Assembly (NCBI GenBank): GCA_963695095.1 | Contig: CAVOFT010000001.1 | Span: forward strand, 96,001 to 160,000 | From: an uncultured bacterium | GTDB taxonomy: Bacteria > Krumholzibacteriota > Krumholzibacteriia > JACNKJ01 | Direction of reading: 5' to 3' | DNA length: 64,000 bases | In this document: in pieces, positions 1 to 64,000 of the stretch | Layout: every line of letters starts with the position of its first letter | Numbering within the stretch: the stretch's first letter is position 1 | Made by a program: the position numbers and the translations under genes | Notes under the pieces: generated by a model | What the model saw: the letters and a program-made list of their open reading frames with translations, nothing else | The model's database searches: none | Told to the model about the DNA's origin: nothing

Positions 1-606
1 GCCCCCAGGCGAAGCTGCCGGTAGGCACGTAGCGCGTCGGCCAGGGAGAATTCAGCCTGCTTGCCGCCGCAGCGGATCCTGATCGCCGACGGCTTGTCCG
101 CCACCCCCACCATTCGAGCCCGATGGGCACCTCCGGGGCGAACTCCACGCCTCCGTCGGCGATCCTCGCACTCCTCGCTGCGGGAGGCGCCCTCCTCGAG
201 CCGGGATCGCTCCGCATCCCGAAAGAGGCGCGCCAGTCGCTCCTTCAGGGCCCCCCAGGCCGTCGGCCGGTTCCTGTCGATCACCGCGGGCACGATGAAC
301 CTGGTGTTCTCGCCGAACACCGAACTCTGGCCATCGCGGAAGTCGAGAAAGGTGATCGTTCCCGATACGACGACGAGGACGTCGCCCTCGACGAGCGGGC
401 TCAGGGCGCCCACCCGCAGCGTGTCGGCGGCCTGCGCGCGGGGCAGGATGTATCCGGTGCCGTTGACGGGGTAGCAGACCCCGTCCGGGAAGAGACTCGC
501 CGGCCTCGGTGGCGCCGGCGGCGCTGGACAGGGCCGCGAGCAGGCCGAGCGCGAGCAGGCCGAGCCGGCTGCCAAGACTATTGCTCGACCGAGCGAAGCT
601 GCCCAT
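1..606 (-). CDS. Secreted hypothetical protein, divergent from the CHAT gene; frameshifted and truncated by the window edge
   Basis: Signal-like MGSFARSSNSLGSRLGLLALGLLAALSSAAGA, then a frame change near 490 into DGVCYPVNGTGYIL...LVEGDVLVVVSGTITFLDFRDGQSSVFGENTRFIVP (beta-rich, FecR-like); further shifts near 90-170. Confidence 0.55.
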
Positions 607-831
607 TCGGCCCTCCCCACCATTGCTGGATTCGACCCTGGCACTGGGGCAGCCGATCGGCGACCGCACGGCACATCGGCGCCAAACTCGAGTCGCTCAA
701 CAAGGGAATCATCTTCGGAAGCCCCGGGAGCATTGCTTTTGTCGGATTAACGTGCTAATCGTATCCAAATGTCCATGTGGCTGCAAGCGCAAACTGGGGC
801 GGTGGACACGTTGGGGTTTAATCGTTTATGG

Positions 832-3800
832 ATGATTGCGCTCATCGGCATCACCATATCAGTAGTACTCTTTGCCGGCTATCGGATCCGGCTCGCGCGC
901 ACAGGAGGCGGTTCCTCTGCTCGAGCTACAGCAGCTCCTCGAGCAGGGTCGCGCCGACGAAGCCGCCGAAGGCGCGGCCCGCATTCTCGCCGCGACCCCA
1001 CCCACGAGCCGCGCGGATTCGATCGCCCTGTTCGCGGCCACCCGCGTCTACATCGGCGCTCGCCTCCAGGCGTCCCGCTACGAGGACCCATCCCTGGCCG
1101 ACCGCATCTCCTCGCTGACTCAGCTGAGCGAGACGCTCTTCGGAGTGAACTCGCCCTTTCTCGTGGACGCCTCCCTCTACGCGGCAGCGCTTGCCAGGGG
1201 AACTGGCGCGCTCGCTGCGTCGCTCGAGCACTTCCGCTCCGCGCTCGCCAGGGCCGCGTCCCAGAGCCCCGCGATGCCGGCCCAGGTAGCGCAAGCTCAC
1301 CAGGGCCTGGCGGAGGTCCTCTTTCAACTTCAGCGCTACCCTGAGGCCCAGCGCGAATTCGAGCTGGAACTGAAGGCGCGCCTGGCGCTGGCGCCGGACG
1401 GCCTCCTGGCCGGCATCGCGCTCATCAATCTCAACGAAGCCCGGCAGGCTGCCCACGATACCCTGGGCATGGGCGCCGCCTACGCGCAAGCGCAGCGGAT
1501 CTTCGCGCGCCAGGAGGGAGAGGCGTCGGCTCGTCATGCCGATGCTCACTATCGCGAAGGCGCCTGGCGATTCGCCAGCAGCCAGATCCCGGACGCGGCA
1601 AGCGCTCTCGACCGCGCTCTCGAAGCCTTCGCGCAGGGGGCGGGGCAGGGCCGAGCTCTCGCCGAGTGCCTGCTCGCAAGGGCCCAGGTCCACCTGGCCG
1701 CGGGCGAGCACGCGGCCGCAATCGGGACGGCCGCGCGCGCCCGGCTCCACTTCCAGGGAATCGGAGAATCGGCGGCGGCCGATGTCGCGCTTTGCTTGCT
1801 GACCATCGGCCATGCGCAGCGAGCGGCGTTGCGTCGCGAGGAGGCGACGGCCAGCTACCTGGAAGCGCTGCGCATCCATGAGGAGCACGCGCAGACAGAC
1901 AGCGCCGCCTTCGCCAACTGCCTGCGAACGCTGGCCTCTCACTTCCTCGACCTCGCGCGCCATGAGGAAGCGCTGGGCTACGCGCGGCGATCGCTGGCGC
2001 TCAGTCCCCGCATCTGGGGCGCACGCTCCAGCGAGACCGCGATCGCGCGCATGGCCTATGCGGCGACCCTGCGCGGAGCGCAGTTGCCGGACTCCGCCAG
2101 GATTCACTACGAGCTCGCCCGCGACGATCTCCTCGCGACCGTCGGCGACACGAGCCCTCTGCTCGCTGAGCCGGTCCTGCGGCTCGGCACGCTGGCACGC
2201 GAGCGGGGCGACCTCGCCGCCGCGAGGACCGCGGCCGAGCGGGCTCTGGCGCTGCTCGCCGGCGTGCCGAACATCGAAAGCTCCCGCCTTGCCGACTGCC
2301 ACCACGAGCTCGGCATCATCAGGCGCCTGCTCGGCGACGCCCGCGGTGCGCGCTCCGAGCTGGAGCAGGCCCTCGAGCTCGCCTCGCAGACCGATCCGGA
2401 TAGCGAGTTGAAGGCGGCGATCCTGAGCAGCCTCGCCCTGCTGGAGCGCTCCCTCGCCGAGGAGGATGAGGCCTGGACGCTGTTCCAGGAAGCGCTGGGG
2501 ATCATGGAGCGCGTGCACTCGCCGGCCCATCCTCGCCACGCCTTGATCCTGAGGAACCTGGCCAGCCTGGCCAACGCGCGCGGCCGCTTCGCTGAAGCGC
2601 AGGAGCTCTATGCCCGCGCCCTGGCGAGTCTCGAGACGTCCCTCGGGCCCGGCCATCCGGATGTGGCGGCGACGCGGATCGGGCTGGGCAATGCCTTGAA
2701 GGCGATGGGTGCGCTGCCCGAGGCGAAAGCGCAGTACGAAGCCGCCATCGCCATCCACGTCGCAGCGCTCGGCCCCGAGGCGCCGGCGCTGGCCCTCGAC
2801 TACCACAATCTCGCCGCCCTGCTGCTCGAAGAGGGCCGACTCGACTCGGCGATGGCCCAGGCCGAGACCGCCGAGCGGCTCGGGCGGCAGCATTTCCAGT
2901 TGATCGCTCAGGGGGTATCCGAGCGGGAGGCGCTGCACTTCGCCGCACGGCGCGTGCGCGGGACGGACATCGTCCTGACCGCGGCGGGCCGAAGCGTCCA
3001 GCCCGAGGACTGGGAACGCGCCTGGGATCTCGTCGTGCGCTCCCGGGGCGCGGTGCTCGAGGAGATCGCCGCCCGGCATCGCTTCTCGATGCAGAACCGG
3101 GAGCCCGCGGTGAGCGCGCTTGCGCAGGGCCTGAAACAGGCAAGCAGCGAGCTCGCCTACCTCGCCGTGCGCGGAAGCGCCGGCAGCGAAGCGCTGGCCG
3201 CCTTCAAGGCGAGGCTCGCCGCAGCGCGACTGAAGAAGGAAGCGGCCGAGCGCGCGCTCGCCGAGAAAAGCCGCGAGTACCGAGACTCGCGCGCCTACGA
3301 AGACATCGGCCTCGGCGCCGTCCTGGCCGCCCTCCCGGAGCGCTCGGTCCTGGTCGCCTGGCTTCGCTACGAAAGGCTCGAGGCTGCGTCAGGCGGCGCT
3401 GCGCCCGATCGACGGCGGGGGGTAGAGCACTACGCAGCCTTCTCCGTCGATGCGGCCTCTGGAAGTGTCCGCTTCATCCCGCTCGCCCCGGCAGCCGAGA
3501 TCGAAGCGCTGGTCTCCCAGTGGCGCGCGGAGGCCAGTCGCAATCCCGGTCCCGCCTTGGCCGGCGACCGCGCCGAGGAGGCGTGTCGCCGCGCCGGGGA
3601 GGCGCTGCGCCGCGAGATCTGGGATCCGGTCTTCACGGAGGCCACCAGCGCGGAGCGGGTGTTTCTGGTTCCCGATGCTGCGCTGTGCCTCGTGAACTTC
3701 AATGCGCTGCCCGCCGCGCCTGGCGGCTTCCTCGTGGAGCAGGCCCCCCTCCTGCTCACGCTGGCAACCGAACGCTGCCTGGCCGTGTCGGGTCAGACGA

Positions 3801-4612
3801 CTGGACAAGGCCGCGGGCTGCTGACCGTGGGCGAGCCAGACTACGCGTCTCGCTCCCAGGCAGCTGCCGACGCCCCGGAGCGGGACGGCCAGCGGGGCGT
3901 TCCCTGCGGCCAGTTCCAGGCGCTCAGGTTCCAGCCCTTGCCGGGAACCGCCCGCGAGACCGAAGCCGTGGCTCGGCTGTGGCGCTCCAGCAGCGCGGAC
4001 AGCGTTTACCAGCTCGTCGGCCGCGAGGCCAGCGAGCAGAACTTCAGACAGCTCGCCGGTGGCCGGCGGGTGCTGCATGTGGCGACCCACGGCTTCTTCC
4101 TCGGTGCCGAGTGCGTCGCGACACCCATGAGAACGGATTACGCCGAGCCCGACGAGCTCACCGTCGGGGGCCTCGTCGCGGAGAGCCCGCTGCTCCTCTC
4201 CGGAATGGCGCTCAGTGGCGCCAACCTGCGCGGCGAGGCCGGCAGCTCGATCAACGACGGCATCCTCACCGCCGAGGAGATCGTTGGCATCGACCTGCAG
4301 GGGGTGGATCTGGCGGTGCTCTCGGCTTGCGGTACCGGCCTGGGCAGGGTCGAGGCCGGCGAGGGTGTTCTCGGCCTGCGCCGAGCTTTTCAGCTTGCCG
4401 GCGTGCGCAACCTGTTGATGTCCCTCTGGGCCGTTGACGACGCAGCCACCGTGACCTGGATGCAGAGCTTCTTCGCCGGCGCGCTTCGCGAAGGCGCAGA
4501 TCCCGACGCGGCGGTACGCGAGGCATCGGTGGCCGTGATTCGCCAGCGCCGAGCCGAAACGCTTACCGAGCACCCCTTCTTCTGGGGTGCTTTCATCACG
4601 ACGAAGGGCTGA
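832..4612 (+). CDS. TPR-repeat CHAT-domain (caspase-like) protease, probably secreted
   Basis: Many TPRs (e.g. LGPGHPDVAATRIGLGNAL); CHAT dyad motifs VLHVATHGFF and AVLSACGTG; terminal HPFFWGAF. ORF track starts at 872; ATG at 832 gives MIALIGITISVVL in the adjacent frame, joined by a probable frameshift. Confidence 0.9.
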
Positions 4613-4621
4613 CGGCTGACC

Positions 4622-6241
4622 GTGCACTCGACCTGCATGCATCGGATTCCCGGCAAGGCCAGGCGCCAGTCGCCGCGCCTTGGCTGCTGGGCGTCCGCAG
4701 CGACAGCGGGCGCGCTGATCGCGCTGACGCTGCTACCCCTGGGTTCCCTTGCCCAGACGCCGACCGAACTCGCCACCGACATTCCCGCGGCCGCCGGGCG
4801 CATCCGCTTCTTCGAGCCGGGCCGCTCCCCGAGCCATGTGCCGCTCGGCGTCGTCCACACCTACCGCAGGCAGGGGCAGCTTCTCCATTCGCTCTACGAA
4901 GACCTCGCCCTCAAGGCCAGGGCGCATGGCGGCGACATCGTCGCCGGCGTGATCGCCGGCACCGACGACCCGCTGCAGGAGGGCTACGCGATCTGGGTGC
5001 TCGGGATCGCAGCCCGCTCCACCGCGGCGGGGATTTCCGGCGACACCCTGCAGGCCTGTGAGAACTGCCTCGTCGCCTGGCAATTCGACGGCAGTGCTGC
5101 AGGCGCTCTGGATTCGACCGCGCTCGCTCAGCTCGAAGCCAAGGCCTTCGCCACCGCGCGCCTGAAGCTCGCCAAGCGCGGCTACTACCTCATCGCGGCC
5201 GCGCGCGCAGAATCGCACACAAGCCAGTCCGCGGCGGAAGCCGACACTGTCGCCCTCGCGCTGGCGGTCAGCATCTCGCGAGCGCCGGCGGAGAAGTCCA
5301 AGGACCTGCTGGCCTTCAACGCCCGCATCGCCTGGCGGCAGAGCGATGCCACCTTCTGGCACTTTGCGCATGCGCTGCAGGTCCCGAGCTACCGGGTGAT
5401 CGACTACCTCGGCAGCGATCGCCTGCTGACGCACAATGCGCTCAGCGGCGTCTACAGCCGCCTGCCCAGCCTCTACGAAGACCGCGATGGCGATGGCGTG
5501 GTCGACGGCCGGGATCGCGAACCCAACACTCCGCCGGGCTTCCAGGTCGATCTCGTGGGCCGCACCCTCGATTCCGACGGAGACGGCGTGCCCAACACGA
5601 TTGATGACCAGCCCTTCACGATTCCCAAGTACCGCCTGATGGTCGGCGAGCGCGGTATCCCCATCGTGACCCATGATGCGGACTTCGACGGCATCCCCGA
5701 CGCGGCGGACCTCTGCGACTCGACCAACGTCCGCTACGTGGTGGATGAGCGTGGCTGCCCCGTGGAAGAGCAGGAGATCGTCGCCGTGCTCGTCGATCGC
5801 GGCGTCCTGCGCGAACGGCGCCTGCTCTTCCAGACCAACGAAGCCATCCTGCTCGAGTCCTCGACGGCCCGCCTCGACTCTCTGGGCACGGCGCTGAGCG
5901 GCTTGCCCGAACTGCGCTTCAACATCGACGGGCACTGCGACGATCGCGGCGGCGATGCGTTGAACCAGCAGCTGAGCGAGCGGCGGGCCGCCGCCGTGAT
6001 CGACTACCTCCTGGCCAACTTTCCGGACCTTAGGCGCGAGCAGTTCAAGGCCAACGGCTACGGCAAGACCCGCCCCCTCGCCTCCGATGTGGATGAGCAA
6101 TCGCGACAGCTGAATAGGCGGGTGGAGATCGCAGTACAGAACCCCGAAGACGCCGTCCGACATGTCGAAGGGACGCGCTTCCGGCTGCGGAACGAGGCCG
6201 TCGACGGCTTCCAGTTCGACGGAACGCGAGGTGGCGGATGA
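4622..6241 (+). CDS. OmpA-family peptidoglycan-binding protein with thrombospondin-3-like Ca-binding repeats
   Basis: Signal-like segment; DRDGDGVVD, DSDGDGVPN and DADFDGIPD repeats; OmpA C-domain IDGHCDDRG..NQQLSERRA..GYGKTRP..NRRVEI. Confidence 0.9.
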   Translation: MHSTCMHRIPGKARRQSPRLGCWASAATAGALIALTLLPLGSLAQTPTELATDIPAAAGRIRFFEPGRSPSHVPLGVVHTYRRQGQLLHSLYEDLALKARAHGGDIVAGVIAGTDDPLQEGYAIWVLGIAARSTAAGISGDTLQACENCLVAWQFDGSAAGALDSTALAQLEAKAFATARLKLAKRGYYLIAAARAESHTSQSAAEADTVALALAVSISRAPAEKSKDLLAFNARIAWRQSDATFWHFAHALQVPSYRVIDYLGSDRLLTHNALSGVYSRLPSLYEDRDGDGVVDGRDREPNTPPGFQVDLVGRTLDSDGDGVPNTIDDQPFTIPKYRLMVGERGIPIVTHDADFDGIPDAADLCDSTNVRYVVDERGCPVEEQEIVAVLVDRGVLRERRLLFQTNEAILLESSTARLDSLGTALSGLPELRFNIDGHCDDRGGDALNQQLSERRAAAVIDYLLANFPDLRREQFKANGYGKTRPLASDVDEQSRQLNRRVEIAVQNPEDAVRHVEGTRFRLRNEAVDGFQFDGTRGGG

Positions 6242-6747
6242 TCGCTCGTGAAGAGTCAACGAAGGGCCCTTGGGCGCCGAGCTGCCGCAAGGTCCTGCTT
6301 GGGCTCTTGCTGCTTGTCGCTGGCGGCGCCAGCGTGAAGGCCTCCGATCACGGCTGGCCTCCCTGGGACTATGCCGCCGGGGCACCCGCGAGCGATGGCC
6401 GACTCGAAGCGCCAAGCGCCGGCGAGCGGGCGACGTCCTCGCTGGAGATCGTGACCGTGGCCGGCTTCCGGCTCTATCAGTTCGCCCTGTCGAAGCCCTA
6501 CAACGCCGCCTTCAACCCGGGCGGCTGCCCCTTCACGCCCTCCTGTTCCGCCTACGGCCTGGCGGCGATCCGGCGGCATGGCCTGCTGCATGGGCTGCTG
6601 ATGACCAGCGACCGGCTGCAGCGCTGTCACCCGGCGGCGGCTTTCGCCGGCTACGAGCTCGTCGAGGAGGGCGAGCGCCCGCGCCTCCTGGATCCACCCG
6701 TCTGGCTCAAGCCCGACCCCTACGCCGGAAGCGGGGCCTTGCCATGA
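6238..6747 (+). CDS. YidD-like (haemolytic-domain) protein with N-terminal hydrophobic segment
   Basis: CPFTPSCSAYGLAAIRRHGLLHGLLMTSDRLQRCHP; ATGA overlaps with both neighbours. Confidence 0.8.
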   Translation: MIAREESTKGPWAPSCRKVLLGLLLLVAGGASVKASDHGWPPWDYAAGAPASDGRLEAPSAGERATSSLEIVTVAGFRLYQFALSKPYNAAFNPGGCPFTPSCSAYGLAAIRRHGLLHGLLMTSDRLQRCHPAAAFAGYELVEEGERPRLLDPPVWLKPDPYAGSGALP

Positions 6748-7643
6748 AGCGCTGCCTCGGCCTGCTCCTGCTGTTTGCGACCGCCGCCCTGAGCAGGCAT
6801 GCCCCCGCCTGCGGGAGCCCCTGCGCGGATTCGCTTCAGGTCGCCTCCGACTATGCCTTCGGCATGCACCTCTTCGAGACGAAGGACTACTACCGCGCGA
6901 TCACCGCCTTCAAGCGCCACGCCTTCTTTTACCCGGATTCTCTCCGCCGGCAAGCAGAATACATGCTTCCTCTCTGCGAGTACGCCGCCGGACGCTACGG
7001 GGAAGCGGTCGGCGGCTTCGACAGCTATTCGAAGGCGGCTGCGCCCGGGCGTCTCCACGAAGCGAGCCAGTACTACCAGGGCTGCTGCTGGCTGCTCCTC
7101 GGCCAGCACCAGGCGGCGGCATCGATCTTCGCCGGGGCGGAGTTCGCCGATCCCCAGCTCCGGGAGCGTGCTGCTCTTGCCCTCGGCTGGGCCCAGCTGC
7201 TCGCCGGGGAGTGGGCGCAGGCGGGCGCCGCGATGGATCGCTACAGCAAGCTCTTCCCCCGAGGCGCCGGGCGCTCCCTGGCGGAGCGCATCTCGCATGA
7301 GCTTGCCAGCGAGCCCCTGTTCGGCCGGAAGAGCGAGAAGCTCTGCCTGCTGTACTCCGCGTTCCCTGGCGGGGGACAGCTCTATGCGGGCCAGCGGGGA
7401 GACGCTGTCTACTCGGCCTTGCTCGTCGGAGCGGCGGCCATGCTTGCCGTAAAGGGCGCGCGAGAGGACTCCCAGCTCGCCTTGAAAGTCGGCAGCGTCC
7501 TCACAGCCACTCTCTATCTGGGCAGCGTCTATGGAGGTGTGAATGGGGTAAGAAACCACAATGTCAGACAATTGGAGCGCAGCATTCAATCGTTTCGAAG
7601 CGAGCTGCCGGCGAGCCTATTCGGCGAGCCCATCTTGCCTTGA
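6744..7643 (+). CDS. TPR protein with C-terminal membrane hairpin (TM2/DUF5683-like)
   Basis: Start MKRCLGLLLL overlapping the upstream stop; TPR DYAFGMHLFETKDYYRAITAFKR; LYSAFPGGGQLYAG motif followed by two hydrophobic helices. Confidence 0.75.
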   Translation: MKRCLGLLLLFATAALSRHAPACGSPCADSLQVASDYAFGMHLFETKDYYRAITAFKRHAFFYPDSLRRQAEYMLPLCEYAAGRYGEAVGGFDSYSKAAAPGRLHEASQYYQGCCWLLLGQHQAAASIFAGAEFADPQLRERAALALGWAQLLAGEWAQAGAAMDRYSKLFPRGAGRSLAERISHELASEPLFGRKSEKLCLLYSAFPGGGQLYAGQRGDAVYSALLVGAAAMLAVKGAREDSQLALKVGSVLTATLYLGSVYGGVNGVRNHNVRQLERSIQSFRSELPASLFGEPILP

Positions 7644-7751
7644 GGGGCAGCCGGAAGTCTCCAGTTCGTGGTGTCGAAGCGCTCTCGAACGCTGTCCGGC
7701 ATCTTGCAGTGATCTCAGTACAAGGGAATCTCAAGAGGGAGAGGATGAACG

Positions 7752-8345
7752 ATGAAAGCAACGGCTTATCGATTGGCACCGATGGTGATTGTGGCAATCC
7801 TGTGCATGGGTTACTCGGGCATCGCGGAAGCCCAGGGCCTCGTATCGACGCGCGGCAAGGTGCGCGTGTTCAAGGGCGGCCTCACGATCGAGGGGAAGGA
7901 CCTGCAGGTCAATGACCAGTCCGTTTCCCTCACGGTCAGCGGCCAGCCCACCTTCCTGGACCTGAATGACATCGATCGCGTGGATGTCCGCGACAGCAAG
8001 GTGATGAAGGGGGCTTGCATCGGCGGGGCAGGGTGCCTCGCGATCGGTTTCATTGCGTGCAGCGCCTCAAGCGATGAAGACCTGGACTCCGCGGGCGGCG
8101 ACCGCGGCACCTGCTATGCCGGCAGCATGATCTGGGCGGGGCTCTTCGCCGCCGGCGGCGCTCTGCTCGGCAATTCAATGAGCGACTGGGAACCGGTCTA
8201 CTACCGGACGAGCCAGAGCGATGTGGGTACGGATGCGGAAATGCAGCTGGCGGCCGCGACCCCGAAGCAGCCCAGCCTCTACTTCGCGGTGATCCCGCCG
8301 CGGGAGTGCTGCCCGGCGGCGGTCGGCTTCTGGGTTCGGTTCTGA
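7752..8345 (+). CDS. Hypothetical exported/membrane protein
   Basis: GAGGA RBS; signal peptide ending AEA-Q; Gly-rich hydrophobic hairpin; ends VGFWVRF. Confidence 0.7.
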   Translation: MKATAYRLAPMVIVAILCMGYSGIAEAQGLVSTRGKVRVFKGGLTIEGKDLQVNDQSVSLTVSGQPTFLDLNDIDRVDVRDSKVMKGACIGGAGCLAIGFIACSASSDEDLDSAGGDRGTCYAGSMIWAGLFAAGGALLGNSMSDWEPVYYRTSQSDVGTDAEMQLAAATPKQPSLYFAVIPPRECCPAAVGFWVRF

Positions 8346-8350
8346 TGCTT

Positions 8351-8426
8351 GCGGGGGTGCGCCGTATTGCGGCGTGCCCCCGCAGCCGAAGGCTAGCGGC
8401 GAGTCCGCGCGCCGCGGGCTCGCCGC
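8351..8426. terminator. Two GC-rich hairpins between convergent genes
   Basis: GCGGGGGTGCGCCG-tattg-CGGCGTGCCCCCGC and CGGCGAGTCCGCG-cgc-CGCGGGCTCGCCG-like stem; no clear U tract. Confidence 0.45.
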
Positions 8427-8467
8427 CGGGGCTGTCGGCAGGGCTGCGGGTCTCTCCCCGGCGGGAA

Positions 8468-9163
8468 TCAGAGCCCCCCGAGGTAGGCCTGTCCCCCGAG
8501 CTGCTCCATCTGCTCCATGATCCAGCGCGCGCGCTGGCGAACGTAGGGGGACGGCCGGTCCGGATGCATCCGCCGCGGGCTGGGCAGCACGGCGGCGAGC
8601 AGCGCGGCCTCGTAGGCGCTGAGCCGGGCGGCCGGCTTGTCGAAGTGGAGCCGGCTCGCGGCGCCCACGCCGTAGATCCCCGGTCCCATCTCCGCGATGT
8701 TCAAGTAGACCTCGAGGATGCGCCGCTTCGGCCAGAGCGCCTCGATCAGCACGGTGAGGTAGGCCTCCAGCCCCTTGCGCAGGACGCTGCGCCCCGGCCA
8801 CAGGAAGAGGTTCTTGGCCACCTGCTGGGAGATCGTGCTCGCGCCGCGCAGGCGGCGGCCGCGCTGGTGCGCTTCGAGCGCGTCCGCGATGGCCTCGCGG
8901 TCGAAGCCGGCGTGGTGGGGAAAGTTCTGGTCCTCCGCGGCGACGACGGCCAGCCGCGCCGGCGGCGCGATGGCGTCCCAGCCGACCCAGTCGTAGCTCA
9001 GCCGGCGGCCGTCGCCGCGCGTGAAGAGGGCGCCCGTGCGCTCCTGCAGCATCCGCGCGCTGGTAGGCGGCGGCACCCAGCGCAGGACCAGGATGCTAGC
9101 CACCGGCAGGCCGAGGGCAAGCACGGCGAGGGCGAGCGCGATCCGGAGCAGCCAGCGGCGCAT
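8468..9163 (-). CDS. mtgA: Monofunctional peptidoglycan transglycosylase
   Basis: GT51 motifs AEDQNFPHHAGFD, RGASTISQQVAKNLFLW, RKGLE, KRRILEVYLN. Confidence 0.95.
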   Translation of the reverse strand: MRRWLLRIALALAVLALGLPVASILVLRWVPPPTSARMLQERTGALFTRGDGRRLSYDWVGWDAIAPPARLAVVAAEDQNFPHHAGFDREAIADALEAHQRGRRLRGASTISQQVAKNLFLWPGRSVLRKGLEAYLTVLIEALWPKRRILEVYLNIAEMGPGIYGVGAASRLHFDKPAARLSAYEAALLAAVLPSPRRMHPDRPSPYVRQRARWIMEQMEQLGGQAYLGGL

Positions 9164-9252
9164 GTGGCGAGGATAGACGCTCCCGGCCGGCGCGGGAAGG
9201 GGTGGGGCCCGGCGGGCCGGCTCGTGTATAGTACTGGGCCGGAGCCGACCCG

Positions 9253-11239
9253 ATGAACGCCACCCACGCCAAGCCGAAGCCCAAGCCGCCCGCGCCGTCC
9301 GGGCAGGGCCTCGTCATCTGGTCCCTGGTGGCCGCGGCGCTTGCCCCCAGCCTGCTCGGCCTGCTTGCGCCGGACGCCTGGTGGGGCAGCCACTGGCTCG
9401 CCTTCTTGCCCCGGTCCTGGGCGGCGCTCACCGCCCTGCTCGCCCTGGCCGCAGCGCTTCTTGCCGCACGGCTCGCGTCCAGCGGCCGCGCCGAGCCGAG
9501 CTGGCTCGCGCGCCGACCCTGGCTCAGCGCGCTCGCCGTCGCGGCAGCCTTCGCCGCGATCTGCCATTTCCTGGGCATGGCCACCGACATCTACGGCGAC
9601 GCCCGGCGAAATCTCGCTCACCTCGAGCAGCTCCTCGAGCGCGGCAACCCCGGCGCCTGGCGCTCGCTCCTCAGCCTCGACCTGCTCCACCGCGAAACCG
9701 GCGAGCGCCTCGTGCTCAACCTCGTCTGGCTGCTCGCGCGCGCGCTCGGCTGCTCGGCGCGCATTGCCTTTGACCTCTTCAACGCCGGCTGGGGATTCGT
9801 CTTCGCCTTCGCCTGGACGCTCGCCGTGCTCACCCGCCTGCGCACCTCCGCGCTGCGCTGGCTGCTGCTGCCGGTGGGTCTGCTCTCGGGTGCGGCCCCC
9901 CTGTTCACGGATCACGCCGAGATCTACGGGCCGGCAGTCACCCTGGCCCTGCTCTTCCTGCTCGCCATGGGCCCCGCGCTCGAGCGGCGCGAGCGGCGCT
10001 GGCTCGCCCTGCTCGCCTTGCTCTTCCTGCTCGCCGCCAAGGCGCACTTCGCCAACCTCATCCTCGCGGTGCCGCTCATTTTGGCCCTCGCCGACATCTG
10101 GCCCCGCCGGGAGCGGGCCTGGATCACCCGACGCCGGCTGCTTGCCTTCGCCCTTGCGCCCCTCGCGCTCGTCTTTCTGGTTCTCTACTTCGGCGTGATG
10201 CAGAACCATGCGGTCAGCCGCTTCGTGGACGACCTGGGACGATCGCGTCTCTTCTTCCTGCCGCTGGTGAACGCGGAGACTAACGGCGCGCCCGTCTACA
10301 CCCTCTTCTCCTTCTGGCACCTCTTCGACTACCTCAACCTCGCGCTTCTGTGGTCCACACCGGCCCTGCTGCTCATCGCCGGCACCTGGCTGCTGCGCCG
10401 CCGCTTCTTGAGCGCAACGCCGAGCCTGATCCTCGCCGAGCTGAGCCTCTTCCTCTACGCCGCCATCTTCTTCGTGACCAACCCCGTGCTCGGCATGCCC
10501 CGCGACTGGGACCTCTTCGCGCTGCCGACCAGCGCCTTGCTCGTCTATGCGCTGAGCCTGGCCGCCGCCCTCACGGCAGCGCCGACGCCGACGGCGCCGC
10601 GGCCCGCGGCCGCAGCCCTGCCGCGGCCGCTCCTGGGCGCGGCCTTCACCCTGCTCGTTCTCGGCCTGCCGGTCTTCGCCGTCAACCAGCGGCCGGCCCT
10701 CAGCGCCGCGCGCTTGGAGAGCATCGGCGTGCACAGCTATCGCAGTTACTGGAAGGGCGCGATCTACCTGCTCAACGTGGCCGCAGAGCTGGACGGCGAG
10801 CGACGCGCTCGCGCGGCGCGTGCGCAGTTACGCGAGAATCCGCCCCTACGCGCTCGACGCCGACCCCGAGCAGGCGGACCTCGCCTGGCGGCTGAGCAGG
10901 CTCTATCGCGAGCAGAAGGACTACGCGCGCGCGCGGCCTTATGCGCTGGACGCCGTGCGCGCCAGCCGCGGCAACGCCCTTTGCCTGTATGAGCTGGGCC
11001 TCGTGCAATTCGGCCTGGGCGACTTCGCCGCGGCCATGGCAGCGGCTGAGCGCCTGCACGAAATAGCGCCGGCGGAGCCCGACTATCTAGACCTCGCCTA
11101 CAAGAGCGCCCTCCGCGCCGGCGAAGGCGCGCGCGCGCTCGACTACTGCCAGCGCTTCCTCGCCCTGCGCCCCGGCGACGCCGAGGCCTTGCGATTGCTG
11201 GCGCTGATCCGGGCTCAACTCGCCGTGCCCACGCCTTGA
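9253..11239 (+). CDS. Polytopic membrane protein (GT-C glycosyltransferase-like) with C-terminal TPRs; frameshift near 10815
   Basis: More than 10 hydrophobic segments, EIYG and RDWDLF motifs; TPR tail continues in ORF 10820..11239. Confidence 0.65.
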
Positions 11240-11278
11240 GTGGGGCCGCGCTCACCCCGCGCGCGCAGGTTCGGCCGA

Positions 11279-11995
11279 CTACCAGGCAGCCTTCACGGCG
11301 CTGAAGGAACTGGGGGCCGTCGGCGTGGCCTCCCAGGCGGCCATCACGCTCTGCAGGTAGTAGTGTCCGTCGAGATCGACGTCGTGGTCGAAGCCGAAGA
11401 GAATGCTGCCCACGCCGACCCCGCCGACGCCGTGGGTCTCGGCAGGGACGATGAGCGCGCCGTCCAGAGAAACGGCGCAGGTACCCGCAATCATGTCAAA
11501 GACGATCTCCAGCAGCAGGTCCTCGCCGGTCGTGTAGGTGCCCACAGGATCCAGGCCGACGTCATCCGCATCCCCCTGCGACACGGTGCCGCTTTCCTCG
11601 AAGCGCAGGTCCAGAAAGGACGAAGCGGAGTGCAGGGGCTCGCGCACGTAGACGACGTAGTCCTCGTAGTCGACGAAGTACAGCACGGCACTCAGCGTGA
11701 GGATCCCTGTTGTGACTTCGGTGGTGTCCAGAAACTCGAAGCGCACGACGTCGGTGCCGTAGTCGAGGTAGTCGAGGATCTCGAGCGCGCTCCCGCCGGT
11801 GGGGCTGATGCGCACCATCGCCGGCATGCCGCCGATGTCGACAGGCTGATGGGCAGCGGCGCCGTCCGTGCCGATAGGCTGATCGATGGGCTGATCCTCG
11901 AAGTCGCAATCGAGCAGGATGTCGGCTGCTGCCGGCTGGACGAGACAGACGGTGATCAGGGCGAAGAGACGCAGGGCGAGCGGGGAGCGAAGCAT
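11279..11995 (-). CDS. Secreted acidic beta-sandwich-like protein with C-terminal TPTAPSSFSAVKAAW tail
   Basis: GGAGG RBS before ATG 11995; signal peptide ending AAA-D. Confidence 0.8.
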   Translation of the reverse strand: MLRSPLALRLFALITVCLVQPAAADILLDCDFEDQPIDQPIGTDGAAAHQPVDIGGMPAMVRISPTGGSALEILDYLDYGTDVVRFEFLDTTEVTTGILTLSAVLYFVDYEDYVVYVREPLHSASSFLDLRFEESGTVSQGDADDVGLDPVGTYTTGEDLLLEIVFDMIAGTCAVSLDGALIVPAETHGVGGVGVGSILFGFDHDVDLDGHYYLQSVMAAWEATPTAPSSFSAVKAAW

Positions 11996-12202
11996 GGCAG
12001 TCCTCCAGTTTGGGGCGGGACGCATGAAATCAGGTGCACCTTATCCGAATCCCCCCCAGGCAACAATTAGTACTGCACAAATATTGTAACGAACAGTCCG
12101 GTGGCGGGAAGCCTGCATATGGCTCTCGAGGGGGCGTCCTGCCGCGAGGCCGGCCGCCCCGGCGGCTCCGCGCCCGGGAGCGCGGGGAAAGGACCGATCC
12201 GT

Positions 12203-14025
12203 TTGAGCCCCGATCGGGAAGCACAGCGCGTGGACGGCAGGGCCGACAGCGTCGCGCCGGTCGTCGCAAGCCGAGAGGACGACCTGCTGAATGCATGGGA
12301 TCGCCTCCTGGCCATCGCGTCGCTCTATCCCGCTCAGAATACGCGCTTCCGCGACGCCGTGGCCGAGTGGCGCCAGGCCCTGCGCCCGGTGGCCAGGGCC
12401 GACGGCAGCTTCTGCATCGAGGTCGGCCGCGAGGATCGGCTTGCCCACGAAGGCCGTGTCCAGCTGACCGAGCGCGTGGCGCGCAGCCGCCTCTATCCCC
12501 TGCTCATGGGCATCGGCGTGGAGCACGCCGTGCTGAGCATCGACATTGCCGATGAGGCGCTGCACCGGCTGCTCGCTGTCCTGCGGGAGGCACGGCGGGC
12601 TGCCGATCGCTCCATCGGTTTTCAGCACGCCGAGTTGCCCGAGCTGCCCGCGGGCGTGACGGTCGCGCTGCGCAGCTTCGGCAACCCTGGGGAGACAGTG
12701 CTTGGTTCCGTTCTGGGCAGCGGCGGCGAAGGCGGCAACGGCGAAGGCGGCGGGGCGCCTGGCGCGGTGGCCCCTGCCGGTTGCCGATGGCCGATGTGCA
12801 CAACCCCCACGTCGGCGTGCAGAGCGACCTCGCCCGCTCGCTGGAGGACCGGCTCACGGCCCAGGCTGCGACGCTCTATCGAAAGCTCACCCGGGACGCC
12901 GTGCCGGAGGCCATCAGCGAAGCGGTCGACAGCGAGACCGCGGCCGAGCCCCCGGCGGGGGAAGGCGGGCGCACGGTGGATCCTGCGCTGCCTCTCGACG
13001 CGCAGCGCTTGCACGCCCAGCTCGCGCGATTGGATACGGGCGCCCGCTTCGACAGCACCTTGCTTGGTCCCAGCCAGCCGGAGTGGGTCGCCCTTCTACT
13101 GCAGCACGCACTGGTCAATGACGCCGGGGCGACCGCCCTCCGCGCACGCCAGGAACTCGCGGCAGCCCTGGAGCGCGAGCTCGGGCTCCAGGAGATACAG
13201 ATCATCGTCACCGTCTGCGAAGGCCTGCTCGACGCGGGCGATGCGGAGCGGGCGGACGCGCTGCTCCCCTTGCTGCTGGACCCCCTCGCGCAGCAGCGGC
13301 GGCTCGAGCCCGTGCTCTCCGCGCTCGCGGACGGCGCCGATGCGAAGCGCCGCGAGCTGCTCTGGCCGCACCTGGCCGACGCCCTCCTCTGCGAGGCTGT
13401 CACCGTCGGCCTCGCCCAGGTCAAGGGCGCTGACGGCGAAAGCGCCCTGGCCCTGCCCGCCGACGCGCGCAGCCGCGTGCTCGAACGCCTGGAGGCGCGG
13501 CCGGCCCTGCAAGCCGGACGCATTGCGGCCTCCGTCTTCCGGCCGCTGCGCCCCGAGATGCAACCTCTGATCCTCGTTCTCCTGCAGAGTTCGCGGGGCA
13601 GCACCGTCGGCGACCAGCTGCGCGCGGCGCTCCTGGAATCGCCGCCGCCGGCCCCCTTCGCCGGCGTGCTGGCGCTCCTGGGCGACTTCAAGCCGAGCCA
13701 GCGGGAGTTCTACCGTCTGCTCATTGCCGACGCGGCGGAGGCCGGCCCCGCGCTGGACCGGGAGGCGGCGTCCCTCGCCTTGCAGATCCTGCCGCGGCTG
13801 CCGCGCGGCGAGCGGCGGCGGCCCGAGGTGGGCGATGCCCTGCGCGCACTGGTGGCCGCGCCGACCGGCGAGGCCGAGGCCTTGCTCGCCTCCGTGCTCG
13901 CCGAGCGCCGGCTGCTCTTCCTGCCCGCCTGGCCTGCCGCGGCGCGGGGCCAGGCGCAGCAGATCCAGAAGCGCCGCCACCGGGGGCGCACCCTGGCGGC
14001 GCGGGTCGACGAGGAGCGAGCATGA
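12203..14025 (+). CDS. Helical (HEAT-like) hypothetical protein, partner of the downstream HD-GYP; frameshift near 12780, start uncertain (12101-12203)
   Basis: ORFs 12101.. and 12781..14025 read as one Leu/Ala-rich helical protein; ATGA overlap with the next gene. Confidence 0.6.
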
Positions 14026-15470
14026 ACGCGCGCGTCGACGAGCTCGTCACCCTGCTCAGCCGCGGCATCGCGCAGCGCAGCATCTACTTCGCGGAGCACC
14101 CGAACGTGCGGGCCTGCAGCCGGGACCTCGCGCAGCGGCTCGCCCGGGAGATCGCCGGCGACGAGGCGGGGTTCTTCCTCGGGGCTGTCGAGGGCCGTCT
14201 CATCCATGAGGGCCGGATGCTGCTCGGCGCCTCGATCCTCGGCCACAAGGTGGCCACCTTCCTCGCCCGCCTGGGCAGCGGCGGTCTGCTCTTCAGGCGC
14301 GGCGTCGAGGCGCAGGAGCTGGCCACGCTCTTCGATCTCGCGGCCCTGCAGACGGAGGCGCTGGCCGGCGGCCTGGCGACCGCACGCGAGCTGCTGGCGG
14401 CGCGCGGCGTGCGGCACATCGAGCTGTCGCCGCGCTTCGAGGACGAGGACTGGTTCGGCCGGCGCGGGGCGCTCGTCGCGACGACGAGCGGCGAGGACGG
14501 CGAGGGTCTCGGCGGCCTGGGGGCCATGATTCCCATCTACCAGTCCCTCTTCGAGGCGGTGGAGACCGCGCACAGCCGCGCCGTCGGTGATCACGCCCTG
14601 GATATCCCCGGCGCCCGGGGCGCCAGCGAGCGCTTCCTCAACGCCTGCGAGGGCAGCTTCACCGACATGATGCAGCTCGTGCGCTACCCGGATGCCGACA
14701 GCTACACCGTGGGCCACTCCGTGCGCGTGGCGCTGCTCTGCGCTCTCGTCGGCCAGCATGTCGGACTGCCTCGCCCGCGCCTGAACGAAATGGCCACCGC
14801 CGGCCTCCTCCACGACGTCGGCAAGGCCAAGGTGCCCGGCGAGATCCTCTACAAGGCGGGCCGCCTGGACCCGGACGAGCTGCGCATCATGCGAATCCAC
14901 CCGGAGGCGGGCGCGAAGATCCTGCTGGAGAGCGGCGAGGCCTCGCCAACGGCCATCTGCGCGGCCTGGGGCCATCACCTGCGCCACGATCTGCGCGGCT
15001 ATCCCGAGGTGCCGGGCTGGGCGGTCCAGGGCGAGTCGACGGCCCTGCTGCAGGTCTGCGATGTCTTCGAGGCGCTGACGGCCGTGCGGCCCTACAAGCC
15101 GGCGACCACGCCGCTGCGCGCCTACGAGATCATGCTCGCGGATCCAGGCGCCTTCCATCCCGGCGCCCTGCGCGCGCTCGTCGGCGCGCTGGGCCTCTAT
15201 CCGCCCGGCAGCCGGGTCGAACTGGCCGACGGTTCGCGCGCCGTCGTGGTCAGCGCAGGCGAGGCCGCGGATCGCCCTCGCGTGCGCGTGGTGCGCGACG
15301 CGGGGGGCACCCCCATCGCGCGCGAGGATCAGACCCTGCTCGATCTTGGCGATCCCGCCGCAGCGGCGATCTCCGTGGACCGACTCCTCGCCGGCATCTT
15401 CGACACGGAGATCGGCGAGCTCGCTCCCGAGCCTGAGGCCCTCGACGCCGACCCGGCCCTGGGCGACTAG
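14022..15470 (+). CDS. HD-GYP domain protein (putative cyclic-dinucleotide phosphodiesterase)
   Basis: YTVGHS, GLLHDVGK, HP, HH..DLRGYP, DVFEALTAVRPYK. Confidence 0.9.
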   Translation: MNARVDELVTLLSRGIAQRSIYFAEHPNVRACSRDLAQRLAREIAGDEAGFFLGAVEGRLIHEGRMLLGASILGHKVATFLARLGSGGLLFRRGVEAQELATLFDLAALQTEALAGGLATARELLAARGVRHIELSPRFEDEDWFGRRGALVATTSGEDGEGLGGLGAMIPIYQSLFEAVETAHSRAVGDHALDIPGARGASERFLNACEGSFTDMMQLVRYPDADSYTVGHSVRVALLCALVGQHVGLPRPRLNEMATAGLLHDVGKAKVPGEILYKAGRLDPDELRIMRIHPEAGAKILLESGEASPTAICAAWGHHLRHDLRGYPEVPGWAVQGESTALLQVCDVFEALTAVRPYKPATTPLRAYEIMLADPGAFHPGALRALVGALGLYPPGSRVELADGSRAVVVSAGEAADRPRVRVVRDAGGTPIAREDQTLLDLGDPAAAAISVDRLLAGIFDTEIGELAPEPEALDADPALGD

Positions 15471-15491
15471 GCGTGAGTCCGAGAGCAGGAC

Positions 15492-15518
15492 AAAGCGCCG
15501 GGAGGGAACTCCCGGCGC
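15492..15518 (-). terminator. Intrinsic terminator hairpin
   Basis: Perfect 10-bp stem GCGCCGGGAG-ggaa-CTCCCGGCGC between convergent genes, followed by TTT on the minus strand. Confidence 0.65.
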
Positions 15519-15566
15519 CTCGGATTGCTCGCACGTTTGTGAGATAGCTCAGGATCGCCCGCAGGC

Positions 15567-16280
15567 TCAGTACAGAGACTTGATGGTGCTCAGCGACGCC
15601 TCCGCGACTCCCGTGGTGAGCCAGGCCAGGGTGTTGGCGAAGAGGATGTCGTAGTCGCCGCCGATGCCGCCGAAGTAGGCATCGGGGAAGAGGTTCACCG
15701 CGACCACGTTGAGGCGCTCGGCCAGCAAGGGCTCGCCGTCGTTCCAGGTCCCGTGCAGCGTGGCACCGTTCACGACGGCCACGTCGTCGTGGTAGAAGCC
15801 CGACAGCGACGCGACGCCCCCGAAGAAGGGATGCCCGTCGTTCCAGTCCATGACGACGGAGGTGTAGAGGCTGGGGCCCTGGAAGGCGAAGGGGCTGATG
15901 CCATCCGTGATGATGCGGCCGGCCAGCGTGTTGCAGCCCTGATCGGCCCAGGCGAAGGTGGCCAGCACCAGGCGACGCCCCGTATCGGCGTAGTCCGCCA
16001 GGATATCGCCGATGGCCACCATGTCTCCGGCGCAGCCATTCGTGAAGAAGAGGACGGCGTCGTAGTTCAGCAGATCGGCGAGGGTGAGGTTCAGGTCCTG
16101 GCTCGGCACGGCCGAATCGAGCAGGCCCGTGGCCATCAGGTAGTCGGCGACGCCCTGGGTGCTGCCGCCCTCGTTGCCCGTCGACCAGACGAGAACGTCC
16201 TGGGCAAGGGCGCTGGTGGCCATGCAGGCCGCCAGCAGGGCAAGGGTCAGCGCGGCAAGCTGCTTTCGCGTTCTTTTCAT
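15567..16280 (-). CDS. Secreted protein (class I glutamine amidotransferase-like alpha/beta fold) with C-terminal TGVAEASLSTIKSLY tail
   Basis: AAGGAG RBS; signal MKRTRKQLAALTLALLAACMATSALA-Q; LLNYDAVLFFT...LADYADTGRRLVL pattern. Confidence 0.8.
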   Translation of the reverse strand: MKRTRKQLAALTLALLAACMATSALAQDVLVWSTGNEGGSTQGVADYLMATGLLDSAVPSQDLNLTLADLLNYDAVLFFTNGCAGDMVAIGDILADYADTGRRLVLATFAWADQGCNTLAGRIITDGISPFAFQGPSLYTSVVMDWNDGHPFFGGVASLSGFYHDDVAVVNGATLHGTWNDGEPLLAERLNVVAVNLFPDAYFGGIGGDYDILFANTLAWLTTGVAEASLSTIKSLY

Positions 16281-16376
16281 TCCGCTCTCCTTCGTGTGTG
16301 GGTCTGGAAGCCCTGCCCGAGAGAGCGGTTCATTCCGGTGGCAGCGGGAAGTGTAGCACAAATGCGAGGGACGGGC

Positions 16377-17396
16377 CTAGATCGCTTCGAGGGCGAAGCC
16401 CTTCTCGCGAAACAGCGCGAGGCAGGCGTCCACCACGCGAGCGTCGAGCTGGCGGCCGCGCTGCGTCTCCAGCTCCGCGAGCACGACGGGCAGGGGATGG
16501 GCCGGCCGATAGGGCCGGTGCGTGAGCATGGCCTCCACGGTGTCGGCCACGGCCAGGATGCGCGCCTGGAGCAGGATCTCCTCGCCCTGCAGGCCGTCCG
16601 GGTAGCCGCTGCCGTCCAGGCGCTCCTGGTGCTGGGCGATCGCATCGGCCACCGGCCAGGGGAACTCGACCCGCTTGAGGATGCGCTGGGCTGTCTGCGG
16701 CGTGCGCCGCACGATGGCGCGTTCGGCGGGGCTCAGGCGGGCGGGCTTGCAGAGGATCTCCGCGGGCACGGCCACCTTGCCGATGTCGTGCAGCAAGGCC
16801 ATGATGCGCAGGCCTTCGAGCTGGAAGGCGTCGAGGTCCAGCTCCGCGCCCAGGGCGACGGCGAGCTGGGCCACGCGCCGCTGGTGGCCGGCGACGAAGG
16901 GATCGCGGCGTTCCACCATCGTAGACATCGCCTCGACGGCCCCGACGATGACGCGCCGGAGCTGGCCCAGGCTGGTCTTGAGCCGCCCGCTGGGATCGCC
17001 CAGGGCCGTCATGTCCTCGACGAGCACGGCATAGCCGGCCAGCTCGCCGTTCTCGCGCAGGCAGCGGCCGCTGAAACGCAGAAAGCGGGGACTGCCAGCG
17101 AAGGCCACGCTCGGTGACTGATCGAGCGTGAAGTCCTCCCCCGTGCGCTGCATGCGCGTGACCGCGGCGGCCAGGCCGAGTTCGGCCAGCACGGGCAGCT
17201 CGCGCAGGGCGCCGAGTCCGCGCAGCCTTGCCGGCGGGCAATCGCAGAGCTCGGCGAAACGGGCGTTGGCCTGCTGGACGCCTCCTGCCGGATCGAGCAG
17301 CAGCAGCCCGAAGGGCAGCCGCTCCACCAGGAGCCCGAGCAGGGCCTGGGGGCGCTCCGCCGTCTGCAGCGCGCTGCCGTCGCCCTCGAAGTGCAT
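16377..17396 (-). CDS. PAS + HD-GYP domain protein
   Basis: PAS LPFGLLLLDPAGGVQQANARF; ALLHDIGK, HQERLDGSGYPDGL, HRPYR. Confidence 0.92.
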   Translation of the reverse strand: MHFEGDGSALQTAERPQALLGLLVERLPFGLLLLDPAGGVQQANARFAELCDCPPARLRGLGALRELPVLAELGLAAAVTRMQRTGEDFTLDQSPSVAFAGSPRFLRFSGRCLRENGELAGYAVLVEDMTALGDPSGRLKTSLGQLRRVIVGAVEAMSTMVERRDPFVAGHQRRVAQLAVALGAELDLDAFQLEGLRIMALLHDIGKVAVPAEILCKPARLSPAERAIVRRTPQTAQRILKRVEFPWPVADAIAQHQERLDGSGYPDGLQGEEILLQARILAVADTVEAMLTHRPYRPAHPLPVVLAELETQRGRQLDARVVDACLALFREKGFALEAI

Positions 17397-17532
17397 GCCC
17401 TTTCCCCCTTGCCGAGCTGTCGGCGGCGGCCGCGACCGCCGCCAGCGCCTTGGCCCGTCGGCACTTGCGCCCGGACGCGGCTCCGCCCGGCGGCTGACCG
17501 CCCGAGCCCGTGCAAGGAATCGGCCAAGGGTA

Positions 17533-18102
17533 CTAGCGGCTGCGAACCGGCTTGAGTTCGTGCCCGGAGAGCTTGGGGTTGATCACGGCATCCTGGGCGA
17601 CGAGGAGGTGCACGTCCACATTGCGCGGCGACCCCTTGCCGTGCACGTAGCGCAGGAAGCCGCTGTCGGGATGCGGCAGGATGCGGATGCGGGTGTCGGG
17701 AGCCAGCGCCTCCGTGCGCAGCAGCGTGAGCGTGTTGATGAGCAGGCCGTCGCCGATCTTGTCGCGGATTGCCTGCGTGAACCCGGTGAGGACCTTGCCC
17801 ATGGCGAGGTTGGAGTAGTCGGGCAGCTCGTCGTGGAGCAGGCTGAGGCCCGGCGGCAGCTCGACGAGGTACTCGAGCGCTCGGATGCCGCCCTCGTTGC
17901 GGCGGCTGCCGTTCCACATCATCAGGTAGACGCGCAAGGTGTCCGACGGCTCGCCCTCGAAGATGGTGTCCGTGCCGGCGGCATCGAAGTAGGCGCCGAG
18001 GATGACCTCGGCCTGGCCGTCGTTCCAGAAGGAGGATTCGTCGTCCGCCAGGGCCGGCATGGCCAGGGCCGTGAGCAGGATGAGAGCGAGCAAGCGTTTC
18101 AT
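17533..18102 (-). CDS. Secreted hypothetical protein (cohesin/Ig-like beta-sandwich)
   Basis: GAGGA RBS; signal MKRLLALILLTALAMPALA-D; forms the C-terminal part of the chimeric 1112-aa ORF. Confidence 0.75.
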   Translation of the reverse strand: MKRLLALILLTALAMPALADDESSFWNDGQAEVILGAYFDAAGTDTIFEGEPSDTLRVYLMMWNGSRRNEGGIRALEYLVELPPGLSLLHDELPDYSNLAMGKVLTGFTQAIRDKIGDGLLINTLTLLRTEALAPDTRIRILPHPDSGFLRYVHGKGSPRNVDVHLLVAQDAVINPKLSGHELKPVRSR

Positions 18103-18268
18103 GGTCCTCAACTCCAGCGCAGCGCGGTTGCAGGGGCTAGCATAGCGGCCTGCGCGGCCCAGGACAAGGGCAGGGCGCCGTGGGGGTCGAATCGGCGCCG
18201 GGCGGGCAAACGCGAGGCGCGCGCGCCGAGTTCCCGCGCCCAGCGCTCGCGGGGCGCTCGCCGGCCGC

Positions 18269-19617
18269 CTAGCGCGCGGCCTCCTCGCCGCGCGCAGCCG
18301 TGTCCCAGCCGTCCAGGAGATCCGCGCGCGCTTCGCAGCCGCGAGCCAGCAGCCGCGCCCGGCGTGGCCTCCGCCAGGCGCAGGCGGTAGTAGCTGCCCT
18401 CGGGCTCGTAGCGCACGTCGCGCACCTCGCACTCCCCGTAGATGGTCGCCGTGAGGGCCTCGCCGCCGGCGGGCAGGAAGAGCACGGTTTCCCGGAAGGC
18501 CTCCTGACGGCGCCGGCCGATGGCCTCGCGCAGCACGTCCAGGCCATCTCCCGTGGCTGCGCTCACGAAGCAGGCCTCCGGCCAGCGCGTGCGCAGGCCG
18601 ATCAGGCCCTGCGATTCCTCGCCCAGGGCGTCCAGCTTGTTGAAGACGCGCAGGCAGCGCTCCGGATCGACGTCCAGTTCGCCCAGCACCTCGTCCACGG
18701 CATGGACCTGCCGGTCCCAGCGCGGATTGGCCAGGTCGACGACGTGCAGCACGAGGTCGGCCTCGCTCACCTCGGCCAGGGTCGCCTTGAAGCTCTCGAC
18801 CAGGTGGTGCGGCAGCTTGCGCACGAAGCCGACGGTGTCGGTGACGAGCACGGGCTCGCTGCCGTCCAGCTCCAGGCGCCGCGTCGTGGAATCCAGCGTG
18901 GCGAAGAGGGCGTCCGCCACGTGGACCTCGGCGCCCGTGAGCGCGTTGAGCAGGCTGCTCTTGCCGACATTCGTGTAGCCGACCAGGGCCACGCTGAAGC
19001 CGCGGCGCCGGCGCTGGCGGGCCTTCGTCTCGCTGACGCGGGCCACCTTGTCCAGCTCGCGCTTGAGCTGGATGACGCGGTCGCCGAGGCGGCGGCGGTC
19101 CACCTCGAGCTGGGTTTCGCCAGGGCCGCGGGTGCCGATGCCGCCCTCCTGCCGCGAGAGGTGCTCCCACATGCGGCGCAGGCGCGGGCGCAGGTACTCG
19201 AGCTGGGCGAGTTCGACCTGCAGCCTCGCCTGCCGCGTGCGCGCGCGGCGGGCGAAGATGTCCAGGATCAGCTCGGTGCGGTCGCAGACGTTGGTCTCCG
19301 TGCGCTTCTCGAGATTGCGCGCCTGCACCGGACTCAGCTCGCTGTCGAAGATGATCAGGTTGGCCTCGCGCTCCCTGGCGAGCGCGGCCAGCTCCTCCAC
19401 CTTGCCGCGGCCGATGTAGGTGGAGACGCTGGGCGCGTCCGCGCTCCTGGACCAGCGCGTGGAGCACGCGCGCGCCGGCGGCGCGGCTGAGCTGGGCCAG
19501 CTCCTGGAGGTTCTCCTCCTCCTCGTCGCGGTCGTCGTAGCGGAACACGGTGCCCACGAGGATCGCCCGCTCCTGCGGCGTGTTCTCGTGGGGATGAAAA
19601 TAGCGCGCTTCGGCCAT
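18269..19617 (-). CDS. hflX: GTPase HflX (frameshifts near 19440 and 18360)
   Basis: ERAILVG N-terminus; DRTELILDIFARRA, GPGETQLEVDRR, GYTNVGKSSL, LFATLD, DTVGF, NKLD. Confidence 0.95.
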
Positions 19618-19625
19618 GCTGCTCG

Positions 19626-20871
19626 CTAGCCCTTGCCGCGCAGCGGCACTTCGAGCACGCAGGGGTAGTCGGTGAGGTTCTCCAGGTAGCCCTCGCGCAC
19701 CACCGCCACGTCCTCGATGCGGATGCCGAGCTTCCTCTCCGGGTAGTAGACCCCGGGCTCGATGGTGATCACCATGCCGGGCTCGAGCGGCGCCTTGCCC
19801 GCGCGCAGGAAGGGATCCTCGTGCACCTCCAGGCCCAGCCCGTGGCCGAGGCCATGGCAAAAGCCCACCTGGGTGCCGGGGTGGGTCTCCAGGTTCTCGT
19901 AGCCCTTCTCGGCGAGGAAGTGCGCCACGCGCTCGTGCAGGCCCTTGAAGCTGAGCTGCGGCGTGTAGGCCTCGAAGCCCAGCACCGCGGCCTGGCGGAC
20001 GTGCTCGTAGGCCTTCTTCTGCGCGGCCGTCGCCTGGCCGGGCACGAAGGTGCGCGTCATGTCGAAGTAGTAGCCGGTCTCGATGTCCTTGGGGAAGATG
20101 TCGCAGACGATGGGCAGGCCCGTCTTCACCGTGCGCGTGTTCGTGCCCGCGTTGTGGGGCACGCCGCCCTCCTCGCCCTGGGCGACGATGCTGCCGTGGA
20201 GATTTGTGAGACCATGCGCGGCCATCGCCTGGTCGGCGGCGGCCTTGAGGGCGCCGATGGTGAGCGGCAGGCCCTTGGCGGTGTGAAGCGTGCTGCCCTG
20301 CGCGTGGCAGGCGGCCAGCGTGCGGCGGATGGCCTCGAAGCCGGCGCAGGTGCCCACGCCGGCGCGGCGCATCGCCTCGATCTCGGCCTCGGTCTTGATG
20401 GCCCGCGCCTTGGTGACCACGGGCTCTTTCTCGACGACCAGCGTGCAGCCCACGGCCTTGAAGGCCCGCCGCGCCCGCGGCAGCCAGGCGACGGCGCCCT
20501 CCAGGCCCGCGGCGCCGTAGAGCGCGACGCGGCCTTCGGCCTTCACCTTCTGCAGCACCCAGGCGAGCCAGGCAAGCTGGGCGTCGCCGGGCTTCCTGTT
20601 GTCCTTTGCCAGTTGCTGTGCCGGTGTAGTCGAGCGGGCGATCCACTTCAGGCCCGTCTTGGCCGCGTTGTCGCGCTCCATGTCGCCCACGATGAGCAGG
20701 CGCTCGCCGCCGCGCTTCCACACGAGGGTGGCGGCTTCTAGCTTCTGGCCGCCGACCAGGTACCAGAAGGCCGGGCTCTCTGGCGTGTCGCCGGTGAGCG
20801 AGCAGCACGTCGAGCTTGGCCTTTTCCATGAGGGCGTCGAGGCGGGCGGGCAGGGTCTTGTCGGCGGGCAT
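19626..20871 (-). CDS. Xaa-Pro aminopeptidase, M24 family (frameshift near 20800)
   Basis: DMTRT, HGLGHGLGLEVHE, TIEPGVY, GIRIED. Confidence 0.92.
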
Positions 20872-20935
20872 GGATCTCCTCGCTGGGCTTCGCGGCGCGC
20901 CGACCGCCGGCGCGGGCCGCCAGTATGCGACGGTG

Positions 20936-20979
20936 AGGGGGAAAACAGCAAGGGCGGCGCGCTGATGGCGCCGCCCCTT
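20936..20979 (-). terminator. Probable terminator after ftcD
   Basis: Minus-strand GGGCGGCGC-catcagc-GCGCCGCCC stem followed by TTGCTGTTTT. Confidence 0.55.
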
Positions 20980-21057
20980 CTCTGCTCACCCGGCCCGGTC
21001 CTGGTTCGGCGGTCGCCGCCTGGGACCGAGATGGCCGCCTGAACGGCCTTTGTGCGA

Positions 21058-22761
21058 TTATAGGCTGCGCTCCATGTGGGCGATCGCCCGGTCATGAATG
21101 GCCTGGGCATCAGTATACAACAAGCGCGCACGCTCATGCCAGTCCCTTGCGAGTTTCTCATCCGCAAGGCCCTTCAGGTTGATGCGGACGTTGAAACAGG
21201 CGCCGCGCACGCAGGCCAGGCCGAGCAGGGCGCCCACGCCCGCGTCGCTGGCGCTGTTCGTGTTGCCCACCTCGGCCACGCGCTCGCAGTGCTTCAGCAC
21301 CGCCAGGCCCAGCTCCATCACGGCGAAGGGCACGCGCGTGGCCGCCTCGGTGGCCTTCTGGATCGCCGCCTCACGCCGGGCGAGGTCGGCCTCGGTCGCC
21401 TTCGGCAACTTGAAGGCGGCCATCACCTGGTTGAAGGCCTCGGTGTCCTCGTCCACCTTCGCCTCGAGCTGGGCGCGCAGGGCGTCGGCCTCCTTGCAGA
21501 GCTCGGCCATCTCGCCCTCGACCGCCGCGTAGGCCTTCCCCCGCGTGAGCCGCGCCACCATGGCCGCCAGCGCCGCGGCCAGCGCACCGCAGAGGGCGGC
21601 GACGCTGCCGCCCCCGGGGGCGGGCGAGCTGGAGGCCAGCACCTCGGCGAACTCGGCCACGCCGAGTCCCATCAGCGGGCCGGGCGGCGCCGGGGGCAGG
21701 GACTTGGGCGAGACGGTGCCGCGCTCGAGCATCACCTCGATCACCTTCTCCTCGAGCTGGAAGGGATAGAGGTTGCTCAGGCCCAGGGCCTCGGCGGCCA
21801 GTTCCATCTGCTCCCACTCGCCGGCCGGCAGGCGCACGCCGTTCTGGCCGCAGTGGGCGCGGGCGGCGTCCAGCATGGCCTGCTTGGGCACCACGCCCAC
21901 GATCTCGCTGCCGGTGACCGCCAGGCCGCCGCCGCGCAGCTCGGCCTGGCGCTGAACTTCGGCGAAGGCCTGATAAAGCCCCACCCGCGTGTAGTCGAGC
22001 AGGTTCATGCTCACCTGGGCGGTGGCGGCGTCGTACATCATGCCCGCGGCCTGGGTCGTGGGCAGTGTGCCGGGCTCGTTCACGGCGCGGCCCTTGGCGT
22101 CGCGGACGATCTCGCCCGCCTCGTCGCGCTTGGCCCGCCCGCTCTCGCGGATGTCCAGCGCGATGCCGTGGGCCTTGCCCTTCACCGCCGTGTTCAGGTT
22201 GATGTTGTAGGCGATGAGGAACTGCCGTGCGCCGGTGGCCATCACGCCGCTCCTGGGCACGAAGACCTGCGGCCCGTAGTCGGGCTTGAAGTCCGGCGTC
22301 TTCAGCTTGGCGGCCAGGGCCTCGTACTCGCCCTTGCGGATGTCGGGCAGCGCCACGCGCTCGGGCCGCTGCGCGCTCTTGGCATAGAGGTAGACCGGGA
22401 TCCCCAGCTCCTCGCCCACGCGCCGGCCGAGCCGGTGCGAGAGCTCGATGCACTGCTCCCAGCTCGCCTCGCGCACGGGGATGAAGGGCACCACGTCGGC
22501 GGCGCCCTGGCGCGGGTGCTCGCCCGTGTGCCGCGTCATGTCGATGAGGGCCAGGCCCGTCTTCACGGCGTTGAAGGCGGCGGCCAGGACGGCCTCCGGG
22601 TCGCCGACGAAGGTGTAGACCGTGCGGTTGAAGTCGGGCCCGGCGTCCACGTCCAGCAGCGTGGCGCCCTCGCTCTCGCGAATGGCCTGGGCGATGGCCT
22701 GGATGATGCGGCGGTTGCGGCCCTCGCTGAAATTGGGCACGCACTCGATGATGGTGGCCAT
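21058..22761 (-). CDS. ftcD: Glutamate formiminotransferase-cyclodeaminase (bifunctional)
   Basis: IIECVPNFSEGR, HPRQGAADVVPF, IRKGEYE; cyclodeaminase SSSPAPGGGSVAA. Confidence 0.95.
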   Translation of the reverse strand: MATIIECVPNFSEGRNRRIIQAIAQAIRESEGATLLDVDAGPDFNRTVYTFVGDPEAVLAAAFNAVKTGLALIDMTRHTGEHPRQGAADVVPFIPVREASWEQCIELSHRLGRRVGEELGIPVYLYAKSAQRPERVALPDIRKGEYEALAAKLKTPDFKPDYGPQVFVPRSGVMATGARQFLIAYNINLNTAVKGKAHGIALDIRESGRAKRDEAGEIVRDAKGRAVNEPGTLPTTQAAGMMYDAATAQVSMNLLDYTRVGLYQAFAEVQRQAELRGGGLAVTGSEIVGVVPKQAMLDAARAHCGQNGVRLPAGEWEQMELAAEALGLSNLYPFQLEEKVIEVMLERGTVSPKSLPPAPPGPLMGLGVAEFAEVLASSSPAPGGGSVAALCGALAAALAAMVARLTRGKAYAAVEGEMAELCKEADALRAQLEAKVDEDTEAFNQVMAAFKLPKATEADLARREAAIQKATEAATRVPFAVMELGLAVLKHCERVAEVGNTNSASDAGVGALLGLACVRGACFNVRINLKGLADEKLARDWHERARLLYTDAQAIHDRAIAHMERSL

Positions 22762-22824
22762 CGTCTTCCTCCCGGGAACCGTCAGGGTATGAAGGCTGCA
22801 GGATAGTCCAGGGCGGGCGCGCGA

Positions 22825-23679
22825 TCAAGGCGCGGCGGGAGGCGCGATGTCATCGCGCAGGCGCGCCAGCACCCAGCGAATGGAGCGCTTGCTCTCCAGC
22901 AGGTTCTCGCCCCAGTTCCAGGTGGGGTGGGTCAGCGGCATCACCGTCCAGTCCACGGCCACCGAGTCGCCGCAGAGGCGCACGAACTCGAGCACGCTGG
23001 TCAGGCTGACGACGCCGTCGTTGGGATAGGATTCGGTGAGGGCGCCGCCGCTGCCGTCCTTGAAGCGATTGCCGGCCAGCACATGCCATTTAACCCTTGG
23101 ATCGGGCGGATTCGCTTCGTTGAAGGCGCCGATGCCCGCCGGCGTGCACCAACCTCTCGGATTCAAGGCCCCGAGCATGTTGACTCCCCCGCTGGGCACG
23201 CCGAGCAGGAAGACCTGCCGCACGGCGCCGGGATGCACGGTCACGAAGCGCCGCGCGAGCAGGCCGCCCATGCTGTGCGCCACCAGATGCAAATTCTCCG
23301 GCGGGATGGCCTGCGCCGCCAGCCAGGCCTCCAGGGCGGCCAGCGCCTCTTCGGGGCCATCATCTTCGGTGGCGCCCATCATGCGCGGCAGACCGGTGAC
23401 GATGTAGGCCTCGCAGTCGGCGGGCAGGAAGCGCAGGGCGGCCAGCCAGAAGCGGTCCCAGAGCCAGGTTTCGCCGCGGTAGCCGTGGATGAAGAGCACG
23501 CGGTGCACCGGCGCGGGCGGCGCCGCCACCGCCCCCGGGGGCGGCAGGTCGAGGCTGCGCGGCGCGCAGGCCCCCGTGCCGAGCGCGAGGCCGAGCGCCA
23601 GCAGGGCTAGGGCCGCGAGCGGGCTTGCCGCGCGCGCCGCGCGCAGGCAATATTGCCGGGAATTCGGGAGCGCCGCCAT
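22825..23679 (-). CDS. Alpha/beta hydrolase (lipase/PGAP1-like), probable lipoprotein; start uncertain
   Basis: FIHGY, AHSMGG nucleophile elbow, NDGVV, LTH; hydrophobic stretch ending TGAC. Confidence 0.85.
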   Translation of the reverse strand: MAALPNSRQYCLRAARAASPLAALALLALGLALGTGACAPRSLDLPPPGAVAAPPAPVHRVLFIHGYRGETWLWDRFWLAALRFLPADCEAYIVTGLPRMMGATEDDGPEEALAALEAWLAAQAIPPENLHLVAHSMGGLLARRFVTVHPGAVRQVFLLGVPSGGVNMLGALNPRGWCTPAGIGAFNEANPPDPRVKWHVLAGNRFKDGSGGALTESYPNDGVVSLTSVLEFVRLCGDSVAVDWTVMPLTHPTWNWGENLLESKRSIRWVLARLRDDIAPPAAP

Positions 23680-25237
23680 GAACCACCTCGCCCGCCCTGC
23701 TCTTCTATTGCTCGCGCTGCTCGCCGCGGCGGGCTGCGGGGAGGATACTCCCGTCTCGCCGGACCCGCCAGGCCTGCCCCTGCCCACCTACTACATCATC
23801 GAGAACCGCGTGGACGGGGACCTCATCGGCTGGGCGAGCGCGCTCACCCGCTACGACGCGGCCGACTGGCGCGGCGAGGTCTATCGCCCCGAGCGACACC
23901 CCTGGCTGGGCTGGCGGGAGACGGCGCTCGGGCCCGGCCCCGCGCTGGACTGGACCCAGGGCCCGGAGGCCGGACCGCCGCGCGCGGGGCGCGTCGCCCT
24001 GGACGGCACGAGCTGGGCGGCCCTGCTCGCCGGCTGGGGCGAGCTCGCACTCACGCGAAGCCTCGCGTCCTCGCTGATCTCGCCGCTGCTGCTCGATCTC
24101 CACTCGCCTCTCGCCGCCGCAGCGCTCGGCCGGGCCTGGCTGGCGGCGGGCCGGCCCGCCAGCCTGGCGCTCTCGCTCATCATCCTCGCCGATCCCGGCG
24201 TGGCGCCGCAGGCGGAGTCCGCCACCCTCGTCTACGACGGGCCCGGCGGGGACCGCGCGGACACCGAGGATTTCCACATGGACCTGGCCGCCGGCACCGC
24301 CTACCTGCGGCTCTACGCGGCGCATTTCCCGGCCCCCTTCGCGGTCTGGTGGGAGGGCTATGGGCTCCGCCTGCTCGAGTGGGGCGCCGAGCCGCCGGAC
24401 ATCGACGAGCAGGCCTTTGCGCCCAGCTTCCCGGCGCCGGCGGGCTACACGGCCTCCGAGATCACGCTCGACGCGGGCGGCCTCGACCTCGCCGCCACGC
24501 GCTGCCGGCCGGAGGGCGCTGGGCCCTTCCCGGCGGTCCTGCTTCTCGCCGATGCCGGGCTCGCGGACCGCAACGACGCGGCCGTCTTCGGGCATCTCGC
24601 CCCTGCGCTGGCCGCGGCGGGCGTTCTCGTGCTGCGCTACGACGAGCCCGGGCGCGGGGCCAGCCCCGGCGATCCGGATGCGCTGGATCTCGGCCTGCGC
24701 CGCGCGGCGCTGGCCGCCGCCTGGGCCGCTCTGCTCGCGGATGCCGACGCCGATCCCGGGGCCTGCGCGCTGGTCGGCCACGGCGAGGGCGCGGCGCTGG
24801 CCCTCGAGGCCGCGGCCGCCGATCCCAGCGTGGCCGCAGTGGCGGCGCTCTCGCCGCCGCTCTACGACCCGGCGCGGGTCCCGGCCATTCCGGAGGCCGA
24901 GACCGGCGCGGACTGGGTGACGCTGCTGGGCCGCGAGGTCTTCGCCGGCAAGCACGCCGACCTGCTCGCCTTCGCCAGCGAGGACTTCCTGAGCGATGCG
25001 GGCTGGGCGGGTCGGCCGGTGTTCCTGCTGCGCGCGGGCGACGATTCGCGCCTCTCCGCCGAGGACTTCGCCGCGCAGAGTGCCTGGCTCGCGGGTGCCG
25101 GCGCCCAGCTCAGAGCGAGCGAACGCGACGGCCTCAGCGCCTTCCTCACGGCCGGCGCTCCCGACGCCCCCCCCGACGCTGTCCTCGTGGCGGATCTGCT
25201 GAGCTGGCTCGCGGCGACTTTGCCAGCGGCGCCCTAG
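23678..25237 (+). CDS. Lipoprotein with C-terminal alpha/beta hydrolase-like domain lacking the catalytic Ser
   Basis: Lipobox-like AAAGC; GPFPAVLLL..G..DRN, VLRYDEPGRGAS; elbow reads GHGEG. Confidence 0.8.
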   Translation: MNHLARPALLLLALLAAAGCGEDTPVSPDPPGLPLPTYYIIENRVDGDLIGWASALTRYDAADWRGEVYRPERHPWLGWRETALGPGPALDWTQGPEAGPPRAGRVALDGTSWAALLAGWGELALTRSLASSLISPLLLDLHSPLAAAALGRAWLAAGRPASLALSLIILADPGVAPQAESATLVYDGPGGDRADTEDFHMDLAAGTAYLRLYAAHFPAPFAVWWEGYGLRLLEWGAEPPDIDEQAFAPSFPAPAGYTASEITLDAGGLDLAATRCRPEGAGPFPAVLLLADAGLADRNDAAVFGHLAPALAAAGVLVLRYDEPGRGASPGDPDALDLGLRRAALAAAWAALLADADADPGACALVGHGEGAALALEAAAADPSVAAVAALSPPLYDPARVPAIPEAETGADWVTLLGREVFAGKHADLLAFASEDFLSDAGWAGRPVFLLRAGDDSRLSAEDFAAQSAWLAGAGAQLRASERDGLSAFLTAGAPDAPPDAVLVADLLSWLAATLPAAP

Positions 25238-25279
25238 GCGGCGCATGCGCTCCCTGGGCGGCGCCAGCGCGCCCCCCGG

Positions 25280-26422
25280 TCAGAAGGTGAGCGGGCGGCC
25301 GCCGCCCAGGCCCACCAGCTCCACGTAACCCTGTCCGCGGGGCGAGCCGCCCAGGCCGCGCAGCTCCACCGCGCCCTCCCAGTAGTTGAAGCCGCTGCGC
25401 GGGCCCACGTTCTCCTGCGCGGCGAGGCGCGGGATCACCTCCAGCACGAGCTGCGCGCTCGGCACGGCCACCCGCCAGCGCTCGGGATAGCGCGTGCCGG
25501 TGGCCGGGCTCTCCCAGCTTCCCGCGGGCGTGGCCTGCCAGTCGTCCGGTCCGAGGTAGCGCACGCTGCCGTCGGCCTCCACCAGCGTGCCCCGCCGCCA
25601 GTCGGGGCGGCCCTCGCGGTCGCGGAGCTGGTAGAGCATCAGCTCGCGGCCGTCGGCGAGCTGCAGGCTGAACCAGTCCCAGCCCGCTTGCTGGGGCTCG
25701 AGCTGGTTGCTGCCGAACTCCTTGTCGAACCATCCCTCGCCGCGCACTTGGCGCTCTCGGCCGCCGACGCGCAGCGTTCCCTCCAGCGCCAGGCGCGTGA
25801 AGCTGTAGTACTGGCTCGCCGAGCTGGGCCCCGCGCCCTTGCGGCTGTAGCCGTTCGGTCCCTGCAGCACCAGCGGCTTGAGCGGTCGCGTCTCGAGGCG
25901 AAAGGCCATGCCCTGGGCGCTGTCGGCCATGCTGACGGTGAAGGCCTCGCCGTTCCACTCGAGGGTCCAGCGCCCCTCCGTGCCCGCGGGCGCGCGGCTC
26001 CAGGCGATCAAGGTGTCGGGGTAGGCGCCGAAACCCGCGAGCAGGGGGCTGGCGCGATAGAGCAACTCGCTGAAGTGGTGCTCACCGGCCGCGAAGTCGC
26101 CGATGGCCGCGTGGCCCATGATGAGGTTGCGCGCGCTCCAGGCGGAGCCCGGCGCTGCCGGCCCCGGCGTCAGCCCGATGCGGAAGATCGTGAACTGCAT
26201 GCCGAAGCGCGCGGCGGGATCATCCACGTCCTCGAGCTGTGCGGTGAGGTACCACCACTCGGTCTGGTAGTCGGCATGCGACCAGTGGTCTTCGGGAAAT
26301 CGCCAGGCGTAGCTGGAGTCGGCGGGCTGCCAGCTTTCGGCGCGCGCGCCCACGGCCGTAGTGAGCCATGCCGCCGCGAGCAGTGTCTTCAGCAAATGAG
26401 AGGCGCAGCCAAGGCGAACCAT
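25280..26422 (-). CDS. Lipocalin-like CrtC/AttH family secreted protein
   Basis: FPEDHWSHADYQTEWWY, SQYYSFTRL, GWFDKEF, GWDWFSLQL, YWEGAV, GQGYVEL. Confidence 0.92.
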   Translation of the reverse strand: MVRLGCASHLLKTLLAAAWLTTAVGARAESWQPADSSYAWRFPEDHWSHADYQTEWWYLTAQLEDVDDPAARFGMQFTIFRIGLTPGPAAPGSAWSARNLIMGHAAIGDFAAGEHHFSELLYRASPLLAGFGAYPDTLIAWSRAPAGTEGRWTLEWNGEAFTVSMADSAQGMAFRLETRPLKPLVLQGPNGYSRKGAGPSSASQYYSFTRLALEGTLRVGGRERQVRGEGWFDKEFGSNQLEPQQAGWDWFSLQLADGRELMLYQLRDREGRPDWRRGTLVEADGSVRYLGPDDWQATPAGSWESPATGTRYPERWRVAVPSAQLVLEVIPRLAAQENVGPRSGFNYWEGAVELRGLGGSPRGQGYVELVGLGGGRPLTF

Positions 26423-26455
26423 GCCGTCACCATAGCACGCCGGCTGCTGCGCAGG

Positions 26456-27835
26456 TCAGTACAGCGACTTGATGTGACCCCAGCTCCTGGACTCCACGCC
26501 GGTCAGCACGCAGCCCACGTCGAACGCGCCGATGAGCTGCCCGCACTCGTTGTTCGCGGCCGCGCATGGCGAGCCTGTCTGCAAAGAATAGGGACTCTCC
26601 GGATTGAGGGCGCCGCCACAGAAGAGCGGGTCCAGGGCGATGTTGCCGTTCGTGCCCGTGGGGTCGACCATCTCATCGAGGAAGTCGCCGCCCAGATTGC
26701 CCCAGACGTCGCAGCAGCTGAGTTGCGGGCCCGGGATGTTGTTCACCGAACTGATGCCGCCGCCCTGGTTGAAGGCGACGATCACCCGGTCGAGCGTGGG
26801 ATTCGAGCCGAGGACGCAGCGCAACCCGCCAGCCGCGTTCGTGGCCGTATTCCCGACGATCGTGGTGGCGCTGAGACTGACGTTCGCGAAGTCATAGAAG
26901 TACATCGCGCCGCCAAAGGCGGCCTGGTTGGCGTGGAAGAGCGACTCCTCGACGTTCACGGTGCCGCCCCAGACAAAGAGGCCGCCGCCGCTGCCGGTTG
27001 CCTGATTTGCCTCCACTGTGCAGCGGCGGATGTCCAGGAGATCCACCTCCGTGCCGCAGTAGATGGCCGCCCCCCAGCGCGCCGTGTTCTCGCGGAAGAG
27101 GCAGTCTTCAAGGGTCACATGAGTGTTAGCAAGCCAGACATACACACCTCCTCCATCCCCGCCGCCAATCGAGGTATTTCCTAAGAACTCTACATCAGAG
27201 CAATAAACGGATGATCTCGCGATGTTTCCCCCTCCAGCATCTGCTGCACGATTGCCAACAACCATGCCCCGAACATACTCGATCTCCGAGTCCGTGGCCG
27301 TGAAGCCGCCTCCGGTTGAGGCTGTGTTGTCTCGCAATACCACATCTACCAGCATGGATCGCTCCGAAGCGAGAAACCGCACCCCGCCCGCGGCGAGTGC
27401 CTCACACTGCTCGATGGTGACGCCAATGAGTGAGCAACTTGCGCTCACGCACGATATCCCGCCTCCATTCGCCTCCTGCACTTTGCCGTACCGAATCGTG
27501 AATCCCGCAACTACCGCGGCATTCGATTCGCCAGAGTGAAAGTCCATGCCTCGCCCAAGCTGCTGGCAGTCGATGATCGTCTGATCACGGCCCGCTTCGG
27601 AGATCAGTACGAGATCGATGCCATGGAAATCGAGGTTGCGGTTAGCTGACCCGGTGTAGGTACCGGGCCCGACCAGCACGGTATCGCCCACCTGGCAGGC
27701 ATCGATGGCGGGCTGGATCGCCACGAAATCTCCTGTTCCGTCGAGGCGCACGGTGTGCGTGACCGCGAGGGCGCTGCTGCTCAGTGCGAGCAGCAGCGCC
27801 CCAGCTTCCAGGAACAGCACGGATGCATGGCGCAT
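26456..27835 (-). CDS. Secreted right-handed beta-helix (Pmp-like repeat) protein with C-terminal TGVESRSWGHIKSLY tail
   Basis: GDFVAIQPAID..GDTVLVGPGTY; repeated FxxNxA..GG[AG]; GNIALDPLFC; GGAGG RBS. Confidence 0.9.
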   Translation of the reverse strand: MRHASVLFLEAGALLLALSSSALAVTHTVRLDGTGDFVAIQPAIDACQVGDTVLVGPGTYTGSANRNLDFHGIDLVLISEAGRDQTIIDCQQLGRGMDFHSGESNAAVVAGFTIRYGKVQEANGGGISCVSASCSLIGVTIEQCEALAAGGVRFLASERSMLVDVVLRDNTASTGGGFTATDSEIEYVRGMVVGNRAADAGGGNIARSSVYCSDVEFLGNTSIGGGDGGGVYVWLANTHVTLEDCLFRENTARWGAAIYCGTEVDLLDIRRCTVEANQATGSGGGLFVWGGTVNVEESLFHANQAAFGGAMYFYDFANVSLSATTIVGNTATNAAGGLRCVLGSNPTLDRVIVAFNQGGGISSVNNIPGPQLSCCDVWGNLGGDFLDEMVDPTGTNGNIALDPLFCGGALNPESPYSLQTGSPCAAANNECGQLIGAFDVGCVLTGVESRSWGHIKSLY

Positions 27836-27866
27836 GATGCCCTCCGATCAACTGCCCGGAAGGTTG

Positions 27867-28373
27867 CTACATCTCCTTCAGATGCAGAATCAGCCGAGCC
27901 CAGATTCCCTCGTTCTCGCTCAAGGATACCACATTTCCGGCGCCGAGCGCATCCGCCGCGAGGCGGCCAATCAGCAGCGTTTCCTGGCTTCTTCCCTCCG
28001 CCAGGCTCTGCCGAAGGATCGGTGTAATGTCGAGCTGGAGGATCGCCTCCGATTCGCCAAAGGCATAGGCCGCCACGGGTCCCGTCTTGCCTTCGGGGAT
28101 CAATACGGTTCCATCGCGGAATGCTGCGGCCTGAACCTCGGAGGCGCCATCCTCGCCGCTCTCGGGAATCAGGCGCAGCTCAAGAAATCCAGAGAGGATC
28201 GCCGCGGGTTCCGTAACCGCGGGAATCGCAACGCTGACTGCGTCCAGTTGCCGGCCATCGTAGACTACCGAGCTCACGCTCGCGGTCGAAAGCGCGGCTT
28301 CATGCATCGCCGCCCCTGCCGGCGGCACGCAGCCAAGAACTGCCAGGATAGCCAGGAGTGCGTGTTTCATCAT
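27867..28373 (-). CDS. Small secreted hypothetical protein (DNRLRE-like C-terminal pattern)
   Basis: Signal MMKHALLAILAVLGCVPPAGA; LDITPILRQSLAEG..LLIG..ARLILHL; starts 13 bp after the upstream stop. Confidence 0.65.
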   Translation of the reverse strand: MMKHALLAILAVLGCVPPAGAAMHEAALSTASVSSVVYDGRQLDAVSVAIPAVTEPAAILSGFLELRLIPESGEDGASEVQAAAFRDGTVLIPEGKTGPVAAYAFGESEAILQLDITPILRQSLAEGRSQETLLIGRLAADALGAGNVVSLSENEGIWARLILHLKEM

Positions 28374-28386
28374 CGGTCTCCCTTGC

Positions 28387-31300
28387 TCAGCGGATGAGGA
28401 CGAGCTTCTGCGTGGCGGCCGTACTGGCTCCCACGCGAATCTGAACGAAGTAGACTCCCGATCCGGACGGATTACCGAACTTGTCATTGCCATCCCAGGT
28501 CGCCTGGTGCTCGTGTCCATCGGCGGTCCCAGCTGCAAGCGCTCTCACCAGTCGGCCGGCGACGTCGTAGATTGCGAGGGAGTACGCCTCTCCGCTCACA
28601 GGCAGGACGGTAGTAATCACGAAGCTGGGATTGCCGGGGTTCGGGTAAACCGTCAACTTCAGCGCCGTACTCGACGTCTCTCCAGGCAGCACAACCCCGA
28701 AGCTGAATTGCCCGCCGCCGGGGGGCTCGAGAGGACACTCGGAGAGAAAGGGCTCGTAGTCCACACCCACTCCGCAGAAGAAGCCCTCCAGCGGCGTCTC
28801 TGCCCCCCAGTAGTTCATCTCGGCCAGGCAAGAGGCGTTCTTCCGTAGCCGGCTGATCCGACAGACAGCCCCGCTGGCCATCTCGAAGCAGTTGTTGCCC
28901 CAGTTTGGAGAATCCGGAACGCTCCCATCACGCCCGAGATCGACGACCTGCGTACTATTCAGCATCACGCCGACCTGCATGCCATCCAGATAGCTACTAC
29001 GGAGTGTCAGCATGGCCGTGTCATCGATGCGGATGGCATAGTCAAAGCCAACTACCGTGCACTCCTCGGCCTGGGCCACTGCATCGCCAGAAACCGCTAT
29101 CCCGGTCAGCACCGGTTGTATCGCAAGATCGGGTGCGTTGAGTTCGACAGAATTGAGTTCACTGGCTCCGCCCATGCACCGGATGCCCCCGCCGTTCAGG
29201 AGCACACTGGCGATTGAGGCGCTGTTCTCCACGACCAGCTCCGTGCAATTGACATCGCCAGGCAGAGGCGAGAAAGTGCTCGTGCCGAGCGAGTGAGCAG
29301 TGGTTGCGTTCCCGATTGAGAGAATACCGGTTCCCGTGAACTGGCAGTCTTGGATGTCTAACGTATCGGCTGCCGCGAGCGCGTATCCAGCTCCATCGGG
29401 ATCGAGCTCGAACGAGGTCCCCGAGATGGCCACCGCGGCTCCCGTGCCCGCGGAGAGCTCGGTCAGGCCGATGAACTCGGAGTCGTGAAGGGCCAGCCTT
29501 ACGCCTACGCCGACGAGGAGCCCCAGCTCAAGCCCCTCGATTCCTGCTGCAGTGGCGTTGAGTCCCGTCACCGAAATGTCCCCGCTGCCGAAGATGATGG
29601 GACCCGCTCCCAGCATCGTCACGTCTTCGACGGTAGCATCACCTGCGAAGAAGAGTGCTGGACCTTCGGCCTGAGACGGAGGAGGGGTGAATTGGCTCGA
29701 TGTCAACGCATGGGGTCCGACCTGGGCTGAGCCCCCGATTGAGAAGACACCGGAGCCAACGAACTGGCAGCTTGTGACTTCTGCGCTGCCCGCCGCTGAG
29801 AGCGCATAGCCCGCCCCTTCATCCGCAAGCTCGAAGTTGCTCTCCGCGAAGTCCACTGTCGAATTGGCGCCGGCCGAGATCTCCGAGAAGCCCGCGATGT
29901 CCGACGAGAAGATGCTCAGCGCCGCGGAATTTGCGACACTGATTCCCGTCCAGGTCCCCTGGACAGGATCCATGTGAACGGTTTCGCCTTCGGGAACGCC
30001 GATCTGTAGGACTCCTTCGACATCGAAGCCGACCACTCCGCCCACAACGGCGGCCTGGTCCGCGCAAAAGATCTGCGTTCCTGGCATGATCGTCAGCTTC
30101 GCTCCGCTCTCAACCGTCACCTCGCCATTCAAGCTGACGACGCCATCATGGATCAGGCTTGCGGATGGCCAGTAGGTGTCCGCCGTTATCGGGGCCGTGT
30201 GCCCCTCCGCCCAGTAGCTATAGTCGAAAGGAAGCACCTTCGCCGTGCGTGGGCCATCCTCGAGCTCCTTCTCCGTGAGCGTCATGATCAAGACAACGCT
30301 CTTGTAGCGTACACCAAAGCGGCCGACGGAGAAGCTGAAGGTGGGCGTCGCGTTGATGTCGAAATCGCTGAACTCGTAGGTGTTGATCAGCTCGGCTTCC
30401 GAGCCCGCTTCGTGCAAGGCCGAGGTTGCCTCTGGGTAGCCCAGTACGTAGAAGTGCAGTACCTCGTTGTTTGTCAGCTCGGCATCCACGTCCTCGTCGC
30501 TCAGGTCGCACCAGTAGCTATCGTCAACGCTGACATCAACGCGCAGGTCGTAGGCCAGCGCTTCGTTCTGAATCGCTGGAGCCGCAACGAACGGCAGCAC
30601 GTTGTAGCCGTAGGTGCTCACCTGGAGGGCGCGCCGTGGATAGGGTGGGCTGCCCGCGCAGGACGGCGAATCGGGGTAGAGATCCGCCAGCGTGACCCAG
30701 TCCGTCTGGCTCTTGTGCGTCCCTGTGACGACGTTGTAGAGCGGCAGCGTGTGCACATCATTCGTGCAGTTGTTGTCGAAGTCGACCATGTAGCCATGCG
30801 TTCCCGACGGCGAGGCACCATTCGCCCAGACACTTGCTTCGCCCATCAGATTGGGATCGTTCACCCAGAGCGACAGGGCGAACTCCTGGAGCATCTCGCG
30901 GACCCGCCCATCCCCAGTCGTGGCGGAGAACATGCCGACATAGGGGTCAGTTGCTAGTAGCAATGACAGCCCCTTGGGGTCCCCTCGAGCGGGAAGCTCT
31001 TCTGCCTGCAGTGGGTCCTCCTTGCTGTGAATCCAGCGAAACATCGCCTCGTTTGAGTAGCCCGTCCCGAGGGAGTAGTGGTCCATGAGATAGGGCGCAA
31101 ACATGCTGTAGGTCATGTGCTTCAGGACCTGCGGATGACCGGCCTGCGTGGTGTCCGCGGGGTTCTCCTCGCAGGCCTGGTAGTAGTCGCCCGAGAGCAG
31201 GCCGCGCGTGTAGGGCAGCTCGACGCGAGTGCTCGCATCTGTCGGGTTGAGCCAGAACCACCCGCTGAGATACTCCGCGCACTGGGCGAAAAACTCACTC

Positions 31301-31986
31301 GGCGTGTAGTCGGCTCCCAGATTGCGTCCTGCCGCCCAACCAATCGTTCCCTGGATCAGATGCTTCCATTCATGCGCGAATCCATCGAAGGCCATTCGCT
31401 CCAACGAGATCGGGCCGTTGGGTAGGGATAGGTGAATCGTTTCATTCGCTTGCCACGAGCCGCCCCCGGGTGGCCTGATCTCGATGTTGAAGTGCGTGAT
31501 ATAGCCCCATTGCCCGTTGACGATCCACTTGACGTGTGTCGGATAGTACGGCGCCCAAGGTTCCTGATCATTGTCGAAGTCGCGATCATGCCCGAAGTAG
31601 TAGAATGTTCGGCGCATGGCGGACTCGTCGTACATGTCGTCCTGCGGCAGCGCCGGTGGCATAACAGCTTGGATGAACTCCTCCATCGTGCCGTTGGCGG
31701 CCTGCGGATCGGGATCGTAGAAGGGCCATGGCCAGTCCGCGGGGCTTGAATAGCTGGTGTCCGCGGGGTTCCAGTACACGCTGATTGTGAAGGTGCTGTC
31801 GAACTCGAGGTAGTTGGCCGCCATGTAGGCAAGCTCGGCGGCCGGCAGCGGCCAGACTGTGATCGGCTCGGGAGCCTCACCGAAGTTCTCCTCCTCCGGC
31901 GTCAGCGCCCACGAGCTTGGAACCGCGAGGCAAGCGATCAGGCCAAAGCACACGAGCGATGAGAATACTATCCGGCGCCTCGACAT
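28387..31986 (-). CDS. Large secreted protein: putative HExxH metallopeptidase, beta-helix region and FlgD-Ig/T9SS-like C-terminal domain
   Basis: AAGGAGG RBS before ATG 31986; signal peptide; FAHEWKHLIQ..SEFFAQCAEY; VYPNPGNPS..LAIYDVAGRLVRAL..WDGNDKFGNPSGSGVYFVQI..QKLVLIR. Confidence 0.88.
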   Translation of the reverse strand: MSRRRIVFSSLVCFGLIACLAVPSSWALTPEEENFGEAPEPITVWPLPAAELAYMAANYLEFDSTFTISVYWNPADTSYSSPADWPWPFYDPDPQAANGTMEEFIQAVMPPALPQDDMYDESAMRRTFYYFGHDRDFDNDQEPWAPYYPTHVKWIVNGQWGYITHFNIEIRPPGGGSWQANETIHLSLPNGPISLERMAFDGFAHEWKHLIQGTIGWAAGRNLGADYTPSEFFAQCAEYLSGWFWLNPTDASTRVELPYTRGLLSGDYYQACEENPADTTQAGHPQVLKHMTYSMFAPYLMDHYSLGTGYSNEAMFRWIHSKEDPLQAEELPARGDPKGLSLLLATDPYVGMFSATTGDGRVREMLQEFALSLWVNDPNLMGEASVWANGASPSGTHGYMVDFDNNCTNDVHTLPLYNVVTGTHKSQTDWVTLADLYPDSPSCAGSPPYPRRALQVSTYGYNVLPFVAAPAIQNEALAYDLRVDVSVDDSYWCDLSDEDVDAELTNNEVLHFYVLGYPEATSALHEAGSEAELINTYEFSDFDINATPTFSFSVGRFGVRYKSVVLIMTLTEKELEDGPRTAKVLPFDYSYWAEGHTAPITADTYWPSASLIHDGVVSLNGEVTVESGAKLTIMPGTQIFCADQAAVVGGVVGFDVEGVLQIGVPEGETVHMDPVQGTWTGISVANSAALSIFSSDIAGFSEISAGANSTVDFAESNFELADEGAGYALSAAGSAEVTSCQFVGSGVFSIGGSAQVGPHALTSSQFTPPPSQAEGPALFFAGDATVEDVTMLGAGPIIFGSGDISVTGLNATAAGIEGLELGLLVGVGVRLALHDSEFIGLTELSAGTGAAVAISGTSFELDPDGAGYALAAADTLDIQDCQFTGTGILSIGNATTAHSLGTSTFSPLPGDVNCTELVVENSASIASVLLNGGGIRCMGGASELNSVELNAPDLAIQPVLTGIAVSGDAVAQAEECTVVGFDYAIRIDDTAMLTLRSSYLDGMQVGVMLNSTQVVDLGRDGSVPDSPNWGNNCFEMASGAVCRISRLRKNASCLAEMNYWGAETPLEGFFCGVGVDYEPFLSECPLEPPGGGQFSFGVVLPGETSSTALKLTVYPNPGNPSFVITTVLPVSGEAYSLAIYDVAGRLVRALAAGTADGHEHQATWDGNDKFGNPSGSGVYFVQIRVGASTAATQKLVLIR

Positions 31987-32016
31987 CCTGTCCCTCCTTG
32001 GCAATCGACCACCTAA

Positions 32017-32046
32017 AGTGTGCCTCAACTGAAAAAAAAAAGTCAA
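32017..32046 (-). promoter_or_regulatory. Putative sigma70 promoter with a poly-T spacer
   Basis: TTGACT, 18 bp (mostly a T run), CACACT, about 30 bp upstream of the start codon. Confidence 0.5.
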
Positions 32047-32307
32047 GAGATCGAGCTCCGAAATCTCGAACCACACCTCGGTAGTGCTAATCTCGTCACG
32101 TTCGCCTGACGGCGCGTGCCGCTCGAGTTCTCCGGCTCCCCGGGATTTCGCGCGGATTGAGATTGGGGTGGGTAGCTTGCTGGGATTTGCGTGCTTGCCG
32201 TGAAGCAGGTGCTTTGCGCTGCCTCGAATGGCGATGAAGCGTCTGGCTGCCAAGGGAAAGCCGCATCCGAGACAACCTAGTCGGAACGTCAGATCGTCGA
32301 GATGCGC

Positions 32308-34926
32308 TCAGACTTCACGGCTGAGCTCCGTGGCCGGGGTGCGGCTCGCGCGCAGGGCGGGGTAGACGCTCGCGACGGCGGCCGCGACGAGAATGAGCGC
32401 CAGCTCGCGCAGGATCTCCGGCCCCGGCCAGGCGGCGCGAATCGTCCAGCCGAAGTAGGCGCGGTTGATGAGGAAGATGAGGATGGCGGCCAGTCCGACG
32501 CCCCCCGCCAGGCCGAGCAAGGCGCCGAAGACCCCGAGCCCGATGCCCTCGCCGAGGAAGAGGCCGAAGAGCTGCCGCCGCTGGGCGCCGAGACAGCGGT
32601 AGAGCGCCAGCTCGGCCACGCGCTCGCGGGCCAGGATGATCAGCGTCAGCGAGATGCCGCAGACGGCGATGAGCAGGGCGAGCGCTTGCAGCAGCCGCGT
32701 GATCGCGAAGGTCTGATCGAAGATGTCGAGGATCTCGGCGCGGAGCTGGCGATCGCTGCGGATGGCCAGCGGCGCGCCGGCGAAGGCGGCCTTCATGGCG
32801 TCGATCGTGGGCTCGACCTGGGCGCCGGGCGCGAGGTAAAGCGCCACATTGCTCGGCTCCTGGGGCCCGAAGAGCCGCGCCAGGGTTGTCGGATGCAGCA
32901 TGGCCCGGCCGCCCTCGCTGCTGTAGTCGTAGGTGACGGCCACCACGGCCAGCCTTGCCAGGCCCGCCGGCGTGTAGAGCGCCAGCGTGTCGCCGATGCC
33001 GAGCTTCTCCTTGCGCGCCAGGGGCTCGGTGATGCTGATCCCTCCGGCCGCAAGCCCCGCGACCATGGCCGCGGGCGTGCCGCGATAGAGCGGAATCACG
33101 CCGCCGCGCGCCGCAAGATCGGGCGCCAGGCCCACGAGGCCGATGCGCCGCCTGCTGGGATGGAGCGTGCCCGGCAGGTTGATCACGCGTTCGGCGGCAT
33201 CCACACCGGGAAAACGCGTGAGGCCCTCGATCACCGCCGGGGCGAGTACGGCCTCCCCGCCCGCGCGCGCCCAGGACTGGCTGGTCACGTAGATGTCCGC
33301 GCGCACGGTTTCTGTGATCCAGGTCTCGAGCGTGCGGCGGAAGCTGCCGATCAGCAACGTGACGGCGATGAGCATGCTCACAGCCACGGCGAGCGCCGCC
33401 AGGGCGAAGGCGCTGGTGCCCAGGCGCAGCGCCAGGTTGCGGAGGCTGTAGGCGAAGCCGAAGCCGGCTACCGGCACGCGGGCACAGGCGCTGCGCAGGA
33501 AGAGCGGCGTGAGGAGCGGCAGCACGACGAGTAGCGCCGCGCCGAGCACGAAGCCGCTCCAGCGCTCCGCGCGCCCGCCGGCCAGCCACCAGCCGAGGGT
33601 CAGCAGGGCCAGGGCCAGGGCCGCCAGGGCCAGATGCGGCGCCAGGCGACTCGTGCGCTCGTGCAGGGTGAAGGGCGCCAGCAGGGCCCGCGCGTTGCGG
33701 CGGCTCATGTCCAGGGCCGGCAGCAGCGCGCCCGCCAGCGCGCCGCCCACGCCGATGGCCGCCGCCATCCACCAGAGCGAGGCCGGCAGCGCAAGGCGCT
33801 CGATCTCGCTGAGCAGGTAGATGTTCGTGAGCGTGGCGCTCACGGTGGCCACGCCGCGCTGGGCCACCCACCAGCCCAAGGGCAGGCCCAGCGCCGTGCC
33901 GAGCGCGCCGAGCAGCGCCGCCTCGGCGAGGATGATCGCCAGGACCTGAGGCGCCGTGGCGCCAAGCGCGCGCAGGAGGCCGAACTCCGCCCGCCGCCTG
34001 ACCAGCGCCGCCTGCACGCTGCTATAGATGAGGAAGAGCCCCACCACGAGGCTGATCAGGCTCAGCGCCGTCAGGTTCAGGCGAAAGGCGGCGAGCAGGC
34101 CTGCGGCTTCACGGCGGCGAGCGCCGGGATCCTGCAGCTCGACCCCTGGCCCCAGGCGCGCGGCGAGGGCCGCGCTCACCGTGGCCGGATCCGCGCCCGC
34201 GGCGAGCCGGATGCCGATTTCGTCCACTCGCCCCGCGCCGCCGAAGAGAGTCTGCACCTGGGCGATGTCCATGAAGGCCAGCTTGCGCGTGGCCGTGGGG
34301 ACGTAGCGCTGGTAGTCCACCAGCGCGCCCACCGTGAGGCGCAGGCGGCTGCTGCCGCTGGTCACGCTCAGGGTGTCGCCGACCTGCCAGCCCATCTCGG
34401 CGGCGAAGGCGGGGCTCAGCGCCACCCAGCCGGGGGTGGCCAGCGGGCCGGCCAGGTCGCGCTCCGCTTCTGGTGCGCGCTCCGCCGCCGGCGCGGGCCG
34501 CACCCCCTGGGCGCCCTCGGCTTCACCTTCCGCGCTGCTCGCCACGCCCAGGGGCAGGCCCAGGGGCGCGAAGAAGTCCAGGCCGACGATCTCCAGGAAG
34601 ACCTCGGGCCGCGCCGCGAGGCTCACGTCCAGGCGCGTGAGCGGCCAGGCCGCGGCCACGCCCGGCGTGCCGAGCACGCGCGGGTAGAGCGTCTCCGGCA
34701 GGTCGGGCGTCAGGCTGCGCACGCTGAGGTCCGCGCGGTCGCTCACCGCTTCCACGCCGCCCACGAAGGCGGACAGGGCGTTGCGATTGAGGATCTGGAT
34801 GCCGATCACCGCCGCCACGCCGAGGGCGACGCCGGCCACCGTGAGCAGGAAGAGGGTCTTGCCGCCGCGCAGCTGGGCCTGGAGCCCCTTGCGGAAGTAG
34901 GGGCCCAGGCCGAGGCGCGACTTCAC
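32308..34926 (-). CDS. ABC transporter permease, duplicated MacB/FtsX type (AttFG-like)
   Basis: [54 protein letters not shown]. Confidence 0.93.
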
Positions 34927-35612
34927 GGTCCCTCCAGCCGGCCGCCCTGCAGGCGCCGCACTTCGCCGGCCAGGCGCGCCAGCTCGAGGCTGTGCGTGGC
35001 GACGATCAGCGTGCTCCCCTCCTCCTCGGCGAGCGCGAGGAGCAGGGCCATCACCAGGCGGCCGTTTTCCTCGTCGAGGCTGCCGGTGGGTTCGTCCGCG
35101 AGCAGCAGCGCCGGGCGCGCGAGCAGCGCGCGGCAGATGGCCACGCGCTGCATCTCGCCGCCGCTGAGCTTTTGCACGGGATCGCCCGCGCGGTCGGCGA
35201 GGCCCACGCGCGCGAGCAGCTCGCCGATGCGCCCGCGCACGGCGGCCGTGCCGGCGCCCGCGATCCAGGCGGGCAGGGCCACGTTGTCGGCGACGCTCAG
35301 GTGCGGCAGCAGGTGGTAGAACTGGAAGACGAAGCCGATCTTCGCGCGCCGCAGCAGCGAGCGCCGGCGGTCGCTGAGGGCCGCGAGGTCTTCGCCCGCG
35401 ACGAGCACGCGGCCTGCCGTGGGCAGGTCGATGCCGCCGGCCAGGTTCAGCAGCGTGGACTTGCCGCTGCCGCTCCTGCCCACCACCGCCAGCGTCGCCC
35501 CCCGCGGCACGCTGAAGCTGAGCGCCGTGAGCACTCCCCGCGGCGCGCCGCCGCCGGGGTCGTAGATCTTGCTGACACTCTGGAATTCGAGGGCGATGGG
35601 CGCGCTGCTCAT
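34923..35612 (-). CDS. ABC transporter ATP-binding protein (LolD/AttE-like)
   Basis: [27 protein letters not shown]. Confidence 0.95.
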
Positions 35613-35645
35613 GCCGGCACTATAGCACGCGACGGTGGCCGGGGT

Positions 35646-36209
35646 TCAGGCCCGACGCAGGCTCGCCGCCTCTTCCGCGCGCTGCCAGGCCAGCCAGCGC
35701 CGCGCCATGCGCAGGAGCAGCCAGGCGCCGGCCGCGGTGTAGACGAGAAGCAGGCCCGCGGTGAGATAGCTGTCCAGGCCCAGCGTGTCCGTGTGGCCGT
35801 AGGCGAGCTGGGTGAGACGAAACTCGAGATGGATGAGCCAGGCCATCAGCGCGCTGCGCACGAAGAAGAGGTAGCGCCGCATCAGCCGCCTCACCTGCTC
35901 GGCCGCGCGGCCTTCGAGCAGATGGCCGTCCACGACCGGGTGCCGGATGGCGAGGACTTCCAGAACGCCGAGCACGAGGAAGGCGGCCGTGCCCAGCACG
36001 GGCAGCGTGAAGTAGGCCGGGTACTTCGGCGCCCAGGCCAGGGGCTCGCCGCGGAAGCTGAAGCGGGCGGGTATGGAGTTCGGCAGGCGCCGGTGCTGGC
36101 CGAGCACCATCGCCCAGAGCAGGCCCAGCAGGCCAAAGGGGAAGAGGCCGCTGCCGGGAGGCGCGAGCAGGGTCCAGAGGCGGCGGCGCTTGGGCGCAGG
36201 CGTGGCCAT
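35646..36209 (-). CDS. DUF1648-type membrane protein
   Basis: LPNSIPARFSFRGEP motif after the first TM; four hydrophobic helices. Confidence 0.7.
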   Translation of the reverse strand: MATPAPKRRRLWTLLAPPGSGLFPFGLLGLLWAMVLGQHRRLPNSIPARFSFRGEPLAWAPKYPAYFTLPVLGTAAFLVLGVLEVLAIRHPVVDGHLLEGRAAEQVRRLMRRYLFFVRSALMAWLIHLEFRLTQLAYGHTDTLGLDSYLTAGLLLVYTAAGAWLLLRMARRWLAWQRAEEAASLRRA

Positions 36210-36246
36210 GGCGTTCCCATCGCGGTCGAGCGAGCCCCGGCCTGCC

Positions 36247-36525
36247 TCAGAAGGGCAGATCCTCTCCCGAGCCGGCCGCGGCCGGGGTCTCCCCCTTGGC
36301 ATCGGTCGCCGCCGGCAACTCCTTCAGGACCTTTTCCACCTCCAGCTCCGCCCCGTGGATCTTCTCGCGGCAGTGCTTGACCAGCTCGCTGGCCCGCTTG
36401 ATGCGGTCGGCGAGGCGGTCCAGGTCCGTCTCCTCGGCTTCCAGCTCGGCGAGGATGGCCTCCAGGTCGGCCATCGCCTCCTCGTAGCCGAGCTTGTCGA
36501 CCGGGCTCTCCTTCTTCGCCGTCAT
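36247..36525 (-). CDS. xseB: Exodeoxyribonuclease VII small subunit
   Basis: YEEAMADLEAILAELE..DLDRLADRIKRASELVKHCREKI; ATGA overlap with the xseA stop. Confidence 0.92.
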   Translation of the reverse strand: MTAKKESPVDKLGYEEAMADLEAILAELEAEETDLDRLADRIKRASELVKHCREKIHGAELEVEKVLKELPAATDAKGETPAAAGSGEDLPF

Positions 36526-37949
36526 GGGCGCTCTCCTTCGTCGCCGCCGGGCTGCAGGGCGCGCACTTCGCTTTCCAGCGTGCCGGCGGCGAGGGTGGTG
36601 GTGATGCGGTCGCCCGCGGCGAGACCGCCAGTATCGCGCAGCAGGCGCCCCGCGGCGTCGCGCGTGAGGCTGAAGCCGCGCTCGAGCACGCGGCGGGGGT
36701 CGAGCAGGCGCAGGCGATCCTCGACATGGGCCAGCGCGCGGCGCCTCTCGTTCAGGCGAGCATGGACCGCGGGGGTCAGGCGCTGCTCGCTCTGCGCGAG
36801 ACGCAGGCGCGCGAGGCGCAGCCCCTGGCGGACGAGCAGGGGCAGGGTGGCGGCGCGGTCGCTCCAGGCGCTCCCGCCGCCGGGAGAGCAGGCGCTGGAC
36901 CACCTCCCCCAGGGCGCGCGCCCGGCGCTCCAGGCGCCGGTTCTCGGCGACTAGCCGCTTCTCGCCCGCGCGCTGCACCGCCTTCGGCGCGCTGCTCCAG
37001 GCGCGCCAGCCAGTCCTCCACGCGCTGCACGAGGAACTGCGCCACGGCCGTGGGCGTCTTGAAGGCGCGCTGGGCCACCTCGTCGGCCACGGAGCGATCG
37101 ATCTCGTGGCCGATGCCCGTGAGCACGGGCAGTGGGCACAGGCCGCGATGGCGCGCGCCAGCGGCTCGCCGTCGAAGCCGGCCAGATCGCTGCGGCTGCC
37201 CCCGCCGCGGATGAGGACGACGGCGTCGAAGTGCGCCGCGCGCTTGGCCAGCCAGGCGAAGGCGGCCAGCAGCGAGGCCTCCTGCTCGCTCCCTTGCACG
37301 CGGGCGTCCAGGCAGCTGAGCCGAAAGCCGATGCCCGCCAGGCCCAGCTCCTTCGTGAAATCGTGATAGGCCGCACTCTCCACGCTGGTCACGAGCGCCA
37401 GGCGCAGCGGCACGGCGGCCAGGGGCAGCTTGGCGTTGCGCTCCAGCAGGCCCTCGGCCGCGAGCAGGCGCAGCAGGCGCTCGCGGTCCAGCTTGCGGGC
37501 GCCAAGGCTGGCCTCGAGGTCCACGTCCTCCACGATCAGCGAGAGGCGCCCGCGCGGCGTGTAGTAGTTGAGCGTGACCTCGAAGGTGACCTGCTGGTCG
37601 TCGAGCGCGACTGCCGGGCCCGCCGAGCTGGGCGAGCTGGGCCTGCAGGCGCCCGCGCGTGCCGCGCCAGATCACCATCGAGATCTGCGAGACGGCGCTG
37701 CTCGGGTCGGCGGGATCCTTCTCGACGAGCTCGAAGTAGACGTGCCCGCCCCGCGCCCACTGGCGATCGAAGCCGCTCACGAAGCCCTGGATGCGGAAGC
37801 GGCCGGGGAAGAGTCCGGCCAGGAAGCCGGCGACGCGCTCGTTGAAGAGGCTGACGCTGAGCGCGGGCGCGGGCTCCGGCGCTGCCACCGCCGCGCGGCG
37901 CGGGCGGCGGCGTCTCGAAGAGGCCGCGCTGATGCTCGTCGCTGGACAT
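36522..37949 (-). CDS. xseA: Exodeoxyribonuclease VII large subunit (several frameshifts)
   Basis: LSVSLFN..GHVYFELVE, AAYHDF, VLIRGGGSRSDL, TGIGHEID..KTPTAVA and PRRVLERGFS distributed over three frames. Confidence 0.9.
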
Positions 37950-38052
37950 GGCGGCAGGCTAGGCCATCGCGCAGCACTCGCGCAAGTCGGGCGCGGCCTT
38001 GCCAGCGGGGGAGCCGCAGCCTATCATCGCCGCCTCACGAAAGGACCCCGCC

Positions 38053-39616
38053 ATGAGCCAGCTCGCCCACCCCGCCACCCTGCTCATCCTCGACGGCTGG
38101 AACCTCGGCGAGCCCTCGCCCACCAACGCCTCCTACCTGGCGCGCACGCCCAATCTCGACGCGCTGCTCGAGCGCTACCCGCACACGATGATCAAGACCA
38201 GCGGCCTGGATGTGGGCCTGCCCCGCCGGCCAGATGGGCAACTCCGAAGTGGGGCACCTGAACCTGGGCGCGGGCCGCGTGGTCGATCAGGAGAGCACGC
38301 GCATCGACAAGGTGGTGGCGGCCGGCGAGCTGCTCGCGCAGCCCGCGCTGGCCGAGCTCGTCGCGGCGGCCAAGGCCGCGGGCAAGACCCTGCACCTGGT
38401 CGGGCTCGTCTCCGACGGCGGCGTGCACAGCGGCCTCGGGCATCTCGAGGCCCTGATCGCCGAGGGCGCCGCGGCGGGACTGCGCCTGCGCCTGCACGCC
38501 CTGCTCGACGGCCGCGACACGCCCCCCCGCTCGGGCGCCGGCTTCATTCGCCGCGTGGAGGGCTGGCTGGCGGCGGCGCGCGCCAAGGGCGCCGACTGCG
38601 CGCATCGCCAGCGTGGGCGGCCGCTACTGGGGCATGGACCGGGACAAGCGCTGGGACCGCGTGCGCCGGCACTGGGAGGTGATCGTCCTCGGCGAGGGGC
38701 CCAGCGACGTCGATCCGGTGAGCGCCGTGGAGAGCTCCTACGCGCGCGACATCACGGACGAGTTCATGGAGCCGGTGGTGATCGTCGACGCGGACGGCAG
38801 GCCGCTCGCGGCGCCGTGGCCGAGGGCGACGCGCTCTTCTTCTTCAACTTCCGCGCCGATCGCGCCCGCCAGCTCACGCGCGCCCTCACCGAAACGGATT
38901 TCGAGGGCTTCCCCCGCGCCGGCTTTCCGCGCATCCGCTTCGCCTCGATGACCGAGTACGACGCCACCTTCGCCCTGCCCCAGGCCTTCCCCCCGCTCAC
39001 GCTCGATGGCCTCTTCGCCGACGTCTTCGCCGGCGCCGGCCTCAAGAACCTGCGCCTGGCCGAGACCGAGAAGTACGCCCACGTCACCTTCTTCTTCAAC
39101 GGCGGCCGCGAGACGCCCTTCCCGGGCGAGGAGCGCATCCTCGTGCCCAGTCCGAAGGTGGCCACCTACGACCTGCAGCCGGAGATGAGCCTGCCCGAGG
39201 TCACCGCGCGCTATCTCGAGCAGATCGAGAAGGGCCGCTTCGACGCCCACATCGTGAACTTCGCCAACTGCGACATGGTCGGCCACAGCGGCATCATCAA
39301 GGCCGCCGTGGCCGCAGTGGAGGCGGTGGATCTCGCCGTGGGCAAGGTTGTCGAGGCCACGCTCGACAAAGGCGGCTTCCTGCTCATCACCGCTGATCAC
39401 GGCAACGTCGAGAAGATGTGGGATCCGGAGACGAATGGCCCCTACACGGCGCACACCACTGAACCCGTGCCGCTGATCCTCGTCGATCCCCGCTATCGCG
39501 GCGCCCTCGCGCCGGGTCGCCTGGCGGATGTGATCCCGAGCCTGCTGGCGCAGGCCGGGCTCGCTCCTTCCGCGCAAATGACGGGCAGGGATCTGCGCCG
39601 ACCGGGCGGCGCCTGA
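38053..39616 (+). CDS. gpmI: 2,3-bisphosphoglycerate-independent phosphoglycerate mutase (frameshifts near 38225, 38605, 38810)
   Basis: LLILDGW, QMGNSEVGH, SDGGVHS, DGRD, GGRYWGMDRDKRW, ETEKYAHVTFFFNGG, TADHGN. Confidence 0.95.
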
Positions 39617-39770
39617 TCGGGCAGCTTATCTTGGCGGCAATCCGAAATCCCGCTGGGAGTTATTGGAAACCTGCCGTGCCCGGGGGCGAATCAGCCATGC
39701 AAATGAGTATTGCATCCGTCACGAAATTGAGTAAGATTTGCCCTGACGTGGCCATGGCGCCCCACAAAGG

Positions 39771-40187
39771 ATGGAAAGCATGAACGCCAAAGAACTCGGC
39801 AAGTCCCTGGAGCAGATGATCGAGGAAATCGTCGTCAAGACCGCGAAGGCCGTCGCCAAGGAGCTGCCTTCCGAGGAGCAGCTGAAAACCCTCGAAGAGC
39901 GGACCAAGAGCATCGAGGTAACGCTCAACCACATCCTCAAGAAGTCCGGCGGCAATCCCCTGCGGAAGTCGAATCGCGGCCGCAAGCCGGGAGCCCAGCG
40001 CATCTGCGGCGAGCAGAATTGCAACCGTCCGGTTGTCGCCCGCGGGCTCTGCAGCATGCACTACCAGCGCTGGCGGGCCGAGCAGGTCAAGACCAACCAG
40101 GAAGCGCGGCATCCCGCCCGTGCCGGCGCTCAGGGGCGCAAGGCCAAGGGTGCCTCGAAGAAGGAACTGGTCAAGGAAGTCGCCTAG
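39771..40187 (+). CDS. Basic coiled-coil protein with RGRKP motif and Cx4C..Cx2H zinc finger (Myxococcus VegA-like)
   Basis: N-terminal coiled coil; NRGRKPG; CGEQNCNRPVVARGLCSMHYQRWR; Lys-rich tail. Confidence 0.75.
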   Translation: MESMNAKELGKSLEQMIEEIVVKTAKAVAKELPSEEQLKTLEERTKSIEVTLNHILKKSGGNPLRKSNRGRKPGAQRICGEQNCNRPVVARGLCSMHYQRWRAEQVKTNQEARHPARAGAQGRKAKGASKKELVKEVA

Positions 40188-40346
40188 TTTCCGCTTTCCC
40201 TTAAGGTGGCACCTGCAGAAAAAACAGGGCCTCCGGGACTTGTTCACCCTTGAGGGCAGCCTTAACTTGACCCGGTAAATCCACCGGCGATTTCTGCCTT
40301 CGGCATCACCGAAGCTGTGCACCGGGAACCACCCAGGAGTCTTCGC

Positions 40347-40538
40347 ATGGCAATCACGAAAGTCTGGATCGAAGAGGGCTGCACGGTCTGCAATCTCTGC
40401 GAGGACACGGCGCCCGAGGTCTTCGAGGTCACTGACGATTCTTGCATCGTTCGCGAGGGCGTGGACTTCTCCGCCTTCGAGGAGGAGATCGTTCAGGCCG
40501 CCGAGGAGTGCCCCGTCGAGATCATCAAGTACGAGTAG
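40347..40538 (+). CDS. Single-cluster ferredoxin
   Basis: CTVCNLC..APEVF..AAEECPVEII; AGGAG RBS. Confidence 0.92.
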   Translation: MAITKVWIEEGCTVCNLCEDTAPEVFEVTDDSCIVREGVDFSAFEEEIVQAAEECPVEIIKYE

Positions 40539-40566
40539 CGCTCGGCCCGGACCGCAGCCCCTTCTC

Positions 40567-40600
40567 CGCCCGGAGTCCGCGACTCCGGGCGTCCCTTTTG
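40567..40600 (+). terminator. Intrinsic terminator
   Basis: CGCCCGGAGTC-cgc-GACTCCGGGCG followed by TCCCTTTT. Confidence 0.7.
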
Positions 40601-40719
40601 GGGTGAGTCCCGACCCGCATTGTGGCTGGATGCCCGCCGGTCCCCCGCCTATACTGGCGCAGCCGGAGCCGGCGCCGTCCCGGTGTCCAGATCGCCATCT
40701 CCAGCAATCCAGGGTTCTC

Positions 40720-41791
40720 GTGGCCACCGATCCCCAAGCGAAGCTCCGCCGCCTGCTGACCGGCTCCATTCCCTATCCGGAGACGGGCCGCGTCTGGCTC
40801 GTCGACACGGGGCTGGACTTCCTCGCCCGCGAGGCCGCGGCCGCGCTCGGCAGCGGGCGCCTGGGCATCGTCGAGCGCGATCTCGTCAGCGCCCGGCGAC
40901 TGAGCGCCGCGCTGCCTGAGCTGTCCATCGTCCATGCCCCGCGCGCGCCGGCCGAGGCCGGTGACTTCGCCGTCCTGCCCATGGACAAGGATCGCCGCGC
41001 GCTCTTCGGCGCCCTGGCCGATCTGGCCGCCCGCATCGGCCCCGCGGGCGGCCTGGCCGTCTACGGCGCTCGCCGCGAAGGCATCGAGCCCGCCTTGAAC
41101 TACCTCGCAGACTTCTGCACGCTGGCGCCGCCGCTGGCGCGAGCGGGCCTGCGCCTGGCCCTGGCCCGGCCCCAGGCCGGGCGCGCCCCGACGCCGCCGG
41201 ACCTGCCCGCGAGCTATCTCGCCGAGGCCCGCGGCTGCCGCGTGCCCGTGGCCTGCCGCCCCGGCGTCTTCAGCTGGCGCGGCCTGGATGCCGCCACGGC
41301 CCTGATGCTGGAGCGCTCGTGCGCCCCGGGCCGGCGATCGCCTGCTCGATCTCGGCTGCGGCGCCGGCGTCGTGGCCGCCCTGCTCCTCGCCGAAGGCCG
41401 CGTCACCCAGGCGACCCTGGTGGACAGCGACGCGCTCGCCCTGGAGGCCGCCGCGGCGACGCTCGCGCTCAACGGGCTGTCGGCGCCGGCGGCAGTGCTG
41501 CAGGCCGGGGACGCGGGCGCCGAGCTGGAGCGCTCCAGCTTCGATCTCATCCTCTGCAATCCGCCCCTCCACCGGGGCTTTGCCGCCGAATGGGACGCGC
41601 CGGCCCGCATGATCGACGAGAGCATGCGCCTGCTCGCGCCGCGCGGGCGCCTGCTCATCGTCGGGCCGCCGGCCCTGCGTCTGGGGCCGCGCCTGGCCGT
41701 GCGTTTCCAGGAGAGCGAGCGCCTGAGCGCAGACATCGCCCTGGAGCTCTGGCGCGCTGCGCGGCCGCGCCGGCCGTCTCCGAGGTGCTGA
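40720..41791 (+). CDS. Class I SAM methyltransferase, RsmC/MTS-like (frameshift near 41320)
   Basis: PGVFSWRGLDAATALM, then LLDLGCGAG and ILCNPPLH in the next frame. Confidence 0.8.
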
Positions 41792-42967
41792 TGCTCGACC
41801 GCGACCTGCTGAGCGCCGAGTTCCCCCTCACGCGCGACTGGTGCTACCTGGCCTCGGCCAGCAACGGCATCCTGCCCGAGCGCAGCCGGCGCTACCTGGA
41901 GCGCTACTTCGCCGAGCACCACTACCTCGAACTGGGCCGGCACTACCGCATGTTCGACGACCTGGGCGCCATCCGCGAGCGCGCGGCCCGGCTCTTCGGC
42001 GGCCAGGCCGCCAACTGGGCGCTGCTGCCCAACACCAGCTACGGGCTGAACAGCGTGGCCGCGGCCATCGACTGGCGCGCGGGCGACAACGTGGTGCTCG
42101 CCGACTGCGAGTTCCCCGCCAACGTGGCGCCCTGGCAGAACCTCGCCCGCCGCGGCGTCGCCATCCAGTGGGTGGCGGCCCGCGGCCTGCGCGCGCAGGC
42201 CGACTCCCTGATCGCCGCCTGCAATGGCCGCACCCGCGCGCTGGCGGTCAGCGGCGTGCAGTTCCACAACGGCTACGCCCCCGATCTCGCGCGGCTGGCC
42301 GCCTTCTGCCGGGAGCAGCGGATCTGGCTCTGCGTCGACGGCATCCAGGGCCTGGGCAATCGCCACTGGCAACTGCCCGAGCTCGGCGTCGATTTCCTCG
42401 CCGCCGGCGGCCAGAAGTGGCTCTGCGCGCCGCGGGGCACGGGTCTGCTCTACCTGTCGGATCGCGCGCTGGGCGCGCTGCGGCGGGCGAGCGTCGAAGC
42501 AGGCCCATCTCGGCTGGCTGAATACCGAGGAGTGGAAGTTCACGGACCTGCTCAACTACACGCGGCCGCTCAGCCAGGACGCCCGGCGCCTGGAGGTGGG
42601 CACCTACGCCTTCCACGACCTCATCTGCCTGGGGCACTCGCTGGAGCTGCTCGAATCGCTGGGGCTCGCCGCCGTGGCCGCGCATGGCGACGCCCTGCGC
42701 GAACGCCTGCTGGACGGCCTCGTCGCCGCGGACTTGCTGGCGCCGGCGGGTCCCTACAGCGCCTGCTGCATCGATGACGTCGTGGCGCGGCGCAGCCAGA
42801 TCCTCGCCCTCGGCTGCCCGGATCCCATCGGCGCCTGGCGCCTGCTCGCGGCGCGGCGGATCGCGGTGAATCCCCGCGAAGGCGGCATCCGCATCGCCTT
42901 CCATCACTACAATCGCGAAGAGGACGTGGATCGCCTGCTGGAGGCGCTGGCCGCGATCGCGGCCTAG
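41791..42967 (+). CDS. Aminotransferase class V PLP enzyme (frameshift near 42505)
   Basis: NTSYGL, EFPANVAPW, VDGIQGLG, AGGQKWLCAPRGTG, RLEVGT, IRIAFHHYN; TGATG overlap with the upstream gene. Confidence 0.88.
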
Positions 42968-43272
42968 TGGCTGGCGCGCAGGCGTTCGAGAAGCACGCCG
43001 TGGAGCCGCCGCTGGAACTCCTCGGGGATGTCCTCGAAGCGGATCTCCTGGGTGAGCGCCTGCGTCTGCAGGTAGGTCTCCGCGCAGTGCTGGCAATCGG
43101 GGCAGGCCATCAGGTGCAGGTCGATGCTGCGCCGCTCGGCCGCCGTCAGCTCGCCTTCGATGTAGTCGATGAGCAGCTGAGCCACCTCGCGGCAGGGCTG
43201 CATGCGAATGCCGAAGGGGCGGCCCAGCATCAGGCCGAGCATGGCGAACAGGCGACGCGGGCTAGCCATCAC
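42964..43272 (-). CDS. Zinc-binding anti-sigma factor (zf-HC2)
   Basis: CREVAQLLIDYIEGEL..HLMACPDC; directly after an ECF sigma gene. Confidence 0.88.
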   Translation of the reverse strand: MMASPRRLFAMLGLMLGRPFGIRMQPCREVAQLLIDYIEGELTAAERRSIDLHLMACPDCQHCAETYLQTQALTQEIRFEDIPEEFQRRLHGVLLERLRASH

Positions 43273-43967
43273 TCCTCGAACTCCTTGGCCAGATGGGCCC
43301 GCAGCATGAGGCGGGCGCGATGGAGGCGGCTCTTCACGGCGGGCACCGACAGCTCGAGCAGCTCGCCGATCTCCTGGCGGCTGCGACCTTCCATGTCCGC
43401 CAGCACGAGAACGCTCTGGTAGTCGTCGGGCATTTCGGCGATGGCCTGGCGCACCATGCGGCGGGTCTGCTCGCGCTCGGTATCGAGGACGGCCCCGCGC
43501 CAGCGCCCGACAGGATTGATGTGGTGGCCCTGGGCGTCGAAGCCGAGCAGGGGGTCGGCCCAGGCCTGCTCCGGCCGCCGCCCCAGGGAGCGCCGGCGCA
43601 TCAGCGAGAGATTCAGCCCCAGCTTGTAGACCCAGGTGCCCAGGCTCGAGCGCCCCTCGAACTGGGCGATGCTGTCCAAGAGCCGGATGAAGGTGTCCTG
43701 GGTGACCTCTTCGGCGTCCTCGACGCTGCCGGTGATCTTGAGGGCGAGCTGGTAGATGCGCTGCTGGTGCTCGCTGAGCACGCTGCGCAGGGCGGCCTCG
43801 TCGCGGGCGGCCAGGCGGTCCAGGAGCTTGCGCTCCGCCTCGCTGAGGCGCGCCTCGATGCTGGGGCTGGGCCCCTTGGCCGAGCCCTCCCCTGCCTGCG
43901 TCCAGCTTATGAAAAGCAGCATGCGGCCATTGAATGCGCTCGCGGCGTCCATCTCAAGCACTTTCAT
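43269..43967 (-). CDS. ECF RNA polymerase sigma factor (start uncertain)
   Basis: DAEEVTQDTF, SSLGTWVYKL, EIGELLELSVPAVKSRLHRAR. Confidence 0.92.
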   Translation of the reverse strand: MKVLEMDAASAFNGRMLLFISWTQAGEGSAKGPSPSIEARLSEAERKLLDRLAARDEAALRSVLSEHQQRIYQLALKITGSVEDAEEVTQDTFIRLLDSIAQFEGRSSLGTWVYKLGLNLSLMRRRSLGRRPEQAWADPLLGFDAQGHHINPVGRWRGAVLDTEREQTRRMVRQAIAEMPDDYQSVLVLADMEGRSRQEIGELLELSVPAVKSRLHRARLMLRAHLAKEFEE

Positions 43968-44054
43968 CGAGATCGCGGGAAGAGGGCCTCTCTATCCTGT
44001 CCGCATCGGATGCTCGGCGGGGCGGCGGAGATTCCGGCTCTCTCCGCCAGGAAG

Positions 44055-45212
44055 CTAGGTTAGCAGGGGCTGGATGACCGCCACGAGCAGGGTCACGGCC
44101 TGATCGATCTCCGCCGGCTTGCTCATGCGGCCGAGGCTGAGGCGCAGGGTGCCCCGCGCCCAGGCCGGCTCCAGGCCCATCGCGGCCAGCACGGCCGAGA
44201 GCTTGCCGCCCTCGGCGTTGCAGGCGGCGCCAGGGCTGGCCGCGAGCTTGTCGCCCAGTTGGGCCAGGAGCTCACCGGCTTCGAGACCATGGAAGGAGAC
44301 GCTGAGCGTGCCCGGCAGACAGGCGCGGGGGCGGCTTTCCGCAAGGCCGTTGACCCGCATCCACCGCTCGTCGAAGTGCTGGCGCAGGCCGGCCAGCAGC
44401 CGGCCCCGCAGCTCGCGGCAGCGGGCCATCTCCTCCTCGAGCTGGCCGGCCGCCAGGCGCGCGGCCTCGCCGAGGCCGACGATGCCCGGCACGTTCTCGG
44501 TGCCCGCCCGGCGCCCGTCCTCCTGGCTCGCGCCCAGATGGAGGGCCGGCAGCGTCCGGCCTCGCCGCTGGTAGAGCGCGCCCACGCCCTTGGGGGCATA
44601 GAACTTGTGCCCGGCCAGGCTCAGGTAGTCCACGTCCAGGTGCGTCACGTCCACGGGGATCTTGCCGACCGCCTGGGCCGCATCGCAGTGCATGGGCACC
44701 CCGCGGGCCCGGCAGCGGGCGGCCAGCTCGGCGATCGGCTGCAGGGTGCCCACTTCGTTGTTGGCGAGCATCACCGAGACCAGGGCCGTCTCCTCGTCGA
44801 GGGCGGCCTCCAGATCGCCGACGTGGACGGCGCCCCCCGCATCCACGGGCAGCAGGCTGAGCCGCCATCCCTGCGCCGCCAGGCGGCGCGCGGGCTCCAT
44901 CACGGCGGGGTGCTCGACCGCGCTCACGATGAGGTGCCGCCGCTCGGGCGGGGCGGCGGCGGCCAGGCCGAAGATCGCCGTGTTGTTGGCCTCGGTGCCG
45001 CCGCTCGTGAAGAGGATCTCTTCGGGCGCGGCGCCCAGCAGCGCCGCGACTTCGCCGCGCGCCCGCTCGACAGCTGCGCGGGCCCGCCGACCCAGCGCAT
45101 GCGCGCTGGACGGATTGGCGTAGTTTTCCTGGAGGGTGTCCAGCAAGGCTGCCGCCACCCGCGGATCCACGGGCGTCGTGGCATTATAGTCCAGATACAG
45201 GAATTCCCGCAT
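44055..45212 (-). CDS. Cysteine desulfurase, IscS/NifS-like group I
   Basis: YLDYNATTP, FTSGGTEANN, ANNEVG, AGHKFYAPKG, RAGTEN, SPGAAC. Confidence 0.93.
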   Translation of the reverse strand: MREFLYLDYNATTPVDPRVAAALLDTLQENYANPSSAHALGRRARAAVERARGEVAALLGAAPEEILFTSGGTEANNTAIFGLAAAAPPERRHLIVSAVEHPAVMEPARRLAAQGWRLSLLPVDAGGAVHVGDLEAALDEETALVSVMLANNEVGTLQPIAELAARCRARGVPMHCDAAQAVGKIPVDVTHLDVDYLSLAGHKFYAPKGVGALYQRRGRTLPALHLGASQEDGRRAGTENVPGIVGLGEAARLAAGQLEEEMARCRELRGRLLAGLRQHFDERWMRVNGLAESRPRACLPGTLSVSFHGLEAGELLAQLGDKLAASPGAACNAEGGKLSAVLAAMGLEPAWARGTLRLSLGRMSKPAEIDQAVTLLVAVIQPLLT

Positions 45213-45415
45213 TTGCCGTTCCCCCCGGTCAGGCGGCGCTAGATTAGGACTTGCCGGCGTCGCTGCCTACGAAAATTCGTAACCCCCCGTCCGGAAGGGC
45301 GGCCAGCCTCTCGCTTGACGCCTTGCGGGCCATCTAATCCGCGATGATGTTAGGACTTGCGGAATTGCCCGCCAAGCTGCAGCCTGGAGGGGCGCCCAGC
45401 TCCCGGAGGTTCCCG

Positions 45416-45721
45416 ATGGCCCACATCGTCACCGGCAACTGCGAAAACTGCCGCTTCACCGACTGCGTCACCGTCTGCCCGGTGGACTGCTTCCACGGCG
45501 ACGAGAAGATGCTCTACATCGACCCCGAGGAGTGCATCGACTGCGCGGCCTGCGTGGAGGAGTGCCCGGTCCAGGCGATCTACGCCGAGGACGACGTGCC
45601 CGCCGGTGAGCAGCAGTGGATCGCCATCAACGCCGAGCGGGCGCCCGGCCTGCCCGTGGTCAACGAAAAGCAGGATCCCCTGCCCGGCGCCGATGCGCGC
45701 AAGAAGGACCTCGGGCTCTAG
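45416..45721 (+). CDS. 7Fe-type dicluster ferredoxin (FdxA-like)
   Basis: CENCRFTDCVTVCPVDCF..IDPEECIDCAACVEECPV. Confidence 0.93.
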   Translation: MAHIVTGNCENCRFTDCVTVCPVDCFHGDEKMLYIDPEECIDCAACVEECPVQAIYAEDDVPAGEQQWIAINAERAPGLPVVNEKQDPLPGADARKKDLGL

Positions 45722-47091
45722 TCGATCTCCTGGATCAGGAAGCGGTGCTTGCCGATGCGCGTCTTCTCGATGCGCTCGACATGCTCCACGCTGAGCTTGA
45801 CCCCCGGCCCGCAGTGCTTCTCCAGCGCCGCCAGGATGCGCCGCTCCTCGCTCTCGTCGTAGCGCGGGCCGGGCACCACCTTGAGCAGCGCTTCGCCGGC
45901 CAGCTTCTGGTGGAACTGGAACTGGTCCACGGCCACGAAGAGATCGTCGTGGCGGTTGATGCTCGTCATCGAGATGCGGCGGCCGTCGGCGGCCACGAGC
46001 AGCTCTTGCAGACGGCCGTCCGGGCGCCCGATCAGCGGGAAGGGCAGGCCGCAGGAGCAGCGCCGCGCCGTGTAGACCGCGCGGTCGCCGGTGCGATAGC
46101 GGATGAGCGGGAAGTAGTCGTGGAGCAGCGTCGTGCCCACGACCTCGCCGACGGCGCCCTCCTCGGTGACCGGCCGGCCGGCCTCGTCGATCAGCTCCAG
46201 CACGCCGTACTCGCTGAAGACGTGATAGCCCTCCCCCGCGGGGCACTGCGCGGCGGCCACGACGCGCTCGCTGTGGCCGTAGAGGTCCAGCACCGGCGCC
46301 GCGAAGGCCTGCTCGACGCGGGCGCGCTGGGCGTCGTAGAGGGTTTCGCTGCTGGTGATCACCGCGCGCACGGGCAGCCGCTCGCCGGCCTCCAGGAGCA
46401 AGGCGGCGAAGGCGCTCACGGCCGAGGGATAGCCGCGGAAGATCTCGGGGCGGAAGCTCCTCGCGAGCGGCAACATCCACTGGAAGTTCTCGCGCGTGAG
46501 GTCGTCGCTGCTCAGCGCCAGCGTGTTGCGGCGCCGGTCCTGGCTCCAGAGCGCGCGCTGGCCGTCCTTCTGGCCCGCGCTGCCTGCGCACATCACCTCG
46601 CGGCTGGTGTCGCTGAGGCCCGCCCAGCTGCGGAAGCGCACGACGAAGGCGAACTCCGTCGGGTAGGTGCGCGTCTTGTGCCGGTAGAAGCCGACGGGGA
46701 TGCCGCTGGAACCGCCGGTGCTCGCGTACTGGAGGACCGCGCGATCCTGGCCCTCGGGCACCATGGCCTCCGTGTTGTCCCGCAGCTCCTCCCGGCCGAT
46801 GAAGGGCAGGCGCTCCAGGTCCTCGCGCCGCTTGAAGTCCTCCGGCGCCATGCCGAGCGCGGCGAAGCGCGCCCGCCAGTAGGGCGTGCGCCGCGCGGCG
46901 TCGCGGACCCTCTCCACCAGCTTCGCCTCCTGCCACTCGGCCAGCCGTTCCGGACTCCAGTGCTGGCTGCGCGAGATGAGCCGCCAGGTCTCGGCGAAGG
47001 CGCCGCGGTGCCGCCAGGAGGGCGGCAGCTTCCAGTAGAGGCGGTGACTGAGGCGGTCCGCGGCGAGCGCGGGCACCGGCGGCGCGACCAT
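45718..47091 (-). CDS. Phenylacetate-CoA ligase family / CapK-like adenylate-forming enzyme
   Basis: STGGSSGIP, GYPS, DLYGHSE, PLIRYRTGD, GKHRF. Confidence 0.88.
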   Translation of the reverse strand: MVAPPVPALAADRLSHRLYWKLPPSWRHRGAFAETWRLISRSQHWSPERLAEWQEAKLVERVRDAARRTPYWRARFAALGMAPEDFKRREDLERLPFIGREELRDNTEAMVPEGQDRAVLQYASTGGSSGIPVGFYRHKTRTYPTEFAFVVRFRSWAGLSDTSREVMCAGSAGQKDGQRALWSQDRRRNTLALSSDDLTRENFQWMLPLARSFRPEIFRGYPSAVSAFAALLLEAGERLPVRAVITSSETLYDAQRARVEQAFAAPVLDLYGHSERVVAAAQCPAGEGYHVFSEYGVLELIDEAGRPVTEEGAVGEVVGTTLLHDYFPLIRYRTGDRAVYTARRCSCGLPFPLIGRPDGRLQELLVAADGRRISMTSINRHDDLFVAVDQFQFHQKLAGEALLKVVPGPRYDESEERRILAALEKHCGPGVKLSVEHVERIEKTRIGKHRFLIQEID

Positions 47092-47093
47092 GG

Positions 47094-48443
47094 CTAGCGA
47101 CCTCCCCGTGGAATCAGCAGCCTCATCAGGCGGAAGGGCAGGGCCAGCAGGCCGAAGAGGCCGCGGCGCAGCCCGAGCAGCCAGGCCGGCGCCTCGCGCG
47201 CGAAGAGCTGGCCCCAGTGCAGGCGAAAGGTCTCCTCCCGGAACCACCAGCGCAGGGCGCTGGCCAGGTAGCCGGGGCGGCGCTTCAGGTGCATCCAGAT
47301 GCTCGGGTACTGGATGGCCAGGTAGGGCCCGCCCGTGACCCAGAACTTGCTGCAGGGCCGCTCGTGATTCAGCGGATGGCTGCACCAGTCGAGGTTGTCC
47401 AGGGTGAGCGCGGCCTCGGCGGGCGTCTCCAGGCGCACGCGCCAGTCCTCGGTCTGGCGCACGGGCGTGACCCCCAGGCCCGCCACGCCCCGCTCGTCGA
47501 GCTCGATGCGGAACACTGCGTTGTTGCGCTGACTGCGCCGGAAGAGCGCCAGCTCGGCCTGCGAGAGGAAGGGCTCGTAGTCCACGAGCAAGCTGCCCAG
47601 GCTGTAGAAGATGGCCGCCTGGCGCCCGTCCGGGCGCCGCCGCCACTCGATGCCCTGCAGGAAGTGCGGGTGGTGGCCGAGGATCACATCCGCGCCGGCG
47701 TCCACGATGGCGCGGCAGTCGGCCTGGTGCTCCGGCGCCGGAAAGTCCACGAACTCGCGGCCCTTGTGCACGGAGACGAGGATGAGATCCGCCTTCTGGC
47801 GAGCGCGGAGGACATCCTCGATGACGAGCCGGCGGCGCCAGGGGGCGTTGCCGGGGCTCGCCTCGCCGGCGTTGCTGTTCGGATCGTCGGTGGCGTAGGA
47901 GAGCAGGGCGACGGTCATGCCCTTCACCTGCAGCAGGGCCGGCTGGCGCGCGGCGGCCAGGTGGGCGCCGCTGCCGCTGGTCGCGATGCCCGCCTCGGCC
48001 AGGCGCGCCCGCGTGAACTCGATGGGCGCGAGCCCATGGTCCATGGTGTGGTTGCTGGCCAGACAGGCCAGGTTGAAGCCCCCGGCGACGAAGTGCGGGA
48101 TCAGCGCGGGGTCCGTGAGGTAGCTGATGCGCTTGTCCGGCTCCCACATCGTCGCGCCCTCGCGCGGCCCGAAGACCGTCTCGAGCTGGGCGAAGACGAG
48201 GTCGGCGTCCGCCCAGAGCCGTCGCAGCTCGGCGAAGGGATACTCCGGCGCCTGCTCGAGCAGGTGGGCCATGAGGTCCCGCTCCCAGATGATATCGCCC
48301 GAGGCGTAGAGCACGAGGCGCTCGGCGCCGGCCGGGCCGCTGCGGTCCGGCGGCGCGATGCGGCCGCTCGTGCGGTCGAGCCGAAAGCGGGTGGAGCAGT
48401 CCTCGGCGCGAAACCAGCGGGGGACCTTGGCGCTCGCAGGCAA
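47094..48443 (-). CDS. CapA/PgsA-family metallophosphatase-fold protein
   Basis: SGDI, QLET, LASNHTMDHG, SVHKGRE, ILGHHPHFLQ, FYSLG. Confidence 0.9.
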   Translation of the reverse strand: MPASAKVPRWFRAEDCSTRFRLDRTSGRIAPPDRSGPAGAERLVLYASGDIIWERDLMAHLLEQAPEYPFAELRRLWADADLVFAQLETVFGPREGATMWEPDKRISYLTDPALIPHFVAGGFNLACLASNHTMDHGLAPIEFTRARLAEAGIATSGSGAHLAAARQPALLQVKGMTVALLSYATDDPNSNAGEASPGNAPWRRRLVIEDVLRARQKADLILVSVHKGREFVDFPAPEHQADCRAIVDAGADVILGHHPHFLQGIEWRRRPDGRQAAIFYSLGSLLVDYEPFLSQAELALFRRSQRNNAVFRIELDERGVAGLGVTPVRQTEDWRVRLETPAEAALTLDNLDWCSHPLNHERPCSKFWVTGGPYLAIQYPSIWMHLKRRPGYLASALRWWFREETFRLHWGQLFAREAPAWLLGLRRGLFGLLALPFRLMRLLIPRGGR

Positions 48444-48611
48444 GGCTGGGGGCCTCCGGAATGGGGGGGTAATTGCGCGATCCGCTGTCGGACCGTCGCG
48501 ATGGGCCGCACTCTAGCGCGGCGCGCCCGCCGGGTCACGCGAATCGTGCGCCGCATGGAGGCGGCGGGGCCCCGCGCCGGCAGTACCGGGCAGGCGGCCC
48601 CGGCCCCCTGC

Positions 48612-49203
48612 TCAGGGCCTCGCCAGGCCGATCACCCCGCAGGCGATGCGCGCTCCGGAGTTGCCGGTGGGCTGGGTGCTGAGATCGTCCTCCTCGGCAT
48701 GCACGACCACCGAACGGCCAAGGATGCCGGCGGGGCCATTCAGGCTGAAGTGCGGGCTGAGCCACTCCAGATGCGCCTTGCCGGCGGCATCCGCCACGAG
48801 GTTGCCGAGATCGCCGCGATGGCTCTTGCCCTCGCCGGGCGCGCCGTGGGCCTCGCCGGGGGCCATGTAGTGCGGCCCGGCCGACGTGAAGTCCGCCGCG
48901 CTCAGATCGCCGAACTCGTGGATGTGGAAGCCGTGCTTGCCCGGCGCGAGCCCACCGATGTTCGGCCACGATCTTCACGCCGCCGGGCGTCTGCTCGAAG
49001 GTGACCGTGCCGCGGACCGCAGCGCCGGCCGCCGGCATGAGCACGGCGATGGCCTTGCCGGCCGCCATCGGCGCGGGCGGCGCGCCCTGCGTTCCTCGCT
49101 TGTGCCCGTCCTGGGGCGGCGCCGGCTGGGCGCCGGCCGTGGCGAGGCTCGCGACGAGCAGGCAGGCCGCGAGGCTGAAGGCAAGGGGGAAACGCTCTTT
49201 CAT
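48612..49203 (-). CDS. sodC: Periplasmic Cu/Zn superoxide dismutase (frameshift near 48955)
   Basis: Signal peptide; GKHGFHIHEFGD..SAGPHY, HRGDLGNL, GRSVVVHAEEDD, GNSGARIACGVI. Confidence 0.92.
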
Positions 49204-49317
49204 GGTTCGAGCTCGCTTTCGGTGAGGGTGCGAAGGCAGAAGCTGGCGGCCAGGCCCCGGGGGACGAGGGGGTCCGCCCGGGGGCAGTCTAGCAGATCGC
49301 TCCGGCGGGCGGCAGGC

Positions 49318-50802
49318 CTAGCGAGCTCGGCGCCCGCGGCTCAGGCGCTCCAGCACGGCGCGCAGCATGCCGCGCGCCGGGGGATCCAGGCCCACGGCCA
49401 GCGCGCCATAGACGGCAATGCCCACCGGCACCCGCAGGGCCAGGGTGAGCGCATGGTTCTCGCTGGCCGGCACGGCGCGCACGGCGAGGTACATGGCCGC
49501 GCCGGCGAGGGTGTAGACGGCGAAGCTGCGCAGCGGGAAGCGCAGGCGCAGGAAGCGCTGGCTGAAGAGGCCGCCGCCGAAGACGTAGACTGCATAGGCG
49601 ATCAAGGTCGTGATCGCGGCGCCGACCATGCCCATCGCGGGGATCATCACCCAGTTCAGGCCCAGGTTGAGCAAGGCGGCCACCGCGAGGAAGAGGGCCA
49701 GCCAGCCCGTGCGCTTGGTGAGGAAGAGGCCGGCGAGGAAGGGATAGTAGGCGCCCTGGATCACCTTCGCCCCCAGCACCCAGGGAATCACCTCGGCGGC
49801 GGGCAGGTACTTGGCGCTGGCCAGCAGCCCGATCAGCTCCTCGGCCACGGCGCTGACGCCGAAGAGCACGGGCAGCGCGACGAGGCTGTAGTAGCGCAGG
49901 AAGCTCTCCAGGCTGGCGCGGGCGCTGTCGGGGCCCTCTTCGTTCCAGACGTTCATCGTCACGGGAATGAGGGCGCTGTTGAGGGCCGAGACGAGAAACA
50001 TCGTCACGTAGTTGGCCATGTTGTAGCCGGCCGTGTAGAGCCCCAGCTCTGCCTCGCTGCGGAAATAGCTGAGCAGGTAGCGGTCGCCCCAGTCGGTGAC
50101 GAAGCCCGAGACGTTGAGTCCCAGCAGCGGCAGGCCGTAGAGCATGGACTCCCTGACCACGGGCAGGTTCAGGACGCGCCAGCGCCAGTCCAGGCGCCGC
50201 AGCGCATAGACCAGGCAATAGAGGAAGATCAGCCCTTCGGCCAGGAGCGTGCCCGTGAAGAAGCCGGTCAGGCCCCAGCCGAAGACGGCGGCGAAGAGCA
50301 GGGGCACGCCCATGGCCAGGTAGCGCTCGGCCAGGATGATGCCCGAGCGCAAGACGGCGCGCTCCTGGCTCTGCACGATGCTGAGCACCATCTGCGTGAG
50401 GTTGCGAAAGAGGATGAGCCCCGCGCAGAGGGCGATGAGCCGCCGCGCCTCGCTGGTCAGCAGGCCTTCGGGGATGAAGACCACCAGCAGGAAGAGCAGG
50501 CTGATCGCCGTGCCGATGAGGACGCTGGCGCTGAGCATCGACGAGGCGAGAGCGCCGGTGCCGCCCGGGCGCTTGCCGGCCTTGTACTCGCCCCAGAGCC
50601 GGACCACCGCCGGCCGCAGGCCCATGCCGCTCAAGGTGCTGGCGAACTTGAAGGTGCTGTCGACCAGGCCGAGGACGCCGTACTGGGCCTGGCTGAAGAT
50701 GCGCGTGAAAATCGGGAAGGAGATGAAGCCCGTCAGGGATGAGAGCGTCTCCGCCACGACATAGAAAGAGGCCTGGCGGCCCACGCGCTTGAGGACGGAC
50801 AC
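49318..50802 (-). CDS. Wzx-type oligosaccharide flippase (start uncertain, up to 50874)
   Basis: PIFTRIFSQAQYGVL, DRYLL..ELGLYTAG, LNWVMIPAMGMVGAA; about 12-14 TM segments. Confidence 0.9.
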   Translation of the reverse strand: MSVLKRVGRQASFYVVAETLSSLTGFISFPIFTRIFSQAQYGVLGLVDSTFKFASTLSGMGLRPAVVRLWGEYKAGKRPGGTGALASSMLSASVLIGTAISLLFLLVVFIPEGLLTSEARRLIALCAGLILFRNLTQMVLSIVQSQERAVLRSGIILAERYLAMGVPLLFAAVFGWGLTGFFTGTLLAEGLIFLYCLVYALRRLDWRWRVLNLPVVRESMLYGLPLLGLNVSGFVTDWGDRYLLSYFRSEAELGLYTAGYNMANYVTMFLVSALNSALIPVTMNVWNEEGPDSARASLESFLRYYSLVALPVLFGVSAVAEELIGLLASAKYLPAAEVIPWVLGAKVIQGAYYPFLAGLFLTKRTGWLALFLAVAALLNLGLNWVMIPAMGMVGAAITTLIAYAVYVFGGGLFSQRFLRLRFPLRSFAVYTLAGAAMYLAVRAVPASENHALTLALRVPVGIAVYGALAVGLDPPARGMLRAVLERLSRGRRAR

Positions 50803-50916
50803 GGCGGCTCCGGGACTGGGGACTGGGGGCGCGCGAGGTCGAGGCAGCCTAGGAGTGCCGACTGCCGCCGTCAATGCCTGCTTTGGCGCCGCGGCTCCGC
50901 GGCCGCGCCGCTCCCG

Positions 50917-51852
50917 CTAGGCCTTCGCCTCCTCGGCCTCCAGCAGGCGCTCGGCCTCGATGGCCGCCATGCAGCCGCTGCCCGCGGCGGTGACGGCCTG
51001 GCGGTAGACCTTGTCCTGCACGTCGCCGCAGGCGAACACCCCGGGCCGGTTCGTGCGCGTGTGATCGGCCTTGAGGTAGCCGGCCTCGTCCATGTCGAGC
51101 TGGCCCTTGAAGATCTCGGTGTTGGGCTTGTGGCCGATGGCAATGAAGACGCCGTCGCAGGTGAGCTCGCTGATCTCGCCAGTCTTCGTGTCCTTGAGGC
51201 GGATGCCGGTGACGGCGCCGCCGTCCCCGGCGAGGATGTCCTCGACCGCCTTGTTCCAGACGAACTCGATCTTCGGATTGTTCAGGGCGCGATCCTGCAT
51301 GATCTTGCTCGCGCGCAGCTGATCGCGACGGTGCACGACGCGCACGCGCTTGCCGAAGCGGGTGAGGAAGGTGGCCTCCTCCATCGCCGTGTCGCCGCCG
51401 CCCACGACGACGATCTCCTTGTCCTTGTAGAAGAAGCCGTCGCAGGTGGCGCAGGCGCTAACCCCGCGGCCCATGAGCCGCGACTCGCTGGGGAGGCCGA
51501 GCAGCCGCGCCGAGGCGCCCGTGGCGATGATCAGCGTCTTCGCGCTCAGCTCGCGGCTGCCCACCCAGAGGCGGTAGGGGCGGCTGGACAGGTCGATGCG
51601 GTCCACGTCGCCGGCGACGAACTCGGTGCCGAAGCGCGCGGCCTGCTTGCGGAAGTTGTCCATCATCTCGGGGCCGAGGATGCCGTCGGGGAAACCGGGG
51701 TAGTTCTCCACGTCCGTGGTGATCGTCAACTGGCCGCCGGCCTGCAGGCCTTCGATGACCAGGGGGGCAAGTTCCGCCCGGGCGGCATAGATGGCGGCCG
51801 TGAGTCCGGCCGGGCCGGTACCGATGATGATCACATTCCGCGGATTGTCCAT
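50917..51852 (-). CDS. trxB: Thioredoxin reductase
   Basis: [40 protein letters not shown]. Confidence 0.97.
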
Positions 51853-52030
51853 GCTCTCGATTCCTCCCGGTCCCAGGGGCTAGTTTTTCGGGTCTCGCAG
51901 CCCGCAAACTACCTGCTGCGCTGCCCTGGCGCAAGGGCGGCGCTCGGCCCGCGCGCCAGCCTAGTGGCTCGGAACCCGCGGCCCCACCAGATCTTGGGTA
52001 GGGGAGCTAAGCGACGCAGAGGCAAGGACC

Positions 52031-52128
52031 TGTGGACAAGCCAACTTTATCGCCATGAGGTCCTGAATCTAAGCGATTGATTTGGAATTGGCTGCGGAGA
52101 TATCCACGGATCGTGGGAGTTTTCCACA
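52031..52128. promoter_or_regulatory. Secondary cluster of DnaA-box-like sites with an IHF-consensus site
   Basis: TGTGGACAA 52031, ATATCCACG 52100, TTTTCCACA 52120; TAAgcgaTTGATT at 52070-52082. Confidence 0.5.
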
Positions 52129-52228
52129 GGGTGGCCGCCCCGTCAGAGCGCTGGACCCGAGGCTGGAAGGAAAGCGGGCCGGTCAGCCCGGCCCGCTTCC
52201 ATGTCTCCGCGCCTCGCCCGCGAGGGGG

Positions 52229-52678
52229 CTAGCGATTGACCAGTTCTTGATCGGGCTTCTTCTCGGCCATCGGCACCCCGGAGGCGGGCTTCGCCGTCGG
52301 CGCGCCCACGGGCTTCTCGCCCATCTTGCAGTTGCCCTCGAAGAAGACGCCTTCGTCGATGACCAGGCGCTTCGTGATGATATCTCCCTCGAGGTGGCTG
52401 CCCGACTGCAGCTCGATCCGGGAGCTGGCGTTGATGTTGCCGAAGACTTTCCCGGCGATCACGGCATCCCGCACCTTGAGGTTGGCGCGCACCATGCCGG
52501 TGCGGCCGACTTCCAGGGTTTCCTGGCACTCGACTTCCCCGTCGAATTCCCCTTCGACCCGCAGGGTCCCCTTGACCCTGATGGTGCCCTTGAAGTGGCT
52601 GCCGGCACCGAGGATGGAAGCATTGCCGCCGCCCGAGGCGGGGCGGCCAGGCACGTTTTCCTCGTCGCGTCCGAACAT
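52229..52678 (-). CDS. Bactofilin (polymer-forming cytoskeletal protein)
   Basis: SILGAGSHFKGTI..LRVEGEFDGEV..IAGKVFGNI..LVIDEGVFFEGNCKM; AGGAGG RBS. Confidence 0.93.
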   Translation of the reverse strand: MFGRDEENVPGRPASGGGNASILGAGSHFKGTIRVKGTLRVEGEFDGEVECQETLEVGRTGMVRANLKVRDAVIAGKVFGNINASSRIELQSGSHLEGDIITKRLVIDEGVFFEGNCKMGEKPVGAPTAKPASGVPMAEKKPDQELVNR

Positions 52679-52736
52679 GCTGTCCTCCTTGTTGCCCATT
52701 GGAGAGGCCTTTCCTGAAGCTAGTCGTTCCGTGGAT

Positions 52737-53561
52737 TCAGTCCAACAAGAAACTGCGCGGATCCTCCGGGATCCCGTTCCGGCGCACCTCGAAGTGGAGG
52801 TGGGGGCCGGTACTGCGCCCCGTGTTGCCGAGATAGGCGATGGGATCGCCCGCGCGCACCCGATCCTCTTTGCGCACCGATAGCGAGCTGTTGTGTCCGT
52901 AGAGGCTCGTCAGGCCAAACCCATGCTCGAGCAACACGAAGTTTCCGTACTCCTCGTTCCACCCCGCGACGAGCACGATGCCGTCGCCGGCCGCTCGTAT
53001 CGGATGACCGTGGGGCGCAGCAATATCGATGCCCGGATGGTATTCGTCGCCGCGCTTGCCATTGAATTCGCGAGTCACCCAGCCCCGCACGGGCCAGGTA
53101 CTCGGCGAGGCGTGGAGAAACTGCGCCCCATCGCCCATCAGGCTGCTCTCCAGCAAGGCCAGCGATTCCCCGCTGTGTGCAGCCCGCGTCACGCGCCCCT
53201 GGAGGAAGGAGTCCGGCAGCGCCTCGCGCACGCCAAGCATTTCCTGCACCTTGAGCAGGACCAGGGTCGTCTCCTCGAGCTGGGTCTCGAGGCTGTGGAC
53301 GCGAGCAACGCGCGTGGTCATGGCGTCGAGGCGGCGTTCGAGGATGCTCCGCTGCTGCCGCTCGAGGACAAGAGAGCCCGAGGAGAAGATCAGGAAGAGC
53401 AGGGCCAGGATGCCCACCACGATGAAGGCGGCCAGGAGGCGGAAGTACAGGAAAGGAATGTCCCAGTCGATGGACTCCTGGCCCGAGTCCGGGACGAGAT
53501 GGACGCGCACTCGGCGCGGGGCGCGTCGGCGAGTCTCCAGCAGCCACTTCCAGGCGGACAG
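52737..53561 (-). CDS. M23 family peptidase (start 53510 GTG or 53561 CTG)
   Basis: TM and coiled coil; HPGIDI, YGH, GNTGRSTGPHLHFE. Confidence 0.92.
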   Translation of the reverse strand: MSAWKWLLETRRRAPRRVRVHLVPDSGQESIDWDIPFLYFRLLAAFIVVGILALLFLIFSSGSLVLERQQRSILERRLDAMTTRVARVHSLETQLEETTLVLLKVQEMLGVREALPDSFLQGRVTRAAHSGESLALLESSLMGDGAQFLHASPSTWPVRGWVTREFNGKRGDEYHPGIDIAAPHGHPIRAAGDGIVLVAGWNEEYGNFVLLEHGFGLTSLYGHNSSLSVRKEDRVRAGDPIAYLGNTGRSTGPHLHFEVRRNGIPEDPRSFLLD

Positions 53562-53593
53562 TTCGGCCTCCCTGCGTCGACGATCGAGAAACC

Positions 53594-54505
53594 CTAGTGC
53601 ATCCCATCCAGGGAAACACCAAGAACTTGCATGATGCGTTCCAGCTCCCGATCGCTGGCGAAGCTCACCAGGAGCTTCCCGCGGCCGGCCTTGTAGCTGA
53701 GCTGCACCGGCAGGCCGATGCGCGCCTCCAGCCCCGCCTGGATGCTGCGCAGGAGGGGATCGCTGGCGCCGCCGCCGGGGCGGGGCTGCTCGGGCTTGCG
53801 CACCTTGGCCAGGCGCTCCACCTGCCGCACGGAGAGATTGCGGCGCTCGACGAGGCGAGCCAGTTCCAGGCAGGCCGTGCGCTCGAGCTTGATCAGGGCC
53901 CGCACATGCCCGGCGCTCAGCGTGCCCCGCGCGACCATCGCCTGCACCTCGTCGGGCAAGTTCAAGAGGCGTAGCGTATTGGAGATGGTGCTGCGGTCCT
54001 TGCCGAGGTGGGCGCCCAGCTCTTCTTGCGTCCAGGCAAACTCGTTGACCATGACGCGGTAGGCCTGCGCCTCCTCGATGGGGTTGAGGTCGTCGCGCTG
54101 GAGATTCTCCACGAGGGCCAGCTTGAGGCTCTCGCGCTCATCGACCTCCGTGAGAATGGCGGGGATGCTGGTTCGCCCCGCGATCTGGCTGGCCCGATAC
54201 CGGCGCTCGCCGGCGACGATCTCATAGCGCTCGCCGCGCCTGGTGACGAGGATGGGCTGGATGACCCCCTCCTGGGCGATCGAGTTGGCAAGCTCGGTCA
54301 GCTTGTCATCATCGAAGTGTCGTCGCGGTTGGCGGGGATTGGCGGCGACCGAGTCCAGCGGCAGCTCCATCACTAATCTCTCCAGTGGGTTCTGTGGGAA
54401 GCGCTCCCGCTGCAGGGCGACCGCCCGCCCGGACTCCGCCTGGGCCACCGGACGCTCATCAGACAGGATGGCATCAAGCCCCTTGCCCAATACCTTTTTC
54501 TGCAT
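53594..54505 (-). CDS. parB: Chromosome partitioning protein ParB
   Basis: LGKGLDAIL, QPRRHF, AGERRYRA, ENLQRDDLNPIEEA. Confidence 0.96.
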   Translation of the reverse strand: MQKKVLGKGLDAILSDERPVAQAESGRAVALQRERFPQNPLERLVMELPLDSVAANPRQPRRHFDDDKLTELANSIAQEGVIQPILVTRRGERYEIVAGERRYRASQIAGRTSIPAILTEVDERESLKLALVENLQRDDLNPIEEAQAYRVMVNEFAWTQEELGAHLGKDRSTISNTLRLLNLPDEVQAMVARGTLSAGHVRALIKLERTACLELARLVERRNLSVRQVERLAKVRKPEQPRPGGGASDPLLRSIQAGLEARIGLPVQLSYKAGRGKLLVSFASDRELERIMQVLGVSLDGMH

Positions 54506-55253
54506 GGATGACCTCCTGGGCGAGACGGATATAGCTCTGGGCGCCGACGGACTCGACATCGTAGAGGATCACGGGCTTGCCGAAGGAGGGCGACTCCGAG
54601 AGCTTCACATTGCGGGGAATGACGCTGGCGTAGACCCGATCGCCGAAGTACTCGATGGCCTCCTGGGCGACCTGCCGGGAGAGGTTGAGCCTCCGGTCGT
54701 ACATGGTGAGCAGGATCCCCTCGATGAAGAGGCTCGGGTTGAGTCCCTGCTGGATGCGGGTGATCACGCTGAGGAGCTGGCCAAGTCCTTCCAGCGCATA
54801 GTATTCGCACTGTATGGGGATCAGCACCGAGTGGGCGGCGGAGAGCACGTTCACGGTGAGCAGCCCCAGGCTCGGCGGGCAGTCGATGATCATGAAGGCG
54901 CAGTCCGCCGCCGGGGCCAGGGCCTTGCGCAGGAAGTAGGCCCGCTCGGGCTGATCGACGAGCTCGACCTCCAGGCCGCTCAGCTGGTGCGTCGCTGGCA
55001 GGAGCCGGAGCCCGGGCAGCTGGGTGTCCAGCGTGGCCTCGGCGAGCGTCGCCTGACCGATGAGCAGCTCGTAGATGGACCGCTCGACACTCTGGACAGA
55101 CACGCCAACTCCGCTAGTAGCATTGGCTTGCGGGTCCATATCCACTAGCAGCACGCTGTGTCCCGCCGCCGCGATGCTGGCGCTCAGGTTGACCGCGGTC
55201 GTGGTCTTCCCGACGCCACCCTTCTGGTTGGCGATGGCGATGATTCGTGGCAT
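54474..55253 (-). CDS. parA: Chromosome partitioning ATPase ParA/Soj
   Basis: NQKGGVGKTT, DPQANAT, IDCPPSLG, QCEYYALEG. Confidence 0.96.
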   Translation of the reverse strand: MPRIIAIANQKGGVGKTTTAVNLSASIAAAGHSVLLVDMDPQANATSGVGVSVQSVERSIYELLIGQATLAEATLDTQLPGLRLLPATHQLSGLEVELVDQPERAYFLRKALAPAADCAFMIIDCPPSLGLLTVNVLSAAHSVLIPIQCEYYALEGLGQLLSVITRIQQGLNPSLFIEGILLTMYDRRLNLSRQVAQEAIEYFGDRVYASVIPRNVKLSESPSFGKPVILYDVESVGAQSYIRLAQEVIHAEKGIGQGA

Positions 55254-55326
55254 GGGGAGTCCCTTTCACTGGACGGGGGATGGGCGCTGCCTGTTGTAGC
55301 GCGCTTTCCACTCGAAGTCAACGAGA

Positions 55327-55342
55327 CGTTTCACGTGGAACA
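55327..55342. promoter_or_regulatory. parS site
   Basis: CGTTTCACGTGGAACA, matching the parS consensus, upstream of parA. Confidence 0.85.
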
Positions 55343-55352
55343 TCTGCTGCCA

Positions 55353-56189
55353 TCAGCGCCAGGATCCCCACAGGAAGCAGAGCGGTCGCTCGCTGCCCAG
55401 AAAGAGCAGTTGGGATGGAAAGGTCCAGCCGGCCCGCGACCACCTGCGGCCGTCCTCGGTCCACTCCTTGGTCAGGCCGGGAATCCCCTTGAGCATCAGG
55501 GCCTCGCTCAGCCATTCCTCGGCCTGGAGTTCCTTGCACCAGCCGAGAGTGTCGACCACGGAGCCGAGGGCGCGGGCAATCAGGCAGCCCGGGCCGGGCC
55601 AGCCCTCCTCTTCCAGCCAGGGCGGCAGGGAGGGGTCCTCCAGGCGGCCGCCCCAGATGCCGACGCGGTCGAGTTGCAGGTCCTCGAGGGTCTGCTCCAG
55701 GAAGTCCGCCTTCTGCCCCCGGGATTCGACGAGCAGCAGGCCCGGCGGGACCGCACCGAGATCGCCCTGGACGAGATGAACCGGGAGGCCGGGCACGCCT
55801 GAGCCGCTGCCTGCATCGAGCAGAAACCGATAGGGCTCCGCCTCGGGGTCCGTTTCACGTGAAACGAGGCTCAGCGCAAGGGCAAAGGGCAGAGAATCCA
55901 GCAGGTTGACGAGTATCTGCTGCTCCGGATCCCGCCGGGAGACGAGATTCAGGCGCTCGTTGGCCTCGAGAACCCGCTGGGCGTAGAGTTCCAGACGCTC
56001 GAGGCAGGCGGCGGAGGGCAGCGGCCGGCCTTCGCCCAGGTCCAGGGGGCGGATGCGAGGCGCCTGCTTCAGCGCCGGGTTCAGGGCGGCCTCGGGAATC
56101 GGGGCACCCTTCGCCAGCCACTGCTCGTGGGCATTCAACTCGCGCTCCCAGGCCTCCCCGATGGCCTGGGCGCTGAGCCTGCTGCTCAT
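55353..56189 (-). CDS. rsmG: 16S rRNA m7G methyltransferase RsmG (GidB)
   Basis: [35 protein letters not shown]; located between mnmG and parA. Confidence 0.85.
55851..55866. promoter_or_regulatory. parS site inside rsmG
   Basis: Perfect palindrome CGTTTCACGTGAAACG (encodes VSRET). Confidence 0.9.
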
Positions 56190-58047
56190 CGGCTGCCCTC
56201 CATGCGTCGCTGCGCGCGCGAGCGGCTCTCGAGGTGGACCATCAGCACCGAGAGATCGCTGCGCCTTACCCCCGGTACGCGCCCGGCCTGGCCGAGACTG
56301 GCCGGACGCGCGAGCCCCCAGCGCTCACGGGCCTCGTTGCTGAGGCCGGCGATCCCGGTATAGTCCGTATCCTCTGGTATAACAAGAGCTTCTAGCCGCC
56401 GGTGCTTCTCGACCGCCCGCCGCTCCCGATCGATATAGCCCTCGTACTTCACGCGTGTCTCGAGGCGAGCGCGCTCCCTGCCGTTCATGGGCTCGAGATC
56501 CGGGAGCGAGGCCTCGAGGTCGTCGATCCCCACTCCGGGGCGCTTGAGCAGCTGGAGGGCCGTGGACACCGAGTCGCTCGCGCCGGGCTCCGGCGCACCC
56601 GATCGAAGCTGTAACTTATCTATATACATGTAGTTACTTTCTGTTCGCCGCTCGGATTCCCGCTGCCGGGCAAAGGCCTCGTCATCGATGAGGCCCAGCG
56701 CATGGCCCTGGCCCATGAGCCGCTCCTCGGCGTTGTCGCAGCGCAGGAGGAGCCGGAACTCGGCTCGCGAGGTGAACATGCGGTAGGGCTCGTCGGCGCC
56801 CAGGGTGACCAGATCGTCCACCATGACCCCCAGATAGGCTTCCGCTCGATCCGGAACCCAGGCCGAACGGCCCTCCGCCGCGAGGCTGGCATTGATGCCG
56901 GCCAGCAGACCCTGCGCCGCGGCCTCTTCGTAGCCGCTGGTCCCGTTGATCTGCCCTGCCAGGAAGACCCCGGGCAGCGCGCGCAGCTCCAGGCTGGGCC
57001 GCAGCTGGCGCGGGTCGACGGCGTCGTACTCCACGGCATAGCCCGGCCTGAGCATCTCCGCGGCTTCGAGCCCGGGAATCTCGTGGAGCATGGCAAGCTG
57101 GATCTCGGCGGGCAGGCTGGTCGAGAGCCCGTTCACGTAGATCGAGTCCGTCTGCAGGCCCTCGGGCTCCAGGAAGAGCTGGTGCCGCTCGCGGTCGGCG
57201 AAGCGCATGACCTTGTCCTCGATGGAAGGACAGTAGCGCGGCCCGATCCCGCTGATGCGGCCATTGTAGAGGGGGCTCGCGGCGAGATTGTCCGCGATGA
57301 GGCGGTGGACCGCCGGCGTCGTGGCCGTGATGAAGCAGTCCACCTGGGGCCGGTTGATCGCTGCCGTCCGGAAGGAGAAGGGCTGCGGCGGCTCGTCGCC
57401 CGGCTGCCGAGCGCAGCGCTCGAAGTCGATGCTCCCGCGGCGGAGCCGTGGCGGCGTGCCGGTCTTCAGGCGCTGCAAGCGCAAGCCCAGGCCGCGCAGG
57501 GCTTCGCTGAGGCCTTCCGCGGCCGCTTCGCCGCGGCGCCCCCCGGCTCTTGATGCGCGCCGGTGTGCATCAGTCCGCGGAGGAAGGTCCCCGTGGTCAG
57601 CACGAGGGCGCGAGCGCCGAGCCTGGCGCCGTTCGCGAGCAGGAGTCCGGCGAAGCGGCCCCCATCGCTGAGGAGGCCCGTCACCTCGCCCTCCAGCAGG
57701 CTCAGCCCGGACTGCGCGCGCAGCTTCGCCAGCATGCCCTGGGCATAGGCCTCCTTGTCGGCCTGGGCGCGCGGGGCCCGCACCGCCGGGCCCTTGCGCG
57801 TGTTGAGCATGCGGAACTGGATGCCGTGGGCGTCGATGTGCCGGGCCATCTCGCCGCCCAGGGCATCGATTTCGCGGACGAGCTGGCCCTTGCCCAGACC
57901 GCCGATCGCCGGGTTGCAGCTCATGCGCGCGACGCTCTCGAGCGAGAGCGTGACCAGGCCCGTCGCAAAGCCGCGCCGCGCGCAGACCAGCGCGGCCTCC
58001 ACGCCGGCGTGACCGCCGCCCACGACCAGGATGTCGTAACTGCTCAC
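56186..58047 (-). CDS. mnmG: tRNA uridine-34 modification enzyme MnmG (frameshift near 57540)
   Basis: [61 protein letters not shown]. Confidence 0.96.
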
Positions 58048-58054
58048 GGCTCGC

Positions 58055-59437
58055 TCACTTCCCCACGCAGAAGCTGGCGAAGATCTCGCTCAGGACCTCT
58101 TCGCCGAGTTGACGGCCACTCAGCTCGTCCAGGGCCATCAGGGCTTCCCGCAGGTCCCGCGCGAGCAGTTCGCTCTCGAGCGCGGCCACGGTCGGCGCGT
58201 CCAGCGCCTCGAGCGCGGCGGCCGCCGCTTGCAGGCGCGCCTGCTGGCGACGGTTGAGGGCGAAGTCCAGCTCGAGCAACTCCTGCTGGCGCCCGCCCGT
58301 GGCGAGCGCCAGGAGCCGGTCCTTCAAGGCCGCCAACCCCTGCCCCGTAAGCGCCGACACCAGCAGGCAGGGCTGGCCTTCCGGCAGCAGCGCCGCATAG
58401 GGACCGGCATCGCAGCCCGGCAGGTCGGCCTTGTTGACGAGCAGCAGGTCCCTGCCCCTGCGCAGGCCGCGCAGGCGCTGCGCCTCGTCGGCCGTGGGCG
58501 GGCGGCTCCCGTCGCAGATCCAGAGGCTGAGGCGGGCGGCAGCTTCGGCGGCCGTCCCGCGCGCCACGCCCTGGCGCTCGGCCTCCGCGTGTGCATCGCG
58601 GAGACCGGCGGTGTCCACGAGGTGGAAGAGCAGGCCGGCCTGCTGGTAGGTTTCGCGCAGGAGATCGCGGGTGGTCCCCGGCTCGGCGGTGACGATCGCG
58701 CGCTCCTCGCCGAGCAGAGCGTTGAAGAGGGAGCTCTTGCCCACATTCGGCGCCCCCATCAGGGCGACCGTGATGCCCTCGCGCAGGATCAGGCCATCGG
58801 CCGCCCCCGCCAGCAGTTCAGCCATCTCGGCGCGCAAGCGATCGAGGTTCGTGGCCACGGCCTCCCGGCTGACGAACTCGATGTCCTCTTCCGCGAAGTC
58901 GATGGCCGCCTCGAGGTCGCGCAGCTGCTCGAGAAGGCGCCGCCTGAGCGGCGCGATGCGCCGGCTCAGGCTGCCGCCGAGCTGCTGCAGCGCCAAACGC
59001 CGGGCGGCTTCGCTCCGACTGTGGATGAGCTCGGCCACCGCTTCGGCCTGGATGAGGTCGAGGCGCCCGTTCAGGAAAGCGCGATAGGTGAACTCGCCCG
59101 CGTGGGCGGCCTTCAGCCCCAGGCCGTAGAGCGTCTCCAGGATGGCGCGCACCGTGGCCGGCCCGCCGTGCGTGGAGATCTCGACCAGGTCCTCGCCGGT
59201 GAAGCTGCGCGGGCCGGGCATCCAGGCGGCGAGGACTTCATCCAGCGCTCGCCCCTGCGCATCCACCAGTTCGAGATGATGCAGATAGCGCGCCTTCAAG
59301 GCGAGCGGGGCGCTTCCCGGCTTGATCATCGCCTCGAGCGCTCCGCGCGCGCGGGGACCACTGAGGCGCAGCACGGCCAGGGCGCCTTCGCCCGGCGCCG
59401 TGGCCAGGGCGGCAATGGTCTCCTCAGGCGGGTGCAT
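58055..59437 (-). CDS. mnmE: tRNA modification GTPase MnmE
   Basis: [31 protein letters not shown], terminal FCVGK. Confidence 0.97.
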
Positions 59438-59490
59438 GGCCTCGCGGAACCGGCTGCCGGCCCTTCGCAGCGGGCCGGCTGGACAGGGGG

Positions 59491-60921
59491 CTAACGGCGG
59501 CGACGCCGGCGAGCCGACGCACTGCTACTCTCACCATCCATCTTGAGGACGCGGCGCGCCAGCTCGCTCGGAAAGGCCTTCTCGCCCGAGTCGTCGCCGA
59601 CCGCACGCGAGGGGCTGAGGTCATCCTTGCTCCTGGCTGCCGGACCGCTGGCCTCTTCGGCCCCTCCGCCCGGACTCCAGGAATCCTCGCGGCGACGGTC
59701 ATCGCGGTCGCGGGGCTCCCGCTCGCGGCGCCGATCATCGCGCTCGCCGCGCCCGCGCTCACCGCGCCCGCGACCGGAGCTGCGCTCGCCGCCCCGCTCT
59801 GCACTGCCTTCGCTGCCGCGCTCGCTGCGGTGCTCGCTGCGCTGCTCGCTGCGCTGCTCAGCGCTGCGCTCGGGTCGATCCCCCGCCTCGCGGGCACGGT
59901 CGTCCGGAACGGGCGTGTCCCGTGGCGCCGACTCGGCGACCGGAGCCGGCGCGCCTGCTTCGCTGCGCCCGCGGGGTCCGCGATCGCGGCCTTCGCGGCC
60001 GCGTCCCTCGCCACGCGAGCGGCCGCCGCGCCGTCGCCCTGAGCGCTCCCTCGGCGCTCCGGCCTCCTGGACCGGCTCGGCGGGCGCTGCGGGGCCTTCA
60101 CTGCGGGGCTGGCGCTGCCCGCTCTGGCTGGCTCTGCCGGCCCCCCGCAAGCGCTCGCGTTCTTCTTCGCGCCGCCACTGCGCCTCGGCGGCCACCATGG
60201 CCTCATCTTCGTCCTCGCCGTCCTCGGAGGGAAGGCGCTGGGATTTGAATCCGGGATCGGGCACGCGATCATAGGCGGTCTCGTCGTCACGGGCGCCGGC
60301 GGGCGAGATCACGACGCGGCGGCGCGAACCGCGGCCCACCGTGTAGGTGCTCACGTCCTCCCGCTCGGCCAGGGCGACGTGCACGATGCGCCGGTCCTGG
60401 GCGCTCATGGGATCCAGGGTCAGGCTGCGGCCCTCGGCCAGGGCCTGGTTGGCGGCCTCCACGGCCGTCTCGGCGAGGCCCGCCTCGCGGCGCGCCCGGT
60501 AGTCGCCCACGTCGATGTTCACCACGGCGTTGCGCCCCTTGCGAGCGGCGACGATGCGCTGCGACAGATGGCGCAGGGCGTCCAGGGTCTGGCCGCGGCG
60601 GCCGATGAGCAGGCCGTCGTCCTCGGGGGCATCGATGCGGATGTCCGTCTCGTCACCGCGCGTGTCCACGGAGAGGGCGAACTTCACGTCCATCAATTCC
60701 AGCAGGGTGCGCACCACCTCGGCCGGATCCCCGGCGCCGGCGGCCACGGGCTGTAGGCGCAGGCGCACAGGCTTGCCGCCCAGGCCGAGGAAGCCGCGGC
60801 CGCCCTCCTCGAGAACCTGCACGCGTACTTCGGCGGGGCTCAGGCCCAGGCTGGCCAGGCCCTTGGCCAGGGCCTCGTCCTTGGTCTTGCCTTCGACTTC
60901 GATGCTTTTCATTGCGCTCAC
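59491..60921 (-). CDS. jag: Jag/KhpB RNA-binding protein with long low-complexity C-terminal tail
   Basis: Jag_N, KH LIGRRGQTLDAL, R3H DRRIVHVAL. Confidence 0.93.
   Translation of the reverse strand: MSAMKSIEVEGKTKDEALAKGLASLGLSPAEVRVQVLEEGGRGFLGLGGKPVRLRLQPVAAGAGDPAEVVRTLLELMDVKFALSVDTRGDETDIRIDAPEDDGLLIGRRGQTLDALRHLSQRIVAARKGRNAVVNIDVGDYRARREAGLAETAVEAANQALAEGRSLTLDPMSAQDRRIVHVALAEREDVSTYTVGRGSRRRVVISPAGARDDETAYDRVPDPGFKSQRLPSEDGEDEDEAMVAAEAQWRREEERERLRGAGRASQSGQRQPRSEGPAAPAEPVQEAGAPRERSGRRRGGRSRGEGRGREGRDRGPRGRSEAGAPAPVAESAPRDTPVPDDRAREAGDRPERSAEQRSEQRSEHRSERGSEGSAERGGERSSGRGRGERGRGERDDRRREREPRDRDDRRREDSWSPGGGAEEASGPAARSKDDLSPSRAVGDDSGEKAFPSELARRVLKMDGESSSASARRRRRR
59800..59872 (-). repeat. 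Coding 12-bp tandem repeat (SEQR/SEHR/SERG)
   Basis: Repeated ctcgctgcgctg-like units in the jag tail. Confidence 0.7.
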
Positions 60922-60924
60922 TCC

Positions 60925-62679
60925 TTAAGCCCCCGCGCTGATGACTTGGGGCTTATCCAGGCCTTTGTGGATGTAGTACTGCTGGGCGACCTGGAGGATG
61001 TTGTTCACCAGCCAGTAGAGGACGAGTCCCGAGGGCATGCGGTAGAAGATGAAGGTCATGAAGACGGGCATGATCTTGTTCATCATGGCCATCTGCCCCG
61101 CCTGGGGGCTGTCCGTGCCCATGCCCATGCCCGAACCGCCCAGCTTCTGCTGCGCCCACATGGACAGGCCCATGAGGATGGGCAGCACGCTGATCGAGTT
61201 CTCGATGAAGTTGCCCAGGAGCGGGATCGCAAAGGGCAGCTGGTAGATGACGTCCATGTTGGACAGGTCGTCCATCCACAGCATGAAGCCGGCGCCCCGC
61301 AGCTCCACCGCCCCGCGCAGCACGCGGTAGAGGGCAAAGAAGACGGGCATCTGGAGCAGCAGGGGCAGGCAGCCGCTCAGCGGGTTGACGCCTGCTCGCT
61401 TGTAGAGCTCCAGGGTCTCGCGGTTCAGGCGCTCGCGGTCGCCCTTGAACTTGGTCTGCAGGGCCTTCAGCTCGGGCTGAATGGCCTGCATCTCCTTCAT
61501 CGACTTGAGGCTCTTGTGTGTCAGCCGATAGAAGAGGACCTTCGTGAACACGGACAGGATGATGATGACGAGGCCGTAGTTGGGGATGAAGCGGCTCAGG
61601 AAGTCCATGAGCCACTTGGTGGCCAGGCTGATCGGGCGGATCAGCTTGCCCATGTCCACCAGGTGCTCGAGACCGCGGCCGTGCGCTTTCAGCTCATCGA
61701 AGGCCAGCGGGCCCGCATAGACCTCGAAGTCCTCGGCATAGCGCAGGCGGCTGCCCCCGAGCAGGAAGCGCGCGCGCCAGCCCAGGGTCTCCGCATCGTG
61801 ATTGCCGACGAGCTGGGCGCTGCCGTTTTGCAGGTTGGACGGCACGAGCGCAGCCAGGAAGTACTTGGTCTTGGTGCCCACCCACTGGATCGTCCCCTCC
61901 TCGGAGCTCACCACCGTGGCGGGGTCCTTGAAGTTGCGCAGGCTCTTCTTTTCCTCCTGCTCGCCGACCCGCTGGACGTTCTGGAAGGAGCTGAGGTCGT
62001 CCTTGCGGTTCTTCTCGGTAACCTCGAGCCCCGCGCCCCAGTCCACCGTGAGCGCCTGGGCCTGGGCGAAGCCGCCCTGCAGATCCGCCTCCACGGCTAG
62101 CCCGATGTCATAGCTGTCGCCCCTCAGCGTGAATCGCTTCACGAGGGCGCCGCCGGCGGCATCCTGCAGCCGGAACTCGATCTTGCCTTCCTGCCCGCCG
62201 CGCAAGCGCAGGGCGCCTCCGGCCGGCGGGTTCAGCAGCGTAAAGGGCGCTTCGCCGCTCACGAAGACGCCGGCCGGCAGGTCGATGTCGATGCCCAGCA
62301 CGCCGCTCGTGTCGCCGCGGGCAACGGCGCCCAGCAGCTCGACGTGCTCGCTGCCGACGCCGGCAAAGCCCAGCAGCTCGACGCGCCGCAGCAGGGCGCC
62401 GCGAGAATCGAAGAGGTAGCGCGCCAGGTCCGTCTCGACGACGACCTGCTCGCGCCGAGCCTCCGCAGGCATGAGCTGGGGGGATTGGGCCGGCGTGGCC
62501 GCCGCCGGCGCGGGTGCTGCTGCCGGCGCGGCCGGGCTGGCAACAGGGGCCTGCTGGGACACCGTGCTGTCCGCCGGGGCCGTGGCGCGCGGCGCAGCCT
62601 GGAAGCGGGACATCCAGAGAGACCAGATGACCAAGAGCAAGAAGATCAGGCCGAAGCCGATACGCGTAGTGCGGTCCAT
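60925..62679 (-). CDS. yidC: Membrane protein insertase YidC
   Basis: NYGLVIIILS, SMKEMQAIQP, NPLSGCLPLLLQMPVF, PSGLVLYW. Confidence 0.97.
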   Translation of the reverse strand: MDRTTRIGFGLIFLLLVIWSLWMSRFQAAPRATAPADSTVSQQAPVASPAAPAAAPAPAAATPAQSPQLMPAEARREQVVVETDLARYLFDSRGALLRRVELLGFAGVGSEHVELLGAVARGDTSGVLGIDIDLPAGVFVSGEAPFTLLNPPAGGALRLRGGQEGKIEFRLQDAAGGALVKRFTLRGDSYDIGLAVEADLQGGFAQAQALTVDWGAGLEVTEKNRKDDLSSFQNVQRVGEQEEKKSLRNFKDPATVVSSEEGTIQWVGTKTKYFLAALVPSNLQNGSAQLVGNHDAETLGWRARFLLGGSRLRYAEDFEVYAGPLAFDELKAHGRGLEHLVDMGKLIRPISLATKWLMDFLSRFIPNYGLVIIILSVFTKVLFYRLTHKSLKSMKEMQAIQPELKALQTKFKGDRERLNRETLELYKRAGVNPLSGCLPLLLQMPVFFALYRVLRGAVELRGAGFMLWMDDLSNMDVIYQLPFAIPLLGNFIENSISVLPILMGLSMWAQQKLGGSGMGMGTDSPQAGQMAMMNKIMPVFMTFIFYRMPSGLVLYWLVNNILQVAQQYYIHKGLDKPQVISAGA

Positions 62680-62713
62680 GCGACCTCTCGCAGAGATCTG
62701 CCGATCCGGTCCC

Positions 62714-62929
62714 CTACTCAGGCACCGGGTCGTGGCCGCCCGGACTCAGGGGGTGGCAGCGGCCCAAGCGGCGCAGGGCCAGCGCGCCCCCCTTGAGGGT
62801 TCCGTGCCGCTTCAGGGCCTGCTCGGCATAGCAGGAGCAGGAGGGGAAGAAGCGGCATGCATCGGGAAGGACGGGCGAGATGAGTTTGCGGTAGGCGCGG
62901 AGGAGGTAGAGGAGCGGCCTATCGAGCAT
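62714..62929 (-). CDS. yidD: Membrane protein insertion efficiency factor YidD
   Basis: [26 protein letters not shown]. Confidence 0.93.
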
Positions 62930-63299
62930 CGTCGTCCTTGCTCATCGATTCCGATACGAGATCCAACCGGGTCAGCAGTTTCTCGAGTTCGCCGGCAATC
63001 TCCTGGCACTTGCAGCCTTCGATGCCGGCACGGGCGATCAGGATGTAGGCCCCCCGCGGGCGGAGCCTGCCCAATTGGGTACGAAACGCTTCCCTGAGGA
63101 GCCGCTTGGCGCGATTGCGGCAGACCGCCCCACCGACCTTGCGGCTGGCGACGACGGCGACAGCAAGGCGCCCTTCTGGCTCACCGTAGAAGAGGATCAG
63201 CCGCCGACCGACGGCTTTGCGGCCCCTGGCGTAGATTGCCTGGAAGCGCCCCGCCGGGATCTTCTCCGGGCGGGGGCGGCCGATCGACGCCGAGGCCAT
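62919..63299 (-). CDS. rnpA: Ribonuclease P protein component
   Basis: [23 protein letters not shown]. Confidence 0.93.
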
Positions 63300-63316
63300 A
63301 CCGGTAGCCCGGCGGG

Positions 63317-63451
63317 CTAGACGGTCAAGCGCCGACGGCCCTTAGCGCGGCGGGCGCTCAGTACGGCGCGCCCCGCTTTGGTGCTCATGCGCTTGCGAAA
63401 GCCATGCGTGCGCTTGCGCTTGAGGTTGCTCGGCTGGAAGGTCCTTTTCAA
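63317..63451 (-). CDS. rpmH: 50S ribosomal protein L34 (absent from the ORF track)
   Basis: TTG start after [51 protein letters not shown]. Confidence 0.97.
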
Positions 63452-63569
63452 GGCCATCCTCCTTCTACAAAGTGGCAAGAATTAGAGGGTTGCAGCCAGG
63501 AAGTCAAGAGCAAAAGGCCGCCCCGGGGGGTCGGGGGAAGGCGTGGCCGCGCCGCGAAGCGTCACCCAC

Positions 63570-63840
63570 TGCGTAGCTATTTGAAAAATATCGGCTTAGA
63601 ACTTTTTCCACAGGTGGGGGCTTTTTCCATTGAATCGCCCTGCCGGCCTTGCTAGTTTGCGCACTGCCCACACATCCAGGGCAGATAGAGCCTATCTTTT
63701 CCACTGTTTCCCACTCCTCATGAAGTGCCGTGAGCAAAATACCCCCTCCGGGCTGTGGATAACTATGCCCTGGCCTGTGTATATCAATCACAACCCGTTG
63801 TTGTTGAATTGGTTGTGTTGTTTTCCACGGAGTGGATAGC
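63570..63840. promoter_or_regulatory. DnaA-box cluster upstream of dnaA (oriC or part of it)
   Basis: Perfect TGTGGATAA 63754; TTTTCCACA 63604, TTTTCCACT 63697, TGTGTATAT 63776, TTTTCCACG 63821, AGTGGATAG 63831; AT-rich. Confidence 0.85.
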
Positions 63841-63851
63841 GGAGGTCGCGC

Positions 63852-64000
63852 TTGAGAACGACTCACGAACTCGAGGTTGATGCCCTCTGGGGCCAGATCC
63901 TCGAGAGCGTCCGCGGTCAGGTGAACAACCAGTGCTTCCGCACCTGGTTCCTCCCCACTCGGCTCGCGCGGATGGCCGAGCAGACCCTCCACGTCGAGGG
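63852..64000 (+). CDS. dnaA: Replication initiator DnaA, 5' fragment
   Basis: GGAGG RBS, TTG start; LWGQILESVRGQVNNQCFRTWFLPTRL; divergent from rpmH. Confidence 0.9.
   Translation, partial: MRTTHELEVDALWGQILESVRGQVNNQCFRTWFLPTRLARMAEQTLHVE

Follow-up and report, generated by a model that had tools for sequence, protein, structure and literature searches.

A two-part peptide tag on exported proteins of Krumholzibacteriota: a candidate sorting signal for type IX secretion

The window, which is the whole 64,000-nucleotide stretch of DNA analysed here, carries three genes on the minus strand that encode exported proteins ending in a related tag of 15 residues (all coordinates below refer to the minus strand). 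Gene 1 (11279..11995) encodes a protein of 238 aa, consisting of a signal peptide, a passenger with no Pfam or NCBIfam family, and the tag TPTAPSSFSAVKAAW (11282..11326, 35.4 bits); its look-alikes in the Atlas are unnamed clusters only. The Sec signal peptide of gene 1 (11924..11995) was predicted by a heuristic, with its cleavage position placed by eye. Gene 2 (15567..16280) encodes a protein of 237 aa with a class I glutamine-amidotransferase-like / ThuA-like fold passenger, a Sec signal peptide predicted by the same heuristic (16203..16280), and the tag TGVAEASLSTIKSLY (15570..15614, 40.7 bits). Gene 3 (26456..27835) encodes a right-handed beta-helix protein of 459 aa (PF13229, PF02415) with the tag TGVESRSWGHIKSLY (26459..26503, 38.1 bits); its predicted Sec signal peptide (27764..27835) was missed by the heuristic and read by eye. 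The bit scores, 35–41 for the window tails, were obtained with a held-out profile built without these tails.

An earlier sequence-only reading had described the three tails as a shared ending of unrelated secreted proteins. The tails are exactly as quoted there, at the same stops, a Sec-type signal peptide lies at each start, and BLAST links none of the three proteins to another. The full T9SS-like tail that it had noticed in the window is confirmed as a type A C-terminal domain (CTD) at 28387..28650 (TIGR04183, PF13860), which ends the large neighbouring protein encoded by the gene at 28387 and scores 36.9 bits against a TIGR04183 cut-off of 23.

In the structure model of gene 2, the tag is predicted to lie outside the folded domain, with a pLDDT below 50 for the last seven residues and above 90 for the domain. 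Homologues of the gene 2 passenger end in PEP-CTERM, MYXO-CTERM, or a T9SS CTD, and paralogues of gene 3 have a type A CTD where gene 3 has the tag (34% identity over 464 aa, E 6e-55, to one of them). The tail forms a module of its own in the slot of known surface-sorting signals, and these exchanges support the earlier proposal of a portable sorting or anchoring signal.

The three tails are not isolated examples. In this genome (G000), about 65 tails were found; the proteins that bear them, most of which have signal peptides, fall into about 40 unrelated passenger groups. Among the 2985 called genes, windows of at least 20 bits numbered 60 of 11,940 at termini, 1 of 953,702 at internal positions, and 0 of 59,700 at shuffled termini, the terminal count being partly circular because the profile was trained on terminal hits. 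Signal peptides were detected by the heuristic in 54 of 63 tag proteins, compared with 705 of 2532 other proteins, in agreement with the proposed co-occurrence. The passengers are 137–460 aa long, except for two mini-proteins and fragments; tiny genes of 50 and 82 aa encode a signal peptide and the tag alone. The first Ser of the tag is encoded by AGY in 31 and by TCN in 15 copies. The use of both codon families, together with no surplus of third-position identity, rules out a DNA-repeat origin.

The tag consists of two parts, a linker (T/P-small-V/T-E) and a core ([ST]-[WF]-[GS]-x-[IV]-K). Of 65 tails, 63 keep the Lys; across the proteome, Lys accounts for 2.0% of residues and Arg for 8.0%. 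No family in Pfam or NCBIfam covers the tag (63 tag proteins searched), and no match was found among PDB sequences, so that the motif is not part of a family characterised in these collections. A literature search that covered few subscription journals found no description of it.

The tag motif was found in 80 of 81 Krumholzibacteriota genomes and on proteins of at least three uncultured phyla. In a DNA pattern search of other genomes, 131 of 140 distinct matches ended within five residues of a stop; the pattern contains no stop codon, which makes this an independent test of terminal position and substantiates the expected C-terminal enrichment. Of the complete tagged ORFs found elsewhere, 59 of 71 have a signal peptide. 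In a longer variant of the tag, linker (V in 54 of 68) and core are both kept, spaced four residues wider, in loci that are metagenome contigs and in which W, G, and K were fixed by the search pattern. The C-terminal position, which the sequence-only reading had taken to be strict, holds as a rule and fails as a requirement. Some proteins extend up to about 12 residues beyond the tag, and some copies stand directly behind the signal peptide. Extensions of 4–12 residues and N-terminal copies were seen in G000 and an Eisenbacteria genome, as well as in 8 of 33 Patescibacteria ORFs. A profile of the N-terminal type matched in 14 among 151 phylum genomes, and the 17 loci read outside G000 were all C-terminal tags.

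A close comparison is with the type A CTD of the T9SS. Like that domain, the tag follows a variable passenger behind a Sec signal peptide, begins at a T-small-V linker, has a near-invariant Lys near its end, is interchangeable with it in paralogues, and occurs in genomes that encode SprA, PorV, and PorU. Type A CTDs have one conserved contact, the near-invariant terminal Lys (PMC10994853). Twelve tag proteins, all from one family of beta-helix type, have paralogues whose type A CTD begins behind the same C-x-x-T-[AG]-V. The linker motif precedes 64 of 103 CTDs, compared with 11 of 103 control windows, and its mean score before CTDs is 3.53, compared with 1.95 ± 0.26 for shuffled sequences, which bears out the earlier remark that the TGV-like first half matches the linker preceding T9SS CTDs. 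In contrast, the tag is probably helical and is 15 residues long, whereas the CTD (TIGR04183 / PF18962; FlgD_ig-like PF13860) is a beta-sandwich of 70–100 residues; none of the 63 tag proteins matched TIGR04183 or PF18962. The tag also tolerates N-terminal placement, its passengers are small (137–460 aa versus a median near 590), and its PorV binding and cleavage are putative.

The T-[AG]-V junction of tag and CTD resembles, at the level of sequence, the cleavage consensus of the sortase PorU, which was measured as PT/GI with a small residue at +1 (PMC11969387). The CTDs of Prevotella intermedia that are shortened to 40–51 residues, as presented in the same source, form a shortened signal behind a PT/GI-type motif; they differ from the tag in having three beta-strands and motifs B, D, and E, none of which the tag keeps. 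In an Eisenbacteria genome (G503), however, Pro occupies +1 in 22 of 25 tags, whereas 17 of 28 CTD linkers there have Gly or Ala, and Pro is found at +1 in 85 of 169 host tags. Cleavage in the linker therefore fits poorly. PorU cleavage in P. gingivalis has been termed sequence-independent (PMC4804311).

SprA, PorU, and PorV are present in G000, together with 126 type A CTD matches. SprA matched in all 81 phylum genomes searched for it, PorV in all 61, and PorU in 60 of 60 genomes; of 50 genomes selected through the tag pattern, 49 have SprA. The single SprA-negative genome is an archaeal bin whose tag match lies on a 2.6-kb contig, and it is probably mis-binned. Because these genomes are kin with universal SprA, PorU, and PorV, the co-occurrence cannot single out the reader; no paired loss of tag and T9SS was found among the genomes compared. 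Of the 11 PorV-family barrels in G000, 10 adjoin a large cargo gene and one is an orphan. The orphan barrel is widely conserved: 60 of 61 phylum genomes have it, as do 36 of 39 further host genomes. Its best family is NF052325 PorV2, below the cut-off, and the G000 assembly shows its gene with a frameshift. Shuttles dedicated to particular signals are known (PMC12618676). GldM (TIGR03517) matched neither in G000 nor in any of the control genomes. When a 32-residue tail was modelled together with PorV and the PorV2-like barrel, both runs scored 0.00, which speaks neither for nor against binding: the partner fold was uncertain, the controls were not folded, and a three-chain job lies outside the calibration.

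Co-occurrence among related genomes and the shared junction suggest a link to the T9SS, and we give an even chance to the reading that the type IX secretion machinery of these phyla sorts proteins by the tail, as a peptide signal in two parts. Tag proteins, on which Sec signal peptides are predicted, would first be exported by Sec. At the SprA pore, a PorV-family barrel of the outer membrane would then bind the core, which would stand in as a short helix for a 70–90-residue CTD, with the near-invariant Lys as the putative key contact. The leading candidates for this barrel are PorV and the conserved orphan PorV2-like barrel, which has no cargo gene beside it. With still more reserve, PorU may cut the linker and free or anchor the small passenger. 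Against this reading, CTD binding as known buries a folded beta-domain (PMC10994853), unlike the putative 9-residue helix of the tag, and the 12 exchanges with CTDs are confined to one family.

Patescibacteria also speak against this reading. Their wall hydrolases (M23, CHAP, and C39 enzymes) bear the tag at the N-terminus, in alternation with a lipoprotein signal. In one M23 family, three of 16 members have a signal peptide and the tag, and 13 have a lipobox-like Cys (eight by pattern, five by eye); well-supported branches of the family tree force at least two changes between the two states. SprA had no match in five of five Patescibacteria genomes. SprA-less Patescibacteria with N-terminal tags count against reading by the T9SS and point to position-free docking, that is, to an uncut docking peptide, not an export signal, whose W-G-x-I-K core would bind a putative envelope receptor. 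The receptor could be a surface scaffold, an outer-membrane protein, or a CTD-bearing carrier ferrying small proteins, and episymbiotic Patescibacteria would use the tag to pin wall hydrolases to the host envelope. Such docking would need no free C-terminus, in line with the extended and N-terminal copies, and is also favoured by Pro at +1 in many tags and by the genes that encode a signal peptide and the tag alone. In addition, a CTD gene adjoins the tag gene in 13 of 63 cases, compared with 209 of 2765 other genes. This adjacency may merely mirror islands of secreted-protein genes, because CTD genes also cluster with one another (31 of 134). Conversely, the linker is conserved alongside the core, in the longer variant as well, and the receptor remains hypothetical. 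Much of the Patescibacteria content can be explained by wholesale borrowing, since three of the same five genomes contain host-type CTD genes and the G+C content of the tagged ORFs exceeds that of the flanking DNA in 30 of 33 cases; under a T9SS-read signal, these copies would have been borrowed from tag-bearing hosts. We regard docking as possible, with a probability of roughly one in four.

A more specific combination, to which we give only about one chance in five, holds that a T9SS lacking the Gld motor reads the tag through a dedicated PorV2-like barrel, and that a lineage of Patescibacteria living on Krumholzibacteriota or Eisenbacteria copied both the tag and host lipoprotein signals onto wall hydrolases for capture by the host envelope machinery. 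If this were true, the tag would define a further class of T9SS signal and would also reveal, from the genome, which hosts these episymbionts live on. The tag copies in Patescibacteria point to hosts for a group in which few are known.

The tag might instead act by itself as an amphipathic helix, entering a membrane leaflet with no protein reader, which we consider improbable. The B. subtilis MinD helix KGMMAKIKSFFG carries GFP to the membrane (PMC13537761), and the tag core shares its register, with hydrophobic residues at 0, 3, 6, and 7 and Lys at 4, as well as its shortness and portability. The periodicity of the tails is helical, not beta, and one tail in G000 ends W-S-R-I-K-S-F-F-G-F. In related proteins, a lipid anchor or a membrane anchor such as PEP-CTERM can take the place of the tag. 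The earlier description of the tail as amphipathic stands only in a modest form: the mean hydrophobic moment at 100 degrees is 0.475, compared with 0.318 for shuffled tails, and 11% of tails exceed the shuffled 90th percentile. In the longer variant, the residues behind the Lys are often polar while W, G, and K stay (as the search pattern dictates), indicating that the second hydrophobic pair is dispensable. Moreover, Arg almost never replaces the Lys despite being four times commoner, and a bare membrane helix has no need of a conserved linker. The MinD sequence, as described in that source, further differs from the tag in being cytoplasmic, without a conserved linker or fixed W-G, and not present in many copies on exported proteins.

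The tag also resembles PEP-CTERM (TIGR02595) and MYXO-CTERM (TIGR03901) proteins in combining a signal peptide, one small domain, and a short C-terminal signal, in having many paralogues per genome, and in using the same passengers. It differs in lacking a transmembrane helix and a basic cluster, and 0 of 80 tails matched TIGR02595 at E values up to 10. It is very unlikely that an exosortase reads the tag as a degenerate PEP-CTERM, or that a PDZ tail-specific protease binds it by its free C-terminus: many tags do read P-x-E-P-[ST]-[ST]-W, like PEPxxWA-CTERM, the tag takes the PEP-CTERM site of homologues, and G000 has an exosortase-family gene, but exosortase (PF09721) does not track the tag, occurring in only 41 of 81 phylum genomes and in none of four tag-rich ones (G001, G004, G069, and G078, with 36–42 tags each), which largely refutes it as the reader, and the terminal carboxylate is not required, given the extended and N-terminal copies.

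About 2% of G000 genes carry a label invisible to annotation, and because 44 of 63 carriers have no Pfam match, the tag is their sole clue to envelope-protein status. If the type IX machinery reads the tag, it would accept short helices in addition to folded beta-domains. This would change the view of cargo choice by SprA and PorV-family barrels, give the orphan PorV2-like barrel a candidate job, and provide a very small display tag.

Two proteobacterial matches to the pattern (L057 and L083) are internal, within a protease domain, and are attributed to chance. Viral contigs yielded six pattern matches; of the four that were read, two are internal and two are host-like C-terminal tags.

All three tails aligned by the sequence-only reading were found as stated in the window, at the ends of gene 1 (11279..11995, minus strand), gene 2 (15567..16280, minus strand), and gene 3 (26456..27835, minus strand), and a profile search (53 seeds, 14-bit threshold) showed that the tail is not confined to them, recovering 65 terminal copies in the genome under study, G000 (3.64 Mb, completeness 93.5%). 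The consensus of these copies is T-[APG]-[TV]-E-x-x-[ST]-[WF]-[SG]-x-[IV]-K-[SA]-L-Y, a linker followed by a core, with the Lys kept in 63 of 65. A loose six-residue pattern, run over the whole genome in six frames, gave 43 cases with the Lys exactly three residues before the stop. The 65 passengers form 40 BLAST clusters, the biggest with 12 members, and the expected signal-peptide enrichment was borne out, the heuristic being positive for 54/63 tag proteins versus 705/2532 other proteins (98/146 for CTD-like proteins). Pfam (E 0.01) matched 19 of the 63 tag proteins (beta-helix, cupredoxin, LTD, PD40, PPC, MAM-like), none of the matches covering the tail, and NCBIfam contributed weak choice-of-anchor matches. 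The proteins that carry the tag are exported; the tag itself is a portable unit that takes the place of a sorting signal and combines two conserved parts with a specifically kept Lys.

Within the phylum of G000, probably Krumholzibacteriota, the profile had matches in 80/81 genomes, and a pattern scan with one genome per species gave at least 138 stretches; among the matches listed, named records were mostly Eisenbacteria, Krumholzibacteriota, and Latescibacterota, and 131/140 were terminal. One tagged protein keeps the tag in 51 of 57 homologues (PEP-CTERM in 1), with variable residues after the Lys. In metagenomes, T-T-W-G-x-x-K occurred in 118 stretches, 68 of them inside long frames with a longer form, A-V-[ED]-P-x-G-K-L-x-T-T-W-G, which presumably belongs to Poribacteria. 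The tag is real and widespread and apparently absent from catalogues, no description being found in the literature searched; its proposed readers are candidates.

The tail is a module separate from its passenger. In the predicted model of gene 2, confidence is high for the domain, which has a class I glutamine-amidotransferase-like fold, and low for the last residues. By pattern, the best 150 homologues of this domain end in PEP-CTERM-like signals (15), type A CTDs of the T9SS (12), other transmembrane-plus-basic ends (17), the tag (1), or other sequences (105), and NCBIfam confirmed PEP-CTERM and MYXO-CTERM in several of 56 homologues submitted. In addition, G000 holds a paralogue with a CTD for 19 of the tag proteins; for 12, gene 3 included and all of one beta-helix family, homology stops at a common C-x-x-T-[AG]-V, past which one copy continues into the tail and its paralogue into the CTD. 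The suggested likeness to linkers preceding T9SS CTDs held, the tail's first half matching the linkers of 103 CTDs well over shuffles. PMC11969387 gives PT/GI as the consensus of measured Prevotella intermedia PorU sites, and PMC10994853 describes a Lys contact in type A CTDs that parallels the tag Lys, yet is not conserved in detail. The tag functions like T9SS type A, PEP-CTERM, and MYXO-CTERM as a C-terminal sorting signal, yet is a member of none.

We give about an even chance to recognition of the tag by a PorV-family barrel at SprA; cleavage by PorU would be the weakest step of this proposal. G000 encodes SprA, PorU adjoining PorV, 126 type A CTD matches, and 11 PorV-family barrels, 10 of which adjoin a large cargo gene. 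The eleventh has no such neighbour; most of the loci inspected across the phylum place it behind a sigma-54 activator. It is single-copy in 60/61 phylum genomes and 36/39 other tag-bearing host genomes, and is predicted to fold as a beta-barrel; its closest family is PorV2 (NF052325; 127 bits, below the cut-off of 325). SprA was found in 81/81 and PorV in 61/61 phylum genomes, SprA in 49/50 genomes picked by the tag pattern (50 of about 90 from the scan), and PorU in 60/60 host genomes, which is consistency rather than proof because the host genomes are kin. A search for GldM, lacking a positive control, gave no match in G000.

This conserved orphan barrel (G000:C1:1893542-1894578; L272:7519-8579) has an acidic, calcium-binding-like loop, and its gene is broken by a frameshift in the assembly. 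At the PorU-PorV locus (G000:C1:2149969-2166439), the next protein is M6-like and has a variant type of CTD (NF052323, below threshold); outer-membrane-like ends occur on several unannotated proteins of the locus. Exosortase, present in 41/81 phylum genomes, failed the co-occurrence test as a companion of the tag; a scan found no PEP-CTERM-like proteins in G000 despite an exosortase-family gene at G000:C1:3397546-3398304.

The T9SS reading faces contrary results in host genomes. In one Eisenbacteria genome (30/73 CTD loci and 30/44 tag loci sampled), Pro occupies +1, the residue after the putative PorU cut, in 22/25 tags, whereas Gly or Ala predominates there in the linkers of CTDs. The strictly C-terminal position expected earlier applies to most matches, but extensions beyond the tag are tolerated, and in one G000 gene and one Eisenbacteria gene the tag directly follows the signal peptide.

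Further results against the T9SS reading come from Patescibacteria; they bear on a rival that we consider rather unlikely, docking of the tag to another envelope receptor. Among relatives of two Kerfeldbacteria-like genomes, 17/101 and 28/301 matched the tag, the genes lying on long contigs amid low-G+C housekeeping genes. Of 33 distinct ORFs, 30 exceed their flanks in G+C; the tag is C-terminal in 25, which borrowing from hosts explains, and N-terminal in 8, preceding M23 peptidases, a C39-like peptidase, and a CHAP domain. In one M23 family of 16 members, only three of known Patescibacteria origin, 3 carry the tag and the other 13 begin in lipoprotein fashion, the two kinds being intermingled on the tree. 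SprA had no match in five such genomes, three of which have type A CTD genes. The N-terminal copies suggest that the tag can serve for anchoring or docking independently of a T9SS in the cell that makes it. PorV-family recognition and docking overlap, since a peptide held by an outer-membrane barrel would serve both host export and episymbiont docking. Direct membrane insertion, like that of the MinD helix (PMC13537761), is more doubtful still.

In G081, G084, G088, G131, G134, and relatives (L188, L193, L195, L219, L231, L236-L241, L333-L338), all Patescibacteria, host-type G+C-rich genes for tagged proteins, type A CTD proteins, and lipoproteins lie amid the cells' own genes, and may mark Krumholzibacteriota or Eisenbacteria as hosts of this group.

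Two G000 mini-proteins of 50 and 82 aa (C1:736712-736864 and 2770393-2770680) barely extend beyond signal peptide and tag. A tagged protein with a CxxCH haem motif (L037:11525-12052), a tagged cupredoxin (L016:252-665), and a tagged predicted lipoprotein (L032:51-770) are possible surface redox proteins. In the window, a small exported protein without a family match (27867-28373) lies immediately downstream of a large CTD protein. Two window genes, for a membrane protein with a TPR end (9253-11239) and an HD-domain partner (12101-14025), seemingly continue in another frame; these breaks resemble other apparent frameshifts in the assembly and are possibly sequencing indels.
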